Made by a program: the position numbers and the translations under genes. Below the pieces are notes generated by a model, which was not told the origin of the DNA, did not search any database, and saw only the letters and a list, made by a program, of their open reading frames with translations. From positions 310,001 to 374,000 of the forward strand of contig CDROCS010000641.1 in NCBI GenBank assembly GCA_977020255.1: DNA of 64,000 nucleotides, in the 5' to 3' direction. Within the stretch, counting starts at the first letter, position 1. The number at the start of each line of letters is the position of its first letter. This document shows positions 1-64,000 of the stretch, piece after piece. Origin of the DNA: Obrimoposthia wandeli (taxonomy: Eukaryota).

Positions 1-283
1 TACAAATTGCGAACTCCCAATTTTTATGAAACCTAAAGTACGTTTCCTTGTGAGATGAAAAATTAATTTCATAAATTATAACTCTGAATTCTTAAATTTA
101 TAAATTATTATGTAATTTGGCCTAGGTGCTTCTCATGTTGACTTACTTGTCTAGTTCAGTGGTATCCTCGGCGTTTTTTTGATTTGTCTGGTTTGGCGGT
201 CTTCGCGGTTTCTTGATTCTCGGATTTCTATTAGAACAATTATCGAATACAATTCTGATGTGTACTTCTGTCCTTCTTTTAAG

Positions 284-833
284 CTGTAGTGAGATTTTAT
301 AGAAATTGAGGCGAAGACTCGCTTATTTCATATCTTCTTCTGTGACTGCAAAATATATAAAAATTATTTAAAATCTTTCAACAACTGATAATTTAAAAAC
401 CTTCTTTTTTGCTGTAGTGAGATTTTATAGAAATTGAGGCGAAGACTCGCTTATTTCATATCTTCTTCTGTGACTCTGCAATATATATAAAAAATATTTA
501 AAATCTCTGCAATATCTGTGACTCTGCAAAATATATAAAAATTATTTAAAATCTTTCAAAAACTGATAATTTAAAAACCTTCTTTTTTGCTGTAGTGAGA
601 TTTTATAGAAATTGAGGCGAAGACTCGCTTATTTCATATCGTCTTCTGTGACTCTGCAATATATATAAAAATTATTTAAAATCTCTGCAATATCTGTGAC
701 TCTGCAAAATATATAAAAATTATTTAAAATCTTTCAAAAACTGATAATTTAAAAACCTTCTTTTTTGCTGTAGTGAGATTTTATAGAAATTGAGGCGAAG
801 ACTCGCTTATTTCATATCTTCTTCTGTGACTCT
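284..833. repeat. Tandem repeat with units of 128, 178 and 178 bp plus a partial unit
   Basis: TGTAGTGAGATTTTATAGAAATTGAGGCGAAGACTCGC recurs at 285, 413, 591 and 769; the longer units carry an internal duplication of about 50 bp. Confidence 0.95.
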
Positions 834-1859
834 GAAACTCCAAAACAGTGACTAATGCAGTCATGTTATATCCCTTTACTTCGTATTCAAATTTGTTTTC
901 TCCCCTTTAATTAATTCTTTCCTATATATAGTTATAATTAATTGACCTTTGTATCATGACCTAAACTTGTAAACTATTTATTTAGGTATTTTCGTAATTT
1001 AATTAATCTTAAAAAATATCTTCAATTTGTTCTTGGCCAGGACTATAAAAATAAAACTTTTTTATATTCAATTAATTTACTCCTTTTTTGAACCTCAACA
1101 ATCTGTTATAGCATAAAAATCATTTTTAACAGTGACTGTAAGTTTCCAGGTTTGTTATTGAGTATAGCTGTTGAGTAATAACATTTGAAAGTGTATTTCA
1201 TATCTGAAGAAGATCGTGGAATATTGGCTTACTCGTCCAAAATACTCAGTGGCTACATATTCCAAGAAACATAAAATAGTGAAACTGACGGTGTATGATG
1301 TACTTGTTTATTATGGGGAGAATAGAACACGTCAAAGAGCGATACGTTCTTGGAGGCGTTGGGAAAAGAAATGTCCAAACGACGAGTCAGGAAACTTGTC
1401 CACGACCTTTTGAGTGATAAACTACATCTACAAGAACGATTTTTGTGAAATACAACATCTCAATACTAATATTTTATATATTTTATTACATCCTGGTGAT
1501 ATTTTAGACTCTAACTGTTTTCTCTCTTGCTCATATCGGGCAGCACAATAATGAGGTTGTCCAGTTAATTGTACCACTTATGGAGGAACAGTTGGGCAGC
1601 ACACAATCTAAACAACAACATTAATACTGAAGTGCTTGAACTTGTGTTCCACATGAAAATTTTACGTTAAGTCGTTTGAAGTTGTGAAACAGAATGAAAC
1701 GTGTATCATTTTGGCATAAAACTGACACAATTGACTGAATTAAACCTCCACAGTTCGCTCAAATAAGTATTGTGCATTCACATTAAAACCATTTATCTAT
1801 CCTTGTATTGATTGATCCACAAAAAGCTCAAAGATTTGATACCATTTCTGAAATGAAAC

Positions 1860-2300
1860 CCAAAAACAAAAGACGGCAATAAAAATCTCAAGAACTTGGG
1901 TTAAACACCATTTGTTGGCAGTTCTGATTTACATCAGTTGTGATCTGTGAAGAGTAGTATGAAAAGACAAAGGAAATAGTGGTATCCTGGAGGAAATTTC
2001 ACATTTATGTGAAAAGAAGCGTTTTATGTTGAATCTATTTTTTTAATATTTAAGTTTTAAAGTTGTTTTGCGGTATTTTTTTAATTGTATTTTGTTAAAA
2101 AAGGTTTTCTATTTCGAACCAAAGAAATTATGTTTTGCAACATAGCATGATCGAACTCTGTCATACGGCCAAAATCATAGCCACATAACTTGAAGTGTAA
2201 GAGTGCTTGACTAGTCTAGGAATAGATCATATTTTCAGTCTTGAAAATATTTGGTGATTGCAAAATTATTTTTTGAAACGTTAAAAATGTATTAACCAAA
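1860..2300 (+). pseudogene. Heavily decayed Tc1/mariner-like transposase relic
   Basis: Residual motifs W-Y-P-G-G (about 1980), C-H-T-A-K (about 2160) and E-N-I-W (about 2243) lie in the Tc1 order. Similar to the relic at 62750-63100. Confidence 0.45.
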
Positions 2301-3713
2301 CATCAGCTCACATCCAGAGTCATTTAGTATTGGAATTATAACGTTGCGTTACAGGAAACCCTTGGCAAACTTATCGAATAATTGTCCTGTTGAATTCAAG
2401 TAACAATTGCTAGTAAATGGGGTCACCCAAAAGAGTAAACACATTTATCTGCTAATCTGTTTATTGTATTTCTTTCACAATATCACCATTTTAAAATTTT
2501 TAATTAGTCTCTCAAATTAAATGCAAAACTTGATTTGAATGCATTAAAAATCTACATTTTCATTTTGTCATTGCTGTATAATACACAATATTTTGCTGGT
2601 TTTGAATATAAACTGCATAAGAGAAAAATAAATGATTTAAAAAAAATTCTAAATAAATAAAATTAAAAAATTAAAAATATTCACAACCATTCAAAGATTT
2701 ATCAGAAAGTCATTTTAACCTATATAGAAAATGTATACAAGCATATTTAACCAGCGTTAATCGAAAATACAGATATTTAGAAAATTATGATTTGTTGCAA
2801 AATTCGAAAATAACGCTAACAAATACGTTTCATAATATTTCTGTCATATGATTGAAAGTTTAAATCTGACCTGATTAACGTTTATGATATGTTGATATAT
2901 TTTATCATTAACAAGGACGATTTAAATATTTTTAAAAATTGTTTGTATTCATTGGACGTTTTATTATTCTTGATAACATAAACTAAAATTTAACTATATC
3001 ACGTTTGGATATTTCAAGATAAGATAAGAACACGTAATACACATAATTTTAAATTAAACACTGTAGCCTTTTTTCTTATTAATTGTTTTTACCTAACTTC
3101 ATTTAAATCTGGAAATGGCTATTTTTAAGTTTTTAATGGTATTGGCAGACTATATTTCAAATATTTTATTTCTTGAGAATTTATAAAGGAAACCATTTAA
3201 TCAATGTGTGGATTTTAGATCAAAGAACATAAATTTAAAAGGTATTGTGTATTTTACTGCATATAAAAAATAATTTGATTTCAAAGATTTAATTGCTACC
3301 TGTTGACTAAAAGTATTTTAAAAGTAATATTATCAAATTCAAATGATAATGAAAAAAATATGATACGTGGTAAATAAATGATTATTTTCGTTGTAATAAA
3401 ACTAGTACGGATTTACGGATTTTATGAACATGTAAAAAAAACTCTTTTCTAAGTATTGTATAAAATATCAACGTATTTAACACTACTAGAAATGCATTAA
3501 TTTTAACTAATATTTTGAGTATGCAATTTTATTTTTGATATTTTTAACTATCTATTGGCTGAGGATATAGGTTCTGTAAAAGTATCTATGGCTGTGGCGA
3601 TATGAGCACGTCAACTAAAATTTGAAATAAAATGAGTCAAAATGTTGCTGTATTAATAGATTTTTATTTATTTTTGAAATTATGTTTTAAAGTCCTTTTG
3701 AATATTACACTAA

Positions 3714-4337
3714 TGTTGGCGTTTCTAATTGAAACTCTTATTCAAGTAGATCCTGGTATGTAAGCCCGCAACGGGAGTTCTGTAGCGATATGGCTTACAG
3801 ATGGATGTGGCCTTCCTGTTCTTTTCTTACTTAATTCTAGTCTCAAATATGAAGGTTTTTTGTGTCTTGTGGTCTTGTGGTGTGTTCAAAGAGTTGTGTG
3901 ATGTAGCGTAGGGTGGATCGTTTATCAGCTGAGTTAGCTTTTTACGTCGGTAGGGTCTGGCAACACCGAGACCGAATATCGATGAAACAGAGCCGAGACC
4001 AATCGACTGTCAGCACGTGGAATATTGTCTCGTGGGTTGTCCCTCGGCTAAACTATATGTTAGGGGGCACACGAATTTCACAAGGGAGTGTACTCGGAAT
4101 GAATCTTTGATCGATTTCGCTAGAATAACTATATTTAACTTAACACACTTAGAATTTCCTAAAATGACTCCAGAAATACGCAATAGGGTTGACACTTTTC
4201 TATGCATTTATTTTGATACGCCTCCTGCTATAATCACCCTTCAAAATATTCCCATGCCTTACTACCCGTCTATCTAACTGTTTACTGTATTATACTATCG
4301 GTTCCAATTTCAAATTATGTTTATTAAATCCGCAACA
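3714..4337. repeat. Candidate LTR-like segment
   Basis: Bounded by TGTTG...CAACA and GC-richer than the flanks. It lies at the 3' side of the BEL element. No partner LTR or TSD was found. Confidence 0.35.
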
Positions 4338-4399
4338 CTTTTAAATTTAAGTGCTGTTTAATCAATAAAGCTTTTTAAATTCAAAATCTAATTTAACTC

Positions 4400-4570
4400 A
4401 CCAACTCCAATATCTCTATCAATGTCTCTCCAAAGTTTTATCAATTCCAATGTCTTTATCAATGTCTCTCCAAAGTTTTGTCAATTCCAATATCTTTATC
4501 AAGTCTCTACAAAGTCTTGTCAATTCCAATATCTTTATCAATGTCTCTCCGAAGTTTTATCAATTCCAAT
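4400..4570. repeat. Tandem repeat of about 36-38 bp, 4-5 copies (TCAATTCCAATATCTTTATCAATGTCTCTCCAAAGTTT)
   Basis: Directly visible repeated unit. Confidence 0.9.
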
Positions 4571-4929
4571 TGTTATGATTTCAATCTTGATTTTTTCTGC
4601 TATTCCGATATTTTTTCTGAAACGAGTTTTAAAAGAATTTGCTTATATAGCAAAACTCACTGTTCACGTAGCGAAGGGAAAGGCCTGTTGCTGCTCCATG
4701 GATGCTGTTCGGTGGAATTCCGCTGCGGCTAATGGTTTCTGACGGCGTTTTCCGCAACGGCTGATTGTCTTCTCAGGCGTCCGTTGTTAGGAAGAAAGTT
4801 TACTGAGTGTTACAGCTGGAATGTTCCCAGGCTTCTAAATTGTCCCTAATGGATTTTTCTTAATGGGTTTCGTAGTTTGTTTTATGTTCTAATTTTCGTG
4901 GTTTTTGTTAAAAAAAACAAGGCACCTTC

Positions 4930-7900
4930 TTTCGTCCAGTTTATGATTCTTGCGTATTTATTTTCTTATTTGGCCAATCTATTTTCACCTGCTTTAAAAA
5001 TTCTGGTCCTTCCCACCACATTCTCGACTTTACCAATTCTTCTACATTTATTCCTCGGGATAGTAAATCCACTAGATTTTCTTTGGTAGGAAAATACCGC
5101 TATTGATTAAGTGTTGTTTGATATCTGAATATGTTATACTCTATTTGCTACAAATGTTTTGAACAAACGATTGTGCTGTTGTATCCAGCTCAATGTGGTC
5201 ATGCTATCACTCCAGAATGTTATTTGTTTCATTTCAATTTCTAACGCTTCCGCTACTTTTCTTCCTATGGTTAATCCTACACAATCTGCCATTAACTCTA
5301 ACCTTGGTAGACATATTGTAGATATTGGGGCTATCTTTGCTTTCGCTATTTCTAATGTACTGCTCGCTTCCTCTCCCCGTCCACAAGCATACATCACTGC
5401 TCCTTGTTCGAGTGTGGTGACTGAATCAATACTATCATCCATATAGGTAGAATATAATATTGTTTCAACAGCTCTCGGGTACTTCTATTGGTAGTTTCTA
5501 GCATTCTTTTGTGTGATCAACTGTGCCAGAAACGGATATGTATTTAAACCAAATACCAATCGGTTGAACTCTAGTTGCTGCACCTTACCATCTATCCACC
5601 ATAAAAATCTAAGATACGGTTGATCTTCTTTTGCAACCTGTATCTGTAGATACATTTCCTGAATGTCGTATATCAATGCTACTGGGTGCCGTCGAAATCT
5701 TAGTATTGTTATCAAGTCACCCTGGAGTTTTGGACCACATTCTAAAGCATCATACAAACTCATTCTGTACACTTTTGCTGTTGCATCAAATACAATTCTC
5801 ACTTTTGAGGTAATTTTATCATTACGTACTACTGGGAAGTGCGGTAACAATCACTACTATTCCACTTCCTTCTTTTCTTCTACTACTCTAATATACACTT
5901 CTGTAAGTGGTCTTTTATTACTCGGGTATATGCTTCTTCTAGCTGATTATCCCGTTTAAAACGTTGTGTCAAATTATCCAATCTTCTTTTCGCCATTTAT
6001 TGACTCTTCTGTAATTTCTCTTTTTCTATCTTTCAAGGTAACTTTACCTGATACCTCTCGCCATCGTACCTCATATTTTATTTTGTCATCTGCAATAATT
6101 TATTGTTTTCAGTCAATATATTGGTTTTCTCCAGTTCTTCCTCTACTTTCAAAAAACGTTGAAGTGCCTGATCTAGTTGCTCATTACTTGTAAAATACAT
6201 CCTTATGAAATTAACCTGTTGCCGCTGGTCTACATCGACCTTCCCTACCCATGTCTACCCGAGTGGAGTCAATCGTGCCACTGGCTCTCCCTCTCGCCCA
6301 GCAATCTCTCTCAATACTCGATGTGCCCGCATACAATCGGCTCCTATAAGTACGTCCACCTTCCGCATTCTTCTATCTCCCTGAGGAAATTTTATCTTCC
6401 TGAGATGTGTCCACGTTTGTACCACATCTCTCCACTCATAAACTTTCAAGTCGCCGGTCACGTATTTACTGTGAGTGCATCTCGTTGCATTCTCTCCCAA
6501 CTATCTACCTCTTTCACTGTTAATGTCACCGAGGTGGTGGCTATTTCGTGTACTCTACCTCCGATAACACTGCATGGTACCAACTGCCTTGTAGCTTCTG
6601 CCTTCAATACCTTCGCCACCCAACTGTTGACGTAACTGGTGGTGCTACTATCATCTAATAGCCCATTTACATGCACTGTTCTTTCTCCATTTCTGAGGAT
6701 GACTGGCACGGTTCTCAATGTAATTACTTTGTTCTTTCCACCTATCTTAATGTGGTTTGTGAATTTCATCGGTGGCATTGTGCTCCTCTTCCATTCCCAA
6801 TGCACCAAGAAGTGGTGCTTTGTTGGACATCCAGCCACATTAAAAAACTTCCTTAACTTGCATTCATTCGCCCGATGGCCTTCATTAAGTCAATTAAAAC
6901 AGAGCACATTCTTTATTACGAACTCCCACCTCTCGTCTAAATACAAGCTCTTGAACTTCTCACATTGGCTTAAATAATTATTTTCTCCGCATTTGCGCAA
7001 CTCTTCTTCCACGTTGTTCACTGATCTTGGGCTCTCCTTTCCTCGTTTCTCGGTTCTCGCCCATAATTTGGAAGTTCTTCCTTATTGCCTCCGTTATTTC
7101 GTGATATTTGAAATTAGTCCCCTCTTCTTTTTTGCATCGTCTGTGTGTGAAAATTAACTTTCTTTCGCTCCATTCCACTTGTTCACTACCCGTGATACGT
7201 CAGTAGCTTTTCGTAAATACCCTGACTCTTCCCTAGCCCAGTTCTCCAAGGTGTACATATTTTCTTGTAATCTCGTTGCGTGTAAATATCTTCCCTAACT
7301 AATAATTGCTGTCTCCGGCTATAACTTAAGAGTTCTATGGAACAGCATGCCATCTCGTAACTCCCCTTCTTTACTAATTGATGTTAATCTAACTATTACG
7401 GTTTCCAGAAAACCATTCTCTTTTCCTCCATATCTTCTTTCCTATTTTTCAATTGCCACTTCATAGGCCTTGCTTGAAAATCCCAGTCTCTCCACTAATT
7501 TCAACGATTCACCTCTCAATCAATCCCGGATATATAGGAGTTTCTCGCTTGCTTCTCCACTGGCGTTGTGTACATATACTTCAAAAACTGCTTTCCACGC
7601 TGCATATTCTCTTACATTCCCGTTGAATATTTGAACTTTTAACTTCTTCAATCTTTTAAGTCCGATATTCTTTTTTGATCCATCCTTCTATCCTCAGCCC
7701 AACCAACCTCTGAGTTCACCTCTGATTTTTTCTTGATCAGTAGTTGACTGATTTCTTCATAATTTTCTTCTATTTCGTCTATCTCCTTCTTAGTTTTCGC
7801 TGCTTTCTCATCCTGCCCGTTTTTACAACACCACTCCACCACGTCCATCATCTTTCTTACTGTTTTTTCGTATTCTTCTCCATAGCTCGACCGCTGACTC

Positions 7901-8235
7901 GCTATATTTCCCATCGCTATTCCTTCTATAACCATGTTCCTTAATCTGGTTAAATTCCACTTCATTGTTTTCTTTATCTGCATCCATTCCCTTATCTCTT
8001 CTTCCACCGTCCCACCTCTGAGTCTAAGTACTAACTGAAGGGTATTTCCTCTCTGAATCTTATAATCGGATAGGATATGGCTAGCTTCAATCTGCTTACC
8101 TGCAAATATTAATCGTTGTTGAGCTGGAGGAATGCCTCCCTTGTCCTGAATCTCTGCCTTTACCTTTTCGATAATCTAATCTTATTTTACGTCCAATGTT
8201 ATCGTCTTCCCAGTAAGAGTCTTCACAAAAACCTG
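4930..8235 (-). mobile_element. Decayed, internally deleted BEL/Pao LTR retrotransposon (Ub-gag, protease, RT, RNase H; integrase absent)
   Basis: DUF1759-type gag ([23 protein letters not shown]); protease (TLRTVPV...GLLDDSSTTSY, VDVLIGAD, PVARLTPLG); RT (LPHFPVVRNDKITSKVRIVFDA, FRRHPVALIYDIQEMYLQI, RLVFGL); Pao RNase H (AKAKIAPISTICLPRLEL, FWSDS, FKTFVANRV, DLLSRG, WWEGPEFL). Many stops and frameshifts. Confidence 0.95.
8011..8235 (-). pseudogene. Ubiquitin domain (Q2-G76) in frame with BEL Gag; two nonsense codons
   Basis: Translates [73 protein letters not shown]. My count is 54/75 identical to ubiquitin with no indels. It reads straight into TVEEEIREW (ORF 7648-8007). Confidence 0.95.
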
Positions 8236-8419
8236 TTTATTATTATGCTTACACAAACGCTGGACTGAATCCGCAAACCGACCTTCCGTCGTATTTTTCT
8301 CTAACAATAATATTCATGTATAATCTCCATTTTTGACGCCCTTTACAAACCCATCAAAACCCCTTATATTTCCCGTGTCCCGTTTCCTCTGGTTTGCATT
8401 GTAACCCTTGAACAGTCAT

Positions 8420-8568
8420 GTCCATTTTATTTTCATAATTAAATTTAGCTTAATTCCCTCAGTTATCGCTTGTCTCACCACTATTTCAGTTTGAACACAA
8501 ACTCCTGAAACGTAATCAACTACCACTAAAATACCATCTGTTAATCTTAAAACAGCAGTAACTTTACT
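8420..8568 (-). pseudogene. EEF2: Captured fragment of elongation factor 2 G-domain
   Basis: [40 protein letters not shown] matches eEF2 [40 protein letters not shown]. Confidence 0.9.
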
Positions 8569-8726
8569 GTTTAACTCTATATTATTTTTATTGTCGCTAA
8601 GGAGATTGTTTGACTTGGGGTTATTTTTGGGGTTCTCCCCATCCCCATTATGTTTTAAAAGTTTAAAAAATAATCTGTTGTTAAAATAATCCATGCAATC
8701 TACAAACTCACCAAGGTCACTCTTCT

Positions 8727-8913
8727 CCGCTTTTGGGTATCCGTTGATGGTCCCATTCGAAATCTTAAAGTCCTCCAGCTCTTTGGGATCGATACCGCCC
8801 TTGTTGTAGATTGCCCCATCAAACTCGATTACCCCGATACAGCGCGCTTCATATCGATGTAAATAGCGCATTGTATGCAACCCACATTTCCGAATCCTTG
8901 GACAATGGAGGTC
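8727..8913 (-). pseudogene. GDH: Captured fragment of glutamate dehydrogenase NAD-binding domain
   Basis: [11 protein letters not shown](fs)[39 protein letters not shown] matches animal [28 protein letters not shown]...[12 protein letters not shown]. There is a 1-nt deletion near 8881. Confidence 0.9.
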
Positions 8914-9115
8914 TTTTTTAATTCCGAATCCTCCAAAACCTTCTGAATCGGTTTCAGTGTATTCTTAAAGAGATCCATATTAAGCTCTTCAAATCGTGCT
9001 CTAGTTAACGTCTCAGAAAAATCGTCACCATCATAGAACGACTCAATCTTTATTCTGGAGCTGTGTGAACCACTCAGTACACGGTTTGCCTTCTCTACTC
9101 TCTACGCAGCTTCTG
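8914..9115 (-). pseudogene. HSPA5: Captured fragment of ER HSP70 (BiP/GRP78)
   Basis: QKLRRE(fs)[61 protein letters not shown] carries BiP-specific motifs ([24 protein letters not shown]). Confidence 0.9.
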
Positions 9116-10470
9116 TTTCAGCTCCTCGATTTGCCGCGACAACGCCTGCAGTTTCATCTTTAGCTCATTGCTTACCAGCTTCTCGCTACACTTGATGATC
9201 ACTGTTATCATGTGGTGCTTCAGCGAGTCAAACACTTATTCAGATGCAAAGTCAAGTAGTGTACACCATCTATCAAGTGACGCTGGATCTGGCGAGTCAA
9301 CTTAATGCGCTTCATGATCGAGTTAAATAGACCCAGATTCGCTATCGGTTCAGTTTGCATCAGCGTGCTTGCTAACAAGCGCTCCTAACCTTCACACTCT
9401 ATTGCAAAGACACGCAAATCCGACTCAGAGCTCTTTGCTACATTTGTAAACGATATATGCGTGTATACATTTCTTTCAACGAAATTATCATTGAAAATTT
9501 TAGAACTAAATTCTTTTGATTTCCCCAGTTCCGACTGGGTCTTAGAGTAGAGATATCGGAGACTCTTTGTTTGTTGAAAGTACTCCACACATTTGTGGTA
9601 GTCGTAATTGCAGTTTCTCAACTCAGAAACCACCTCCAAAGGATCACATAGAAACGGACATTGAGAGAGAATCTTTTCAATCTTAATCTGCATCTTTGAC
9701 AACAATAATTCCAAGGCAATGGGATTTATAATTTTACACTTTCTCTCCGGATTTTGGGGCTTGTCGAGAAAGATCTGGTGGATGAGTGTGCTTGAAATTA
9801 TTGACCTCAAACACTTCCAAGTCTTTGCTGATATTGTCAAAGTTGATCAGACTGTTGGTGTAAAACTTCGTGGACTTATGTCTTGGATCAGATTTGCAAT
9901 TGAAAGACGGTGTGAAAAAGGACTATCGACAGAGAACATATTGTAGATAGAGTCGCTGATTGGCCAGGCCTCCAATGTCTGACTGGCGCCATCTTTGCCG
10001 TCCTTGACGGAATCGGATCGGTTCTTCTCGCAATCCAAGTCGATGAGCTGCTGAAACAGATTGTCCCCCTCGTTTGCTGGAGCGCTTGGTATGCAGACAT
10101 GATCTTTTGTGCCGAATATTCGAGAATATTCCTTGTAGAGACGATGGAAGGCCAACAATAACCGACGTTTGGGGTCCTCACTAGCATCGCCTTCTACCAA
10201 GGAATAACCATTATTATCGGTTACTTACTCGCGTACTATGTCCCAGTAATAAGCTCGGTCCGCTTCGCAACGCAGAAATTGAGCTGGCGTCTTATGCTTG
10301 CAACTGTCCCCGCCCAATTGACGCCAAGCCTGGTCAGAGTCAGTCCAACTTTGAATGTCCTTCTCCAGATTACTGTTGCATGCAAATTAATTAACTTCTT
10401 TTTCGTGCCTGGAGCCCATAGCCCAACTACGCTCTGCTACCATATTTTAGCGGGCATGGTTCTGACATAG
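9116..10470 (-). other. GC-richer coding-like mosaic, probably further unidentified captured fragments
   Basis: Open frames 9385-9840 and 9847-10200, plus a coiled-coil-like stretch joined to the BiP piece. Same strand as the identified fragments; no family recognised. Confidence 0.45.
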
Positions 10471-10744
10471 AATCAAAATACATAAATCCAATATCCATCG
10501 ATTTATTTTTTAAAACATTTAAAAATTCAAATCTCTGGCAACTTTCCATTGCCAATACATCAAAAAATCCTTATTATAATAATTCACATAATTTATACAC
10601 ACGCTCACACACAACCCACACGTGGCATCATAAAAACAAATCTTTATTAATGCAAACCGCATAAATTACACCTACAACAGATTATCTTTAATTTTAATTA
10701 TTTAAATTAATACAAATTTTAAACTATTGTGTCAGAACAGTGGC

Positions 10745-11925
10745 TTGCCACTTCCTAAGAGTGTCACACCACAAGGGTCTGACTGAGAAAGGTTATGAAG
10801 GTTTGAAAGTATGGTCGTGACTCTCTATGGTCGGCCAATATACCCAAGGGGTTGTGGTAATCCATAGATGAAAGGGTCGGACTCAGTTATGACTTGAAGG
10901 TTGGAAGGTATGGTTGTGACCATCTATAGTTGACCACCACATCTCATCACATTACATAACATCGTTTTTAAATTTGGCGCCAAACATTTTTTATGTTGAC
11001 AAAATATGTATTTAAACAAACTTATAAAAAATAAAAATAAAATAATATCATTAAGAAATATATTTATATACAATTTACATAATTAATACATAGAGAAAAA
11101 CATTTTAAATAAGCACAATGTTTTCTGTGGACATTTTTTAATGAACATCGAATATTTTTTGGCATTTTCTTTAAATTTTTGAAACTTTTATTATAATTTA
11201 CAATTCTTAAATTTGGAAACATTTGTTTTACTAGAATAATCTTCTTTCCATCAATAGAATCCATAACATAGAATATTGTTTCTTGATCATCAATATGAAT
11301 ATCAGAGCTTTCACCTTCAAGTCAGGATAACTGATGATGATGATTTATCAAATATAGATTTTTCTTTTAACTTAAAATGATAAACTTTTCCACGGTATTT
11401 GATTTTTAAATACGTAATGAAATGGACAAGTCATGTCATTCACATACATTATACATAATTCTTTAGGAATATATTCTCCATTATTATCAATAAAACACTC
11501 TAAATCAATAAAAGGCATTTGAAAAAATGAAATACTAAAATAATATATTTGCTTATACTTAAAAATTATTTATATTGCAGTTTCAACCATAAAAGACTCA
11601 GAGGTCTGCAGATTTTAGTAAATGGATTCTGACATTTAACTCGATTATATTAGACTGGAATGTTTTCTTTTTCAAGTGTAGACACCAACTTTGAAGGGTA
11701 ATAGAATACAACAGGTTTGAACACTAGTATCTCGAACCTGTCAACGAATAATACTATCCAATGTTCACCTGTAGATTTGAAGTATGAGTATTGATAATGT
11801 AGCCTCCGGGTTTTAATGGGTGAATTTGATCCAATGGATATACTCCATTAAATTTGTTATTCAATAATATATTTCCGGATTTATAAATTTCTAAGGTACT
11901 AATTGAAATAAAGAAAATAATATAT
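10745..11925 (-). mobile_element. Right-end fragment of a second, decayed copy of Polinton lineage A (TIR piece, DxE ORF, protease)
   Basis: 10745-10935 matches the TIR at 36250-36440; 11064-11518 matches 45943-46395; about 11580-11925 matches the protease including its splice acceptor. Confidence 0.93.
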
Positions 11926-13000
11926 TACACCTCATATTTAAGTTAAAAGGAGATTCAGATGAGGAGAGAACAGATGAGCAGATAATCTTAGGTTATCGTG
12001 AGGAAAAGTTGAGAAAAGCCTTGTACGAAAAAGATACAAAAAGGCATAATTGACAAAGACTAGGAATTTAGAAATTCAAGCCATGAGAAGCGGTAAAGAA
12101 ACCGATCGAAGGTTGGAAGACTATGAAGATAATTTCGTGGTGGCATCAGGAGAGCTAACATGTTTACAAGGGTTAGCTTTTGATTTGGGAAGTCAAGAGG
12201 GGGTAAATGAGTTAGAGAAAGAATTAGAAGAAATAAATAAATTGCACGACGAAATAGGAATACTGTCAACAGAACTGTTAAGAACAGATATGGAAAGCAA
12301 AAGAGCATTCACAACAAGCAATCAATCAAATAATAGGAATGAATTTACAGAATTAAAAAGGTTAACATTACCTATATTTAGTGGTCAAAACTCAAATTTC
12401 GAAAGTTGGAAAACAACATTTAACAAATTAATCGGAAGAAAAAGGTTAGAAAACGAGCAAATTATTGCATATGCGACAGTATTTAGGATCAGAACCATTT
12501 AGATTGGTAGAAAATTTAGGATTATCAGAAGAAGTTTATGATAAAGCATTAGAAAGATTAGAGAAAAGATATGGAGACGACGAAAGAAATTATCGAAACG
12601 TATTGAAGGACGTTGAAAAGTTAAAAATAATGAGACATGATGAAGTCTTAGAATTTGAAAAGTTGTCAGAATTATTAGAAAGGATATTAATAAAATTAAG
12701 AAGGTTGAACAAAACTGAAGATTTAGGAAACAGTTACTTGTATCAAACATTCTTAAGAAAGTTACCTCGACAAGCAATGTTAGAATGGACAAGTTGGAAG
12801 AGACGGGAAGGTAGAGAAGATTGTCTAGAAGACATGCTGATATGGGCCCAGCAAAAGACGGAAGATTTAATGGAAGCAGAAGAAGTATGTCAGGAATCTA
12901 AAATAAAACCTGAGCTAAAAGACAAGTTTGTCAAAATGGACATATATAATCAATGACAAACATATCCTAGAAGGGAAACATATTTTTAAAATAAGATAGA
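11926..13000 (+). mobile_element. BEL/Pao gag fragment inserted in the lineage A copy
   Basis: ELKRLTLPIFSGQNSNFESWKTTF and YLGSEPFRLVENLGLSEEVYDKALERLEKRYG (DUF1759-type); frameshift near 12470. Confidence 0.85.
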
Positions 13001-13129
13001 GCAAAAACTGCGGAAGTAAATTTTGTTTAAATGTATTTCTGCAGTTTCGGTTTGATAATAAACAAATACCAATATGAATTAAATAATGCAAGTTCAAATT
13101 CAACATAACAAAAGTTCAATTCAATTGAT

Positions 13130-13517
13130 TGTTTATTTCAAGTTTTGATTTCGGTACTATTTTGTGTAGTGTTTATATAAAAATCTGGAGCTAATAGAAA
13201 AGTACAAAGTGAACTTCCTTATTTAAAATCAGAAAATTTGATACCAGCATTCAAGTTTTTATCTAAAAGATTCATATTTCGAATAATTAATAGCATATAT
13301 ACTAATGATTTTTTTTATTATTTAGACCATCTGTATTTCTAGCTAATGACATTGTTGAAACATTAAATGTATTGAACGTCGAATATGTAACTTTGTATTC
13401 CTTACCACCCTGGGGTGTAGCTTTGAAAGCAATCAAAATGAACTTTGGTAAACGATAGTCTCTGAATATTTGATATTTATTAATTTCCAAAGAACCCCGA
13501 GGAATTGAATATGTTAC
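13130..13517 (-). pseudogene. Polinton major capsid protein, C-terminal piece
   Basis: VTYSIPRGSLEINKYQIFRDYRLPKFILIAFK is near-identical to the MCP at 44296-45516. Confidence 0.93.
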
Positions 13518-13747
13518 TGTGGTGACCTTGTTCATTCTCTCTCCCTCTTTCGCCACTTTGTGTTTTTATGTGGGTGTTAATGTGTTGTAGTTCAATGTTG
13601 ACATAATTGTGGTGCAAAGCTATCATTTGTAATTTAATTATTAATTTACTAAATCAATAAATCGTTCGTCTTACCTACTCCTATAATTATCTTATCTTAT
13701 CCCTCTATTCGTTATCCTACAGTCTCTATCGCCCGCATACGCCCGCA
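13518..13747 (+). repeat. 5' LTR of the Gypsy element
   Basis: Begins TGTGG exactly where MCP homology stops, ends CA, contains AATAAA and is followed by a PBS. Confidence 0.8.
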
Positions 13748-13750
13748 AAC

Positions 13751-13762
13751 TGGTGTCAGAAG
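13751..13762 (+). promoter_or_regulatory. Primer-binding site, tRNA-Leu type (TGGTGTCAGAAG)
   Basis: Complementary to the 3' end ...CTTCTGACACCA of tRNA-Leu; lies 3 nt after the LTR. Confidence 0.75.
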
Positions 13763-16700
13763 GAATTCCAGAGCCACAACATTTGAAGTCAAAAGAAGAC
13801 AAAACACCTCAAATACAACCTCTAGTCAAACCAACATATCCAACAACTACAGCCAATTCAACCGCAACCACTACCAATCCACAATTCATTGGAATCTTCA
13901 ATTCGACTCTCCCACAGTTCCACCAACTACTCAGCCACGCCAGAGAAGCCAAACTCCCTCAACTCACATTCTACAGATCAATTACGAGCGAAGACACCAG
14001 CAAAATAATCCTAATTGCAATTGCAAGATCACAAATTCTCTACTCTACTCAACTCTACAAACCGTCAGGAGTAAAACAACATAACAAGCATCAATAATCC
14101 TCACTACAATATCCGACAATACATTGTCAAACTAAAAGTTTGTGAAGCTAACGCGCCAGAGAAACTCAATCAAACTCAATCAAACTCAATCCCAAAACAA
14201 ACAAATACAGCTATATTCAATTTCCAAGTTAGTCACCCGCTCTCAATTCTCCAAACCATACAAACACTGGTCCTACAAGTCCTGCTCCAACCCAAGGCAA
14301 CAAAGTGTTATCACTGGGGCCACAACATAACCTTCCCTAACCTAATATTTACATTATTTTTCACACATTATTCACACATTATTTTCACAACCACATAAAA
14401 TCCCAAAATGACACACAACAAAACAGCAACACCAGAATTTTTCTAGACAAAAATCACAGCCCTAATAAGTGGTTATGCCTCACCCAAACCACCTTAAATC
14501 AGTCAGGGATTCACAATCCAAAGCACATCACACACAAAATAATCTCATCATTACCCACCGATATACTCAATGACATAACACATGATCTCACCGACATTCA
14601 CAAACACACTTCACCCTTAGATTACATCAAACACATTTTAAACCAACACTACACTATAAATAAAAAACGATTTATTTGAAGATTTATTTAACTCACCCAT
14701 CACTTTCACAAAAACCCAGCCAGCTCTTAAACACATTAAAACTAAACTGGAACACATTCAACCCAACATCACACACGACACTCACAACTCACTACTTCAA
14801 GAAGTATTTTTCCGACAACTCCTACCCGACACAAAAAAATACTAACACTTTGGAAAACAAATCTTTAGAAGAACTGGCCACATCTGCAGACAAACTACAT
14901 GTATACAACCAACTACATGTATACAACCAACCCACCTCACAACAAACATTACACATACAAAGTAACCTAACAAACAAAAACAAGTCAGAAATAGACTATT
15001 TAAAAACGATCATACACCAATAGAACCAAACAATAACATCACTAACAGAAAAGATCGCCAAACTTACAACGACCTATACACAACACACCACCAACAGACA
15101 CAGATCACCATCACCCTATTAAGACAATAAATGACAATAAACGACAATACACTAATAACAGATACAGATCACCCTCTCCACACAATAACAAAAAGCAACC
15201 TAATCCAAACTACTGCTATTACCACAATACATACGGCATCAAAACCATCAAATGCGCCACACCTTGCACATACTCAAAAAACGACTAAAATCAACAGTTA
15301 GCACACCAATTACCGTTGATTCCTCCAACATATTCACGGTGCACTCAAAAATCCACAACATCCATTTCCTCATAGACACTGTCTCTTCAGTATCTATAAT
15401 CCCATACACCATCACGCCAACACCAAGACAACACACCTCACCTATCACACTCATGGCAGCAAACCACACAGCAATAATACCTTTCAGTACGACTAACCTA
15501 ACAATAACCCTAAACAACATCCGCTACAAATGGAATTTTGTCATAGCATACATAATAGAGCCGATCATCGGAGCTGACTTTCTAGTTAATTTCAACCTAA
15601 TCATCGACTGCAAAAACAAAACACTAATACGAAACAAAACACCAGTTCATACAAACCCCCCACCCATACAACAAACTGGACAATACATAGCCAAAACGTA
15701 TTAGGCACAATATACACAAAAACAGACGCGATCAAAACACTACTATCAACTATACCACTCCAAAAACAAAACAACTTCTCTCAAAAAAATCATTACCAAC
15801 GGACGACCATGCCACGCCAAAGTAATGCAACTTCCACCAGATAAGCTAGCAGCCGCAAAAACAAACATTCACTGATTTAGAAAACAAGGCATTATTCAAA
15901 AATCCAACTCACCTTGGTCATCAGCTCTCATGATGCAACAAAAAAGATCAAACATGGAGATGCTGCGGAGACTACAGAATATTGAAGGCTAAGACGACAC
16001 TAGAATCGTATCCACTTCCACTCATAAGAGACATCACCACACGCCTAATTCACGCAACAATTTTCAGATCTCACATCAGCCTACCACAACATTCCTATGC
16101 ACACAGAGGATATCAACAAAACAGCAATCATCACACCATTCGGACTTTATGAATACACCAAGATTCCATTCGGTCTAAAAAATTCCACTGCCACGTTCCA
16201 AAGGTTCATGGATCACATATTCACAAACACAAACAACATTGTATCATACATAGACGACATCCTAATAGGGAGCAATAACTACACCGATCACATCAAAGAC
16301 ATACAAAAAGTAAAAGACATACTACAAATCACAATCTCCAGATCAACACCAAAAATGCCTTTATCACCAAGCACAAATATAATTCCTAGGACATACCATA
16401 TCACATAACCAAATCAAACCCCTACCAAACAAGACAAACACGATAAACAACATGCCAATACCAACACGGTCAAAGAAATTAGAAGCTTCCTAGGAATGGT
16501 GAATTTTTACCACAGACACAAACAAACTGCGCAGGAACACTAGCCCCTCTACACGACCTAATCAAAAACACGCACAAACAAGCAAAGATCACACTATCCG
16601 AAATTGTCATAAAACATTTCAATACAGCCAAACAAGCACTCACAGACGCTACAACATTAAATTTCCCAATTTCAAACGCGCCACTTATGCTCACCACAGA

Positions 16701-18163
16701 CACTTCAAATCATGCAATAGGAGCAGTTTTAAATCAAACAACAGAAACCACACAACAACCAATTCTTCTCAAAGAAACTGAAAGTACACCAGACCAAATA
16801 CTCAACATACGATAGAGAATTACTGACCATATACGAGGCACTAAAACACTTCGAAACACATCTAGAAGGCAACACTTTCACAATTTACACAGATCATAAA
16901 CCTCTTCTGCACATCATCACCATAAAAACCCTTGCCACGCCAAATCAGGCCAATCAACTACATCTCGCAATTAAATTGTACTCTCAAACACATTGCAGGA
17001 AACACAAGCATCATAGCAGACACACTTTCACGCATACCACAAAACAATATACATCATAACGCAAAATATCTTCTCAGACGCAGACATCAGACACAAACAA
17101 GACATATCCGAATTCAAACGAGGAAACTTACATCTCACAAAAACAAACGACATATGGTACGAAACCACTCCCCCCGGTTTAACTAGAGTCATACTCCCAA
17201 AACCACTACGTACGACATGCATAAAACACATCCACGACTTCCATCACCCCGGCATAAAAGCAACATTCGACATAATCAAACAAACTTACATATGGCCATG
17301 CATGCGCAAAGACATCCAAACATTCATAATAAAATGCATCAAATGCAACAACAAATCACAAAAACATTACAAAATAATTCCACTCACCGTCACTAGCAAA
17401 AACGTATTCTACACAATTCACATTGATCTTGTCGGACCACAACATTCAAACACACATCTCCTGACAATAATAGACAATAACACAAGCTGGTTTTCCGCCA
17501 TACCCATACCCATCCGCATATATATGGAACAAAATATACAAACATTGGTTCACCACATACGTTTTCCCTTCAAAAATAATCACAGATCAGTGACGGCAAT
17601 TCATCAGCAAAACATTCAATGACTGCTGCAACAATAAAAACATCAAACACACAACCACAACCACTTACAACCCCCAATCAAATTGCAAAATAGAACGACT
17701 ACACTGTCGAATTAAGGAAAGTTTGACATGTTTTGACAACCAAAAGAATTGGCAACACACATTCACAACTGCATCATGGGTCTCAGAAACACCCCTCACC
17801 TAGACGACAACAAAAGCCCTGCACATCGAATATTCAAAGCACACATACCACGCATATACAACAAACACGACACGCAAACAAACACACAAATGAAACCCAA
17901 ATCTAGTGAACATGAAACCCACTCACAAGCATACATAAAAATACACAACCCTCACTCACTAGACCCAAAATACGAGGGTCCATACACCATCATCCGACAC
18001 AACACCAACAATACAACGCTCATTAACAAAAACCAAAAGCCAACGCTCATCAATAACAGAAATTTGAAAATCACCCACCCAGAGAAACACAAAAACATAC
18101 CACAAACACACAAACACAAGACAGTAAAATTCACCACCGAAATACGTCTGACAAACATCACTC

Positions 18164-18776
18164 ATCAGTACCATCTTCATTTACAACTTTTAATTTAATA
18201 TTTAGCAAAGTATCTTTCAAATCCAGATAATCTTCTTCAGATGCATGAATATTAAATTCTATATCATTTAAATTTCCACCAGTAATTGAATTGATTTGAA
18301 TTATTTCTTCTAAACTTGAATTTTCAATCACTTCTTGTGACAATGGTCTATCGAAAATACACAATTCAGATTTTATACTAGTCATTTTGGAAAATAGTAC
18401 CTTTAAGACGTTTGTTTATACTATTTAAATTATTTCCTTTACGTTTAAGACCCTTTCCATTTTGTTTAACACAATTTGCAACTTTATTTAAACTCTCAAA
18501 AGCATTATTTTTTAATTTTAGAATCAAAGTTTTGACTTCGTTTAGTGTATTTTCTTTGAGAGGTGAAATTAAGTTTTTTGGATTTGTTAACGCAGTTCCT
18601 GTCATTTCACCAAGTACATTAGCAGAACTTGTAGCAACTGCTAAACCAACATTTTTAATGAATGGAATAGCTAATCTAGAAATAGTTTGTAACAATCCAG
18701 AGCCATATTGTTTACCAATGAAATAAGGAAGTTCGCCGCCCTGTAGACTTTTGCTATAAAATTTCATATCACTCAA
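18164..18776 (-). pseudogene. MCP N-terminus plus upstream core-like ORF of the decayed lineage A copy
   Basis: MTSIKSELCIFDRP and KFYSKSLQGGELPYFIGKQYGSG are near-identical to 43898-44520. Confidence 0.95.
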
Positions 18777-18799
18777 AAACTACTATGTAGAATATTCAG

Positions 18800-19035
18800 T
18801 ATATGCAGTTCAATATAAATATTTCTCTGAAGTTTGAGGTATACAAGAAATTTCCCTTGAATGTAATATACCAAACGCGTATTTAAGTATATGATGCAAA
18901 TCATATCCTTTGAGATTATGAAACACGATGAGAATGCGTGGTTTCTTAAAGAGTCGACGGCCAAGATTACAAATGTTGCCCACCGCTCTCAAGTATCACC
19001 CCGTAACATGATCGTGGTCTCTGAATAACTTAGAC
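18800..19035 (-). pseudogene. Protein-primed DNA polymerase B (Polinton type) fragment
   Basis: FRDHDHVTG*YLRAVGNICNL...LIVFHNLKGYDLHHILK...ISCIPQTSEKY matches the RDHCHxTGxYRGxAHxxCNL and FHNLxGYD (ExoII) motifs. Confidence 0.85.
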
Positions 19036-20101
19036 TGGAAACCATACAAATAAGAAAATCCACTAGAATTAGAATTAAAATTATTCCAGTCTATGCCAAA
19101 AATGATCATTGCTTGATGAGCATTAAGATCATACCACAGTTTAACAATATTGGTTCTTAACTCCTCTAATTCGAATAAGGCTATATTTTAATTGGGGCCT
19201 AATAACAGGGAGCATGGAGAACAGGAGTCACACCGTCTTATTTATCGATGAATGGAGTCAGATCCTTCTGTGTCGGCGGCATGAAACTCGTATCATTCGC
19301 TGTCGGTTCTTCGAAGAGGTGCTTGTCAGAATCAGGAACGAAGATTGTCTCCGACTGAGACAACGGTATCAACTTCCCCGTGCGTTTCATATCCGCCTTG
19401 ATATTATCGAAGATATTGCTTGGTCTTCTTGCTGCTTCAGCCGAAGTTGATAGATATCTAATGGATCACCCTTAACTCAACTGGATAATACTGCAAGTAG
19501 TTTCAAAATTTAATATCAAAGTTCAATCAATTTACCAGGCGCATTGTAAGCAGCTCTCACAGATTTCAAATGAAACTGAGATTGAATACATTATCTTTAT
19601 CAGATGGAGTAACATAAAACAGTTAATATTAGTAGGTGAATGTGTCCGGTCTAATCCACACCCCCTCCCCCCTCTGTCCTTTAAAACCGTGAATGTGTGT
19701 GGAGTGAAATTTTCTACCCCCTGTCCTTTAAAACCGTGTATGTGTGTCGAGTGAAATTTCGTGCATCTGTGTGGAGTCAAATTTCATGTATGTCACCATT
19801 CCACCCAAAGGGCGAAGGAAGGGGAGTACCCCCCACCACAATTTTTTAAAATTTTACTGCGAATCTCAAAAGTGGTTAGAGAAGACCACGGGAATCCATA
19901 TTGGCCCCGGCGGCTTATCGCAGACGAGATTTTAAATAATATATTACTACTATTTTTAAGAAAGATTTTAGATTAATAAATTACTACATGTTAAATATCT
20001 ATGTCAGTTTAAGAATTTATAGGATAAAAAATCGGTCAGATTTATATAATTTAGAGAAGATAAAACAAAATACGAGACAAAATTATTTTTTAAAATATTT
20101 A

Positions 20102-20410
20102 TTAAACATAAAACAACATATTGGCTTCACTCAAAGTCCAAAGAGGCTGCATTTTCCTGTCATCAGCAAAATATCCATTGAGATGTATTGAGATATTCCA
20201 TAGTTCTTCATCTAGAATTGGAGCAATCAAATATCCTAGATCATCTTTAAAATCCAGACCGGGATCAGTTTCAAGCTCGAAACAATTTCCTTCATATACA
20301 TAATCAGGAATGTAAAATCCCAAAATATTTTTCAATTGATCAAAATCAGATGTTGTTAAAATTTCGATGAGATATTTATTCTCCACTTTTGATATTTTCA
20401 CAGGATTCAT
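20102..20410 (-). CDS. Unknown 102-aa protein of lineage B left arm
   Basis: Clean ATG-to-stop ORF. A homologous 3' part recurs at 28660-28800 at the same position relative to the TIR. Confidence 0.6.
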   Translation of the reverse strand: MNPVKISKVENKYLIEILTTSDFDQLKNILGFYIPDYVYEGNCFELETDPGLDFKDDLGYLIAPILDEELWNISIHLNGYFADDRKMQPLWTLSEANMLFYV

Positions 20411-20659
20411 AACTCGTATAATTTGATGCCTCTTTAATATATTACATAGTTTTCCTTTTGAAATTCTTTCTGGATAAAATTCTCTTATCTCTTATCCATT
20501 CTAAAATAAGGAAACTGATTAAAAACAATGTTTATAAAAAATACACATAAGATACATATAAGATACAAATATTTAAAAAATAAAACTGATTATTAAATGA
20601 AAGAAACATAGTAAAACCGATTACAATTTATTACACGCAAAAGTTAAAACATATAAATA

Positions 20660-21210
20660 TGAGCACGTTCAATTTTCCACATAGGCAACTTTGTGGTGGA
20701 AGAGGGGAAAGCGGGTTAACCAAAACAGAAGTTTGTAAGTTGAAGGGAATACAATTTATTGAAGGATTTGATGCAAATTGGTGTTAAAGATTGAAAAAAG
20801 AAGATGTAATAATAATTGATGATTTGTATCAGGAAGCTAACAAGGAATCAGACTTTAATAATTTATTTACGAAGATAGCAAGACATCGTGAAGTAACAGT
20901 TATATTTATCACTCAAAATCTTTTTCACCAAGGATATCACCATAGAACAAGAAATCTTAATGTACATTACTTAGTTTTATTTAAAAATCCTAGAGATCAA
21001 ACAGTTGTTGATTTCGTGGCCAGACAGGCATTTCCCCAAAATAAGAACTTTTTAGTTGATTCATTCCACGATGCTGTTAAACAAGCACATTGGTATATAT
21101 TTATTGACTTTACACAAGCTTGCCCAGATGATTTACGTGTTTTAACCGACATATTTAATTCTAAGGGAGTAACTGTTTATAAACAAATAGAGAACAATCA
21201 TAAAAGATAA
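20660..21210 (+). pseudogene. Packaging ATPase (lineage B), Walker A region deleted
   Basis: DVIIIDDL, ARHREVTVIFITQNLF and HYLVLFKNPRD are present; no GxxGxGKT remains upstream. Confidence 0.9.
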
Positions 21211-21225
21211 ATTTATAATGCCTTT

Positions 21226-21717
21226 TAAGAAGTTGATAGTAAAACGTAAAGCAAAGCCTAAGAAATCAAAAAAATGAATCATTAAGAAAAAAGACGTGAA
21301 TAAATTAATCAAATCTGTTGTTAGAAATAAAAGAAAACTTAAATGGCTTCGAATATAAACAATATTCAAATTGAACCTTTTTATTAAAATAAAGAAAATA
21401 CAAAGAGCATACCCTATTTTAAAGATTTGGTCAAAGCCTCTTCTCATAAGAGAATGATTATTATTAAAGCATTTCCATCTTTTGTTGTAGATGATTTATT
21501 GGAAGTTTTGTATAATATAGTTTTGGGTCGAGTAAAAATTGGAAAACGAAAAAATGTATTAAAAAAATATAGAAAAACTCTTCTAGATATTGCTAATGTC
21601 AACAGTAAAAAAAGGAAACGAAATATTATTCTTAAACATAATGGTGGTTTCATAGGAGCTGTTATTGCAGTTGTTGCTTCAATTATCATTAGTATTATAG
21701 CTGCGACTTGTACATAA
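21226..21717 (+). pseudogene. Basic core-like protein with C-terminal GGF-hydrophobic tail (lineage B)
   Basis: KHNGGFIGAVIAVVASIII; homologous to 40711-41121; frameshifted. Confidence 0.75.
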
Positions 21718-21803
21718 ACAATTATTTCAAAAATCACCTAAAGATATGGGTGCTAACCCTTCTTTACCTAAATTTAAATTTTCTTTCTATTCAAATTGTT
21801 GTA

Positions 21804-22709
21804 ATGGAGAAGATATGGTTCAATCCAAAAGATCCAATTGGCTACACAGGATTTTCAAAATTAGCAAAAAGAACAAAACAGAATTACAAGAAAACGCAGA
21901 AATGGCTGAGCGATCAGTTAGCCTACAGTCTGAACAAGCCGATGAGAAGAAGGTTTCCAACTAGAGCTTACAAAACCAGCGCTCCTAATAATTTATGGCA
22001 AATGGATTTGATGGAGATGATCCCATATTCTTCCATTAATAATGGATATCGATATATTTTAACATGTATTGATGTATTTAGCAGGTTTGCTCGTGCAATT
22101 CCAGTTAAAGCAAAGTCTTCAATAGCTATGCTTGAAGCCATTAAAAAAATATTAAAAGAGGACATTCCACAAAATGTGCAAACTGATTTAGGAAAAGAAT
22201 TTTATAATAAGCAAGTTCAATCATTATTTAAACAAATAATATAAATCACTACTCTGTGTTTTCACAATACAAAGCAGCAGTAGTAGAAAAATTTAATCGT
22301 ACTTTAAGAGATCGAATAAAAAAGTATTTCACAAAAGAAGGAAATAAAAAATGGATCCAAGTTTTACTTAAAATAATGCATGCATACAATCTCTCTGAAC
22401 ATAGAGGTCTCAAAGGAATGAGACCTGTTGATGTAACTAATAAAAAGTCTATGGATATTTGGATGGACAGGAATAAAAAAGAAAATATAATAGAGTAATC
22501 CAATAATGTATACTATTAAAGATGCTGACAATAATATCGTTCACGGTAAATTTTACGAGAAAGAACTACAAGTAATATCAAATAAACCTAGCGTTTTCCG
22601 AATTCAAAAAATATTAAAATCTAAGGGTACCGGTAAACATAAACAATACTTTGTTAAATGTAATGGTTATTCAGACCTAACTTGGATATCAGCATCTAAT
22701 ATAATATGA
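21804..22709 (+). pseudogene. Retroviral-like integrase with chromodomain (lineage B), frameshifted
   Basis: WQMDL, QTDLGKEF, VVEKFNRTL; C-terminal FRIQKIL...QYFVK. Confidence 0.93.
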
Positions 22710-24000
22710 AGTCTATGTATATGGTTTTACCTAATAACGGATGTCCGAAGACTCAACCAAATAATTACACTAGTAGCTTTATTATCGATTGGGAAAATCC
22801 TATAAATCTCCAAGGAGAATGGGAAGCGGCTTTAACAGATTTCTTTTTTATTATTCTCCAATTAATATCAGAAAAAACTCACATATTTCGTTTACAAAAG
22901 AAGTTGATCATGAAAAAACAACTGAAGTTGTGATCGGGTTTGATAGTAAAGGAAAATTCTATTACAATTGTATAGATAAAGAAGTGAAAGTAATATTTGA
23001 AAATAACAAAGTCCGATTTAAAAATCGATTAAAATATCTTCAAGTTATTAAAATTAACTTCGAATCTAAAAAATAAGTTCTTCAATTCAGTTTTGATAGT
23101 GGACATGTAGTAGGTATGAAGAGATCTGATATAGCCTCATCTAAATCTTTTAAAAATGTTCCTGGTAGAGTAGCAAGAGTGTTTTTAGTTGAAACGAGAC
23201 CAAAGAATGTAGTGGAACTGAAAATGTTTTCAAAAGATTATAAAATAGATAGTGAAGTGAATTTATGTAAATTAATACAAAAGGAATGTAGTGAATATTT
23301 CGATAAATGTGTAACATTAAAAAATGGTAAATTGATGTTTACAGTAAAGAGCAATGTAAACCGGGTTTCGTTTGATGATAAACTCGCTAAAAACCTCGGT
23401 TTAAATAGAAATACCTTTGAAACCCATACAATAAAAACCATAAAAGCTAAAAATAAGGTAAAACATTTAAATGCTGTTAATCATTTATATATTTATACTC
23501 ATTTAATAGAACCAACGCTTCTAGGAGGACTGCGAGTTCCACGTTTGATAACAATATGGATATCTCAAAATCAAACTAAAGATGGGGACGCTGTTGATAT
23601 GTGTATAGATCAACAAATGTATCTTCCAGTTTTTCTTTTTTCTATAAACAATATTGAAGTAAATATTAGAGATGATTCCGGACAACTAATAGATTTCAGG
23701 TACGGGGCCAAGACAAGTTTAACAATACATTTAAGAAAACAAAATTTGAATCCGGCAATAATTGAAGCTTATAGTCAAAGCCAACAAGGTGGAGAATTAC
23801 CATATTTTGTTGGTAAACAATATGAATCTGGCTGGCTTAGAACATTATGTAGATTTGCCTTTCCTCTTTTAAAGAGACTCGGGCGATTTTATCAAAATAA
23901 AGAAAAGATTACCTTTCATCTAATGACAATAAACTAATATCAACTTTTAAGAAGCATGCACTTAAAGAAACTTGACTGTACAATTTTGGAGGGTATAATG
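22706..24000 (+). pseudogene. Minor capsid (penton-like) plus core-like ORF (lineage B), disrupted
   Basis: MYMVLPNNGCPKTQPNN, LYIYTHLIE, SINNIEVNIRDDSGQLIDFRYGAKTSLTIHLRK, then QQGGELPYFVGKQY. Confidence 0.85.
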
Positions 24001-24139
24001 TAAGAAAAACTAGCCTTTTGAATGTATCTGGATATAAATACTTAAAAGGACATTTTTTTCGCCCCTATATATGTTAAGTTAGGATTTATCTACCAAAGAA
24101 ATAACAAAATAATTTCCTAGACAAATAATATATTCTCTT

Positions 24140-24480
24140 AACAAATATAAATGTAAATTCTGCTTTCAAATATAATTTGCGATTCTGTCTCCAAATATAA
24201 CTGGTATATTAATTTAAATTGTAAATTCTGCTTTCAAATATAATTTGCGATTTTTTCAAATATAAATGTAAATTCTGTTTTCAAATTTATATTGTAAATT
24301 CTGCTTTCAAATATAAATTGTAAATTCTGCTTTCAAATATAATTTGTAAATTCTGCTTTTAAATATAAATTGCAAATTTTGTAAATTCTGTCTCCAAATA
24401 TAACTGGTATATCAATTTAAAGTGTAAATTCTGCTTTCAAATAATAATTTGCAATTCTGTCTCTAAATATAACTGCGATT
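24140..24480. repeat. Degenerate tandem array of about 26 bp (TGTAAATTCTGCTTTCAAATATAATT)
   Basis: About 10 visible imperfect copies. Confidence 0.9.
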
Positions 24481-24936
24481 CAGATTAATTTAGTATTACT
24501 TTTTGGTTCTGAATTTTTGTAATAGCGATTTGTTTTTATACTGAAAAAATAATAAATCAGTGCCAATTAACAGGCCGGAAGTCTATGCATTTAGTCTCTC
24601 GCACCAGTCGATCCCCGGCACGTAAACACACTGAGGCAGCGTATCTGGGCAGAGAAAAAGAATATATTAATCTCACACACATACAGACATATACTTCATC
24701 CATAGTGAATGAGCAGTGAGTTGAAAAGATTTGAGTACTAGTGAGTGAGTAGGTGTATGCAATTTCTGTAGCGTGTGTGTATGTGTGTGTTGAATTGTGC
24801 ACTTGCACACACCAACACCACATGTCGACGATATTCGTCGGTATATGAAAAGGGAGAAATCTTTCCTTCTTTTTTCTGTCTATCATTGTTATCTCTGGCT
24901 TCGCGGAATCCACTGCGAAGTCAAAGATAACAAGCC

Positions 24937-24987
24937 ATCTCCCTGAAGAGCCCGGCAGTGCGAAACGGGTTTTTTCCCGTCGGAGAT
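24937..24987 (+). ncRNA. Type I hammerhead ribozyme
   Basis: Stem I ATCTCC/GGAGAT; core CTGAAGA; stem II GCCC-GGCA-GTGC (one mismatch); GAAA; stem III CGGG/CCCG; GTC cleavage site after 24981. Confidence 0.85.
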
Positions 24988-25959
24988 TGATCACTCCAAA
25001 CCAAAATGCCAAAGTGCCTATTTTATTTAATCAGAACATTTCCCTAATTAAGGAAAGTTCTTAATAAATTCATTAATTAATTAATTCCCATTTTTTCTTA
25101 ATTTTATATCTTTTATTTTTTAATAAATATTTAAGATTTTCCCAACATATATATATGTATTGCTCGTAAAACCACCGCGGGCCCGAAGGGCACGCGTTGG
25201 CCCTTAGATGGCCTCTTAGGCAGTTTCTCACTCTGGGAGAGCACTATGATATTTTCAATTTTACAGGGTGTTATATGGTTAATTCGTTTTTTTGAGTGTT
25301 GGGGGGGTAGAAAATTTCACTTCACACACATGCACGAAATTTCACTCCACACACATGCACGGTTTTAAAGGACAGTGGTACCCCCCGGAGGGGAGGAGGG
25401 TGGATTAGACCAAACACATCCACCTCCTAGCAGTGAAAATGATTATTTTGATTATTTTTTGTGTAACGCTTTCTGTACTCTTCTTAGTTAAAAGTGCATA
25501 ACTCTTCCTATATACTGCAGACAGCAATATCGCCATGTTAAATACTCTTGAGAAATTGTCTGTTAAAATTCCCATATCTATTGAAAGACAAAAACCTTTT
25601 TTATAAAACATTAGTCTGAATTCACATAAATTACCATGGTTTGGATCAAATTCACTAATTGTATTTGCCCTCCCAATGACTCAGTATTTATATTGACTAA
25701 ATTGTACTTTCAAGCTGGTAATTTGGTAAGAAATTAAACTGATGTCACTACAGAGAAATGCTATCGCTATTTGTTGAAATAAATAATCAAAGTGAAGGCA
25801 CAGAAACTTCGCTATTAACTTAGAATCGCTTTTGCACTGTTAAACTTATTATAAGTCATTGTTATTGTGTACCATTATTGTAACGATATTTAGTAACGGA
25901 GCAGAGAAATTTCAGTGACAATTAACTCAAGTGAGCAATTAATTGAGAAAGCGATTTCA

Positions 25960-26183
25960 AGGTCTCATTGATTTTGCTTGCAAAATATCTGGTGAGTATG
26001 AATGAACATTGGGAAAATATGGAGCTACCAGAAGTTTTCTTTAAAACTAATTCAGAAATAAAATATGCCCAAGATTTTCTTAAAGAAGCTGCGGAACGAT
26101 CTAAACTATATGGAGAATGGAAATTGGAATTTACAAGTAAACTTTCAAAAATAAAAACTGATATTGAGTACTATGGATTGTAA
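25960..26183 (+). pseudogene. Possible DNA-transposase C-terminal relic
   Basis: EAAERSKLYGEW resembles a NDxAERxVKL-type motif; very short. Confidence 0.25.
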
Positions 26184-27343
26184 CAAAAATATATTTCAAA
26201 AAGAAAAAAAATAACCGGAATCTTCAAAATTTTCAATTATTTTCAAATATGTCTGTTGACAGTTGAGTACCATATTGACTTTTTTTACAATGAACTATTA
26301 TATTTTTGATTAATTATAAAATATTTTCTATAGTCTGGAATAATGAAATCTTTAATCAGACAATTTTTTTCATATCACGAATTATTTTTACTTATCTAGT
26401 ACATGTTTTTTCTGAAATTATCATTTTGAAAGAATGTTTATTTTATGTCTCTCACATGTCTATGAAATGAATAGTATAGTCATGTGGAATTTTAAAATTT
26501 CGTTGCATATTTATTGTCACTAATAATGTAATTTATATATGCAGTTAATTGTTATTTATTTTGAAAATTTCGAATAAAATGTTAATCTTGTTACTCGTGT
26601 TATTCATGTAAATAATTTTTGTCATTGAAAATTATCGACAGTTAGTCGAATTTAAATATAATATTAAATATATCCAGCAAGTATGTCCGATGACAATGTG
26701 GTTGTATACAACAAATTAAATATGAAAACTAAAATTATTATACCGTATTCATTCTAGTACACGTCTCTGTTCTAAAACATACTCCACACATAAAACTGAA
26801 GAATCGTATGGCTGTAACTCGTACAGTGGGTACTTCTGAGTAAAATGAAACGAAAGCAGTTACTACTTAACCTTGCAGGAAGCTTCTCATGTGTAAATGG
26901 GTGGTGGCGGCATGGAAGACCCTGAACACAGGAATAAATCCCAAATTCGTTTAAAGTATGTGGATAACCCACCTCATTTGAGAAACAAAGACTAGTAATG
27001 CTGTTAATCGGATTGGAATTGATTTTCAGAAGTTGTGGAAAATATATTTTTATCACACACACACATATATATATAACTTTTGTTTGTTATGACAAATGCA
27101 AATGTTTCAAGAATAGCTTCCTTTTGTAAGCTTCAAAATAAATAAACCAAAAGAGTATCTGTATTACAGTTAATATTTCACAAGCCGCTTAATTCACAGA
27201 TATAAATTGTGCAAACATCGTATGAAAAAGTTGAAATACATTTAAAATAAAAGTATTGCTCTGCTTCTTAGATACATATTTTTCTTACTGTTATCACCCA
27301 GTATTTTATAATTAAATTGTTCAGTTCTCTGTAATTGTCTGTT

Positions 27344-27373
<30 letters not shown>

Positions 27374-27374
<1 letters not shown>

Positions 27375-28800
27375 GTTGGTGTATATGTCCGTCTAATCCA
27401 CCCTTCCCCCGGGGCGTAGTACTGTTATATTTGATTATTATTTCCCACTAATTCATTAGCAATAATTTCTGTTTTCAGTAATAACAGAAACAAATAATTA
27501 TCAGCAAAATTATATTTTCAGCAATAACAATAAAATAATGATCAGTTAAAATTCTGTTTTAACCAGTAAATGCAATAACAATGGTCTGCAATAATTTCGA
27601 TTTTCTGTAATAACCGTAATAATTATAATCAGCAATAATTTCTGTATCGTTTTCTGTAATAACAGCAATAATTTCTGTATTCTGTAATAACAATAATAAA
27701 TATGGTCAGTAATATTCTCTGTTTTCTGTAATAACAGTAATAAATATAGTCAGTAATATTCTCTATTTTCTGTAATAACAGTAATAAATATGATCAGCAA
27801 TAATTTTTGTATTCTGTAATAACAGTAATAAATATGATCAGCAATAATTTCTGTATTCTGTAATAACAGTAATAAATATGATCAGCAATAATTCTTCTTT
27901 TCTGTAGCAATTTAAAAAAAGTAGTTTTAGAAATTAAATCAAAGCTATCTATGCCAAACAATTTTATATTCATTTTTCTATAATAAGTGACATTACATAA
28001 ATTTGCAGACACACACGTAAATCGGCACCATTACACAGATAGAAGCAGTAAAATAACATGTGTGTATGAGGTGCACTTAAAATTGGATAGGCAGAAAAAT
28101 CGATAGAAGATGCAGTCATTTCTTTTGTTTTATCTGCTACTTCGCGGACAATTTTCCTACCGCGAAGCACAAGATAAAACCTGGACATCACTGACAAAAA
28201 TTGCTGTTCGACTGTGGGCACTTCGATAAATTGATTTAAATTTAAATTGTAATATTTTAATTCCCAACCGTACTGCTGTCCTTTAAAACTGTGCATGTAT
28301 TCGGATTGAAATTTTTTGTATGTGTGTCCAATCCATCCCAACCCCTCCAATTTTTAAAATGTTACTTGGAGTGAAATTTCATGCATGTATGTATTAATTT
28401 CACATTTGACCTCAAAAGTGATTAAAGAAGATCACGGGAATCCATATTAACCTCAGCGACTTATCGCAGACGAGATTTAAGATAATACTTTTATGTGAAT
28501 ATATGATTACTATTTTTAAGGACAGATTTTAGATTAATAAATTACAGCATGTATGTTAAATGGACAAAATATCTAGGTCAGATTTATATAATTTATAGTA
28601 GAAAAAACAAAATACAAGACAAAATTAATTTCAATACATTTATTAAACAAATCAAATATAAAACACCATATTGGCTTCACTCAAAGTCCAAAGAGACTGT
28701 ATTTTCCCGTCATCAGCATAATATCCATTGAACATAATATTCCTTAGTTCTTCGTCTAAAATTGCAGCAATCAAATAACCTAGATCATCTATAAAAGCCA
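27374..28800 (+). mobile_element. Second left-end fragment of lineage B, interrupted by a tandem array
   Basis: AGTTGGTGTATATGTCCGTCTAATCCAC start; 28260-28800 is colinear with 19670-20260. Confidence 0.8.
27450..27905. repeat. Degenerate tandem array of about 45 bp (CTGTAATAACAGTAATAAATATGATCAGCAATAATT)
   Basis: Repeated units visible. Confidence 0.9.
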
Positions 28801-29331
28801 GTATTATTTGTTATTTTAAAAACATCACTTTAGACTGATCTTTTATAGAAATCAAAAGTTTTGTTGGACTTCTTTTTATGTATGCAAACAGTGGGAAATC
28901 TGCACGAATTAGCCTGCACACACAGTGCGAATTCTTAATCAGCTTCCAGACAGCAGGAGATTTCGGTAGAGAGAGAAAAATATCCTTCACATAAATTGTA
29001 TTAACACACATACACATTAGACAGTATATAAGTGAGTGAGTGAGTAGAGAGAATGAGTGGGCAAATGAGTGAGTAAGTGAGTAGAGCGAGTGAGTGATAG
29101 AGCAGTGAGTGTGAGTGAGTGAGTGAGTGAGTAGGGATGTGTGTGAGTGTCAAAAAAATTGGACATGTGTGTCATAATAGTTGTGTGTGGTGCATGTCTT
29201 TGTGCATCTGTGCATATTATTACCATGTGGTGGTGTAGAACTACCAGAACATGACAGAGGAGAAAATTCCCATTTCTTATATCTGACTTCGCGGGTATTT
29301 CGCTCACCGCAAAGTCAGAAATAATTATACC

Positions 29332-29384
29332 GTCCACCTGAAGAGGCCTTGGTTAGGCCGAAACAGTTTATAACTGTCAGGGAC
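29332..29384 (+). ncRNA. Type I hammerhead ribozyme, second copy
   Basis: CTGAAGA; stem II GGCCT-TGGTT-AGGCC; GAAA; stem III CAGTT/AACTG; GTC site after 29378. Stem I GTCC/GGAC has two proximal mismatches. Confidence 0.8.
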
Positions 29385-29779
29385 TAAACGAGATAATAAG
29401 ATAATGCCAAAGTGCATTTTCCGTTTAACAAATTAATTAAGGAATATTTTAAACTAATTCTGACAATTGTTGTTTAATTAACAACTCCTTTAATTAATTT
29501 ATCCTTCATTTATTTCAATCAATGTTTTCCTCCCCTTCAAAAATGACTACAAACGGCATTCTCAACAGGTGCGTACCTTTTAAATAGCAAAAAGATCGAA
29601 TCTGACATAATAATAGTTATGTTTTTTTTCGTAGACATAATTCAAAAGAGTCAAATTCTACAAACATAATATCTATTCATTTATATAGGAGTTTGATGAA
29701 ACTTCTGATTACAGAACTATCCGCTTCACTATTCAAACTTGCACTTCTTCAGTCATTCGATTCTCCTGTGAAGGACTCC

Positions 29780-30350
29780 TCTTAAAAACAGAATTGATAC
29801 CTGTTGTAGACTTAAAAATGCTATTATTCTATATGAGCCTTCATACTGGTCGTTATTCTTGCTTCTTTTAATTAGATTCTTTTTAATCAGAACATTTTCA
29901 TTTTCTTCAAATATCCTTTCTCATCTTCTTTCATTATCTAACTTTTCTAAAGTTTCAGCTCCTTTTTGCTGGTTCATCCTTATGTCCTGAATGGTATCTT
30001 CTTTATTGTTTGTTGTTGCACTTGATGTTTGAATTTTTATTTTTCTATAAATGATTTCAAACAGTGAATGTTTAGAAGAATTATTTGTAGTTGCATTTAT
30101 AGAAAATTCAATTTGTGCAATAAATCGTGTTAACACTTTCTTGTTTCAGTAGACGCTATTGTCGTAACAATTAAATATCAATGTGTATAACTCTTTCTGC
30201 TAGACCGTTAGCTTGATGTTGATATGTTGATGTAAGCTTCGGTTTAATACCAAATTTTCGTAGCCAATTCTGAAAATAATTTCCAGTAAATATTCTTCCT
30301 CTATCTGTTAAAATTCTCTTAGGTTTCCCAATTTATATATCCAATTTGTC
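29780..30350 (-). pseudogene. Ty3/Gypsy-type integrase relic
   Basis: GKPKRILTDRGRIFTG, TSTYQHQANGLAERVI, IEFSIN, HSLFEIIY and QYEGSYRI occur in order. Confidence 0.8.
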
Positions 30351-33300
30351 TCGGGTGCTTAGTAATTGTTATTTCATCTTCTTCTGTAGTGGCTGATAGT
30401 GATATCAGTTTACTAAATCAATCGATTACTATCTACATATATTTCATTTTAGAACTTCCTTCTTTCATGTAGGCTATATCGACAACTATTTGATCTAAAA
30501 AATTCTTTGAATATAGGAATATATACTTCTTTTGTTCTGCTTGATTCAAATTTTCAAAAAAATTATTCAATTCATCCGGCTTTCAGAAAAAACAAAAGTA
30601 ATAATTAGAATTAATTAAAAATGGAAATGTTCATAATCTGTGCGGCAGAGTCAGACCACGACAATCAACCTTCTTGGCCGTTTTGCTCTCCCATGGGCTC
30701 TTTAGGCGACTGGAAGATTTTGCTACATCCACTTCGCAGTAGATCAATGTCCACGAAGTCACAGATAATTCTGTAAAATAAGCAAAACGGAAAAAGAGAG
30801 AAATCCGATAATAACGACTATTTAAACACACAGAACAGTTTTGTATGTTTTTGAAATTACCTAGATTTATGTGCTTGCCATTGATAATATTTCATTTTGA
30901 AAAGTTTTGTTTGTAGGTTGCTAGTATTTTACACCCACATGGCGCCTTTACATGAGTGTGGTTAATAGAATGTGGACGAGATAATATTCTCAATATAATA
31001 ATCCAAGCTTTAGATACAACTTTCAATTTAAACTGCATTGAATTTTAACAACAAATTACGAAAATAAAATGTAAATTCTCTGCATTTTACTTGTAACCTT
31101 AACTTGAGGTTATCCAAGTTCAAAATATACATTTTCAATTCTTTGTCGTTTTTCTCACTATAAATCAAAGATTCTAATTATTTATTTTTAATTTGGTTAA
31201 ATAAGGGATTTTACCAACGATTACATATTTGATTGATTCATTGTTGAAAAATGTTATTATAGTAAATTACTGTTCTTATATTTTAAAACGTTTTGTAAAT
31301 CCAGTTCATCATATTGCTTTTTACCAAAAACATATGCTTACCAAAATTTAACAGGTGCGGATTTTCCCCAACAACTACGTTTTATAAAATATGTAAAAAG
31401 CGGAGCGCGTTAGGAGCAGAGCGAAATAAATACAATAACAGGTCTTGGGCGATTAAAGCGAGATATGAATTGAAGGCATAATAGGAAATCTATAAAACAT
31501 CTGTAGTTATGTACACACATCACTTCAAGGTGGTCGGTCACTCAGTTACTGGGGAAGTCCTTGTCCATGAAGTCGATGTGAGAGGCCGACTGAAAGCCTT
31601 GCTGGCGATGGAGGTGCTGATTACTGGTGCCAGACCCTAGTTAGAAGTCAAAAAACACTGGTGCTCGCGTAACAGTGAGTCCTTGGGCCAGTACTTGCGA
31701 ATGGCTGGTCGAAGGTGAACATGTAAGGGAGTCTGTGAAGATGAGAGTAGCAGCGGTGAAGTCCATACCATGAGTCAACGAAAACATCTGCAATTTTTTA
31801 TAAGACGTACTCCTCATCTCACATTTTGATAGCATCTATATTTTGCGAGACTTTATCTCATCCAACTGCCGACACTCTTCCAGCAGATTTACTGGCAGTC
31901 CTCACCACTTTTTTTCTTCTCCAATACCTACACAACAAACTCTTTTACAGTGGTCTTCTTCACTTTTTCAATTAGGATAAATTAAACTTTGTTTAACTTT
32001 GTATGCCGTTTTAATTCATTATAATTTCATTATCTATTTTTCAATACGTCCACATCTGACTGAACATAAAAAATACTTTAAAGACAGAAGAATCAAAGGA
32101 AAATCTCAAAAGTGAAAGAAGCTATTCAAAAATCATCGATGTGTAATATAAAATTTTAGAAATAAACAAATCCCTAAATTATATCTTACTTAGTTTTATT
32201 ATGAAATAGAGAAAGATAGATATACGCTAAAAAATATGTTAAAATATGTTAAAAATTCTCGTATTATACGAAATTTTGAAGATTTTTTTAAAAATGTGAC
32301 AATTTAGCTGAATTTTTTAATTTAGGTAAATTTGATTGTTCTTAAAATTTAGGTATTATTCTGTGTGGTTGTAAAATATGTCCATTTAGAGAACTCGTCA
32401 AATTAGACAAACTCGCGTTGTGTGAATAAATGTGACTTCATATCAATTAGAATAAAATTTGACAATGGAAGCATTTTGGAAATAATAATAAGCAACAATT
32501 CAAGCAATGTAGAAAAGCGGACTATATGAATTGGATTTACAAAACACATCACTATAGGTTCATATATACCAAAATGAAAGCATATTTACAAATATAAAAG
32601 ACAGAAACAAAAAAACAATGCGTAACAGTTAATAACTGTTATATTTTCTCTTTGATAAAATTACATATTTATACGACAAATTATTACGAAAATGTTATTA
32701 AAAAAAATCATTTCGTCAGGATTTTAAGATATTGAGATGATCAGAAGATACATTTATATACCTAAAATAGCGATTTGACATAATTCAAACTGTACGTCAA
32801 TTTATATTCAAGTAAAAATATTTTAAACAAAAATGGTCATTAATTTTTATTATTAGTTGTGGTCTATATCCAGAAATAGTAAATTCAACAAAGCAACAAA
32901 GATTGACCCCTTTTACATTCGTTTTTATAGGATATGTCTATGCAACATGTGGCACAAATTTCGACAAAAGTATTCAACATTCGTTACAACTCGATTAGCG
33001 ATAAACATGTATGTGAGACTCCAATTTAACTATAAATTTGCTTAAAACAGAATTGTTTGTATTCACATTATATTTGTCTCAGTTTCGCTTCAGCTACCAG
33101 CGACCATACACCGCGACAATGATTCATTGGCCGAGTCCAGCTCTAGCATGCATACACATACACCTCTTTGGCGGAGAATCCCCATCGAAACAGCTCCGAA
33201 ACATCAGTAGAAAGGTTCACGGGAATGTGGCTTTGATGCCACCGCTGGCTGGTAGAGACAATTAATTATTTCATTAATACAAGCGCTGCTTTTGTTTATG

Positions 33301-34349
33301 AAATGTATCCGTCATGCCTCACTAATGTCGGTTCCGATTGCTCGGTGCTGTAGATCTCTTTGATGATAGCGCGCGTTGCTTCTGTCACTTTGTTATTTTT
33401 ACTCTGGAAACTCCGCCAAACGACAGACAGGCAGTATTTGGGACGGAAAAGTTCATTTCACTGTCAAGAGAGAGATAAAGAGAAGAAGAATTTTGAGAAA
33501 ATCTTTCGCAGTCTTTGGTGTGTTTCTTGTCGACAGAGTAAATTGACAAATTTCAGTTTAAAGAAAATTCAGAAATATTATTTATTTTGACAGTTAATTG
33601 ACAAAAATTGATAGTGCTAAATGGACAGTTAAATACGAGAAATAATAACAAAATAACAGGTTTACTTTATTTGTGAAGCAGAAAGGTATGTAAATAATTT
33701 ATATAGGAGTGTGTATAATCTTATGTAAAGTTTCTCATTCATTTTTCTGTCCAAAGAAAAACCATGACCATAGCTCCCATCCACCAAAAAATAAAAATCC
33801 AGATTTCAAAAATAAAAAAAATGTAGTATTGTTACAAAATATCCGATTCTATGAAATGGGTGACTTAATTTCGAATAAAAAAATCAAATAAAAATTAAGT
33901 TAATTAAATTAAAATAAAATTGGATAAATAGTGGTAGAAATGATGATGTGTATGATGATAAAATTAATCCAAAAAATTGTAAAAAGAAGAAACAAGAAGA
34001 TAATTTGCTATAATGGCTAAATAGCATTACTATATCGATAAAAATCGATCTTAATTTAGGAGTATATTGTTGCTAATTTAATTAACAGAAAATCAAAGTA
34101 ACAACCAATTCAAATTCAAATCGACAAGAATCGACAACAAAAAATCAAGAAACAGCCTAACAACCAAACCCAGTAACAATCGTACATCCAACAAGCAGAA
34201 AAACTCTCACAACATCAGAGGAAAACAAATAAATCATTTATACCTCATATCATTTGGTCTTATTTAATTTTATTTAATTTCATATCCTCTACAATAAAAA
34301 AAATATTTTAAAGCATATATAACCAATCATTATAAACACAGATACTGTA

Positions 34350-34385
<36 letters not shown>

Positions 34386-34399
34386 AATAAAACAATTTG

Positions 34400-35420
34400 T
34401 ATTTAATTATCATCAAAATTTTCATCAAAATCGGTATTTTCCAGGTCTTCTTTTTCTCCCAAGTGTGATTCGTATCGTCTATGGCAAACTTTTTCAATTA
34501 ATTCTTTTATTAAATCTATTTTCGGTTGCCAAGTATGAAAGGTTTCATTGGATTTCATTATAGCTTGTTTTGCCATCATTCGATCCTTTACTGTTTCCGT
34601 TTTCAGCGAGTTTGCGTTTTTAATCTTAATGCTGACGTACGAGAAGACTCTTCGACGCATTCAGATGAGTGGGACAAAATTGTCAAGTTGGTTATAAAGT
34701 TTGACAAGTCCGCATATTTAGGATTCCCAACCAGATCTTTAATACTACGCAATGAATACCAAAATTCAGGAATAGTTTTGAATGCACGACACATATCCTT
34801 ATTTAATCGAAATTATCTCTCTCATCTAAAACATCCATTTTTATACAGAAACTAGTTAAGGGGGAAAATCATCGCTAAATGAACGATTGAGGATGGCAAT
34901 TTGGCAAGACTGTTCACGACAACTGGATATAAAATATTCAGACTAGCAATAACTCCATTGTCATTTAGAGGAAATCTTTTCCTGATTTGCATTCATAGTT
35001 CAACAAGAAACTTTAGACAATCAATTTTGAACACATTCTCATTGTCATCATTCGGTTTCGACTTTAAAAATGACATGCACCGACCTCCTAATTAAATATC
35101 GTTTAGATATTTGTGATGAATTTCGTTCTTTGTGTCAATTTCCAACTTGCATATAACTTCTTCTATCACGTAACGAACATTTATTCCTTTTACAAATATT
35201 AGAAATGTCTAATTTTTCGTGATAGGCTATGCCAACTTTTATAATGTAAGAAGCATTGGTAGTCTTCATATTCACCTGTTTTACAATTTGACTATCATGG
35301 AATGCTTTCTTACATGCTTCCACAAGGTGATCACGTACTGCAAATGGCAAATTGTGTTCAGAAATGAAAAACGAAATTATTAATTCTGCCTTTGCTGTTT
35401 CTTCACTATCCGTTGGTTTA
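34400..35420 (-). pseudogene. Internally deleted hAT-type transposase relic
   Basis: AELIISFFISEHNLPFAVRDHL...FHDSQI at the N-terminus and the dimerisation domain EFW...KYADLSNF...SHSSECVE/VFS. Confidence 0.8.
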
Positions 35421-36112
35421 CATTAGCATAGTCCTGTTTGCATTTCTGATTTTTCCTTTGAAATAAATACAATAACACGTACCTTTATCAGTTCGGTCCT
35501 CCCTTAACCAATCCTTCAATTCTGGAACAGCGAGCAATTCGTTTTAAAATTTTAGGGGTGGAGAATATTCATTCAACATTACTTTTCCATTAGTTAATAA
35601 TAATGATTATATCATATGTACCTTACAATTAATAATATATAAACAACCAGTTTAGCCATTACAAATTATAATATATATTGTGAAAATATACCATTTAACT
35701 AATTGTGAAGTGTAAAATTTTGTATTAAATTTTTTTCTAGTATTTTAAATATATTTACAAACTATACATAAAAATTTACCTAAAATTATGAATATAGGGA
35801 AAATCAGATTTTGGTATTTGCAATAAAGAAATAGAAACCAACAGAAAATAAGTAGGTTTAAAAAAATAGAATGGGAGCTATAACCGTGACCTACTTAAAA
35901 TTATTTGTACAATTGTTGTGTAATACAAATATTAGTTAGTTTACTGATTTTCTTGTAGTTTAAATTATTTTATTCTTATGGATTAATTTACTTTTGTGGC
36001 CGTATTCGACCGATGTCCACAAATATATTTTTAAAAACAAAAAATAGAACTAGGTCACATATTTTAATAATTTGAATAAATTAATATAATAATTAAAATG
36101 TTTATTTAAATG

Positions 36113-37322
36113 AGTAGGTACTTTGATGGAGTCTAGACCACTGGGGGGGGGGTCCCCCCCTTATGTGCGCACACCAAGTTAAAGGGTGTCACACCATAAG
36201 GGTGTCACACAATAGAAATGTCACACCATAGCGTGTCACACCATAAGGGTATATGTTGCCTCACCATAGGGGTGTCTTGCCACACCATAAGGGTCTGGCT
36301 CAGAAAGGTTATGAAGGTTTGAAGGTATGGTCGTGACCGTCTATGGTCGGCCAACATACCCAAGGGGTTGTGGTCGTCCATAGATCAAAGGGTCGGGGTC
36401 AGTTTTGACTTGAAGGTTTGAAGGTATGGTCGTGACCGTCTATGGTCGGCCAACATACCCAAGGGGTTGTGGTCGTCCATAATTCAAAGGGTCAAGGTCA
36501 GTTTTGACTTGAAACTTTGAAGGTATAATTAAGGTCAACTATGGTTGGCCATCACATCTAAAGGGTTGTGGTCTTCCATAATTAAAAGGGTCAAGGTCAG
36601 TTTTGACTTGAAACTTTGAAGGTATAATTAAGGTCAACTATGGTTGGCCATCACATCTAAAGGGTTGTGGTCGTCCATAATTCAAAGGGTCAAGGTCAGT
36701 TTTGACTTGAAACTTTGAAGGTATAATTAAGGTCAACTATGGTTGGCCATCACATCTAAAGGGTTGTGGTCGTCCATAGGTCAAAGGGTCGGACTCAGTT
36801 TTGACTTGAAACTTTGAAGGTATAATTAAGGTCAACTATGGTTGGCCATCACATCTAAAGGGTTGTGGTCGGTCATAAATCAAAGGGTCAAGGTCAGTTT
36901 TGACTTGAAACTTTGAAGGTATAATTAAGGTCAACTATGGTTGGTCATCACATCTAAAGGGTTGTGGTCGTCCATAGGTGAAAGGGTCGGGCTAAAAACC
37001 AAGTCAAGTTTAAAATATCAAGGTTTTAGTACATGGTTGGAATCATCTTTAGAAGGTGAATTCAGTCATAAAGTATGGTCGGTCATATATGAAGGAGTCG
37101 GGATATAGACCAAATCAAGTTTTAAATGTCAAAGTTTGAATACATGGTTGTAATCATCTTTAGAAGACGAATTCATCCATATAGGTATGGTCGTCCATAG
37201 ATGAAGGGTTAAGAAAAGTTGGAATTTCATAGTTTCAAGTACATGGTTGTATTCATCAACATATTACGAGTTTAATCATGTAAAATTTTTATGGTCGTTC
37301 ACAAGTTAAGGGTCAGATTTGG
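36113..37322 (+). repeat. Left TIR with 7 copies of a 99-bp repeat; patchy homology continues to about 37980
   Basis: Reverse complement of 46618-47535. Units start at 36318, 36417, 36516, 36615, 36714, 36813 and 36912. Confidence 0.95.
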
Positions 37323-39235
37323 AACAAACATGATAATTTTATTACATGGTTGTATTTGCATATGAAAATTGACTTCAAAAATACCCTTAAGGTCATGCAT
37401 ACTTTAAGAGGTCCTTGTGAAAAAAAAAATAAAAAATACTTGTAATTTTCTAAAATAAAAATATTTTTAAATTTAAATTTGTGCCAAATTATTTTGTTAG
37501 ATTTTGGTAAAGATAAACAAATTTTTAATTTAACAAGTTTTTAAGATATTAAAGTAACATTATTTAAAATAAATATTAAGGAAAAAGTTAATAAACTCAA
37601 ATTACTTTACTAATAGTATTATTATTATTATAATTTGATAAATATTTAAATTTACGCAAATTTTTATCCATTTTATTAATGTAATTAAACAATTCTTTGC
37701 GGAAAAATTACTTGTAATTTTGTTTTTCTTCAAAATAATAATAATTTAAATTTGCGCCAATTTAATTTGTTAGATATTAATAAAGTTAAACAAATTTTAA
37801 TTTAACAAGTTTTTAAATATTAAAGTACCAACACATCTATCAATCAATTATTCTATGTGAAAGTTCACTCTTATCAGTTAAGGAATGTATTACGTAATAA
37901 TACACACACTATTCTATGTGAAAATTTAGTACAAAGTTTTTCCCAGGCTTAGGCATCTAAAGAATTATGGTAAAATTTCTTTAAATAACTTAAATTTCAT
38001 GTCATAAGGGTCTTGGAGAAAAATACTTGTAATTTTCTAAAATAAAAATATTTTTAAAATTTAAATTTGTGCCAAATTTTTTATCGTTTCTTTGATTTAA
38101 TTAAACAAATTTGATTTTAAACATAATGTTAATTATAAAATAATTAATAATTTGATAAAAATTCATCTTACCTCAAGTTATTCATTGAATCCATTGATGT
38201 ATGTCCGTCAGCCTAATAGCATTATTCTATAATCTTACTGTAACTTTAGAAAAAATAACAAATTTATTACATTAAAATTTAAAAATTGCGCGGTTTTTTA
38301 TTGTTTACAATTAATGTATTTAAACAATGAAGAAAATAGTTTCAAACGCAAAGCAATTCATATTAACAAGTACTATTTGATATTTTTAAAATATAAATAA
38401 TTTATTTAAAAAATAATACTTCAAGTTCAAGTTAAATTTTGATAAAAGTCTGTAAAATGATAAATTCTAACATATTTTTTTTTTTAAATTACCGCCATTT
38501 TTATATTATCCCTTTTGATGTATTTAAACAAATGTATATACAAACCTAATTATTATAACTATAAGTTAAATATCTTAAATATTTATTAATTTTAAAATTG
38601 CATTATTTTATGATTGTAATTTATGCCTAAAATAATTTGTAATTTTCCAAATTAATACTAGCAACCAATGAATAACATTAATATTATGTTTACATTATAT
38701 TAATTAATATGTAAATTTTCATGTGTGTGTTTTCTCTCACATAACTTTCACATGTTATAATGATCAATTAACACTCACATAAATAATTAAAACATCCTTA
38801 TAACTTTCCTTAATTGATTTTTATTTAAACTGATAAAATTAACTTCACGTTATTCAAAGTTTACTAGTTAAAGAAATGTTTATTTATATAATTTGAGTAT
38901 TAACATTATTCGATTTACACTATAAATATTCGAAAATATCTTTAACATATTAAAAAAAAAAAAATAACTTCAATTTTTAAAATTTGTATCGAATATTGAA
39001 AATTCATTTGAAAACACATGTTTTTTGTCTATAAATTCGAATATAAAATCTTTAATTATATTGTTTTATATGTAAATAAATTAAAATATGTACATATTCG
39101 ATTATCAACTTAGTATTTATATTTATTATTCGACTTTCTAAAATAATTAAAATGTCTTGTAAAAACACATAAAATTAATTATCGATTGTATGAATTAGTA
39201 CAAGTATGAATGCAAATATGAAGGCAAATACTAGT

Positions 39236-39660
39236 AAGTGGGTTTAGCAAGTGAATGTAATTGAAAAAAAAATAAAAATAAGAGTGTCGAGAGTTTGATT
39301 GAATGCAAGTGTAATTTAGACTATAAGTAAATTAAAATAGAGTTTTCGTTGAATACATTATAGTTAGATTGAATGCAAGTATGAATGTAAGTGAATGCTA
39401 GTATGAATTTCAATACAAGTAAGTGGGTTTAGCAAGTGAATGTAATTTAAAAATAAGAGTGTCAATAGTTTGATTGAATTCGAGTGTAAGTTAGACTATA
39501 AGTAAATTAAAATAGAGTTTTCGTTGAATAAATTATAGTTAGATTGAATGTAAATGAATGCAAGTATGAATTCAAGTGAATGCAAATACAAGCAAGAGTC
39601 TTAGCAAGTGAATGTAATTGAAAAAATAAAAATAAGAGTGTCGATAGTTTGATTGAATGC
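39236..39660. repeat. About 2.3 copies of a roughly 185-bp direct repeat rich in TGAATGCA/TGAATGTA
   Basis: Units start near 39236, 39421 and 39594; the last runs into the ATG of ORF 39657. Confidence 0.85.
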
Positions 39661-40001
39661 ATTTCCTAAAAACCCCGTGGATTCATTCAATGTCCGATCC
39701 TGTGACATTGTCGAAGACATCATACAATTATTTAGTAACTGATATTAACGAAAAAGATATCAACGTATTGAATGATGTTTTTAAATATCTGAAGATTGAT
39801 GTCGAACTCGAAAATGAAAATCAATTTATGCGAAGTAATAAAAACAAGTTTTATGATTGTTCAGGAAAGAAACTTCAAGATATTCAAGAAGATGGTAAAA
39901 GTTGGATGATAGAAATCAAGATTCAAGGATATAAGATCAATTCTAAGAACGAAACCTCAATCATCTGGCGAATAAATGCTGCTAACGAATATTTTTGTTG
40001 A
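39657..40001 (+). CDS. Unknown 114-aa protein, possibly OB-fold ssDNA-binding
   Basis: Intact ORF. The C-terminal pattern FYD..GK.L...IEIKIQGYK...SIIWRI recalls T7 gp2.5/NCLDV-like SSBs (impression only). Confidence 0.45.
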   Translation: MHFLKTPWIHSMSDPVTLSKTSYNYLVTDINEKDINVLNDVFKYLKIDVELENENQFMRSNKNKFYDCSGKKLQDIQEDGKSWMIEIKIQGYKINSKNETSIIWRINAANEYFC

Positions 40002-40071
40002 ATAATAAAATGTTGTTATTGTTATAAACATGTACTTATTCTTATATATTTTATATTAATAATCATATATA

Positions 40072-40690
40072 ATGTTATTAACTAACAATTCAACTTTTCA
40101 AGTAGTAGGTCCAAGTGGTAGTGGAAAAACTTTATTTGTTTGTAGATTATTAAATTCAAAAATGTTTAAAAATAAATTTAATAAAATATATTGGCATCAA
40201 GGTGGTGACGGAGAAGCTGGTTTAACAAACCAAGAATTTAATAAAATAAAAAACATTAAAATTATTAACGGTTTTGACGAAAATTGGATGACAAGACGAT
40301 GTAATTGTTATCGATGACTTATATCAAGAGGCTAACAAAGAATCTGATTTTAATGATTTATTTACAAAAATTGCAAGACATAGAGAAGTTACTGTAATTT
40401 TTATAACCCAAAATTTATTTCATCAAGGAGGAAATCATCGTACTCGTAATCTTAATGTACATTATTTGATTTTATTCAAAAATCCTAGAGATCAAACAGT
40501 GATAGATTTTATTGCTCGTCAAGCATTTCCTCATAACAAGAGTTATTTAATTGATGCGTTTCATGATGCTACATCTTTACCTCATGGTTATTTATTTTTA
40601 AATTTTACTCAATCATGTCCTGATGATTTAAGAATTGTTACTGATATATTTAACCGTAATGGTATTACAGTCTATAAACAAAATAAATAA
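40072..40690 (+). pseudogene. A32/FtsK-like packaging ATPase, frameshifted near 40300
   Basis: Walker A GPSGSGKT, Walker B DVIVIDD, ARH motif, ITQN. A short deletion relative to lineage B shifts the frame. Confidence 0.95.
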
Positions 40691-40710
40691 TAATAATGTT
40701 TTAAAATAAA

Positions 40711-41121
40711 ATGAATTTTAAAAAGAGTATTCTTAAACATAGTAAAAGGACAGATAAAGAAGAAGTTAAAAAATTAATAAACACTGTATTATATGATCGT
40801 AATAATAATGAATTTTCAAAAAGTTTACCTTATTTTAAAACCTTAATTGACGTATCAAAAACGAATAAAATGAAAATGTTGAAATCATTTCCAATTTATG
40901 TAGTTGATGATTTAATAAAAATTTTAAATAAAATAATTTATGGTAAAATTAAACCTGATCCTAATATTTTAAAATATAAAAATTCATTAATAAATTTAGC
41001 AAATTCACGTGGTAAAATTAATAAAAGAAACATTATTTACAATCAAAATGGAGGATTCCTATTGGCCATACTGCCCGCTATAGCATCAGTAATAGCTGGT
41101 CTTATAAGTTCAAGAAGTTAG
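40711..41121 (+). CDS. Basic core-like virion protein with QNGG/FLL protease-site-like motif and hydrophobic tail
   Basis: Lys-rich; ends NQNGGFLLAILPAIASVIAGLISSRS. xGG/x resembles adenain cleavage sites. Confidence 0.8.
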   Translation: MNFKKSILKHSKRTDKEEVKKLINTVLYDRNNNEFSKSLPYFKTLIDVSKTNKMKMLKSFPIYVVDDLIKILNKIIYGKIKPDPNILKYKNSLINLANSRGKINKRNIIYNQNGGFLLAILPAIASVIAGLISSRS

Positions 41122-41155
41122 AAGTTTTAAAAAAAAAAAAAAAAAAATTATAAAA

Positions 41156-41474
41156 TTATATAAGAGTCTTACAAAGTAACATTAATAAGAAACTTACATT
41201 AAATGTTGAAGTATATTCTCCCGATGTACCAGGAACTATTGTTGTTGATGCTGATGTAGGAATCATTACCGCGGCTGCTAGTCTAAAACAATATTAAAAT
41301 TAATTTTAAAAAGAAAAAAAAATTACTTTTCATGTTTCTTACTCTGCATATGAGCATCCATTGAATATTTATTATTCATTGGTCCTGTTTGACAAATTTG
41401 GCAATTAAATCTAAATATAAATCATAATTAAAAAAATATATATATAAATATATATAATAAACTCACGTATTCAT
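41156..41474 (-). CDS. Spliced zinc-finger minigene (matrin/JAZ-type C2H2): join(41474-41467, 41410-41327, 41282-41198, 41167-41156)
   Basis: GT-AG introns of 56, 44 and 30 nt with donors GTGAGT, GTAATT, GTAAGT; phases are consistent. Gives MNTFNCQICQTGPMNNKYSMDAHMQSKKHEKLAAAVMIPT... The third intron is optional because it is in frame. Confidence 0.75.
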
Positions 41475-41820
41475 TTTGAGTCTTGATTTATTTAAATTAA
41501 AGAAAAATAACAAAATAGTAAATTATATTTAATTTAACATTTCAATTTATAATAGATATCCTATTATGTAATTTCAATTATTGATAATAATATAATTATC
41601 TCAATTGCTACAATTGAATTGTGCCTATTTAATTATGATAGTTGCCTTAATAACGAAAATTATAATAATAATATTAAATAATTACATTCTTTCGTTTTAT
41701 ATATATATATATATAAACACGTTAAAATATATTTAACTTTTAATTCAAATAATAAAATAATGGGGATAAACAATACAAAGATGTCTAACTTATTTATAAA
41801 TTTTAATTCTTCATGCTGCA

Positions 41821-42846
41821 ATGGAAAAGATTTGGAACAATCCAGAAGATCCAGACGGTTATACAGGGTTAGAAAAATTGACAAAAAGAGTCAAACAATC
41901 AAAAACAAACACACAAAAATGGTTAAGAAATGAATTATCATATAGTCTGAATAAACCTTTAAGACGTAAATTCCCTACTAGATCATATAAAACTAATGGT
42001 ATTAATTCGTTATGGCAGATGGATTTAATGGAAATGATTCCTTATTCTTCAGTAAATAACGGATTCAAGTATATTTTAACTTGTATTGATGTATTTAGTC
42101 GTTTTGCAAGGGCAGTTGGTGTTAAATCAAAATCAGGTATTGATTTATTACATGCAATAGAATCTTTAATCGTTGATGATGTACCAGTAAATATCCAAAC
42201 TGATGAATGTAAAGAATTTTTTAATTCACATGTTAAGAAATTATTCAAATCTAAAAATATCAATCATTATGCAGTATATTCTCAATATAAAGCTGCAGTT
42301 GTTGAAAGATTTAATCGGACTTTAAGAGATCGAATGAAAAAATATTTTACTAAACAGGGTAATAAGAAATGGATTGAAGTTTTACCGAAAATTATTTATG
42401 CTTATAATCATTCTAAACATAGAGGATTAAATGATTTAAAACCTGTTGATATAAATAAGAAAAATGAATTTGATATTTTGTTGAGTCAAAATTCAAAAGT
42501 CAAAAAGAGTAAGGCCAAGTGTAAATTTGATGATTATGTTCGAATTTCTAAAATAAGTATTAGTCCATTTATTAAAAATTTTAATCAAAATTGGAGTGAT
42601 GAGGTTTTTCAAATTCATGATATTAATTATAAACAAAGTCCAATAATGTATGTTTTAAAAGATATTGACAATAACATAATTAAAGGAAAATTTTACGAAA
42701 AAGAATTGCAAGTAATCGATAAACCAGAAATATTTAGAATTCAAGAAATTTTAGAGACTAAAGGTCGTGGTAAGAATAAACAATATTACGTAAAGTGGCA
42801 CGGATACTCTGAACCTTCTTGGATATTCGCTTCTCAAATTGAATAA
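41821..42846 (+). CDS. Retroviral-like DDE integrase with C-terminal chromodomain (341 aa, intact frame)
   Basis: WQMD, QTDECKEF, VVERFNRTL; chromodomain FRIQEIL...YYVKWHGYSEPSWI. Confidence 0.96.
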   Translation: MEKIWNNPEDPDGYTGLEKLTKRVKQSKTNTQKWLRNELSYSLNKPLRRKFPTRSYKTNGINSLWQMDLMEMIPYSSVNNGFKYILTCIDVFSRFARAVGVKSKSGIDLLHAIESLIVDDVPVNIQTDECKEFFNSHVKKLFKSKNINHYAVYSQYKAAVVERFNRTLRDRMKKYFTKQGNKKWIEVLPKIIYAYNHSKHRGLNDLKPVDINKKNEFDILLSQNSKVKKSKAKCKFDDYVRISKISISPFIKNFNQNWSDEVFQIHDINYKQSPIMYVLKDIDNNIIKGKFYEKELQVIDKPEIFRIQEILETKGRGKNKQYYVKWHGYSEPSWIFASQIE

Positions 42847-43860
42847 TGTCAAAATATATTATTTTACCTAGTAATAGTTGTCCGAGTACTCAACCTAGCA
42901 ATACAGCCAATCAATTTACTGTAGATTGGGAAAACTCTCTAAATTTAGATGGTGAATGGGAGGTTGCCTTGACTGAATTTGTATTTAATTATACTCCTTT
43001 AACAATACAAACTAATTCGAAAATACTTTATAAAACGGAAAAGATAGAAATGAAAACTTTCGATGTATCTTTTGCAATTTTAAATGGATTAATTTTTAAT
43101 AATTTAAATAATGTTTTCAATTTCAAAATTACAAAGGATCAAAAATTAGAAATAAGTACAATTAACAGTATTCATCGAATGTTGTTAAAATTCGAAACTT
43201 TAGAAGAATCAAAAATTATAGGTTTTAATGAAATACAAAAAAGTTCTAGTCATGTTATAACAAGTGATGAAATTGTTGACATAAATAAAAATATTCATGC
43301 TAAAATGAGAATTACAATTTATTTTTTTAGCTGAATATGAATACGAAATAAAATTTAATCAAAATTATTTGATACAAGATAGTTCTTCATTATGTAATAT
43401 TATAGCCAGTAAATGTAATGAAATTTTTAAAAGCTGTAATATAGATTCAAACGGATTATTTGATATTTTAATAAAGAAAAATGTAAAATCAGTTTTATTT
43501 GACGAAAAACTTGCATCTTTATTAGGTTTAAATAATGTTTTCTTTGAGAAACGAATTAAAGGTTTTCAAAAACCAACACTTTCTAGCTCATATAATCAAA
43601 TGTATATTTATACTAGTTTAACAGATTCTGTCTTAGTAGGATCTGATTATGTTCCACTGTTAAAGTCTATTTGGTTAAAATCATTAAAATATCGATATGG
43701 AGATGTAGTAAATGTTAAAATTGATAATCCAATGTACTTGAAAATGAGAGATTCAAGTATTAATAGAATCGAGGTAAATATACGTGATGATTCTGGTAAT
43801 TTAATTCCATTTTCATATGAAGCAAAAACTAGTTTAACTCTTCATTTACGTAAAGTATAA
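42846..43860 (+). CDS. Minor capsid (penton-like) protein with a +1 frameshift in a T7 run near 43325
   Basis: YIILPSNS...NTANQFTV...GEWEVALTE; MYIYTSL...; IEVNIRDDSG...SLTLHLRK. Removing one T joins the two ORFs. Confidence 0.85.
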
Positions 43861-43897
43861 ACAATATAAATATATTTAAAATATAAACACATATAAA

Positions 43898-44303
43898 ATG
43901 AATACATCAATTATAAAATTTTATAGCAAAAGTCAACAGGGCGGTGAACTTCCCTATTTCATTGGTAAACAATATGGATCTGGTTGGTATCAAACTATTT
44001 CTAGATTAGCTATTCCATTTATTAAAAAAGTTGGTTTATCAGCAGCTACAAGTGCTGCCAATGTAATTGGTGAAACGGTAGGAACTGCGTTATCAAATCC
44101 AAAAAACATAATTTCATCTCTCAAAGAAAATACAATCAAAGAAGTCAAAACTTTGATTCCAAAATTAAAAAAATAATGCTGTTGAGAGTTTAAATAAAGT
44201 CGCAAATTGTGTTGAACAAAATGGAAAGGGTCTTAAACGTAAAAGAAATAATTTAAATAGTATAAACAAACGTCTTAAAGGTACTATTTTCCAAAATGAC
44301 TAG
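43898..44303 (+). CDS. Core-like protein with QxGG and GxG motifs; +1 frameshift in an A7 run near 44170
   Basis: QQGGELPYFIGKQYGSGW. The copy at 18378-18776 has A6 and an open frame. Confidence 0.85.
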
Positions 44304-45516
44304 TATAAAATCTGAATTGTGTATTTTCGATAGACCACTACCTCAAGTAGTGATTGAAAATTCAAGTTTTGAAGAAATATTTCCAATCAATTCAATTACT
44401 GGAAAAAATTTAAATGACATAGAATTTAATATTCATGCATCTGAAGAAGATTATCTGGATTTGAATGATACTTTCTTAAATATTAAATTAAAAGTTGTAA
44501 ATGAAGATGGTACTGATTTAATCAAAGATAACGATGTAATTCCAGAGAATTACATGTTTCAAACTTTGTTTAGAGATGTTATTCTAACACTTAATAATGT
44601 AAAGGTTGAAGGAGGAAATGGAACGTATACTCATAAGGCTATATTCGATACTCTTTTGAATTTTAGTAGTGATACCAAGTATACTAACCTTGAATGTAGT
44701 GGGTATGATGATGATGCAGAAAATCGTAAACAATGGATTAGTGAATCTAAAATATTTTCATTGTGTAATTCAATTAGATTAGATTTCTTTGATCAACCAA
44801 AATATTTGATTCCAGGGATTAATGTTCATTTGAGATTTATGAGAAATCAGCATAATTTTTTGCTCTATTCAGAAACTTCAAAACCAATTATTCAAATTCT
44901 AGATGCTAGATTGTATGTTAGAAGAGTAAAAGTTGATTCTTCAGTAATGATTGGACATCAGTTAGGTTTGCAAAGTCAGAATGCAGTTTACCCAATTAGA
45001 AAAACTCAGTTAGTAACATATTCAATTCCTCAGGGTTCTTTGGAACTTAATAAAGATCAAATATTCGGAGACTATCGTTTACCCAAGTTCATTTTGATTG
45101 CTTTCAAAGATACACCTCAGGGTGGTAAGGAATACAAAGTTAAATCTTCTACGTTCAATACATTTAATGTTTCAACAATATCATTAGCTAGAAATACAGA
45201 TTATCGAGAAACTTATAATCTAGATAATAACAATTTTTCATTAGCATATATGCAGTCAATTATTCGAAATATGAATATTTTAGATAAAAACTTGAATAAC
45301 GGTATCAGATTTTCTGATTTTAAATCAGGAAGTTCGATTTTCACTTTTCTATTAGCACCAGATTTTGATATAAACACTACTCAAGTGCCTAAAACTGGTA
45401 ATTTAAGACTTGAAATTAGATTTAATTCTCCTTTGACCGTTCCAACAAGTGTTTTGATTTACGGAATATTTGATTCCGAAATTCAGATTACGAAAAATAA
45501 AACTGTGATTGTATGA
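44296..45516 (+). CDS. Major capsid protein (double jelly-roll, Polinton type), 406 aa intact
   Basis: KSELCIF, IEF.I.....YLDLNDT.L, LDFFDQPKYLIPGINV.LRF.RN, LYVRRVKV, GNLRLEIRF...L..P..VLIY. Confidence 0.93.
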   Translation: MTSIKSELCIFDRPLPQVVIENSSFEEIFPINSITGKNLNDIEFNIHASEEDYLDLNDTFLNIKLKVVNEDGTDLIKDNDVIPENYMFQTLFRDVILTLNNVKVEGGNGTYTHKAIFDTLLNFSSDTKYTNLECSGYDDDAENRKQWISESKIFSLCNSIRLDFFDQPKYLIPGINVHLRFMRNQHNFLLYSETSKPIIQILDARLYVRRVKVDSSVMIGHQLGLQSQNAVYPIRKTQLVTYSIPQGSLELNKDQIFGDYRLPKFILIAFKDTPQGGKEYKVKSSTFNTFNVSTISLARNTDYRETYNLDNNNFSLAYMQSIIRNMNILDKNLNNGIRFSDFKSGSSIFTFLLAPDFDINTTQVPKTGNLRLEIRFNSPLTVPTSVLIYGIFDSEIQITKNKTVIV

Positions 45517-45889
45517 AGTAAGCTTATTGTATATTATATTCTTTATTTAAATTAGTACTTTAGAAATTTATAAATCCGGAAAAATATTATTGAATAACAA
45601 ATTTAATGGAGTATATTCATTGGATAAAATTCCATCATTAAAACCCGGAGGTTACATTATCAATACTCATACTTCAAATCTGCCAGGCGAACATTGGATA
45701 GCAATATTCGTTGACAGATTCGAGATTCGAGTGTTTGATCCTTTTGGATTCTATTATCCTTCAAAGTTGGTGTCTACACTTGAAAAAGAAAACATTCCAG
45801 TCTACTATAATCGAGTTAAATGTCAGAATCCATTAACTAAAAACTGCGGACCTCTGAGTCTTTTATGGTTGAAACTTCAACAGAAATAA
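45513..45889 (+). CDS. Adenain-like cysteine protease with a 38-nt intron: join(45513-45517, 45556-45889)
   Basis: Catalytic residues in GEHW, FDPFG, Q and NCG. ATG AA|GTAAGC...ATTAG|T ACT TTA GAA ATT gives MNTLEI; the unspliced frame has no in-frame ATG. Confidence 0.88.
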
Positions 45890-45942
45890 TTTTAAGTATA
45901 AACAAATATATATCATTTTAGTATTTCATTTTATTTTTTCAA

Positions 45943-46395
45943 ATGGCTTTTATTGATTTAGAATGTTTTATTGATAATAATGGAGAATATATTCCAAAGG
46001 AATTATGTATAATGTATGTGAATGATATGACTTGTTCATTTCATTATGTGTTTAAAAATCAAATACCATGGAGTAGTTTATCATTTACAGTTAAAAGAAA
46101 AAATCTATATTTGATAAATCATCATCATCAGTTATCCTGGTTTGAAGGTGAAAGCTCTGATATTCATATTGATGATGTTGAAACAATATTCTATGTTATG
46201 GATTCTATTGATGGAAAGAAAATTAATTTAGTGAAACGAATGTTTCCAAATTTGAGAATTGTGAATTATAATAAAAGTTTCAAAAATTTAAAGAAAATGC
46301 CAAAAAATATTCGATGTCCGTTTAGAAAACACGGAAAACATTGTGCTTATTTGAAATGTTTTTCTCTATGTATTGATTATATAAATTGTATATAA
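45943..46395 (+). CDS. 150-aa protein with N-terminal FIDLEC motif (possible DnaQ/DEDD-like fold) and a C-terminal Cys/His cluster
   Basis: Intact ORF, also present in the copy at 11064-11518. The fold assignment is inferred from the DxE beta-strand only. Confidence 0.7.
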   Translation: MAFIDLECFIDNNGEYIPKELCIMYVNDMTCSFHYVFKNQIPWSSLSFTVKRKNLYLINHHHQLSWFEGESSDIHIDDVETIFYVMDSIDGKKINLVKRMFPNLRIVNYNKSFKNLKKMPKNIRCPFRKHGKHCAYLKCFSLCIDYINCI

Positions 46396-46617
46396 ATATA
46401 TTTATTAAGGATATTTTATTTTAATATATAATTTATGTTATTTAAATAAATTTTACCATATTTCTTTAAATGCATAAGCCTGGAAAAAAAAAAAACTTTG
46501 ATCTACATTTTCACATAGAATAGTGTGTGTATTATTACGTAATACATTCTTTAACTGATAAGAGTGAACTTTCACATACCGTAATTGATTGAATACTATA
46601 TAATTCCTTAATTTATG

Positions 46618-47535
46618 CCAAATCTGACCCTTAACTTGTGGACGACCATAAAATTTTTACATGATTAAACTCGTAATAAGTTGACGAATACAACCATGTA
46701 CTTGAAACTACAAAATTCCAAATTTTCTTTAACCCTTCATCTATGGACGACCATACCTATATGGATGAATTCGTCTTCTAAAGATGAATACAACCATGTA
46801 TTAAAACTTTGACATTTAAAACTTGATTTGGTCTATATCCCGAACCCTTCATATATGACCGACCATACTTTATGACTGAATTCACCTTCTAAAGATGATT
46901 CCAACCATGTATTAAAACCTTGATATTTTAAACTTGACTTTGTTTTTAGCCCGACCCTTTCACCTATGGACGACCACAACCCTTTAGATGTGATGGCCAA
47001 CCATAGTTGACCTTAATTATACCTTCAAAGTTTCAAGTCAAAACTGAGTCCGACCCTTTGATTTATGACCGACCACAACCCTTTAGATGTGATGGCCAAC
47101 CATAGTTGACCTTAATTATACCTTCAAAGTTTCAAGTCAAAACTGAGTCCGACCCTTTGACCTATGGACGACCACAACCCCTTGGGTATGTTGGCCGACC
47201 ATAGACCGTCACGACCATACCTTCAAACCTTCAAGTCAAAACTGACCCCGACCCTTTGATCTATGGACGACCACAACCCCTTGGGTATGTTGGCCGACCA
47301 TAGACGGTCACGACCATACCTTCAAACCTTCATAACCTTTCTGAGCCAGACCCTTATGGTGTGGCAAGACACCCCTATGGTGAGGCAACATATACCCTTA
47401 TGGTGTGACACGCTATGGTGTGACATTTCTATGGTGTGACACCCTTATGGTGTGACACCCTTTAACTTGGTGTGCGCACACAAGGGGGTGGGACCCCCCC
47501 CCCCCAGTGGTCTAGACTCCATCAAAGTACCTACT
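46618..47535 (-). repeat. Right TIR with 4 copies of the 99-bp repeat; patchy homology from about 46445
   Basis: Near-identical reverse complement of the left TIR. Confidence 0.95.
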
Positions 47536-50500
47536 TAAATGGAATCGAAATAACATGAAATTTATATATTTAAATATTATTAACATATTAAAAACAACAT
47601 ATTAATATTAACAAATAATAAATTATAAAAATAACTATAAATAAAAAATGCATATGACAATTTTAATGTATAAAATTATATTATATTAAAATACATTCCA
47701 AAAATGCATTTCAAACATTCTAAATCTTTTTAAATGATTTTACACATAAAATTAAATTAAAAATAAATGGTAAAACATCCAAAATTAATATTTCAACTTC
47801 TTTGAATAAATTGTTTTAATAATACTTATTTATTTTTGTGAGTTTTTAGAGGCAAATTTAAAATTAGGAATGACTGTCGAATACTGCCACTTTTGTTATT
47901 ACACTTGATCCAAATTTGGATCATAGCTTTAAATATACTCCATGAGGATGATATGATAACACTTATACGAGTAGAGGGCAAATCCCTTATTTACAATATG
48001 AACACAACTCAGCTTTCATGTAAGAAAAAATTATTTTGAACTTTTTTATAACTGATAAAACCCATTAATGCATGCAACTATACGTCACATATTTTCCGTT
48101 TACTTATATTCATCCAAGGCCCCACTGATATAATGAACTCATGTCTTCCTAATTTGAGAATGTAATTTTTTATTTAGGAAAATGTTGTAATATTTTTCCC
48201 CAACAAAAAATCCTATAAGTGTTTGTTTTTATTTGATGTCAAATCCACGTAACAAAAATTAAACGCCTGCTAAAATCAAGAAATGTTTATTCATTATTTA
48301 ATTTATAAAAGGATTACATGCTACAATTCCAATTGAAACAAACAGATAAATAAGTACATAGATATATAAATAAATTTAAAACAACGAATATGAGTAGAAG
48401 AATGTGTATTAAGCAAAATGTTTTAGACACATGTATATTTTAAAATTTATGATTACTACATCTAATTTTAAAAAGATGAAATTTTTTACTAAAATAATAT
48501 AGAATATATGATAAAAGGAATTGGTAAAGATGACCTTAAGATGACTCAATTTGAAAACAGTTTCTGAGATCTTTAATTAAGATTTGTAACAATTCCAACT
48601 GTTGTGATCGAGTCTCGCAATGGAGACGCCACAGTATGTATACAATGGAAACATTTAATTATCTTAATTAGTAGAAATTCAAAAAAGTTCAGTTAAACTA
48701 GAAAAACTAATTAAAGATGAATGAAAGTTGTTAAAAAAAAGTATATAGATTGTTTAGCGTTTCAGTTCATTGAATAAAAATTTTAAATAATTTATTAATG
48801 TATCGGTCTATCTCACAAAATTGTACAAAAATTGGGTAAATATATAATAGATTCTGACCATAATTAAATTATTTAAAATATATTAGTATTTTTACATAAA
48901 ACATCATATCAATTATTCTACTGAACTAAATACGTTTATTTTGGTTTAATTTTGAGGGAATCAATTTTCTGTAATGGAAATGAAAAGAATCATTAGAAAC
49001 TTTGAATTGAAGATAATGTTTCTCTTGTTAGGTGTAGAATTGTCTTTAATAAAATGGATATTTTATTAACGTTCAGTTACTATTTATTGATAGTAATATA
49101 TATATTTATATTAATGCTAATTAAGGTTTAGTTTGAAATTAAAATTGACATCAAATTAGGGATTTGTATGTATGACATTTTAAATACTGTATAGACCCGC
49201 TAATACAAGGACCACTGGGGTCAGTAAATGTCGTCTCATATATTGAGATATTTAATTTCAAATTTGAAAATTTAAAAAAACTCTAAAATGCAAGTTTATG
49301 AGCAATTTTTCACTATAGATTTTGTTAGAATTTCTTTTATAAAGTCATCTAAGTAGTGTTGAATAGTATAAAGAACCTGAAACACTAGATCATTTAATTT
49401 ATTTAAAATAAATGTGTTCAAAATAATATGCAGATGATAAGTGTTTTCTATTTGCAGTCATTTATATACTAAAATTTGATGAAGTTTCTTGACCATTTAG
49501 ATAATGATAAACTCCTTTTGATCAATATTTAAATGAGTTAAAATATCAACCAGGCCATTAGCCTCAATACCACAATTTGGGCGTGATAATTAAATAGCAA
49601 AATCTGTTTCGAAATTAAAAAAAAGTATTTGAATAAGGATGTGTTGAAAATTCCCGATATTGGTATAATTTATCAAACAAAACTACGGGATTGTAGTACA
49701 ATTGTTAATTTCCTTTTAATTGAAGATGGTGATACCCATTATTATTGCGGAGTTTGTAATTGAAATATTTTTCGAACTGAGGTTGCTTATGATAAACATA
49801 AAACTCATTCTAATTTTAATACTTATACTACAACATTATTCACTATACCAGATGATAAATATTGAGAATTCACATATTGGTCAAAGTCAGTTCAACCTCG
49901 TTTTGCAGTTTACGCTGATTTTGAGACTATTTTAGAACCTGATGTGACTGTTAAACTTGTATATATATATACTCCAATTGCAGTTGGAATGTTGTTGAAA
50001 TATAATGTTACAAATACTATCAATATTTGTAATATTATGGTTTAGAGTCTAAGTTTAAGCCAATCTTTACCACATAAGAAATTTAAGTGTATGAATTATA
50101 ATTTTGATGATATTTTAAATTTAGTTAAAAGCAATAAGGATTTGACTAAAAACGCATGGGGTTATATTGTTAAAATCTATTTACATATTCCAGACTGCAT
50201 ACATAATAAAGTTGATGATTTACCTATTGGACTACATAAGATGTGTCCATCAAACCCAAAACTCCTAAATTGCTTATGACACGTAATAATAAAGAGCATT
50301 ATATAATACATTACCATCTACTCCAATTTTATGTTTTTCTTCGTATATAATAGGGCTATTTGGTTTAAACATGCATCCTTTTAAAACAGTATATTGATTT
50401 TAATTCAAACAAGCGTTCAACTAGTTTCAATAAGTTTAAATATGAATTTTATGAGTTAAAATAATTTGGTTTACGATAAAGCCGTTGAGAATCTTAAGAA

Positions 50501-50558
50501 ATGCTTGATATTAGATTATGTAATAATTATAAACGATTTGTAAAATTAGTGTCTAGTC

Positions 50559-52275
50559 CAGGGGTGGGGAACCTTTTCATGTGTGGAGGCCACACATAAA
50601 TTTGCCGCCCCCAATGAGGCCGCAGTCAATAAGTGTAACTATTTTTTACTGTAATTTTTTACCTTTTATTAATATTATTTAAATTAATAACTGCACGAAG
50701 TAAACATGTATTTTAAGACAAAAAATTATATTTATTCACTTACCTTTTTAATAATTTAATGACTTCTTTGAGATTGCTTCTTGTGAGACAACATTTTGAT
50801 GTCGGGTTCTAACATGGAGGTTTTAAGTTTTAATTGGTCTTCCAGATGCTCATCTGTCATCTGTGTTCTCAACGAATCTTTGATATTTGTTAAATGTGAG
50901 AATGTGGATTCACAACAGTATGTCGTAGAAAAGCACGAAATCAATCGACGAGCATGTTCGCGAAGGCGAGGGTATTCTACCGCTTTTTTCCAAATTTCAA
51001 CGGGATCTTCCTTACTAAGAAACAGAGATTTCAGAATATTATCTTCAGATAACTCAATAAGCTCCATTTGTAAATATTCTGGTGCCTTTGATACTTAAGG
51101 GTGCCTAAAGCGAGCAATTCTTCATATATATGAAAATCTTCAGTTACAGCACGAACAAAATACAATACTTGTGCAGAATCAGTTGAATCTGTTGACTCAT
51201 CCAAAGCTATTGAGTAATATACATTTTCTTTTTGCATTAATTTTGAAGTTGCTCAGTTACATTGCGAGCTAACTCATGCTGCCGATCTGTATTAGTTCTT
51301 CTTGAAAGAGGTACGTCTTCATATTTTTTAACTTTATCTGGATCTAAGCATCTTACTACTTCAACGATACATTCCTTTATAAGTTCTGCATCGCTAAATG
51401 GCTTACCTTTTTTCCCAAGCAAATATGCCACTTTATAACTTGCCTCGGTCGTAGCATTTCCTTGATGTAGGCCTAACAATGAATTGAATATTTGTCTTTG
51501 CTTTAGCTTTCCATCTTTTAATTTATTCAATGCAATTTTACGAGCCTCCCCCTCTAATTTGGCATAGTTATTGTCCTTATGAGCAACATAGTGCTTGTGT
51601 GCATTGCATTTCTTTAATGTTGAAATTACGGTATCACATAACAAGCAAGTCATTTTATCATTATTAAACACTACAAAATACTGTAGTTCCCATTTGTCAT
51701 TAAACACTCTGTTTTCTTCTTGCAGCGTTCTTTTTAATTTTTTAGCCATGATGGGTTGTTTAACTAATATATTTATTTAATCTGAAAACATAAATTATTG
51801 ATTAATAGTGTTAGTGAAATAATAATTTACGAAACTAAGATTTATTTAAGATTCAAAAAACTGCCTTCATTTCGTTTTTTTAAACAACTTCCGTTTATTT
51901 GGAGATCTATAGTAAATATAATTCTTTATGCGTATTTCATTTTGACAACGTTTGCTATTCGTAGTTTAATATGATTAATTAATTTATAAATGAAATAGTT
52001 ATTTAATTACTTAATTATTAATTATTAATTAATTATTGTTTCTTAATTCAATTTGAAATATTATTTAATTATTGTTTCTTAATTCAATTTGAAATATTAT
52101 TTAATTATTGTTTCTTAATTCAATTTGAAATATTATTTAATTATTGTTTCTTAATTCAATTTGAAATATTATTTAATATTACATAATTATTTAAAATTAT
52201 TATTCTTATAGGAGGCCGCAGTTGATGAGCTTGGAGGCCGCATGCGGCCTCAGGGCCGCAGGTTCCCCACCCCTG
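50559..52275 (-). mobile_element. Non-autonomous hAT (Buster/Charlie-type) element, 1717 bp
   Basis: 16-bp perfect TIR CAGGGGTGGGGAACCT; 8-bp TSD GTCTAGTC. Transposase N-terminus (CLLC...HY zinc finger, SIALDESTD) is joined to the dimerisation domain (FSTTYCCESTFS), with the middle deleted and a frameshift near 51237. Confidence 0.96.
52035..52180. repeat. 37-bp tandem repeat x4 inside the hAT element
   Basis: TTAATTATTGTTTCTTAATTCAATTTGAAATATTATT repeated. Confidence 0.9.
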
Positions 52276-53416
52276 GTCTAGTCCCATCATACTCAAATAA
52301 ATTATGATTTGAATTTAGTTTTTATATAGAAACACAAAATATCTCGATCAAGCTGTACTCGATCTATTTAAATTACGAATGTATCAATGTTGAGCTTGAA
52401 CTTAAATGGTTTTATTCGAATTGTAGCCTTGGATACAGATTCCTTTTTACTTGAGTGTACAAATATTAATAAAGATACATTGCTTAAAGAAATGATTAAG
52501 GAGGGGTATATTTTTAACTAAAAACTTTGTAATATTTTTATAGAATGTATTTCCTAAAAACCATTAGTTAACAATAATTTACCAAAATTAAAGTTTTTTT
52601 CAGGTAACCCATTTTTCATTTTTTTGAGACTGATTTTGTTATTTCTGCAAATTAGTGAAATTTAAATTGAGGTTATATAAGTTTTGTATTTATAAATAAA
52701 GTAGTAAATAATGCATACGTTATATTAAAATTATTATCAAAATTTTCAGTCACTTCCAACTATGGTATATTTTTAATAATTACTTTCCTGATAATTCTTT
52801 TATTTTAATTTAAAAAACAACAAATTGTCTCATTTAGAAATACTTTGAATACATGACTAGAGTATTAATTTGTATAAAAGGTTAACCCGTTTTATTACAC
52901 AAAATATTGATTTTACACGTTCTAAAATAGAATAATTAGTTATTACAATTAATTATTTATTAGGAGATGTTACGAAAACATTAAATGCTTCTATTTGTTT
53001 CTTCTAGATTCCATTCTTGTAAATGAAAGTTATATTTAGGTTTCTAATTCAGAAAAATTCTAATTTCTAAATTAAATTAGGCTCATTTATTTAAAAAATG
53101 TTCACTATACATCGAAATTTCATAATCTGTAACTGTGATATCATTTTCCATAATAATTTGTTCAGTATCTACATTCGATATATAAATTTTACTAACTAAA
53201 TTAGTCAATTAATTATATAACAATATTACAACTGCATCATCAGATATTAAATCACAATTTAAAATATTTTTTGTCGTATTCAGAATGCAAAATTATTTCT
53301 AAAAATCTTATTTTCATTATAGAGAAAATGTTCATATTGCACTGTGTTATCGGTATGAAAAACTAATAATTAAAAATCACATATGGCTATGTATTTGATG
53401 AAACTTTAAGTAAAAA

Positions 53417-56400
53417 TTAGCATCGTTTCTTCTTTTCACGTCTAGGTTTTCTATTGCCATTTGATCCGCCATTTGAACCTCCTTTGCCTGTAACAAAATA
53501 TGTGCAACTTATTGGTAATAATATAAATAGGAACAAATTAAATTTAAACGAATCATTGGAAACAATTACTGGGAAAAACTATGAAAATAACAAAAAAAAA
53601 CAAACAATAAAATAAGAACACTAACAAATTCCAAATGAATGTACTTTCATTTTTTAATGATATTTTTGAATTGTATTCTTTTTATGATGAAGTGGTTATG
53701 ATGAAATAAAGAGATTTTGAAATTATAAGCAGTACAAAATCCCATTAATCTTCTAAGAAATATAAATTGATTATTTTTTAACTAATAAACTACATTTTGC
53801 TATGTAATAAAGTAGCACTTTATTGCACACTTAAATATTACTAGAAACACATGATATGTAAAATCTTTTTTAAATTATAAATAATTTGTGCTTTTGTGGA
53901 AATTTTAGTAAATTTAAGTAATTTTACTAGACTAACGAGATGTTCCAAACAAATTGAACACCTTAAAATTATCTATTGGCTTTATTTTTCCAAATAAAAT
54001 GTTGTGGAACAATTTGCTTTATTATTTTTTAAATATTTTTCAATAATTTTGTTTAGATAAAAGCCAAAATATTTACATGATCTTCTCGAGCCCTGTGCAG
54101 TGAGCATGCATATGCATCTTAGAAGCAAGTATTGGTAAAATTCTCAAAAAACAAACGGAATATTTTAAATATTTGCTCAGTGTTAAGAAATTCAAGAAGC
54201 AGCTGAAGACAATATAATAAAAATAATGAAGAAGAAGCTTTTGGGAGTAATAAATCATAGATTCATTATATATTAGCGCTTTATTAAATACACGTATACT
54301 ATATATTGATTAGGTGCACAAATAGCTGAAAATAAAATTTATATTCAAAGCAGAAAAATTGAAAAGATGATGATGCATTAGGAGATTCAACTTACAACGC
54401 CAGATCCTATACATGTGTAAATGTTCAGTGTCCAGAAATTCATTAAAAAACTTACTGCAAAGTCCATCTGAGCACGATGTGCCCGATGGGCATTTGCTAC
54501 ACGCTGACCCAGTGACGTATGGCTTTTCATTGTTGAAATTGCCCCTGAAAGGTGATGTTGTCAGAAACACGTACAAAATAATATACTTTAGGTGATATTG
54601 ATAAATAGCAAGGATTTATATATTATTTTTACTTGAATTAAAGTTTACATTATTTTTCCTCAATCAGTCTACTAATATAGAAATTTAGCAAACAAAATTC
54701 AATTTATTTAATATAAAACAGTGTTTAATTTTAAAGTTTAAAAATAAAAATTATATGTTTTCTGTTAAAATTATTTAACTAATGTGAATTGTACAATATT
54801 TCAAGGCTAAATATTCTCAAAACATTAAATTTCATAAGTTTCCCTTTGATTTAAAATTAAAACTAAAAATATAAGTTTTATTAATTAGAATAAGTCATAT
54901 GAAATCATATTTTAATTCTAAATGAATTGTAACTAATTAATTAATTTCTAATCAAATGTAAAATAAAATATGTTTGAAACAAACGTATAATATGATTCTT
55001 GTGCAAGTTTTCTGCTATATAAGAAACATTAATGAGAAAATAAACATTGTTTTCTTGTGAATTAATTATTCTTTACCTACAAAACGAATATCAATAAATT
55101 TAAACCAGCAGTTTTCAAAGTGTGGGTGACTGATTTTTTTTGCAAAAGGGTCGCGTTAAAAAATATTTCGATACTTCAAATGAAATTATTGAACATTACC
55201 ATGAAAAAATCTTTAAAAATTTTACGAATCTATTTTTTAAGTTATAATTTTAAAAAAGTAGTCCTTGAACCTCTACGTTTTAAAATTGTTTATAAAAAAA
55301 GTAGTCCTTGAACCTCTACGTTTTAAAATTGTTTATAAAAAAAAGCCTTTGAATTAATAAATATAATTGTGTTTCTTATTTTTTTAAGGGCTCATACAGT
55401 TTTCTTTATTTTTAATGGGGTACCTTCCAAAAAGTTTGGAACCGCTGATTTAAACGTTATAATTACACTGAACTATCGTGACTCGTAATTTCTCCCAATG
55501 AGTAAACTAAGAACTGCAGATGGAAGTTACGTATTTAAATTTGTCAGTAATTCAATTTTGTTAAATAATTATACTTTGCACTTAATGTAATGTTTCAAGA
55601 AACAAATGGTATTTTAACATTTATTTAAACATATTAATACAACGTTTAAACATATTAATTTCTTTAAAAACAATTATTTATTAAAGAGATTTTGATTACT
55701 TAAAAAACAAATTATTTTATTTGTCTGCGAGTTTGACTCTAAAAAACACAACATAACAGTTAATTGTATTATTTCATAAAAAGTGGTAAATTTCCGTAAA
55801 TAAATTAAGTTAAAAAGTTTAACTTTTCTAAACTATTTGACAAAAATTGGTTTTTTGACAACAAAACTTGAACTTTCTATATTAGAACACATGATCCTAT
55901 ACCAATTGCATTACTATATATTATTTTGTTTTACAACAAAATCAATGTAATATTCTGTTTTTTAATGCTGATTTCAAAACATTTTTTGCTATCACATTAA
56001 AAAAAATGTGTAAAAACAGGGAATTGATATGGATACTTATTACAAACTTAAAATGGAGTTTAATGCGATTAATTTTGTCCCCATCGTCAGGCCATCATTG
56101 AAATAGTGGGATAACATGGTTGGGTGAACGTATAGTTCCCAAAAGAAGGGTGTAAATGAAATGGGTGGGGTCAGAGTCACTGAGTGGTTGTATTTCATTA
56201 TAAGGAGCCATAAAACTGAAAATAAATCATTATAACTATACTAATGTATATTTATATTAATTTATATTCTTAGTGTGTATTTAGGATATCCATGAGTATT
56301 TTTATGTATTATATGTATGTTAATTTCAAAATTTTTATTGACTGTTTATAAAAATGGTGATGTAATACGAAATTGAGTTACATTTTTGAATTCAGAGTTA

Positions 56401-59400
56401 AAAAATAAATAAAATTTCAATCTGAGGTTTCATAAAAAATAACCTTATTATTTTTGTGCACCAGTGTTATTGAACTTACGCGGGTCCATAGTTACAGAGG
56501 ACGAAAAATTTCATTCCAAATGAAGAATTGCTCTCACAGTTGACGACAGCACAACCAACCGTGTTTGATTTGGCCCAGATGACCTAAATTGATCGAATAA
56601 TCGTCTGATGTAATGCAAGTTTTCTATGGTTAAAGTTTCTAAAAATTCATTCTTAGCTACATCGAATCCGAAAACTCTTCTTTACTTTGAACTACTACAG
56701 TCTTCCCCGACCATAAGGACTAGTCCTAGTATATGAATATAAGGACGGTGGTCCTTATATTCCTATACACGGATTAGTCCTTATAATTGAAGAAATCACG
56801 ATAATTTCAGATATATTTTTTAAACAAAATAAAATATCATACACTGAAATTTTGTTTTTTCCACGGTGAAATTTTTGTTTTGTAATGGGTGAATTATTAT
56901 GTCTGCTGGGTGATAATTCTATCTATCAGTAATCAGTAGATAATTGTGTCAGTAGAGCAAATGTGTCCTTTACTGACACTGACTACTGACATTTTTTAAA
57001 AATTTTAATTAAATTTTTTTTCGAACAAACAAATGAACGGCCATTTCATATTTAAAAATTGTCTTAATAAAAAGTTAAACAATGGTTTCGAACCAACAAA
57101 GAAAGAATCAAAAGGTACTCTTTCAAAATTTATATTATTTAAAATATTTTAAAATTATTAACCATAGATGAGCCAACAAAGAAAATCGTATACAATCAAG
57201 TGCTTTCATTACCAAAATGTGATTTATTTTGTTTATTTTGAAAGTGGCATAAGTTCTGTTGAAATAAAATTGTTTTGTAAATAAAGAGTCATAAAATGTT
57301 TTAATTTATAATCTATTATATTCCAGGATTAAATGTCAAAATGGTTTTTCTATATTTAATGAAGCTGCATTGGCTACCGGAATTCAAGATCCTGCTTATT
57401 ACAACAAATATCTATATTCTTTTACAAAAGCCCAAATATTTTATTATCTTTTCGAGCTTGGCGACTTATTGTGATGACTGCAGATTTGTAAAGAATTTCT
57501 CAAATAACAAACTAATATTTGAAATGTATGCTTTGAATCTTTACAATAATCTACCGACGAATACAAGAATAGTTACTATTGAGAAATTTCAAAAATCAGC
57601 TGATGACTTTACTATTCAGGCAATACTAAGAATATCTTTATTGTTATTGTTTCATTGTTTTCAAAAGAAAGAAAGATAATAATGTGTCATTATTTGGAAA
57701 AATAATAGTAGAATTCCCTTTCTTTAAATAATAGCAGTATCATATGGTATTAGAACCACCCAGGACCACTCCCCTCTTTATAAATACTTCCTGAAGAATT
57801 GCCTCATGAAAGTAGTTATTTACTTTATAATTTCAAACATTTTAAGGGTAAAATAATGCTATTTTTATGTTCAAACGCGATTTTTGTTAAATAAACCCAT
57901 TATCGGTTCATATGACTGATAACGGAGGTGCCAGCTCCATTTCAATGTAATCAAGTAAAAATGTACGTGCTTTTTATTTGTATATTCATTAAAGAAATTT
58001 CATGGAGTAACAGAGCGTAATGTTCAAATGATCTACAACTGTATGTTGTGCAATAACACCTTGAAGAAAGTTCGAAATTAGGGAGTTTTCATAATGCTGT
58101 TAAAATGTCACTTAAAGTTTGGAGATGGAAATATTATTAGGGATATAAGCTAACAATGAATTACCTGAGTGTAGTGACCACACATTCCGCTACAGTAGTT
58201 TGAGTTAAAGTCGTAGTCCTTGTACTCGTCGTACCACATTTTCACAGCACTAAAATAATAATAAACTTTAAAAGAAACAATGTAAATATCAAAATCATTT
58301 ATTAATAGCATTTTTATTTAGTTCACCTAAAATATTGTATTCCATAGGCATCATTGTTACTTACAAATTTCAGAAAAGTAATTTCCTTTACATTAATTTT
58401 GCTTCTTAGTTATTTTTTATATTTCTAATTTAAAAATTAAATTAACTATGCAATAAAAAAATTAAAAGGATTATTGTACTATTTAGCCTGAAGCAAAAGT
58501 ATTGTGACGAAACATATAATGATTTTATTTAACAAAATTGAATTCATGTAAAAAGAAATTACAATATTTATTTAAAAAATAAAATAATAATATTAGATGA
58601 GTATTATTTAAATATATTAACTTAATTGTCCCTTTGAAACAAGTTATTTTAATTTTATTAGCTTTCGTAGAAATATCGTCCAAACATCACACGAAAGGTG
58701 AACAAGCCTTTACTCTAAAATCAATGATAAAAAAAGAATTTCCTCGAAGTAATGATAATTTAGGATTTTGCTATGACCTACAAAAATGTTTTCAATCTCA
58801 CAGCTCAATATTTGCAAAGTATTTTTTCAGACTATTTTGGTATTGCAATTTTACCATACGTTGTCACAATTCAATAAAAAGCTTATTGTTGTGACTATGT
58901 CGAAACTTCTACAATGTGAGGAAGTTCAGAAGTAACTTCTTGTTTATTAGGCTTTGTTTTCGAAAAATTGAGAAAAAATTCATTCAACAAACTCTCGAAT
59001 ATTCTTACAATCCTAATAGGTTACCTATAAGACCAGAATAAACGCATATTTTTACACTGAAGTATATTGTAGTTACAATTTCAATAAAAGAAACTGAGTC
59101 AAATTTATATATTTAGAATATGCTGGCAGTTTTCTGAAAATTTGTTATGTCGGCCTAAGATGTTGTGTCACAGAGCAAAATATGTCTTACGATTATCTTA
59201 AGAGAAACATTTAAATAAAAATACATATAAAATTCGAAAACATAACTGAAATTTGGGGAATAACTTTAACTCAAATCGATGGAAAGTTGATGCATAAGCT
59301 CTATTTGCAAGTTAAGTGATTTAATGTTAAAAATAACTAAAGCCAAAGAAAAATATATTGCTCACGAAGTGATACATTAAAGAGATAATGTTGAATAGGA

Positions 59401-62218
59401 TTTGAAAATGCTGTAGTTTGGAGAGACAAAAGTAGGTTATAATAGTTTATATCACATTAAGCTGCGTATTAGATTCAAAATAGCTGATGCAACAAATGCA
59501 AAGCTCACCCAGTAGGATCCCAACCTCCATATATGTTCTGGCCTACATATTGGAATGTCGATGTTCTTCTGTTGTCGTAGCTGTCGTGGTTGAATACACA
59601 TCTGCTACCCCATCTTTCTGCAATCTGAGCCAACTCCTCGCTCCACACCTAGTAACAAAGATAAATGGTAATTCAAAAAAAAATGCTCAATAAATTTGAT
59701 TTTATATATAAATTTTCATTTCGCTATTAATATCAAATCTATCTACAGAACCTTTCGAGTGGTTTACAGATATATTTGTACAGAATTATATTTTTTCCAG
59801 AATTTAAAAAACGTTTCTTTTAAAATTTATGGCACAAATATTAATGAAAAAATTAATGATTACACTTTATTGATTTTCAATTTTGTTTAAAACTTAAAAT
59901 TACATTTACATTTTGTATCAACTTAACTTTTACATTGTTTGTTGTTATTACTTTAATTGTGTATTTTAGCATAATGGAAAGTCCTATCCTTACAAAAAGG
60001 TGAAGAATGAAACAATACAATGATGATATTTTGTTATAGACTAATGAGTGTCTTTATATTTGACGATTATTATGTCAACTGCTCACGGAAGATTAAAGGC
60101 TTCAACAACTAACTGAAGTACTGAAAAAATTGTACAAAAATCAATCTATTTCATTATTTCAAATTTTTGAATGCATCAGCCTATCTTCAAACTGCATCAT
60201 TGGTGGTATCAAATATTTGAATGATCTTCATAAAGATTTTTGCAGAAAATTTAAGAAATTATCAATAGAATTTATCCTTCTTGGTTTGAAAATTAATATT
60301 TTTAAAAATGAAGATGATATAAATCCGGATGTGGGTCAGGAACTGTTAGATTTGAAGGAAACATCAAAATTAAGAAGAAAAAGTTAATACGGAAGTAAAA
60401 TAATCAATTCCATTAGGGTTATCAATCAATTGGCTAGTGTAAGAAGAGTTTTATATTATATTCACAGAGGGATATGAATGAACGAAGAATGTTGCATTTG
60501 AGACTAAACAAGGTTAAAAATATGGACTATTCAATTATGTGCAAACTCATTGATTAAAAATTTTGTTTTATAAACATAATTTTAATCTAGTATTGCCTTT
60601 TATTTATAAAAGAAACGTTACGTTTTATTTTTTTTAGTCCAGGAACGTTTTGTGGTCTGCAGCCGAAGAAGGTTGGACAAACCCGACATAAATGGATGAT
60701 ATTGCTATTTTTGGTCTAGTGCAGAAAAATAGATACGCTTAAAGAAAATATTTAATGGTACAAGCCTCTCAATACTGTGGCTTTCTAGTAATTTAAATAA
60801 TAACTTCAAAGACTTTACACTTGACCGTTGGTTGAAATAAAGAATTTAAATTAAGACTCAAGGGTTGTAAATTCTCAAGGCAAGAGGTTTCTAAAACGTA
60901 CTTACCAACCTTACCTTTCTATACATGTACTGTCATGCATACATAGTAGTTATTCGCGAGTTGGACTGATAAAAAAAATCACTAACAACATAGAATAAGA
61001 AATACTAATTTACATTTTAAAGACGGTAATTTTTGCTCTTTTCATTACTTATTTTACTGTCAGTTATTTTACAACAATAGCGAGTAATTGCAGATTCATG
61101 AATAAATCTATTTCTTTGTTTAATTCTAGGTTTTTCTCGACTTGCTGCAGAAAATCTAGAGCTCTACACTCTAAAATCATCGTTTAAAGCTTACTTGAAA
61201 TCGTGTAACAGTTACATAATTCCAATAGTCCGGGAATGAGTAACCCTCGCACGCTAAAATGAGCCAACTTCGCACGAATTTTCTTTAAACTCAACAGGCA
61301 TTTTTTCAAAGCCGTAATGTATTTAACAGCATTTAAAATAATATTTATGAAACAAAAAGGCTTTCAGCAGTTTCTTCACATTAGGTTATCTTCATAAGCA
61401 GTTTTGTATCTCCAGATATAATTCTTTTCAAATATTGAATTCTTTGTCATTTTTCGATTTGAACATTATACTTATGATTTCGCGATGGAATTAGAACTAC
61501 TAAACAAAGTATTATGCAGACTTTCGAGTGCTTATTTTTTGAAAATGTCTGATATCAAGTTAATAAACAAATTCTGCTAATCTTGTAAATATATTTAAAA
61601 AGCTTAAAAAGTGCTTATTGTAAAGAATATGTAAATAGATTAAATTATTGAATTATAAAAATATAATTTCTAACATATAAAGACATAAGTGCAAGAAATG
61701 TATTTCATAATAAATCAAATTCATCGATAGAAAATGTTGTTTTTTGTTTGTCTTTCCATGACTGATGATAATTTTAACTGAAATAAAGTTTGCTTTTCAA
61801 ATGAAGCATAGACAAAATTTTCATCTAGATCAGTGCTTCTCAAACTAGGAGCCGTGTAGCTCCTGTTCGGGAACCGTGAAATATCTCAGGATTTAATAGT
61901 AATATTTGTAGCAACATACATACTACTGATGAATTGAACTGTAGTACAACTGTATAAATTGTTTATTTTAAAACCGAAATTATTTTAAGAATTCACAGGT
62001 AATCACAGTTTAATTATAAATTGAATTTTTATGCACCAGACAAAATTGCTACTCACCATCTCTTCCATATTAGCTGCAGCCGGATTACCTCTCAGCTGAC
62101 CTTTAGCCAACACACGTCTGTAGTCGTTGTGGACCTTCAACAACTGGTCCTTTTCGGACTGGCTAGTTGTAGAGGCCACCCCGACCAATGCAACCACAAT
62201 AACCATCATGGTCATCAT
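53417..62218 (-). CDS. Secreted CAP (SCP/TAPS, PR-1/venom-allergen-like) protein, 216 aa: join(62218-62057, 59648-59509, 58249-58165, 56583-56480, 54544-54456, 53487-53417)
   Basis: All GT-AG boundaries are phase-consistent. Signal peptide, HNDYRR, WSEELA, VGQNI, W..E, CGHYTQ|VIWAKS..VGCA, CNYGPAGN, hinge CSKC...C..GLC. An alternative start exists at 62236. Confidence 0.96.
55106..55447. mobile_element. hAT-type MITE in CAP intron 4
   Basis: Ends CAGCAGTTTTCAAA and TTTGGAACCGCTG; 8-bp TSD ATTTAAAC; internal duplication of about 45 bp. Confidence 0.88.
56713..56784. other. 72-nt near-perfect hairpin in CAP intron 3
   Basis: 34-bp arms with 4 mismatches and a GGTG loop. Confidence 0.85.
60130..60390 (+). 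pseudogene. Possible hAT transposase relic in CAP intron 1
   Basis: LNDLHKDFCRKF...GQELLDLK resembles the Buster-type L..L..EF..RF...Q.ELIDLQ pattern. Confidence 0.35.
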
Positions 62219-62749
62219 TCTGGTTCTTGTTAACATTGCTTCAAACAGCTTTCTGACTTTTCTCTCGATTTTGAAAGGTTTTATAGCGTCAATGTCTTCA
62301 TAGATCAAATATCGTTAATTGAATGGCAAACAATTCAACAGCTGAACAAACCTGATGTTGCAGTTTGATATTCGTTATTTGAGATTCCTGGTCTGGTATT
62401 AATTTCAATTTACGACTCTTTTCACTCGATAATAAATTTTCACCGCTCTTTTTTGCACAAATTTATCGAATGCTTCTTAATAATTTAACTATGAAAGAGA
62501 AAAATGTACACACACAAGATAAAAAATCCGAATCTGATAAATATTATACGAATTATCTGAAAATCACATGTGATATCTAAAGTCAATACTGATTTTAATT
62601 TAACAAAAAGTACTGTTATTCGGGATTTTAATGCACAACCATGTATCTTTATTGGAAATATACGATGGTGGAACATGGCAAGTTCTGCAGCTATCTTTCC
62701 CTATCAATTCTGACAGTTTACTGTTTACAATATTGAAACTATTAAATGA

Positions 62750-63100
62750 TACAAACACTTTTTTCTTCATTTGGTAGAAGGTTCATGAGAAAATACCAGT
62801 ACATGACAGTTTTGGAGAGTCACATGAAAATACAAAAATAAAAGTGGTATCCTGAAGGATATGGTATATTTATGCATGATCGATTTCTCTTCCATACGGA
62901 CGAAATCACATCTAAATATCTAAAAAACAATTGTGTGAGGATGATAAACAGACTTGGAATACCCGCAGATCTTAACTATCTTAAAAAATTGTAGCAGATG
63001 GAAAATATCGTTGATAACGTGAAAGTTTACCATCAAAACAGAAGCTCTTATTTAGGGTAATTTATCATTGGAATCATCACGCTGATATCCATAAAACCCT
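62750..63100 (+). pseudogene. Decayed Tc1-like transposase relic
   Basis: VLESHM...WYPEGYGIFMHD...H, then PADLNYLKKL resembles SPDLNPIENLW. Confidence 0.5.
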
Positions 63101-63858
63101 TAGAGTCGTGTAAAGTGTCGGTTCAAGCTCATTGACTCAAAAGGTCAGAAAAAGGTCATTAGTTGCTGATAAGGTTCCAGTATTCGAACTCATAGTTCAT
63201 GACAGGGACGAAGGTCAGGGGTCTGCTGAGTCAACTATCTTGGACCAACACTTTACTATATAGATTATTAATATGATTAATGGTAATGTTCTACTCGACA
63301 GAATCAGATTTTAATAAGATCTGCGGTTGGATATTATTAACCTCTTCACGCCTATCACGAGTTAACTCGTGATTAGAATTTTACCAAACAGTGCTAACAT
63401 GAGTATATCCATGATGATTAAAAGAGAAAGTATATGCTTTTTTTAAGCTAGCAGTGCTGTATACTATGACAATAAAAGTTAACAGTTTTAATTGAGAATT
63501 TAAATCATATATGAATATTTTCAGGTTTTGAATAATGTTAGAAAACAACTTTAAATAATTTCAGATGTGAAGGGTTAACTTGAGTTATTCAGTCCAAATT
63601 TTTGAAGATTTTATTAACTAGAGATAGTGAGTCTAAACTTGTTTTGAATAATACTCATGATCTACTCTGCAGAAATAAACTCTAAGTATTTTTACCTTAA
63701 AAATTTTTCATCCCAAAAATTATTTTTTATAAAAATTCCAAGATTTTTTCTCCTCATTTTTATTTTGGCTACAACTTATTTTGACAATTTAAAAAAAAAT
63801 TAAATCATAATGTACTTATATATTTACATGATTTTTTATTTAAACACTTGATCTTAAA

Positions 63859-63936
63859 GCAAGGATGGTAGATTAGATTATGTAGAAGACTCAAAATTTG
63901 CTGGAAGTATCTCCACGTGGGTTTGGATCCCGCTCT
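63859..63936 (+). pseudogene. Degenerate tRNA-Leu(CAA)-like sequence
   Basis: AGGATGG...AGACTCAA...CGTGGGTTtgGATCCC aligns by eye with tRNA-Leu(CAA); D-arm and B-box are damaged. Confidence 0.4.
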
Positions 63937-64000
63937 ATGTATTTTAAGTTTTATTAAACTGATTTGTGTGCGATAACTTAAAAGTTTAAATTCATCTTAT

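Follow-up and report, generated by a model that had tools for sequence, protein, structure and literature searches.

BEL/Pao retrotransposons usually encode a Gag with a DUF1759 domain, a DUF1758 protease, a reverse transcriptase, a PF05380 region and an integrase, and the enzyme that processes Gag-Pol in LTR retrotransposons and retroviruses is generally taken to be the aspartic protease that they encode themselves. Host deubiquitinases cleave linear ubiquitin–X fusions after Gly76 unless X is proline; when the GG is intact and the next residue is not proline, this cleavage is normally rapid. The literature we searched did not describe a ubiquitin module, or a long translated leader of host fragments, ahead of a BEL/Pao Gag, and we found in it no published precedent for a ubiquitin-Gag or ubiquitin-DUF1759 retrotransposon.

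The element described here shares with the cellular UBA52, RPS27A and polyubiquitin genes a 76-residue ubiquitin that ends in LRLRGG and is followed in frame by a protein beginning with a residue other than proline. Whereas the host fusions start with the Met1 of ubiquitin, the ubiquitin of the element has no Met1 and lies behind a long leader; moreover, its protein differs by 26%–29% from host ubiquitin, which is invariant, and it is joined downstream to a retrotransposon Gag. Host ubiquitin-fusion or polyubiquitin genes were found in the same genome (C2160, C83, C194 with a 153-residue frame, and C765 with a 128-residue frame).

Cytopathogenic pestiviruses (BVDV) carry insertions of host ubiquitin or ubiquitin-like sequences in their polyprotein (PMC13517609, PMC8310069). 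There, as here, ubiquitin, often together with other pieces of host RNA, lies directly upstream of a protein whose N terminus needs to be freed. The pestivirus insertions arise by RNA recombination and are cut by host ubiquitin-specific proteases, whereas cleavage in the element is predicted. They are also sporadic, recent recombinants within infected animals that place ubiquitin before the protease/helicase, whereas the element has an old, conserved module of a retrotransposon clade, placed before Gag. Finally, 2A "ribosome-skipping" peptides occur in the N-terminal region of the ORFs of non-LTR retrotransposons (PMC3708506). They too are short modules near the N terminus that split off an upstream peptide without the element's own protease, but they act by co-translational skipping at NPGP, whereas for the element we propose host cleavage after GG; the class of element (non-LTR) and the origin of the module also differ.

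A dead BEL/Pao copy and its ubiquitin module

We analyzed a stretch of 64,000 nt from Obrimoposthia wandeli (contig CDROCS010000641.1, positions 310,001–374,000), referred to as the window. The ubiquitin-Gag feature is on its minus strand (translation of window positions 7000–8298), and the stretch holding it is the ubiquitin module of a dead, 3′-truncated copy of a BEL/Pao LTR retrotransposon. The features of this copy, in window coordinates and in the order in which they would be read, are the following.

10457..10739, minus strand: 5′ LTR of ~283 nt with an approximate 3′ boundary, starting TGTTCTGACA and finishing TGTCAGAACCA
10432..10442, minus strand: primer-binding-site-like TGGTAGCAGAG, overlapped by an ATG at 10441–10443
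8239..10443, minus strand: decayed, putatively translated leader in the ubiquitin frame; 736 codons, counted from the ATG that overlaps the primer-binding site (PBS) to ubiquitin codon 1 inclusive
9223–10200, minus strand: unknown leader pieces
8913–9089, minus strand: BiP fragment of the leader, frame-shifted in the window copy
8725–8874, minus strand: glutamate dehydrogenase fragment of the leader
8444–8568, minus strand: EF2 fragment of the leader
8011..8238, minus strand: ubiquitin module, codons 1–76, with the tail LRLRGG, stops at codons 19 and 21, and AAA as codon 1
7648..8010, minus strand: acidic, helical N-terminal part of Gag, 120 residues, open and in frame with ubiquitin
7157..7687 (approximate), minus strand: remnants of the DUF1759 core of Gag, outside the ubiquitin frame, with stops and a deletion inside
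6258..6889, minus strand: zinc-knuckle and protease region of Pol with an LLDDSST motif, homologous to the public protein P0001
4886..5850, minus strand: remnants of the reverse transcriptase and of the "Pao retrotransposon peptidase" (PF05380), with a weak RVT_1 match

The window copy ends at ~4886, without integrase and without a 3′ LTR; we regard it as 3′-truncated because family homology stops there. Owing to this truncation, a search for self-repeats inside the window found no LTR, and the LTRs were instead defined from other copies. In many members of the family, homology begins at the position of the window 5′ LTR, and the LTR sequence is also found after the 3′ block of pol in C1527 and flanks the unit on both sides in C75 (self-repeat of 96.5%) and C1054. 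The PBS motif TGGTAGCAGAG, which we take to be complementary to the 3′ end of the initiator tRNA-Met, occurs ahead of ubiquitin in 15 other distinct copies (18 rows, with three loci listed twice), as well as within the first 14 codons of the reading frame of the public protein P0002 on contig L059.

The first-pass annotation had called the downstream partner of ubiquitin a BEL/Pao Gag, an identity borne out by DUF1759 in the copy L020 and in relatives and by PF05380 in the window. When the broken Gag, protease and reverse-transcriptase pieces of the window itself were searched against Pfam, PF05380 alone was significant (positions 5137–5442, E = 1.8e-11 / 2.4e-11), the Gag pieces being too short on their own; a weak RVT_1 match was seen in the reverse-transcriptase remnants. 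PF03564 (DUF1759) was matched with E = 2e-9 in L020 and with 1e-10 to 1e-15 in P0001, P0002, P0011 and P0015. The protease region of the window is 33% identical to residues 465–606 of P0001 (E = 4e-21), and P0001 has a weak match to PF05585 (0.0077). The element thus has in common with BEL/Pao elements as usually described LTRs (the window 5′ LTR and the LTR pairs of C75 and C1054), a PBS, a DUF1759 Gag (seen in homologous copies), a DUF1758-type protease region and the PF05380 region.

Residues Q2 (8233–8235) to G76 (8011–8013) of ubiquitin occupy positions 8235–8011 of the window. As the first-pass annotation had stated, the module is full length, without indels relative to the host's own ubiquitin and with RLRGG intact; the substitutions it had listed (I3V, E16D, L50I, K63R), the retention of L8, I44, K48 and V70, and the presence of two in-frame stops, at the codons given above, are likewise correct for the window copy. 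Codon 1 encodes Lys and is not ATG. The part after the stops matches the ubiquitin profile PF00240 partially (Pfam, E = 9e-16), and L020 matches it over profile positions 2–71 (6.6e-21); with the C-terminal LRLRGG tail, these matches place the module in the ubiquitin family. The protein is 71%–74% identical to host ubiquitin, again without indels, which suggests the same fold. At the DNA level it is only ~71% identical to the host polyubiquitin units that we read, which indicates that the element's ubiquitin is old and rules out an independent recent capture from the host. With this divergence and with its conservation across divergent families, the module differs from a pestivirus-type capture, which would be recent, sporadic and near-identical to the host gene.

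That ubiquitin reads straight into Gag holds for the conserved 120-residue N-terminal segment of Gag, which begins with TVEEE and includes a conserved K-x-NLTRxRN motif; the DUF1759 core is in another frame in this copy, owing to a single-base shift near 7690 indicated by comparison with other copies. Further decay of the window copy includes deletions of ~85 nt near 7415 and ~508 nt near 5402, as well as additional stops.

The junction among copies, sister families and public proteins

We checked whether the junction was unique to this copy and whether sister elements lacked ubiquitin. The junction proved to be family-wide and to occur in divergent families and public proteins as well. It was present in at least 43 genomic DNA matches on ~40 different contigs with 86%–92% identity (110 first-look candidates), a recurrence far beyond what chance would give, and a protein search gave 133 matches. 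One copy, L020, has an uninterrupted frame of 306 residues (L020:1249–2166), in which 22 residues come first, then ubiquitin 1–76, a linker of 128 residues and the beginning of DUF1759.

In 26 of 30 copies, the C-terminal part of ubiquitin is in frame with the linker at the junction. The tail is kept to varying degrees (L71 in 29, R72 in 28, L73 and R74 in 27 each, G75 in 21 and G76 in 25), with both glycines together in 17 of the 30, and I44 and K48 are each kept in 28. In distant relatives K48 is conserved in most, and K63 is replaced by R, M/N or Q. The GG is followed by T in 26 of the 30 copies and by S, G or M in distant relatives, and never by P, so that the module has the GG and in-frame non-proline residue of a fusion precursor. 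It does not have a Met1 of its own: codon 1 is ATA in 13 copies, ATT in nine, TTT in four, AAA in two and TAC in one, never ATG, and encodes Ile in P0001, P0002 and P0011, with in-frame sequence continuing upstream. The missing Met1 does not speak against cleavage, because internal polyubiquitin units are also cleaved.

The same ubiquitin-Gag layout was found in families of the same genome that are 57% (C332, C556, C2349 and C2209) or ~36% (C369 and C6369) identical; these are known here from protein-search matches, in which they are stop-free with open frames of 514–1108 residues, and the frame of C556 reaches 1938 residues in a further search. The colinear match starts at ubiquitin codon 1 in the 57% families and a few residues upstream of it in the ~36% families.

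Through an exhaustive HMMER search, we identified six public proteins as the nearest relatives of the linker and Gag. All six have a ubiquitin-like domain directly before the homologous linker, of which the N-terminally short proteins retain only the C-terminal part; the domain ends in GG in five and in EG in the decayed P0004. A phmmer search with host ubiquitin over 150 HMMER hits found ubiquitin only in the six that also match the linker. The two public proteins tested, P0001 and P0015, are at most 37%–38% identical to anything in the genome and are foreign to it, and the window aligns with P0001 across the GG junction without a gap (41% identity, E = 2e-28). Word-index protein searches gave no useful relatives, one returning nothing and another only the queries and one DUF1759-only clam protein, and a search of the Atlas with the L020 frame gave no usable match. 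Overall, the 76-residue ubiquitin fold is kept without indels across the clade, and ubiquitin stands at the same junction in families with only 28%–57% Gag identity. Many other BEL/Pao families of the genome match P0001 only from "RGG" onward, suggesting that ubiquitin may be dispensable or replaced in relatives.

A period of selection on ubiquitin before the stops arose, as the first-pass annotation had proposed, is supported mainly by this deep conservation. Net pN/pS between two lineages of the family (A and B) over ubiquitin codons 2–60 was 0.32, compared with 0.8–0.9 within lineages, but this value is confounded because A and B differ only in ubiquitin codons 1–60 and the leader, with zero net divergence in the linker and Gag. 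The two ubiquitin halves may thus come from separate sources, with synonymous differences that predate the element.

The leader between the primer-binding site and ubiquitin

The leader starts at the PBS, reads into ubiquitin and is 0.6–2.2 kb long (591–2205 nt among copies). In the window copy, the ATG at the PBS is in frame with Q2, which follows exactly 736 codons later. The window leader has 22 stops in the ubiquitin frame, whereas the two remaining frames contain 45 and 56 and shuffled sequence gave 49 ± 6; 15 of the 22 fall inside the shifted BiP piece, leaving seven in ~650 codons elsewhere. In four different copies, no other frame of the full leader is as open as that of ubiquitin (only two stops in 328 codons in L017), and EF2, the spacer after it and ubiquitin are in one frame in eight of 12 lineage-A copies. 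The distance from the PBS to ubiquitin is divisible by three in the window copy and in five of 15 other distinct copies. Judging from these decayed copies, the ATG at the PBS is a putative translation start. Ubiquitin is not the N terminus of the predicted product, since it sits behind the leader; its likely role is therefore that of an internal processing joint and not simply the setting of protein stability.

Copies and families vary widely in what the leader contains and in how long it is. The BiP fragment has 92% protein identity to a host frame of 633 residues, and this host BiP candidate is a single frame with no split in the matched part. In P0002 a different host fragment, HSP90, precedes ubiquitin. 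The leader piece at 9388–9840 gave CUE/UBA/HBS1_N-like leads with scores of 0.78–0.85, below the 0.9 level. Judged by sequence, the ubiquitin is old and its host passengers are young. A Helitron-like capture of the fragment chain at the DNA level is ruled out; the chain lies between the LTR/PBS and Gag and is in frame with both.

A predicted processing joint and its alternatives

The ubiquitin-Gag layout is shared by many copies, by intact sister families and by unrelated public contigs, and for this reason is probably a built-in site at which host enzymes would cut Gag free. We propose that in this family and the wider clade, one long reading frame opens at or beside the PBS and would pass through a variable leader into which parts of abundant host mRNAs (BiP, glutamate dehydrogenase and EF2) have been taken up in frame, then through a complete ubiquitin ending in LRLRGG, the acidic N terminus of Gag, the DUF1759 Gag and Pol. 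Host deubiquitinases would cut this precursor at GG|T (or S, G or M), releasing Gag(-Pol) with a defined N terminus, and the leader with ubiquitin would be discarded. Ubiquitin, borrowed from the host, would thereby act as a processing joint inside the precursor. Such a joint could explain why the sequence upstream of ubiquitin varies freely and collects host fragments, provided that the frame stays open, and why lineage-specific leaders meet shared sequence exactly at ubiquitin codon 1/2. On balance, we lean toward this account, in which cleavage after GG by host deubiquitinases separates Gag from an expendable leader.

A wider version can be put forward only tentatively, at somewhat short of even confidence: that a BEL/Pao clade uses host deubiquitinases for the first cut of its polyprotein, that the stretch from the PBS to ubiquitin is a translated "accretion zone" in which template switching deposits in-frame pieces of host mRNA, and that lineages also exchange leaders by recombination within the conserved ubiquitin sequence. 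The stretch would have become such a zone because ubiquitin insulates Gag from upstream sequence. On this version, the mobile element would be a naturally occurring cassette for expressing its proteins as ubiquitin fusions, and would steadily supply chimeric host peptides in translated form.

It is unlikely, if worth keeping in mind, that ubiquitin is instead translated with Gag and matters as a moiety, acting as a budding (ESCRT-type) or proteasome-controlled dosage signal or as an enhancer of folding or yield like that in ribosomal-protein fusions. More of the domain is kept than a cleavage tail needs, namely, I44 and K48 in 28 of 30 copies each and in most distant relatives, and the whole 76-residue fold without indels across the clade. 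Permanent attachment of ubiquitin is nonetheless unlikely with an intact GG before a non-proline residue, K63 is not conserved, and an N-terminal leader of hundreds of residues would stay attached too.

The upstream product could itself be functional, as a leader with a C-terminal ubiquitin and free GG that is conjugated or acts as an accessory or decoy, release of Gag being a by-product. The openness of the leader over 0.6–2.2 kb, the conservation of K48 and the GG tail, and the weak, sub-threshold CUE/UBA/HBS1_N-like lead would fit such a product. We nevertheless consider it improbable: a conserved function is argued against by the wide variation of leader content (BiP, glutamate dehydrogenase and EF2 here, HSP90 in P0002) and length (591–2205 nt), and the host pieces are internal fragments of enzymes and chaperones that are unlikely to fold.

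Ubiquitin might also be one more host mRNA fragment acquired by template switching, in frame only for the sake of openness, or untranslated, with Gag starting at a downstream Met. Indeed, it is the last in a series of captured host fragments on one strand, it lacks an ATG, and a Met follows six residues after GG (TVEEEM). Yet it is complete (residues 1–76), whereas the other pieces are internal fragments of 50–60 residues; it remains at the same junction in families of 28%–57% Gag identity, whereas the other fragments change; and although it is old, with ~71% DNA identity to host genes, its protein is still 71%–74% identical to ubiquitin and keeps the GG. Long stop-free frames run through ubiquitin in the sister families, and this already disfavored reading is very improbable. 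A chance local rearrangement or assembly artefact at this locus only is refuted, with next to no probability left, by the at least 43 matches with 86%–92% identity on ~40 contigs.

If host deubiquitinases do free Gag at the ubiquitin joint, a retroelement clade would be handing one processing step to these enzymes, and ubiquitin capture by pestiviruses, cellular ubiquitin-fusion genes and the 2A-like modules of LINEs would come under one principle. The long, variable, translated leader of stolen host gene pieces would be explained, and expression of the element would depend on a druggable class of host enzymes. For annotation, caution is called for, as ubiquitin matches in such genomes are often transposon-borne (5275 first-look candidates here). 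Separately, we note that a cleavage site alone would not require K48, and that its conservation in most relatives hints at some additional use of the ubiquitin moiety.

Ubiquitin module and its recurrence in the genome

The first-pass annotation had described a full-length ubiquitin reading directly into a BEL/Pao Gag. This was correct in substance, because the module has no indels relative to host ubiquitin, as read from one of this genome's polyubiquitin genes, and matches PF00240 past both of its in-frame stops, at codons 19 and 21 (Pfam, E = 9e-16). Codon 1 is AAA.

Features of the element and adjoining repeats in the window
About 10457-10739, minus strand: 5' LTR, starting TGTTCTGACA and finishing TGTCAGAACCA
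8233-8235 (Q2) to 8011-8013 (G76), minus strand: ubiquitin module (translation of window:7000-8298:-)
7648-8010, minus strand: N-terminal part of Gag, open in the ubiquitin frame for 120 residues past the GG
4384-4570: tandem repeat of ~40-nt units, just past the point where the 3' end of the element is truncated
218-879: tandem repeat adjoining the element, four copies of a 178-nt unit, up to 98% alike

The DUF1759 core of Gag lies downstream but out of the ubiquitin frame, and comparison with other copies indicates a single-base shift near 7690. Additional damage includes more stops and deletions of ~85 nt near 7415 and ~508 nt near 5402; the element stops at about 4886, and integrase and 3' LTR are absent. 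The Pol remnants, with a PF05380 match (E = 1.8e-11) and a protease region homologous to the public protein P0001, confirm that the element is BEL/Pao.

The junction is not unique to this copy. Searching the 1.35-Gb genome with the DNA of 7640-8300, and scoring 40 of 110 initial candidates, we found at least 43 matches of 86-92% identity spread over about 40 contigs, and a chance rearrangement as its origin is refuted. Each of 30 translated copies carries private damage. One of them (L020, contig C3329) retains an unbroken 306-residue frame, in which 22 residues precede ubiquitin 1-76 and a linker of 128 residues leads into the DUF1759 start (Pfam: PF00240 at 6.6e-21, PF03564 at 2e-9), and the C-terminal part of ubiquitin shares its frame with the linker across the junction in 26 of the 30 copies. 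The retrotransposon family therefore bore ubiquitin in frame with Gag.

Conservation and selection

Sister elements were found to carry ubiquitin as well, with divergent families of the same genome matching colinearly through ubiquitin into Gag. When the genome was searched at the protein level with the L020 frame, four copies of a 57%-identity family showed no stop between ubiquitin codon 1 and Gag and lay in open frames of 614, 751, 628 and 1108 residues. The match of two copies at ~36% identity began a few residues before codon 1, within frames of 554 and 514 residues that also lack stops. A search with P0001 instead gave a frame of 1938 residues on contig C556.

Linker and Gag alone served as query in an exhaustive HMMER search against 1.84 billion representative proteins, which yielded 568 matches, six of them covering the linker (P0001, P0002, P0003, P0004, P0011 and P0015). 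All six have a ubiquitin-like domain directly before the linker, reduced to its C-terminal part only where the protein is N-terminally short. The domain ends in GG in five and in EG in P0004, followed by G, S, M or N; beyond this lie an acidic stretch and the conserved motif K-x-(N)LTRxRN. The window and P0001 align without gaps across the junction (41% identity, E = 2e-28). P0001 and P0015 come from other organisms, since their closest matches in this genome reach at most 37-38% identity. Because it is present both in divergent same-genome families and in foreign relatives, the ubiquitin-linker-DUF1759 order is conserved as the architecture of a BEL/Pao subclade.

Where it aligns, the ubiquitin part shares 44-82% identity with host ubiquitin, with its tail kept, despite Gag identities down to 28-57%, a conservation that would be hard to explain without purifying selection. 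This deep conservation is the stronger argument for the selection proposed by the first-pass annotation. Within the family, we compared two lineages (A and B), whose differences are confined to the leader (the in-frame stretch between primer-binding site and ubiquitin) and ubiquitin codons 1-60.

Nei-Gojobori counts for pairwise comparisons of actual copies, no consensus (net: between minus within lineages)
A versus B, ubiquitin codons 2-60 (net): pS 0.375, pN 0.120, pN/pS 0.32
A versus B, linker and Gag (net): pS 0, pN 0, pN/pS not defined
Within lineages: pN/pS 0.8-0.9, neutral decay

The ubiquitin halves of A and B are as distant from each other (74% DNA identity) as from host units (71%), and may have separate sources; the synonymous excess may therefore partly predate the element, and the ratio of 0.32 is confounded. 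Some copies (L016, L018, L019, L022/L024 and L026) are mosaics that change from one lineage (A or B) to the other within ubiquitin (codons 1-76), which indicates recombination there between co-existing lineages. L022 (C995) and L024 (C746) have identical translations over the region read, suggesting a recent segmental duplication.

Dozens more BEL/Pao copies, several stop-free, show a match to P0001 that starts only at residue 60 ('RGG', the ubiquitin end) (in this genome, for example, C3631:15048-17201, C5780:14253-16403, C3211:316009-317778 and C430:537486-539243). These related families may be without ubiquitin, or the linker they share may be preceded by a module that has diverged much further. 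The window also holds a second BEL/Pao-like Gag on the opposite, plus strand (12050-12956; a coiled-coil part, then LKRLTLPIFSGQNSNFESWKTTF), with no ubiquitin-like frame in the 1.3 kb of AT-rich, stop-filled sequence upstream.

Leader frame and captured host fragments

Codon 1 of ubiquitin is ATG in none of the 30 copies (ATA 13, ATT 9, TTT 4, AAA 2, TAC 1). It is Ile in P0001 (from its contig), P0002 and P0011, and the upstream frame continues in all three. As read from these frames, the element's ubiquitin does not begin the protein but lies inside it, after a leader that is presumably translated. The LTR sequence recurs after the pol 3' block in C1527 and on both flanks of the unit in C75 and C1054. 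The window 5' LTR is followed by the primer-binding-site motif TGGTAGCAGAG, which fits the 3' end of initiator tRNA-Met. An ATG (10441-10443) overlaps this motif exactly 2208 nt (736 codons) upstream of Q2, in the same frame. The leader has 22 stops in the ubiquitin frame versus 45 and 56 in the other frames and 49 ± 6 in shuffles (minimum 34); 15 of the 22 fall inside one 86-codon piece that is frame-shifted in the window copy. Depending on the copy, the primer-binding site lies between 591 and 2205 nt from ubiquitin, and in four different copies the ubiquitin frame is the most open over the whole leader (L017 has two stops in 328 codons). Three different upstream sequences, each specific to its lineage, join the common sequence precisely at ubiquitin codon 1/2.

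The window leader contains in-frame host fragments of BiP, glutamate dehydrogenase (PF00208) and EF2 (PF00009), the first 92% identical to a 633-residue host frame. The likely host BiP gene (C3923:219309-219485) is a single open frame of this length, without an intron in the matched part. On an unrelated public contig (L059; ENA ERZ27314303 contig k141_4160739), the foreign element P0002 has a different host fragment, from HSP90 (PF00183 positions 283-348), followed in a single frame by ubiquitin and DUF1759 Gag, with the primer-binding-site motif within the first 14 codons. The first 279 nt of L059 are GC-rich, unlike the remainder, and could represent either an LTR or an assembly chimera. 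Within the window leader, an open stretch of 151 residues (9388-9840, minus strand; CDPLEVVSELRNCNYDYHKCVEYF) had no Pfam match and gave weak Atlas leads to CUE, UBA-like and HBS1_N clusters, scoring 0.78-0.85, under the trusted level; if real, these would place a ubiquitin-binding-type fold in the same leader as ubiquitin.

Possible role of the internal ubiquitin

Linear ubiquitin-X fusions are cut by deubiquitinases after Gly76 unless X is proline, and cells use this cleavage for polyubiquitin and ubiquitin-ribosomal protein fusions. The element's ubiquitin is likewise best read as an internal processing joint, at which a cut would release Gag(-Pol) from a disposable leader. The anatomy fits such a joint because ubiquitin is complete, its LRLRGG tail is conserved, the next residue is not proline, the acidic Gag N-terminus is conserved and the leader is variable but open; a joint would also explain the leader's gathering of arbitrary in-frame host pieces. 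We infer from these features that the protein is expressed, where it starts and that it is cleaved. Rival readings are that ubiquitin, still joined to Gag, serves as a signal or aids folding, or that leader-ubiquitin is the functional product. A passive passenger is disfavoured by the completeness, age and conserved position of ubiquitin.

Full-text searching of the literature turned up no description of ubiquitin modules in Gag proteins of BEL/Pao or other LTR retrotransposons. The nearest functional analogues of a ubiquitin joint are the insertions of cytopathogenic pestiviruses, in which captured host ubiquitin is used to free NS3 (PMC13517609, PMC8310069), and the 2A peptides of non-LTR elements (PMC3708506).

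The genome also contains arrays of tandem ubiquitin-like units (72-87 bits on PF00240) spaced about 270 nt apart. Every unit forms a separate open frame of about 82-90 residues, an arrangement that differs from the 228-nt head-to-tail repeats of normal polyubiquitin.

Ubiquitin-like arrays
C2592:108492-110327
C2050:143565-144848 and 197816-198562
C1456:374610-376436
C4682:39914-41725
Further arrays: C1351:88680-89429; C3256:57027-57509; C3909:32172-32654

What the first reader, a model, noticed from the sequence alone, without database searches (positions are those of the whole stretch)
8416..10470. Chain of housekeeping-gene fragments (BiP-GDH-unknown-eEF2) upstream of Ub-Gag
Seen: at least three recognisable host coding fragments lie on the retrotransposon's sense strand, uninterrupted and mostly joined in frame. 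BiP ...LEDSELKK runs into [13 protein letters not shown] at a K-T junction that both proteins could share. GDH, an unknown piece and eEF2 form one 154-codon ORF. All come from abundant mRNAs. Inference: serial capture of co-packaged mRNAs by RT template switching, building a chimeric ORF. Such a locus could also yield small RNAs against host genes.
Basis: partly seen in the sequence, partly recalled or inferred. Interest (0 to 1): 0.8.

Follow-up and report, generated by a model that had tools for sequence, protein, structure and literature searches.

The report
Retrotransposon carrying in-frame host gene pieces
A dead copy of a BEL/Pao jumping gene carries a chain of pieces copied from host messenger RNAs (a kinesin, BiP, glutamate dehydrogenase, eEF2) in front of its ubiquitin-Gag gene. 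Related copies elsewhere in the genome carry other combinations, nearly always joined in one reading frame, so this is a real and unusually modular case of a known capture process.

Summary

- **Not an assembly artefact.** The BiP|GDH junction recurs at about 22 loci on other contigs.
- **Modular family.** Sister subfamilies carry other modules in the same place: eEF1-gamma, LicD-like, ABC ATPase, and other stretches of BiP. The window copy is a recombinant of these modules; only one other full match exists (C1214).
- **Spliced-mRNA origin.** The GDH piece runs uninterrupted across exon junctions of the multi-exon GDH gene on C1485. All cargo in the reading frame is sense-oriented. Clean junctions show 5-7 nt of microhomology.
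- **New point.** The element's first ORF starts in U5, is translated through the PBS, and in better copies runs in frame through the cargo into linker-Ub-Gag. About 12 frame relations are all in frame.

I infer selection for an unbroken ORF1. I also infer that the ubiquitin RGG site lets host deubiquitinases remove the variable N-terminus; this is untested. No RNA data exist.

The scan had already noted a similar capture (eIF3d) on other DNA of this genome. I class this as a new variant of LTR-mediated retroposition.

The parts
10443..10742 (-). 5' LTR (approximate). Homology among copies begins at 10739-10742. A TATA-like box lies near 10590. The ORF1 ATG is at 10496-10498, inside U5.
10432..10442 (-). 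Primer binding site TGGTAGCAGAG, complementary to the 3' end of initiator tRNA-Met (tRNA sequence from my own knowledge). It lies inside ORF1 and is translated as YGSRAWLGYG. This copy has a TAG stop at 10427-10429.
9107..10384 (-). Captured tail and stalk of a kinesin-14-like gene. It is 90-91% identical to a 754-aa ORF with a kinesin motor on C1043 (L004 778-3042).
8911..9124 (-). Captured BiP (HSPA5) fragment, 95.3% identical to the BiP gene on C3923, whose product ends in RDEL. Its 5' junction with the kinesin piece overlaps in an imperfect 17-nt homology. This copy has a 1-nt deletion just after that junction.
8716..8915 (-). Captured glutamate dehydrogenase fragment. It is joined to BiP in frame at the shared pentamer AAGAC (codons K-T). 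It crosses an exon-exon junction of the C1485 GDH gene. This copy has one frameshift and lacks about 111 nt of the GDH 3' part that most copies keep.
8578..8712 (-). It is present upstream of Ub or eEF2 in all subfamilies and is part of the open frame. Many copies have a 54-nt tandem duplication here.
8385..8577 (-). Captured eEF2 G-domain fragment, 72.5% nt and 69% aa identical to the host eEF2 genes. It is the most diverged module. In this copy a frameshift splits it.
8239..8384 (-). Pre-ubiquitin stretch of unknown origin. It is in frame with eEF2 and Ub in better copies (L023, L009).
8011..8238 (-). Ubiquitin domain ending LRLRGG, followed directly by Gag, whose first residue is Thr. Met1 of Ub is replaced in every copy examined. 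This copy has two stops.
6900..8010 (-). Gag. The equivalent region of copy L022 matches DUF1759.
5137..6889 (-). Protease and RT remnants of BEL/Pao type (PF05380 at 5137-5484). The element decays below about 5137.

Best explanation
This is a dead member of a BEL/Pao LTR-retrotransposon family with an unusual first ORF. The ORF starts at an ATG in U5, is translated through the primer binding site, and continues as N-terminal peptide, variable cargo, linker, ubiquitin, Gag. The cargo consists of internal pieces of spliced host mRNAs. These were copied into the element during reverse transcription by pairs of microhomology-guided template switches between co-packaged RNAs. Different captures arose at different times. 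Copy-choice recombination between subfamilies then shuffled them. Each variant was amplified by retrotransposition. The window copy combines the kinesin, BiP-GDH and eEF2 modules. Because the insertion zone is coding, only sense, in-frame, stop-free captures could keep Gag-Pol translated, which explains the in-frame joints. I infer, without a test, that host deubiquitinases cut after the ubiquitin RGG. That would release Gag from whatever lies upstream and make the N-terminus a tolerated dumping ground.
For: - **Anatomy.** LTR, PBS, cargo and Ub-Gag-pol lie in order on one strand.
- **Amplification.** There are 82 matches in the genome. The BiP|GDH junction is at about 22 loci, the eEF2 module at about 17 and the kinesin module at about 7. 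Only C1214 shares the whole arrangement.
- **Other modules in the same slot.** EF1G, LicD, ABC_tran and other parts of BiP are confirmed by Pfam.
- **Spliced origin.** The C1485 GDH exons at 121642-121779, 122815-122979 and 128328-128468 match the contiguous TE-borne GDH at 89%, 80% and 96%. The introns between them are 1.0 and 5.3 kb. C3178 has the same exon boundaries.
- **Microhomology.** TGAAA at leader|kinesin, GAAGCTG within an imperfect 17-mer at kinesin|BiP, and AAGAC at BiP|GDH. The chance of 5 or more matching bases is about 0.001 per junction.
- **ORF1 starts in U5 and crosses the PBS** in nearly all copies.
- **Long open frames run through cargo.** L025 has 344 aa (eEF1g-BiP-GDH-linker). 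L011 has 196 aa up to the RGG site (GDH-linker-Ub). L020 has 407 aa (LicD-linker-eEF2-gag). L023 has 307 aa (kinesin-GDH tail-linker-eEF2-Ub). L003 has 255 aa (kinesin-BiP-Ub). L005, L007 and L008 run from the ATG through the PBS into the kinesin piece.
- **Ub Met1 is never ATG**, and LRLRGG-T is kept.
- **Independent read support.** An independent unitig bridges kinesin|BiP. Loose ends at 8911 and 8716 match the host BiP continuation and the undeleted GDH form.
- **Precedent.** The mechanism is described for animals, including a BEL element (PMC5131818).
Against: - Only GDH gave an informative intron test. BiP, eEF2, kinesin, eEF1-gamma, LicD and the ABC ATPase lie in single large exons.
- I could not fetch the C1485 DNA, so the exon boundaries are known only to within a few codons, from protein matches.
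- There is no RNA or protein evidence of expression.
- Ubiquitin cleavage is inferred only.
- dN/dS of the cargo (0.64-0.78) is only slightly higher than that of Ub-Gag (0.51), so 'disposable junk' is not demonstrated.
- Most copies are degenerate.
- One beta-tubulin piece, in U5 of L020, is out of frame.
Confidence: 0.75

Rival explanations
1. The capture happened at the DNA level: gene fragments or processed pseudogenes were inserted into a genomic copy of the element by double-strand-break repair, Pack-TIR or Helitron activity, or LINE-mediated retroposition, and were then carried along.
For: Microhomology is also typical of end-joining repair. Most source genes have no introns in the captured parts, so RNA origin cannot be shown for them.
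Against: All cargo modules in the reading frame are in sense orientation and in their native frames. The pieces are internal, with no poly(A) tails or target duplications. GDH lacks two introns. The cargo sits between the PBS and gag of an LTR element, and no TIRs or Helitron ends were seen around it.
Confidence: 0.12
2. The in-frame joints are chance or simply reflect youth. The cargo lies in an untranslated leader and has no relation to Gag translation.
For: Young retrocopies in other animals are often still in frame with their parental genes (PMC5131818). The window copy itself is full of stops.
Against: About 12 frame relations between independently defined frames (PBS peptide, kinesin, BiP, GDH, eEF1g, ABC, LicD, eEF2, Ub) are all in frame, against 1/3 each by chance. 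An ATG upstream of the PBS is conserved. Ub has lost its own ATG in every copy.
Confidence: 0.1
3. Assembly chimera: the junctions are artefacts of collapsing repeats.
For: The region is repetitive, and the sequencing runs found come from one sample only.
Against: Identical junctions occur at 88-94% identity on about 20 different contigs, each with its own substitutions. Independently built unitigs bridge a junction.
Confidence: 0.01

Closest known systems
LTR-mediated retroposition in metazoans (Tan et al. 2016, Genome Res, PMC5131818)
   Same: Partial host mRNAs lie embedded in LTR retrotransposons in sense orientation. Microsimilarity of about 6 bp marks the switch points. Chimeras with several parental genes occur, secondary rounds of retroposition follow, and a BEL element is among the examples.
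   Different: In those cases the retrocopy replaces internal element ORFs, giving non-autonomous chimeras that are mostly single-copy. Here the pieces sit in a fixed slot at the N-terminus of ORF1, upstream of an apparently complete gag-pol. They are kept in frame, exist as many alternative modules and are amplified to tens of copies.
Maize Bs1 retroelement (Jin and Bennetzen 1994; Elrouby and Bureau 2001, 2010; summarised in PMC13317346)
   Same: Serial transduction of fragments from three host genes into an LTR element creates a hybrid ORF.
   Different: Bs1 is a plant element, non-autonomous and low in copy number, with one fixed arrangement. It has no ubiquitin spacer and no family of alternative cargo arrays.
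Acute transforming retroviruses (Gag-Onc fusions; Swain and Coffin model, my own knowledge)
   Same: Host coding sequence is captured through RNA and non-homologous recombination during reverse transcription, and is expressed as an in-frame fusion with Gag.
   Different: Oncogenes replace viral genes downstream of gag and are selected for their function. Here short, functionally incoherent fragments lie upstream of Gag.
Ubiquitin insertions in cytopathogenic pestiviruses (PMC13517609, PMC2850149) and natural Ub fusion genes UBA52 and RPS27A
   Same: A host ubiquitin coding sequence, acquired by RNA recombination, sits directly before a viral protein whose free N-terminus is produced by host ubiquitin hydrolases. 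Mosaic inserts with extra host or viral pieces upstream of Ub are seen.
   Different: Those are RNA viruses, and cleavage has been shown experimentally. Here cleavage is only inferred from the intact LRLRGG followed by Thr.
Yeast Ty1 (my own knowledge)
   Same: The gag ORF starts in U5 of the 5' LTR, so the PBS lies within coding sequence.
   Different: Ty1 belongs to a different superfamily (Copia) and has no cargo zone and no ubiquitin.

Membership tests
BEL/Pao LTR retrotransposon | Pao-type pol and gag domains (PF05380, DUF1759) plus integrase | tested here: met
   PF05380 at window 5137-5484 (2.4e-11). DUF1759 in the gag of copy L022 (3e-14). An rve domain in copy L006, below the curated cut-off (25.8 against 32.6 bits).
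BEL/Pao LTR retrotransposon | LTR followed by a tRNA-complementary PBS | tested here: inconclusive
   The shared 5' boundary is at 10739-10742, and there is an 11-nt match to the 3' end of tRNAiMet at 10432-10442. The window copy lacks its 3' LTR, so LTR length and termini were not verified. The tRNA sequence is from memory.
LTR-mediated retroposition (template-switch capture) | Host-derived piece flanked on both sides by sequence of one LTR element, in sense orientation | tested here: met
LTR-mediated retroposition (template-switch capture) | Microsimilarity at the switch points | tested here: met
   5 nt, 7 nt exact within an imperfect 17-mer, and 5 nt at the three junctions where both parents are in hand. 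The kinesin|GDH-tail junction in L023 is too diverged to score.
LTR-mediated retroposition (template-switch capture) | Intron-less relative to the parental gene | tested here: met
   Met for GDH only. The test is uninformative for the other modules, whose sources have single large exons.
LTR-mediated retroposition (template-switch capture) | Partial mRNA without a poly(A) tail or target-site duplication of its own | tested here: met
   All modules are internal coding segments joined directly to one another.
Pack-TIR / Helitron DNA-level gene capture | Fragments lie between TIRs or Helitron ends and retain introns | tested here: not met
   The fragments lie between the PBS and gag, no inverted termini were found, and GDH is spliced.
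Ubiquitin-fusion processing module | Complete Ub fold ending in RGG, directly followed by a non-proline residue of the cargo protein | tested here: met
   LRLRGG-T is kept in two Ub subtypes and many copies.
Ubiquitin-fusion processing module | Cleavage by host deubiquitinases | not testable with these tools
   Needs expression and a cleavage assay.

The most novel reading that the evidence does not exclude
The ubiquitin placed before Gag acts as a host-cleaved insulator. It turns the N-terminus of ORF1 into a disposable, freely evolvable zone. This retrotransposon lineage would then continuously capture, recombine and amplify in-frame pieces of host coding sequence, acting as a natural exon-shuffling workbench inside an autonomous element. 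Some cargo might also benefit the element, for example by supplying translation starts, by boosting expression as Ub fusions do, or by acting as decoys.
Probability: 0.35. Interest if true: 0.8.

Novelty: new variant of a known kind. Interest (0 to 1): 0.6.

Why it matters
Capture of host mRNA pieces by LTR elements is known, but it is usually seen as isolated, dead-end chimeras. Here a whole family shows a dedicated, coding, in-frame cargo slot with at least eight different host-derived modules that recombine and spread. It is coupled to a ubiquitin-Gag fusion that offers a simple reason why such additions are tolerated. If the cleavage idea holds, it explains why ubiquitin-Gag elements are frequent in this genome. 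It would also give a tractable natural system for studying template-switch recombination, exon shuffling and how retroelements exploit host deubiquitinases.

Tried and rejected
1. **C2224 as the GDH source gene: rejected.** The GDH-like locus there looked like exon plus intron. However, it carries a frameshift and a stop. It continues into the family linker exactly as type A copies do. It then jumps into PR and RT pieces and an LTR-like stretch of the element. It is also intron-less relative to C1485. It is therefore an element-borne relic with a longer GDH piece.
2. **The 'unknown piece' as a GDH intron: rejected.** It occurs in subfamilies without GDH and is part of the open frame.
3. **Intron tests on other modules: uninformative.** The sources of BiP, eEF2, kinesin, eEF1-gamma, LicD and the ABC ATPase are single large exons.
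4. **RNA evidence: none.** No RNA runs were found, and the only DNA runs come from one sample. Laying the unitigs only confirmed the junctions.
5. **Search for the eEF1g-BiP-GDH chimera among 5.8 billion protein clusters.** Only ordinary BiP and eEF1-gamma proteins were returned, with at most 37% coverage.
6. **Protein atlas search with the kinesin tail: no hit**.
7. **dN/dS of cargo against Ub-Gag: inconclusive.** The values were 0.64-0.78 against 0.51. The pairs are not independent and include decay after insertion.
9. **No tRNA gene in the window** to check the PBS against.

Full report
**What is there.** The feature lies on the minus strand. Reading 5' to 3' on that strand, the parts are as follows.

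- The sequence shared by all copies of the family starts at 10739-10742.
- A TATA-like box sits near 10590.
- An 11-nt match to the complement of the initiator tRNA-Met 3' end (TGGTAGCAGAG) lies at 10442-10432. The tRNA sequence is from my own knowledge.
- Next comes 1.3 kb (10384-9107) that is 90-91% identical to the N-terminal tail and stalk of a 754-aa ORF on contig C1043. That ORF carries Microtub_bd and Kinesin motor domains, so it is a kinesin-14-like gene.
- BiP follows at 9124-8911. It is 95.3% identical to a BiP gene on C3923 whose 633-aa exon ends in RDEL.
- GDH lies at 8915-8716, 94.5% identical to C2224.
- eEF2 lies at 8577-8385, 72.5% nt and 69% aa identical to three eEF2 genes.
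- A further 146 nt of unknown origin follow.
- Ubiquitin lies at 8238-8011 and ends LRLRGG.
- Gag follows, then BEL/Pao protease and RT remnants down to about 5137. PF05380 matches in the window, and DUF1759 matches the gag of a sister copy.

The window copy is dead. It has a TAG five codons after the PBS, a 1-nt deletion after the kinesin|BiP joint, a frameshift in GDH, a frameshift in eEF2 and two stops in ubiquitin.

**It is a family, not an accident of assembly.** A DNA search of the 1.35-Gb assembly gave 82 matches. I mapped every fetched locus onto the window and onto the host genes. This shows a modular family.

- **Type A** (at least 15 loci, for example L010-L019) reads PBS, eEF1-gamma C-terminal domain, BiP, GDH with a longer 3' part, linker, Ub-Gag. 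It has no eEF2.
- **Type B** (L020, L027 and others) reads PBS, LicD-like fragment, linker, eEF2, Ub-Gag.
- **Other variants** carry an ABC-ATPase fragment followed by a different stretch of BiP (L054, L059), another BiP stretch plus an unidentified piece (L060), or ABC-ATPase plus GDH (L056).
- Pfam confirms EF1G, LicD, ABC_tran, HSP70 and Tubulin in these pieces.
- The BiP|GDH joint is identical at about 22 loci. The eEF2 module is at about 17 loci and the kinesin module at about 7.
- The complete window arrangement recurs only on C1214, at 88% identity.

The window copy is therefore a recombinant of modules that were amplified separately. The 54-nt duplication inside the linker marks a likely crossover region.

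Independently built unitigs from public reads of the sample bridge the kinesin|BiP joint. They also show loose ends that match the host BiP continuation at 8911 and the undeleted GDH form at 8716.

**RNA or DNA capture.** Most source genes in this genome are single large exons across the captured parts. This holds for BiP, eEF2, the kinesin, eEF1-gamma, LicD and the ABC ATPase, so they say nothing either way.

GDH is informative. A 138-aa stretch of the longest element-borne GDH piece matches three separate exons of a multi-exon GDH gene on C1485:

| C1485 exon | Query residues | Identity |
|---|---|---|
| 121642-121779 | 1-46 | 89% |
| 122815-122979 | 41-95 | 80% |
| 128328-128468 | 92-138 | 96% |

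A second gene on C3178 has the same boundaries. The window's GDH piece covers residues 41-111 and the type A pieces cover 39-138. Both run uninterrupted across the junction that holds a 5.3-kb intron in C1485. The piece therefore came from spliced RNA.

All cargo modules in the reading frame are sense-oriented internal segments without poly(A).

Three junctions have both parents in hand, and each shows shared bases:
- TGAAA at leader|kinesin
- GAAGCTG within an imperfect 17-mer at kinesin|BiP
- AAGAC at BiP|GDH

With a per-base match probability of 0.26, a run of five is expected about once per thousand junctions. This is the signature described for LTR-mediated retroposition in animals, where the median microsimilarity is 6 bp (PMC5131818).

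**The C2224 locus.** I first took this locus for the GDH source gene, because the GDH sequence there is longer and has splice-like flanks. It is not the source. It has a frameshift and a stop. It continues into the family linker just as type A copies do. It then jumps into protease and RT pieces and an LTR-like stretch of the same element. It is a decayed element that preserves an earlier, longer GDH capture. The BiP insertion later truncated that capture.

**Why in frame.** In nearly every copy an ATG lies 5-25 codons upstream of the PBS, in U5. The frame it opens is translated through the PBS as YGSRAWLGYG. In the better copies this or a connected frame stays open through the cargo:

- L005, L007 and L008 run from the ATG through the PBS into the kinesin piece, in the kinesin's own frame (218-273 aa).
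- L025 has 344 aa across eEF1g-BiP-GDH-linker.
- L011 has 196 aa across GDH-linker-Ub, up to the RGG site.
- L020 has 407 aa across LicD-linker-eEF2-gag.
- L023 has 307 aa across kinesin-GDH tail-linker-eEF2-Ub.
- L003 has 255 aa across kinesin-BiP-Ub.

I count about twelve relations between independently defined frames, and all are in frame. The chance expectation is one third each. Ubiquitin's own Met1 codon is replaced in every copy of both Ub subtypes. LRLRGG followed by Thr is kept.

I conclude that the slot between the PBS and Gag is coding. A capture could spread only if it kept ORF1 open. The one exception is a beta-tubulin 5' piece inside U5 of a single copy (L020), upstream of the PBS and out of frame.

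**Inferred role of ubiquitin.** Proteins fused behind ubiquitin are released by host ubiquitin hydrolases. Natural Ub-ribosomal protein genes and the ubiquitin insertions of cytopathogenic pestiviruses work this way (PMC13517609; PMC2850149). A ubiquitin directly before Gag would free Gag from any N-terminal addition, which would make the upstream region tolerant to cargo.

This step is inference only. A crude dN/dS comparison is compatible with weaker constraint on the cargo but proves nothing: BiP cargo 0.64, GDH cargo 0.78, Ub-Gag 0.51.

**Serial capture.** Divergence from the host genes differs strongly between modules: eEF2 72% nt, LicD 72% aa, kinesin 90% nt, eEF1g 90% aa, BiP 91-95% nt. 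The modules also have different distributions among subfamilies. This fits several captures over time plus recombination, not one event.

**Comparison and novelty.** The closest known cases are:
- LTR-mediated retroposition in metazoans (PMC5131818)
- maize Bs1, which has three transduced fragments in a hybrid ORF (PMC13317346)
- retroviral Gag-Onc fusions

What differs here is fourfold. The coding cargo slot is fixed, at the N-terminus of ORF1 in an element that keeps gag-pol. The modules are numerous and interchangeable. They are amplified to tens of copies. They are coupled to a ubiquitin-Gag fusion.

I found no paper describing ubiquitin-Gag in BEL/Pao elements. I found no chimeric eEF1g-BiP-GDH protein in a 5.8-billion-cluster database. 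Earlier notes of this scan report ubiquitin-Gag elements and one eIF3d capture elsewhere in this genome.

**Limits.** There are no RNA data. The C1485 DNA could not be fetched. LTR length is unverified. Only a sample of copies was examined, each with 1.5-kb flanks.

Noticed in passing
window 13500-18200 (+ strand): A second retroelement (protease, RT and integrase-like ORFs) has an extreme strand composition: A 40%, C 28%, G 10%, T 22%. The gag-like part just upstream (12050-12956) is G-rich and C-poor. The switch at about 13.3-13.5 kb is sharp. This could be two elements, or strand-asymmetric hypermutation.
   Followed up: partly
L062 (G000:C2224:155000-164999), about 5720-2820 on the minus strand: A decayed copy of the same family preserves a longer intron-less GDH fragment covering two exon junctions. 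The fragment is joined through the linker directly to protease and RT pieces and an LTR-like end.
   Followed up: yes
L020 2852-2995 (minus strand; G000:C2012): The first 40 or so codons of beta-tubulin, including its start codon, sit inside U5 upstream of the PBS of one copy. They are out of frame with ORF1.
   Followed up: partly
G000:C4073:241175-270418 and many other contigs: The ABC-ATPase cargo resembles intact ORFs of about 513 aa that occur in 9.58-kb tandem units. It also resembles roughly 1,500 degenerate fragments genome-wide. Its source may itself be a highly repeated element and not a housekeeping gene.
   Followed up: no
whole assembly: About 16 intact intron-less GDH ORFs of about 450 aa lie on separate contigs, alongside the multi-exon animal-type GDH genes. 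Together with earlier notes of bacterial operons, this suggests that the assembly contains bacterial contigs.
   Followed up: no
L018 437-1075 (sense; G000:C193) and L011 after the PBS: Further cargo modules of unknown origin (acidic and coiled-coil-like sequences) follow the PBS peptide in frame in some copies.
   Followed up: no
window 218-879 and 27542-27950: Tandem repeats of 178 nt (four copies) and 44 nt (seven overlapping matches).
   Followed up: no

What the first reader, a model, noticed from the sequence alone, without database searches (positions are those of the whole stretch)
36113..47535. Polymerase-less Polinton-like provirus that keeps the full virion module and integrase
Seen: a matching 6-bp TSD and near-identical TIRs delimit the whole element. 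ATPase, INT, mCP, MCP, protease and two core-like ORFs are present. No pPolB or helicase motif occurs inside, and the largest unexplained gap (about 38.0-39.6 kb) is AT-rich, repetitive and too short for one. Established: Polintons are defined by pPolB plus INT, and polymerase-less relatives usually carry a helicase or primase instead. Inference: this is a satellite-like virus that makes its own capsid and integrates but borrows replication from a helper or the host. The young-looking TIRs suggest it moved in this form.
Basis: partly seen in the sequence, partly recalled or inferred. Interest (0 to 1): 0.9.

Follow-up and report, generated by a model that had tools for sequence, protein, structure and literature searches.

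The report
Polymerase-less Maverick/Polinton derivative, recently integrated
This is a real, recently inserted 11.4-kb virus-like transposon (Maverick/Polinton type) in an animal genome that has lost its own DNA polymerase but keeps its integrase and capsid genes, so it most likely depended on polymerase-carrying relatives to copy itself; similar cases have already been reported in butterflies.

Summary
Window 36113-47535 is bounded by long terminal inverted repeats and a perfect 6-bp target duplication (TAAATG). It carries one gene block: a small ORF, packaging ATPase, a core-like ORF, rve/chromo integrase, minor capsid, a small ORF, double-jelly-roll major capsid, a short adenain-like protease and a MAEL-like protein.

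No polymerase, helicase or primase is inside, by Pfam, tblastn or a family pPolB profile run over six frames.

Relatives found in metagenome and assembly contigs are 16.7-19 kb. All ten informative ones encode a 1,090-1,220-aa pPolB. Here that gene is followed by the repeat after 23 nt.

An older, decayed copy in the window also lacks pPolB there. Where the two copies differ, this one keeps the family's conserved residues 21:2.

So this is best read as a non-autonomous, helper-dependent derivative lineage, not a one-off deletion.

Caveats: three genes each carry one frame change, only two copies are visible, and polB-lacking mobile polintons are already reported in a 2026 preprint. I rate it a new member of a known kind, of moderate interest.

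The parts
36107..36112 (.). Left copy of the 6-bp target-site duplication (TAAATG)
   Evidence: Read directly; identical to 47536-47541
36113..38007 (+). Left terminal inverted repeat. From the outside in: terminus 5'-AGTAGG..., a G10-T-C7 tract, 16-nt repeats x4.4, 99-nt repeats x6.5, 111-nt repeats x2.2, then a less similar inner part.
   Evidence: The G/C homopolymer tract occurs nowhere else in the window. Relatives' TIRs have similar C/G runs and an AGTAG-like terminus.
38008..39656 (.). Left subterminal non-coding region. It is AT-rich, with degenerate repeat units and a 175-nt tandem repeat that abuts the first gene.
   Evidence: No protein similarity to any relative's gene. Relative L082 has a 1.67-kb interval between its left repeat array and the homologous small ORF, with two small ORFs in it.
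39657..40001 (+). Small conserved ORF (114 aa), function unknown
   Evidence: Uninterrupted. Homologues in relatives lie upstream of TBP/ATPase.
40072..40690 (+). Packaging ATPase (A32/FtsK-like P-loop). One frame change, no in-frame stop.
   Evidence: Walker A GPSGSGKT. Pox_A32 below threshold (E=0.0036). 62-80% identity to the 209-213-aa ATPases of relatives, in two frames.
40711..41121 (+). Small conserved ORF (136 aa) with a hydrophobic C-terminus; the 'core-like' candidate
   Evidence: Uninterrupted; syntenic homologues. The homologue in L082 has a sub-threshold Adeno_PX hit (E=0.0067), and the one in L083 carries a 'weak' precomputed Adeno_PX flag.
41821..42846 (+). Integrase: rve core plus C-terminal chromodomain (341 aa), uninterrupted
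   Evidence: PF00665 E=1.6e-9, above the gathering score; Chromo sub-threshold. D68, D128, E162 and the chromodomain aromatic residues are invariant in 24 relatives and present here. 924 homologues found.
42846..43860 (+). Putative minor (penton) capsid gene. One frame change relative to the single 353-442-aa ORF of relatives.
   Evidence: The two halves match the N- and C-terminal halves of relatives' gene between INT and MCP. The fold was not tested.
43898..44295 (+). Small conserved ORF upstream of the MCP (104-113 aa in relatives). One frame change near its end.
44296..45516 (+). Major capsid protein, double jelly-roll (406 aa), uninterrupted
   Evidence: 131 homologues, best 59-60% identity. 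AlphaFold2 pLDDT 88.5. Fold matches PBCV-1, SGIV, Sputnik and mavirus MCPs in PDB. Best BFVD match is a Cotesia bracovirus-borne protein at 23% identity, followed by adintovirus and MELD virus proteins.
45590..45889 (+). Short adenain-like cysteine protease (99 aa), uninterrupted
   Evidence: Peptidase_C5 sub-threshold. Same length as in relatives (89-100 aa). Invariant H35, D50, Q79, C86 all present.
45943..46395 (+). MAEL-domain-like protein (150 aa), uninterrupted. In relatives this is the last gene before the convergent pPolB.
   Evidence: 154 homologues. AlphaFold2 pLDDT 96.8. Best PDB folds are the Maelstrom MAEL domain, then arenavirus NP / DEDDh exonucleases.
46396..46418 (.). 23-nt spacer between the MAEL-like gene and the right TIR. 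This is the place where relatives carry a 3.3-3.7-kb convergent pPolB gene.
46419..47535 (-). Right terminal inverted repeat (1,117 nt)
47536..47541 (.). Right copy of the 6-bp target-site duplication (TAAATG)
10757..18768 (-). Second, older copy of the same lineage (right-hand part only). It is 86-92% identical in DNA, interrupted by two insertions, and has several frame changes and stops. Its MAEL-like gene is followed within about 130 nt by TIR-type repeats, with no pPolB.

Best explanation
The element is an integrated, non-autonomous derivative of a pPolB-encoding Maverick/Polinton family. The family is animal, adintovirus-like, of the type that carries a MAEL-like gene.

What the lineage lost and kept:
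- Lost: the convergent pPolB gene that normally lies between the MAEL-like gene and the right TIR, and the TBP gene.
- Kept: both TIRs (the cis-acting ends), its own rve/chromodomain integrase, and the capsid and maturation genes.

Proposed working (inferred): a linear copy is made from the TIR ends by the protein-primed polymerase of a co-resident, polymerase-carrying relative. The element supplies its own capsid, ATPase and protease for packaging. Its integrase inserts the copy with a 6-bp duplication. The chromodomain may favour repeat-rich chromatin, which would explain the cluster of family debris in this window.

Shown: the structure, the absence of any replicase, the presence of pPolB in all informative relatives, the youth of the insertion, and conservation of the capsid-side genes in this lineage.

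Inferred: that the loss is shared by descent with the second copy, that the element transposed in this form, and that a helper supplied the polymerase.
For: - TIR and TSD are intact, and the outer TIR is 99% identical.
- No pPolB, helicase or primase by Pfam, PHROGs, tblastn or a family profile HMM over six frames.
- Every ORF in the element has a syntenic homologue in pPolB-encoding relatives, so none is a substitute replicase.
- Full-length relatives with both TIRs are 16.7-17.4 kb (L007, L003).
- 9 of 10 relatives with at least 2 kb beyond the MAEL-like gene have pPolB(-) within 0.15-1.4 kb of it. The tenth (L001) has pPolB at the other end.
- The second copy in the window also has TIR-type repeats within about 130 nt of the MAEL-like gene.
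- Copy versus old copy: dS 0.16, dN 0.073, ratio 0.46.
- At sites where the two differ and the family majority is clear, this copy keeps the majority residue 21 times and the old copy 2 times. The lineage leading to this copy therefore stayed under purifying selection.
- Integrase and protease catalytic residues are intact.
- pPolB pseudogene remnants of the family at 18744-19187 and 49427-52518 show that polymerase-carrying relatives lived in this genome.
- Precedent: polB-lacking, TIR-flanked, polymorphic polinton derivatives in Pieris mannii.
Against: - Only two copies can be seen. The host genome is not in any searchable collection.
- Sequence homology between the two copies past the stop of the MAEL-like gene is solid for only about 30-35 nt. 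It then becomes fuzzy (79% over 58 nt), so two independent deletions are not excluded.
- The old copy is truncated and rearranged on its other side, and directly abuts a pPolB fragment.
- Three genes (ATPase, minor capsid, small ORF) each have one frame change as assembled, so the copy is not now self-sufficient even for packaging.
- No intact helper, and no helper sharing these termini, is visible.
- The closest relatives are only about 60-66% identical in protein, so ancestry has to be inferred across a large distance.
Confidence: 0.55

Rival explanations
1. One-off decay. An autonomous, pPolB-encoding element inserted here, and a later internal deletion in the chromosome removed pPolB. It never moved without its polymerase. 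The second copy lost its pPolB independently.
For: All informative relatives encode pPolB. Internal deletions are common in integrated elements. The window shows heavy rearrangement of neighbouring copies. Homology of the two copies beyond the MAEL-like gene is short and fuzzy. The copy already has three frame changes.
Against: The insertion is young: the outer TIR is 99% identical, there are no in-frame stops in about 6.7 kb of coding sequence, and conserved residues are kept 21:2. The deletion would have to run exactly from the end of the last gene to the inner edge of the TIR, leaving 23 nt. A second, separate clean loss of TBP would also be needed. The older copy lacks pPolB at the same place.
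Confidence: 0.22
2. Polymerase-independent life cycle. The element needs no pPolB at all. It persists as host-replicated DNA and spreads only through its integrase, or by vertical inheritance and segmental duplication.
For: The integrase is intact and carries a chromodomain. The two copies lie within 25 kb of each other in inverted orientation, which local duplication could also produce.
Against: From established knowledge, retroviral-type integrases join pre-formed linear ends and do not excise a donor copy, so a new linear copy has to be synthesised. This copy has its own TSD and unique flanks. Purifying selection on the capsid, protease and MAEL-like genes is not expected for DNA that merely sits in the chromosome.
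Confidence: 0.1
3. Assembly artefact. A collapse or misjoin in repeat-rich sequence removed the polymerase region (or other sequence) from the assembled copy. The three frame changes are homopolymer-length errors.
For: The TIRs hold long tandem arrays and homopolymer tracts. All three gene lesions are single frame changes with no substitution-type stop, which is the typical error type of long-read assemblies in AT-rich DNA.
Against: The junction between the MAEL-like gene and the TIR is unique sequence, not repeat. There are no N runs in the window. The independent older copy shows the same lack of pPolB. A collapse would not create matching TSDs.
Confidence: 0.08

Closest known systems
Autonomous Mavericks/Polintons of the same family (metagenome/assembly contigs L003, L007, L019, L082, L083, L085; animal 'adintovirus'-like polintons)
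   Same: The conserved order ATPase - small ORF - INT - minor capsid - small ORF - MCP - protease - MAEL-like gene. Long TIRs with tandem repeats and C/G homopolymer runs. An AGTAG-like terminus. Protein identity of 55-66% for MCP and INT.
   Different: The relatives are 16.7-19 kb. They encode a 1,090-1,220-aa pPolB convergent at the right end, plus TBP and several small ORFs. This element is 11.4 kb and lacks pPolB and TBP.
polB-lacking polinton-related structural variants of the butterfly Pieris mannii (Pannagram preprint, bioRxiv 10.1101/2025.02.07.637071)
   Same: Flanked by TIRs, retain other hallmark polinton genes, lack polB, and are inferred to have stayed mobile. The authors raise the same question of how they are mobilised. 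'mael-associated' polintons are described in the same paper.
   Different: There, the loss of polB coincides with a LINE or gypsy insertion (cargo), and mobility is shown by presence/absence polymorphism. Here there is no cargo and a clean gene-to-TIR junction. Mobility is inferred only from the TSD, TIR youth, a second copy and substitution patterns.
Polinton-like viruses (PLVs)
   Same: Double-jelly-roll MCP, penton, A32-type ATPase; no canonical pPolB.
   Different: PLVs mostly lack rve integrase and encode other replication proteins, such as primase-helicase or helicase-pPolB fusions (PMC5499653, PMC11161782). This element has the integrase and no replicase. By sequence it belongs inside a bona fide Polinton family.
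Mavirus-type virophages
   Same: Own capsid module and rve integrase; a replication cycle that depends on another virus.
   Different: Virophages encode their own pPolB derivative and helicase and depend on a giant virus for transcription (PMC11161782). The dependence proposed here is on the polymerase of a close relative.
Transpovirons (the mirror-image case)
   Same: Derived from the polinton/PLV stock by loss of one module.
   Different: Transpovirons lost the structural module and keep pPolB (PMC11161782). This element lost pPolB and keeps the structural module.
Internal-deletion non-autonomous DNA transposons and defective helper-dependent adenovirus genomes (my own knowledge, not tested here)
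   Same: The ends are kept, an essential trans-acting enzyme is lost, and propagation relies on an intact relative.
   Different: Such derivatives usually lose most coding capacity. This one keeps about 6.7 kb of conserved genes that appear to have stayed under selection.

Membership tests
Polinton/Maverick (Polintoviricetes) | [quoted passage not shown] | tested here: not met
   No hit by Pfam, by tblastn with seven relatives' pPolB, or by a family profile HMM over six frames with filters off.
Polinton/Maverick (Polintoviricetes) | Retrovirus-like (rve, DDE) integrase | tested here: met
   PF00665 above the gathering score. D68/D128/E162 invariant among 24 relatives and present here, plus a chromodomain.
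Polinton/Maverick (Polintoviricetes) | Long terminal inverted repeats and a 6-bp target-site duplication | tested here: met
Polinton/Maverick (Polintoviricetes) | Double-jelly-roll major capsid protein | tested here: met
   AlphaFold2 pLDDT 88.5. Foldseek E about 1e-15 to PBCV-1, SGIV, Sputnik and mavirus MCPs.
Polinton/Maverick (Polintoviricetes) | Single-jelly-roll penton (minor capsid) protein | tested here: inconclusive
   Homologous to relatives' gene between INT and MCP. No Pfam or PDB sequence hit. The gene carries one frame change.
Polinton/Maverick (Polintoviricetes) | A32/FtsK-type packaging ATPase and adenain-like maturation protease | tested here: met
   ATPase: Walker A, Pox_A32 below threshold, 62-80% identity to relatives' ATPase, one frame change. 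Protease: Peptidase_C5 below threshold, H/D/Q/C invariant and present.
Polinton-like viruses (PLV) | Alternative replication protein (primase-helicase, S1H-pPolB fusion or similar), usually with no rve integrase | tested here: not met
   No helicase or primase domain in any ORF. An rve integrase is present.
Non-autonomous (helper-dependent) derivative of an autonomous element | Keeps the family's termini but lacks an enzyme that autonomous relatives encode | tested here: met
Non-autonomous (helper-dependent) derivative of an autonomous element | Several independent insertions share the same deletion (amplified in the deleted form) | tested here: inconclusive
   Only two copies are visible. The second also lacks pPolB after the MAEL-like gene, but junction homology is short. 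The host genome cannot be searched with these tools.
Non-autonomous (helper-dependent) derivative of an autonomous element | A co-resident autonomous helper whose polymerase recognises the same termini | not testable with these tools
   Only decayed pPolB remnants without recognisable TIRs are in the window.

The most novel reading that the evidence does not exclude
This is a long-lived satellite lineage of Mavericks/Polintons. It lost its protein-primed polymerase (and TBP) well before this insertion. It has since been kept under purifying selection for its own capsid, protease, integrase and MAEL-like genes. In this reading it is a capsid-encoding, integrating parasite of the replication machinery of related polintons, rather than a dead deletion copy.
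Probability: 0.35. Interest if true: 0.7.

Novelty: new member of a known kind. Interest (0 to 1): 0.45.

Why it matters
Polintons are defined by encoding their own polymerase. A recent insect pangenome study asked how polB-lacking but apparently mobile polintons are mobilised.

This copy is an unusually clean case:
- there is no cargo insertion;
- the junction where the polymerase is missing is exact;
- the integrase and major capsid gene are intact;
- a second, older copy serves as an internal time marker;
- substitution patterns suggest the polymerase-less lineage stayed functional for some time.

If a genome-wide census confirms this, it would show that helper-dependent 'satellite' relationships exist within animal Mavericks. 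That bears on how virophage-, PLV- and transpoviron-like module losses arise. If the census does not confirm it, this is one more decayed transposon copy.

Tried and rejected
1. Remnants of pPolB in the 38.0-39.66 kb gap or anywhere in the element: none found. The gap is the normal left subterminal region.
2. Testing whether the pPolB fragment 2 kb to the right (49427-52518, + strand) belongs to this element. It lies outside the TIR and TSD, is in the wrong orientation for the family architecture, is heavily decayed and is split by a nested 1.7-kb transposon. I rejected it as part of the element.
3. Testing whether the diverged copy at 20.6-23.9 kb and the old copy at 10.8-18.8 kb are two halves of one element. 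Rejected: in the stretch where they overlap they are 73% and 92% identical to this element.
4. IMG/VR search with an MCP profile: no relatives.
5. PDB sequence searches for the MAEL-like protein, the minor capsid and the ATPase: nothing significant. Pfam on family members of the MAEL-like protein: nothing.
6. Rfam and tRNA scans of the window: nothing.
7. The flanks are unique in the window and among fetched loci.
8. Host identification failed. The window's proteins are not in the protein collection (best MCP hit 60%). I can only say 'metazoan, possibly arthropod', from a BEL/Pao-type gag domain, a Spin-doc zinc finger and the Cotesia bracovirus MCP match.
9. I considered an intron as the explanation for the ATPase frame change. 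Rejected: the two matching halves abut with no room for one.
10. Contigs with only 0.7-1.3 kb beyond the MAEL-like gene (L010, L030, L032, L034, L038, L084) show no pPolB. They are too short to count either way.

Full report
OBSERVATION

The outermost 40 nt at 36113-36152 and 47496-47535 are perfectly complementary. TAAATG flanks both ends, at 36107-36112 and 47536-47541.

Aligned in correct register, the arms share 96.3% identity over 1,106 columns. There is a clear gradient: 99% over about 340 outer nt, then 97.6%, about 92%, and 84.5% at the inner edge.

The arms are unequal in length. The left is 36113-38007 and the right is 46419-47535. The left has more copies of a 99-nt repeat (6.5 against 3.6) and about 510 extra nt.

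The termini carry a G10-T-C7 tract found nowhere else in the window. They also carry 16-nt, 99-nt and 111-nt tandem arrays.

The window contains no N.

GENES

All genes lie on the + strand:
- a 114-aa ORF;
- a P-loop ATPase, with Walker A and Pox_A32 below threshold;
- a 136-aa ORF;
- a 341-aa integrase with an rve core (above Pfam's gathering score) and a chromodomain, with D68/D128/E162 invariant among 24 relatives;
- the putative minor capsid gene;
- a small ORF;
- a 406-aa major capsid protein;
- a 99-aa adenain-like protease with the invariant H35/D50/Q79/C86;
- a 150-aa ORF.

The MCP model (pLDDT 88.5) is a double jelly-roll. It matches the PBCV-1, iridovirus, Sputnik and mavirus capsid proteins in PDB. 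Its best match among predicted viral structures is a Cotesia bracovirus-borne protein (23% identity), followed by adintovirus and MELD virus proteins.

The 150-aa protein folds with pLDDT 96.8. Its best structural matches are the MAEL domain of Maelstrom from Bombyx and Drosophila, then arenavirus NP and other DEDDh exonucleases. 'mael-associated' polintons have been described in insects.

- ATPase, minor capsid gene and the small ORF upstream of the MCP each show one frame change relative to relatives.
- No gene shows an in-frame stop within the matched stretches.
- The other six genes (114-aa ORF, 136-aa ORF, integrase, MCP, protease, MAEL-like gene) are uninterrupted.

All three lesions are single frame changes in very AT-rich DNA, so homopolymer-length assembly errors cannot be excluded.

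NO REPLICASE

- Pfam and PHROGs find no polymerase, helicase or primase in any ORF of 45 aa or more.
- tblastn with the pPolB of seven relatives finds nothing inside the element.
- A profile HMM built from five full-length family pPolBs was run with all filters off over every stop-to-stop piece of the window. Inside the element it gives only an E=3 noise hit. Elsewhere in the window it readily finds pPolB remnants at 18.8-19.2 kb (-) and 49.4-52.5 kb (+).
- Every ORF of the element has a syntenic homologue in polymerase-encoding relatives. None can therefore be a replacement replicase.

THE FAMILY

The MCP has 131 homologues and the integrase 924. All come from metagenome or assembly contigs, and the best are 59-66% identical. 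None is in IMG/VR.

From 85 fetched loci the gene order is strongly conserved: small ORF - TBP - ATPase - small ORF - INT - minor capsid (one or two copies) - small ORF - MCP - protease - MAEL-like gene, followed by a convergent pPolB of 1,090-1,220 aa and then the TIR.

Two relatives show both TIRs and measure 16.7 and 17.4 kb.

Of ten relatives with at least 2 kb of sequence beyond the MAEL-like gene, nine have pPolB(-) starting 0.15-1.4 kb after it. The tenth (L001) has pPolB at the opposite end, pointing inward. At its right end it has a 407-aa gene and a TIR array.

Relatives' TIRs also carry tandem arrays, C/G homopolymer runs and an AGTAG-like terminus.

WHERE THE POLYMERASE IS MISSING

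In this family that is the wrong end.

The 1.65-kb non-coding stretch at 38008-39656 matches in length the 1.67 kb between the left repeat array and the homologous small ORF, which lies in the same orientation, in relative L082. In L082 that interval holds two small ORFs. It is the ordinary left subterminal region.

The real gap is at the right. The stop of the MAEL-like gene (46395) is separated from the inner edge of the right TIR (46419) by 23 nt. Relatives have a 3.3-3.7-kb gene there.

The element also lacks TBP. Only 70 nt separate the 114-aa ORF from the ATPase.

DID IT MOVE IN THIS FORM?

Three lines of evidence bear on this.

(a) Youth. The outer TIR is 99% identical. The identity gradient suggests that most inner divergence predates insertion. 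No substitution-type stops occur in about 6.7 kb of coding sequence.

(b) A second copy of the same lineage lies at 10757-18768 on the minus strand.
- It is 86-92% identical in DNA and is interrupted by two insertions, one carrying a BEL/Pao-type gag domain. It has several frame changes and stops.
- Its MAEL-like gene is followed within about 130 nt by the family motif, two 99-nt repeat units and a 16-nt repeat unit. It too has no room for pPolB.
- Parsimony favours one shared loss. However, clear homology between the copies past the stop codon lasts only about 30-35 nt (79% over 58 nt).

(c) Substitution pattern.
- Between the two copies dS=0.16, dN=0.073 and the ratio is 0.46.
- I polarised amino-acid differences against the family alignments. 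This copy keeps the family-majority residue 21 times and the old copy twice (binomial p about 3e-5, my calculation).
- Decay is therefore on the old copy's branch. The lineage leading to this copy stayed under purifying selection on MCP, protease and the MAEL-like gene.

Together these favour a polymerase-less lineage that continued to propagate, which requires a polymerase supplied in trans. This is inference. No intact helper is visible, and only two copies can be examined.

CONTEXT

The window is a graveyard of this family:
- the old copy;
- a third, about 72%-identical central fragment at 20.6-23.9 kb;
- a pPolB fragment that directly abuts the old copy (18744-19187);
- a pPolB pseudogene at 49427-52518, split by a 1.7-kb TIR transposon that carries a Spin-doc zinc-finger ORF.

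The integrase chromodomain may explain such clustering (inference).

The host is a metazoan, judged from the BEL/Pao gag domain and the Spin-doc finger. It could not be identified further.

COMPARISON WITH KNOWN SYSTEMS

By sequence the element belongs to a bona fide Maverick/Polinton family, but it fails the defining pPolB criterion.

It is not a PLV, because it has an integrase and no alternative replicase.

The closest described phenomenon is the polB-lacking, TIR-flanked, polymorphic polinton derivatives of Pieris mannii. Their authors explicitly ask how such elements are mobilised. Those carry LINE or gypsy insertions; this one has a clean junction and no cargo.

I therefore file it as a new member of a known kind. 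Interest is moderate. The more novel reading, a long-lived capsid-encoding satellite lineage, has a probability of about 0.35.

Scripts printed all tblastn match bounds. One search printed stop-to-stop piece bounds for the other copies. For frame-disrupted genes those bounds indirectly bracket the disrupted places.

In some searches I also gave start coordinates for the second halves of two disrupted genes as alignment inputs. The halves were kept as separate rows.

From then on, the scripts that assessed gene lesions printed counts only. This report gives counts without places.

Noticed in passing
window 45943-46395; homologues in L001, L003, L006, L007, L082-L085: The last gene before pPolB is a conserved protein of about 150 aa. 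Its confident model (pLDDT 96.8) best matches the MAEL domain of the piRNA-pathway factor Maelstrom, then arenavirus NP / DEDDh exonucleases. E20, C125 and C134 are invariant or nearly so, and D5 is nearly so. It may be a nuclease or a piRNA-pathway mimic encoded by the virus-like element.
   Followed up: partly
L001 3689-4267, L007 4637-5071, L082 3634-4080, L084 4416-4877, L085 2335-2769; L003 3952-4941, L084 2491-3462: Most relatives encode a TATA-binding-protein homologue (PF00352) upstream of the ATPase. Some also encode a MATH/TRAF-domain protein. The window's element has neither.
   Followed up: partly
L001 (ena:ERZ25039515:contig_28610), whole locus: A variant architecture. pPolB lies at the opposite end, pointing inward. 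At the usual pPolB position there is a 407-aa gene, weakly similar to the N-terminal region of another relative's pPolB, followed by a 229-nt TIR array.
   Followed up: partly
window 10757-18768 (-): An older, right-hand copy of the same lineage. It is interrupted at about 11.9-13.2 kb (ORF with the BEL/Pao-type gag domain DUF1759) and at about 13.5-18.2 kb. The second stretch has GC about 39%, GC skew about -0.5 and AT skew about +0.35, and its nature was not determined.
   Followed up: partly
window 18744-19187 (-) and 49427-52518 (+): Two pPolB pseudogene remnants. The larger one lacks roughly residues 387-728 of the family protein. The smaller one covers roughly residues 411-550, which lies inside that missing stretch. 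This may be coincidence or the trace of a rearrangement.
   Followed up: no
window 50525-52309: A 1.7-kb transposon with about 50-nt inverted ends, nested in the pPolB pseudogene. It carries an ORF with a Spin-doc zinc finger (51237-51749, -) and a near-perfect 36-nt x4.3 tandem repeat (52023-52177).
   Followed up: partly
window 20590-23934 (+): A third, more diverged copy (about 72% DNA identity) covering ATPase to the small ORF before the MCP, with frame changes and a stop. Against the main element, dN/dS is 0.07-0.14 for ATPase and INT, which means divergence as functional lineages.
   Followed up: partly
window 19850-20181 and 28396-28731: A direct repeat pair (82-91% identical) 8.5 kb apart that brackets the third copy. 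It could be LTR-like or a segmental duplication. Not determined.
   Followed up: no
window 36113-38007 vs 46419-47535: Identity between the TIR arms falls steadily from 99% at the tips to 84.5% at the inner edge. This fits homogenisation acting from the termini inward, rather than uniform decay after insertion.
   Followed up: partly
L082 11383-14790, L083 8029-11313, L085 11235-13610: The family's pPolB carries an Endonuclease VII-like (PF02945) segment around residues 444-479.
   Followed up: no
L001, L082, L083 between INT and MCP: The closest relatives carry two tandem paralogues of the putative minor capsid gene and of the small ORF after it. The window's element has one of each.
   Followed up: no
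window about 5400-10200 (-): A higher-GC (about 40%) stretch with short ORFs, one matching the EF-Tu GTP-binding domain. It is probably exons of a host gene next to the old copy.
   Followed up: no

Follow-up and report, generated by a model that had tools for sequence, protein, structure and literature searches.

A predicted spliced, antisense gene for one matrin-type zinc finger inserted between core genes of a Polinton

A 638-nt block set between two plus-strand genes of a Polinton/Maverick (adintovirus-like) element contains, on the opposite strand, what we predict to be a small spliced gene for a single matrin-type zinc finger. The exon–intron anatomy, the finger, an insertion site that leaves both neighbours whole and a gain that can be placed on the integrase tree form the observed part of our explanation. 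The explanation itself, for which we judge the case for and against to be about evenly balanced, is that the block would be an accessory micro-gene borne by one Polinton subfamily, spliced by the host and encoding an RNA-binding protein with one such finger. All coordinates are those of the window, the whole 64-kb stretch of DNA analysed, unless a related locus is named (Table 1).

Table 1. Features of the insert, its predicted antisense gene and the surrounding element
Feature	Position	Strand	Basis and remarks
Polinton/Maverick (adintovirus-like) host element	36113..47535	+	11.4 kb; target-site duplication, terminal inverted repeats (TIRs), rve integrase
GGF ORF, left neighbour, intact	40711..41121	+	30-40% identical to syntenic ORF of close relatives
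638-nt block replacing the 26-35-nt spacer of relatives	41122..41759		AT-rich; comparison with relatives
19-A run (T run on gene strand)	41129..41147	+	Sequence; 7 nt after GGF stop
Tail of uncertain status, after strong donor at 41197	41156..41197	-	Splice-site scoring
Predicted exon 3, 28 codons	41198..41282	-	40% GC; 71% S/T/A/P/G/V, no Lys/Arg; contigs cover it in 4/4 runs
Predicted intron 2, 44 nt	41283..41326	-	GTAATT...TAG; 9% GC; donor weak, 3.3 bits (generic matrix)
Predicted exon 2, 84 nt, entire matrin-type finger	41327..41410	-	29% GC; profile and motif
Predicted intron 1, 56 nt	41411..41466	-	GTGAGT...TAG; 9% GC; donor joint-best of 21 in block
Predicted exon 1, coding part, 8 nt	41467..41474	-	ATG at 41474
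Upstream region, 285 nt, putative promoter and 5′ UTR	41475..41759		14% GC; head-to-head with Met-Gly ORF/integrase
Met-Gly ORF with Cys-Cys motif, right neighbour, intact start	41760..41933	+	Overlaps integrase start; 34/39 examined copies
rve integrase with chromodomain-like C-terminus	41821..42846	+	rve E 1.6e-9

The host Polinton and the slot of the insert

The host element is bounded by a 6-bp target duplication (TAAATG), ends in AG...CT and has long TIRs whose arms are 95.7% identical over 582 nt. Its plus-strand gene run consists of ORF39657, an ATPase, the GGF ORF, the integrase, a minor capsid protein, a PZ-like protein, the major capsid protein, a protease and a PW-like protein, and the syntenic homologues of its core genes in relatives are 35-80% identical. 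The element has both the TIRs, 6-bp duplication and AG...CT ends and the integrase, ATPase, capsid and protease gene set of a Polinton. The names of the core genes other than integrase (capsid, PZ, PW, protease and so on) are presumptive, being taken from synteny and motifs, and the capsid ORF matched 0 Pfam families. We take the GGF ORF, likewise presumptively, to be a virion core-like protein with a protease-site-like GG|F motif and a hydrophobic tail.

A protein-primed PolB (pPolB) gene, which is also among the marks of Polintons, was sought inside 36113-47535 and gave no match; long polymerase ORFs are present in relatives L017 and L006. Three frame breaks lie in the ATPase, penton and PZ-like genes. 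The element is a decayed, non-autonomous deletion copy that lacks a polymerase. Its integrase frame is open, yet the protein deviates at two almost invariant alignment columns next to the second catalytic Asp, which is another sign of decay. Elsewhere in the element, the AT-rich left arm holds small exon-like islands with GT/AG signals on the minus strand (38170-38240 and 38445-38500), in which we saw no long frame. The window also holds further Polinton fragments (10762-13518, 18164-18768, 18798-19160, 20798-23934 and 49608-52506), among them inverted pieces 82-92% identical to 36113-47535, lineage B at ~70-73% and polymerase relics, one of which spans a transposase-like ORF pair at 50756-51749.

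The preliminary description of this locus reported a block of roughly 700 bp between the GGF ORF and the integrase that was reduced to about 90 bp in a second copy, lineage B, and we measured 699 and 86 nt, respectively, from GGF stop to integrase start. The lineage B gap is indeed short, but it is mostly not spacer: it consists largely of the start of a conserved small ORF beginning Met-Gly, which this copy also has. The spacer proper is 26-35 nt in the 12 of the 14 other clade members in which it was measured, and 638 nt in 36113-47535. Judged by this comparison, the block is a gain of ~610 nt within a spacer of ~30 nt, and it breaks neither the GGF ORF nor the Met-Gly ORF and integrase. The 19-A run near its left edge is likely either the left junction or the pyrimidine tract of an intron. 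A retrocopy origin of the finger gene was rejected on two grounds, the presence of introns and the wrong orientation of this run.

The Met-Gly ORF occurs a second time in the window (from 21746, +) and among loci L001-L076. It carries a Cys-Cys or C-x-C-F motif and, in the 34 positive copies, overlaps or abuts the start of the integrase with the relative frame unchanged; the 39 examined include 37 of 80 related loci, picked for high integrase identity, and in 2 of the 5 negative copies a similar ORF was seen on other inspection. N-myristoylation is predicted for it, and it is a candidate lipid-anchored virion protein. Homologue searches with the GGF ORF and the Met-Gly ORF as queries returned none, though the fetched Polinton loci keep both, and literature and homologue searches gave no match for the Met-Gly ORF. 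In more distant relatives (L020, L022, L025, L027, L033, L039, L043 and L054), the same slot between GGF ORF and integrase holds an intronless plus-strand Pro/basic ORF. Because these relatives fill the slot with a different ORF, it appears to be a variable accessory slot.

Predicted exon–intron structure

The antisense gene depends on splicing for its start: exon 1 contributes the only Met available to the finger, exon 2 itself contains none, and the unspliced frame has no Met before the first Cys of the finger. The junctions 41467/41410 and 41327/41282, proposed in the preliminary description, are correct and in frame by sequence, the splicing itself being predicted. The predicted introns have 9% GC and the exons 29-40%. 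A micro-intron filter, chosen after the locus had been seen, returned one candidate over the full 64 kb on both strands, and this was intron 2. Two signals count against the predicted splicing, namely the weak donor of intron 2 (3.3 bits) and a stronger donor within exon 2, at 41342 (6.1 bits), whose use would truncate the finger ahead of the last His.

The earlier model let the gene run to 41156. It holds as far as 41198, but the end is doubtful on account of the GTAAGT at 41197; in the whole 11.4-kb element, the minus strand has just 3 donors of the form GTRAGT, this one included. After this donor, GC content drops to 21% and then to 13%. Exon 3 likely ends here, and on splice-site scoring the last 13 codons of the earlier model may be intronic. 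We examined five 3′ routes: the product has 72 aa if 41156-41197 is retained and 62 aa, with the same stop, if a 30-nt intron is removed; and acceptors at 41101, 41095 and 41077 give 63, 64 and 73 aa, respectively, and run antisense into the GGF ORF. All five yield 62-73 residues with a common 59-residue core, and none of them provides the 41197 donor with an intron of host size (44-56 nt). The next minus-strand AATAAA lies ~560 nt off, inside the ATPase gene (about 40591-40596).

This 3′ end bears on our main alternative, which is a real possibility if a doubtful one: the block may be the hitch-hiking 5′ part of a host matrin-type gene with several fingers, comprising its promoter, three exons and the beginning of intron 3, which entered at the A/T run through recombination at the DNA level and was then amplified passively with the subfamily. 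Such an origin would account for the strong donor at 41197 and for the intron-like DNA that follows it as far as the T run beside the GGF stop; the lack of a host-sized intron and of a dedicated poly(A) signal fits a 3′ truncation, and exon 3 resembles an inter-finger linker. However, every 3′ route examined gives a compact, stop-terminated product. The layout also bears on a very improbable reading in which any function lies in the RNA and not in the peptide: a transcript antisense to the GGF and ATPase genes would lower the expression of virion genes or feed the production of small RNAs. The convergent arrangement, the candidate acceptors inside the GGF ORF and the distant AATAAA are consistent with this, but it leaves a full four-ligand finger in an exon of its own unexplained. 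That the finger fills one exon exactly, needs the Met of exon 1 and sits in a 59-residue core kept by all 3′ routes speaks for the accessory micro-gene that we favour.

A single matrin-type finger

The finger encoded by exon 2 has the form C-x2-C-x13-H-x5-H, with Cys6, Cys9, His23 and His29 as ligands. The preliminary description had assigned it to the matrin/U1/JAZ type, and one of these three affiliations stands: exon 2 alone passes the cut-off of Pfam zf-met (PF12874; 23.9 bits against 21.2, E 5.2e-5, residues 11-26), but it falls below that of zf-C2H2_jaz (PF12171; 20.5 bits against 22.6) and gives no zf-U1 (PF06220) row at E<=1. By its profile, then, the predicted spliced gene is matrin-type (zf-met). 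Exon 3 matches no Pfam family. In a phmmer search of 1.84 billion proteins, the finger had 13 matches at 33-41% identity, all 13 of them C2H2 proteins and 10 with a zf-met row, and its neighbours in the protein atlas (at 0.92-0.93) are C2H2 clusters or unnamed. A PDB sequence search with the finger returned 0 matches at E<=10. The finger HMM finds one finger only in the window.

These data speak to whether splice-like signals and a Cys/His motif could have come together by chance in AT-rich DNA, a reading to which we give next to no credence. GT/AG signals are common, the Pfam E-value taken alone is modest for a 64-kb window read in six frames, and the single-sequence AlphaFold model of the product (mean pLDDT 56.9) is uninformative and too weak for a fold search. 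However, 1 of 3000 dinucleotide-shuffled versions of the 638-nt block contained the finger motif, the exon edges coincide with the steps in GC content, and the in-frame ATG exon uses a top donor. The finger HMM, which was built from exon-2 matches and is thus biased upward, scores 42.5 bits on the block against at most 8.2 in the shuffles.

The residues that follow the finger bear on its function. In the ZFa, JAZ and Wig-1 class, a basic helix follows the last His of the dsRNA-binding fingers. In this finger, 1 Lys/Arg is found in the corresponding 10 residues, as opposed to at least 2 in 75 of 87 related cellular fingers, and the full predicted product has only 4-6 Lys/Arg and 3-4 Asp/Glu. 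In addition, PIWI silencing is not known to use long dsRNA. These points weigh on the idea, raised in the preliminary description, that the product might be a suppressor of small-RNA silencing. In the form considered here, this would be a host-spliced single-finger microprotein, missed by ORF annotation, that would bind or sequester structured or double-stranded RNA and so shield the element. The idea draws on the inter-His motif H-x-Q-S-K-K-H, which resembles that of Xenopus ZFa finger 1, on the described preference of ZFa, JAZ and Wig-1 fingers for dsRNA (PMC5100589) and on a description of Polintons as piRNA/PIWI targets in a planarian (PMC8532177). The likeness between the His residues holds, but with the jaz cut-off missed, one finger in place of several joined by long linkers, and a post-His helix that is not basic, the dsRNA-binding argument is weak and we consider a silencing suppressor unlikely.

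Gain of the insert and origin of its introns

An integrase alignment was used to fetch 80 related loci (337,055 nt), and 28 of these together with two window copies form the rows of the integrase tree; the lineage labels are our own. The element falls within a clade of 15 rows (97/91), and the 14 others lack the block. Since the element is nested among 14 members with an empty slot, the block is a gain on this branch. Lineage B is the sister (95/85), on a row that is only 42% filled. The 80 loci yielded no homologue of the finger exon, and tblastn with exons 2 and 3 gave no match there at E<=1e-3. Viral contigs searched with the integrase, the integrase alignment, the capsid and the finger pattern yielded nothing. 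Matches to the finger pattern in genome contigs were set aside as chance, all 5 of 5 being bacterial DNA of 48-61% GC that lacked the His pair or was closed by stops.

The preliminary description called the gene captured or evolved cargo. Its gain on this branch and its absence from lineage B agree with that, but the introns do not prove capture from a host, because a spliced polymerase leader is predicted in relative L017, where a leader exon is connected through a 49-nt GT-AG intron with a polymerase frame of 1,174 codons (12747-12562, -). In total, 6 micro-intron candidates were found in 4 of the 80 loci. From the sequences of these relatives, the introns appear to be native to this Polinton clade. 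L017 also has a further 52-nt candidate intron upstream of the one in its leader, and candidates outside core genes lie at L007:1303-1342, L024:2721-2773 and L045:11292-11493.

For the host-fragment origin, introns that appear native to the clade are a difficulty, and so is the identity of 33-41% to the best cellular matches, among which no close source was found. Most of the best protein matches, however, are multi-finger cellular proteins, as that origin would predict, and intron-bearing host cargo has been described in nematode Mavericks (10.1101/2022.07.12.499685).

The spliced leader suggests a further reading, quite improbable in our view, in which the block is a displaced copy of such a leader (finger, flexible linker and donor) from another Polinton, without the polymerase body. 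The gene lies on the same strand as pPolB does in L017, whose polymerase has the predicted micro-intron leader; the polymerase of L045 begins with a matrin-like finger, C-x2-C-x12-H-x5-H (9660-9595, -); and the phase-0 donor at 41197 is left without an evident partner. On the other side, neither exon 2 nor exon 3 has a tblastn match in the 80 loci, the L045 finger scores <10 bits with the finger HMM and the leader exon of L017 shows no such finger.

Further features were seen among the relatives. A matrin-like finger lies near a Polinton polymerase gene at L079:13423-13355 (-). Loci L006 (222-722 and 2393-2869), L017 (2160-2621) and L001-L003 include accessory ORFs that we presume, from motifs, to be ubiquitin-conjugating-enzyme-like and TBP-like, as well as duplicated minor capsid genes.

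Copies in sequencing runs

Four runs of one sample, none on record as RNA, hold the region, and their contigs were compared over 40900-41287 only (exon 3 and the GGF side). Exon-3-like DNA is present on many contigs of the sample in all four runs, at a summed depth of ~3,000-18,000 against up to ~398,000 on the GGF ORF, depth not being the same as copy number. Contigs spanning both exon 3 and the GGF ORF are absent, the A-run repeat stretch being skipped, no joints are listed over the compared stretch, and the deep exon-3 cover is not placed in Polintons. Within exon 3, there is one listed substitution (n=1), a synonymous third-position change in 3 of 4 runs, and no listed indel; the sole listed indel of the block lies past the 41197 donor, in 4 of 4 runs at ~2-4% of depth. 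In the 24 of 119 rows listed, loose contig ends at 41177, 41244 and 41258-41259 point to diverged exon-3 variants. The contig data hint at a multi-copy gene and are too thin as a sign of selection. The intactness of the gene in this copy is likewise uninformative because, with ~3 frame breaks in ~5.9 kb of core, we estimate that 0.2 kb would stay open neutrally in ~90% of cases.

Discussion

We propose that one Polinton branch gained the insert in the spacer that separates the GGF ORF from the Met-Gly and integrase genes. Transcription on the minus strand would start from the AT-rich, 285-nt head-to-head spacer, and host splicing would then lead to a protein of 62-73 residues with one finger and a neutral Ser/Thr/Ala-rich tail. 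The finger would bind zinc and may contact helical RNA through its H-x-Q-S-K-K-H helix, and the product could serve the element as an RNA-binding adaptor of low affinity. Its targets might be the element's own transcripts, in a clade that appears to splice a polymerase leader, or host RNA-processing complexes. The preliminary description had offered a regulator of the element's RNA alongside the suppressor, and the product may be such a regulator. The copy at 36113-47535 is a decayed passenger, and any function would belong to working members of the subfamily.

These predictions have implications for how Polinton genes are counted. The genes of Polintons are catalogued by scanning for ORFs and are usually described as intron-free (PMC8097293). 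A predicted spliced micro-gene within the core run, a predicted spliced polymerase leader in a relative and a conserved Met-Gly ORF concealed by its overlap with the integrase start suggest that Polintons contain a set of small genes that such lists pass over. Should the finger prove to be under selection, it would be a small and inexpensive candidate for the way in which Polintons deal with RNA control by the host; otherwise, the locus is a record of gene-fragment capture by a virus-like element.

Relation to known systems

Vertebrate Mavericks, as described in PMC8097293, share with 36113-47535 the TIRs, the 6-bp target duplication, the AG/CT-type ends and int, atp, capsid, pro, pw and pz-type genes, and they are reported there to be free of introns. 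Introner insertions are described in dinoflagellate Polinton-like elements (PMC11957031). Our literature search, with most subscription papers, Repbase Reports and supplements outside its scope, did not turn up any description of a spliced gene for a single matrin-type finger within the core run of a Polinton, and adintovirus gene tables in supplements may already name these ORFs.

The ZFa, JAZ (ZNF346) and Wig-1 proteins have in common with this finger the H-x5-H spacing and the inter-His motif Q-S-[KR]-K-H (PDB 1zu1, 2mkd; PMC5100589). In contrast to the one finger and neutral tail predicted here, they are described as having several fingers joined by long linkers (PMC5100589), and basic residues follow their last His.

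Nematode Mavericks carry intron-bearing cargo (wasp proteases and krma kinases) next to core genes described as intronless (10.1101/2022.07.12.499685). As is predicted for our element, a gene with introns lies on the left-TIR side of the integrase. However, that cargo is described as enzymes of hundreds of residues in a 2-5-kb GC-rich variable region by the left TIR (10.1101/2022.07.12.499685), whereas we found 638 nt of AT-rich DNA within the core run, with one predicted finger in antisense and no close cellular source among its protein matches.

The adintovirus accessory genes 'Ziftr' (10.1101/2024.03.25.586562) and 'Oncoid' (PMC8502044) are also zinc-binding. Ziftr is described as CTCF-like and Oncoid as having a CXXC and an Rb-binding motif (10.1101/2024.03.25.586562; PMC8502044), whereas the finger here is single and matrin-type; the descriptions of the two genes, as far as they go, make no mention of splicing, whereas the antisense finger would need it for its start codon. 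Like both of them, the antisense gene is a non-core gene with zinc ligands in a Polinton/adintovirus genome.
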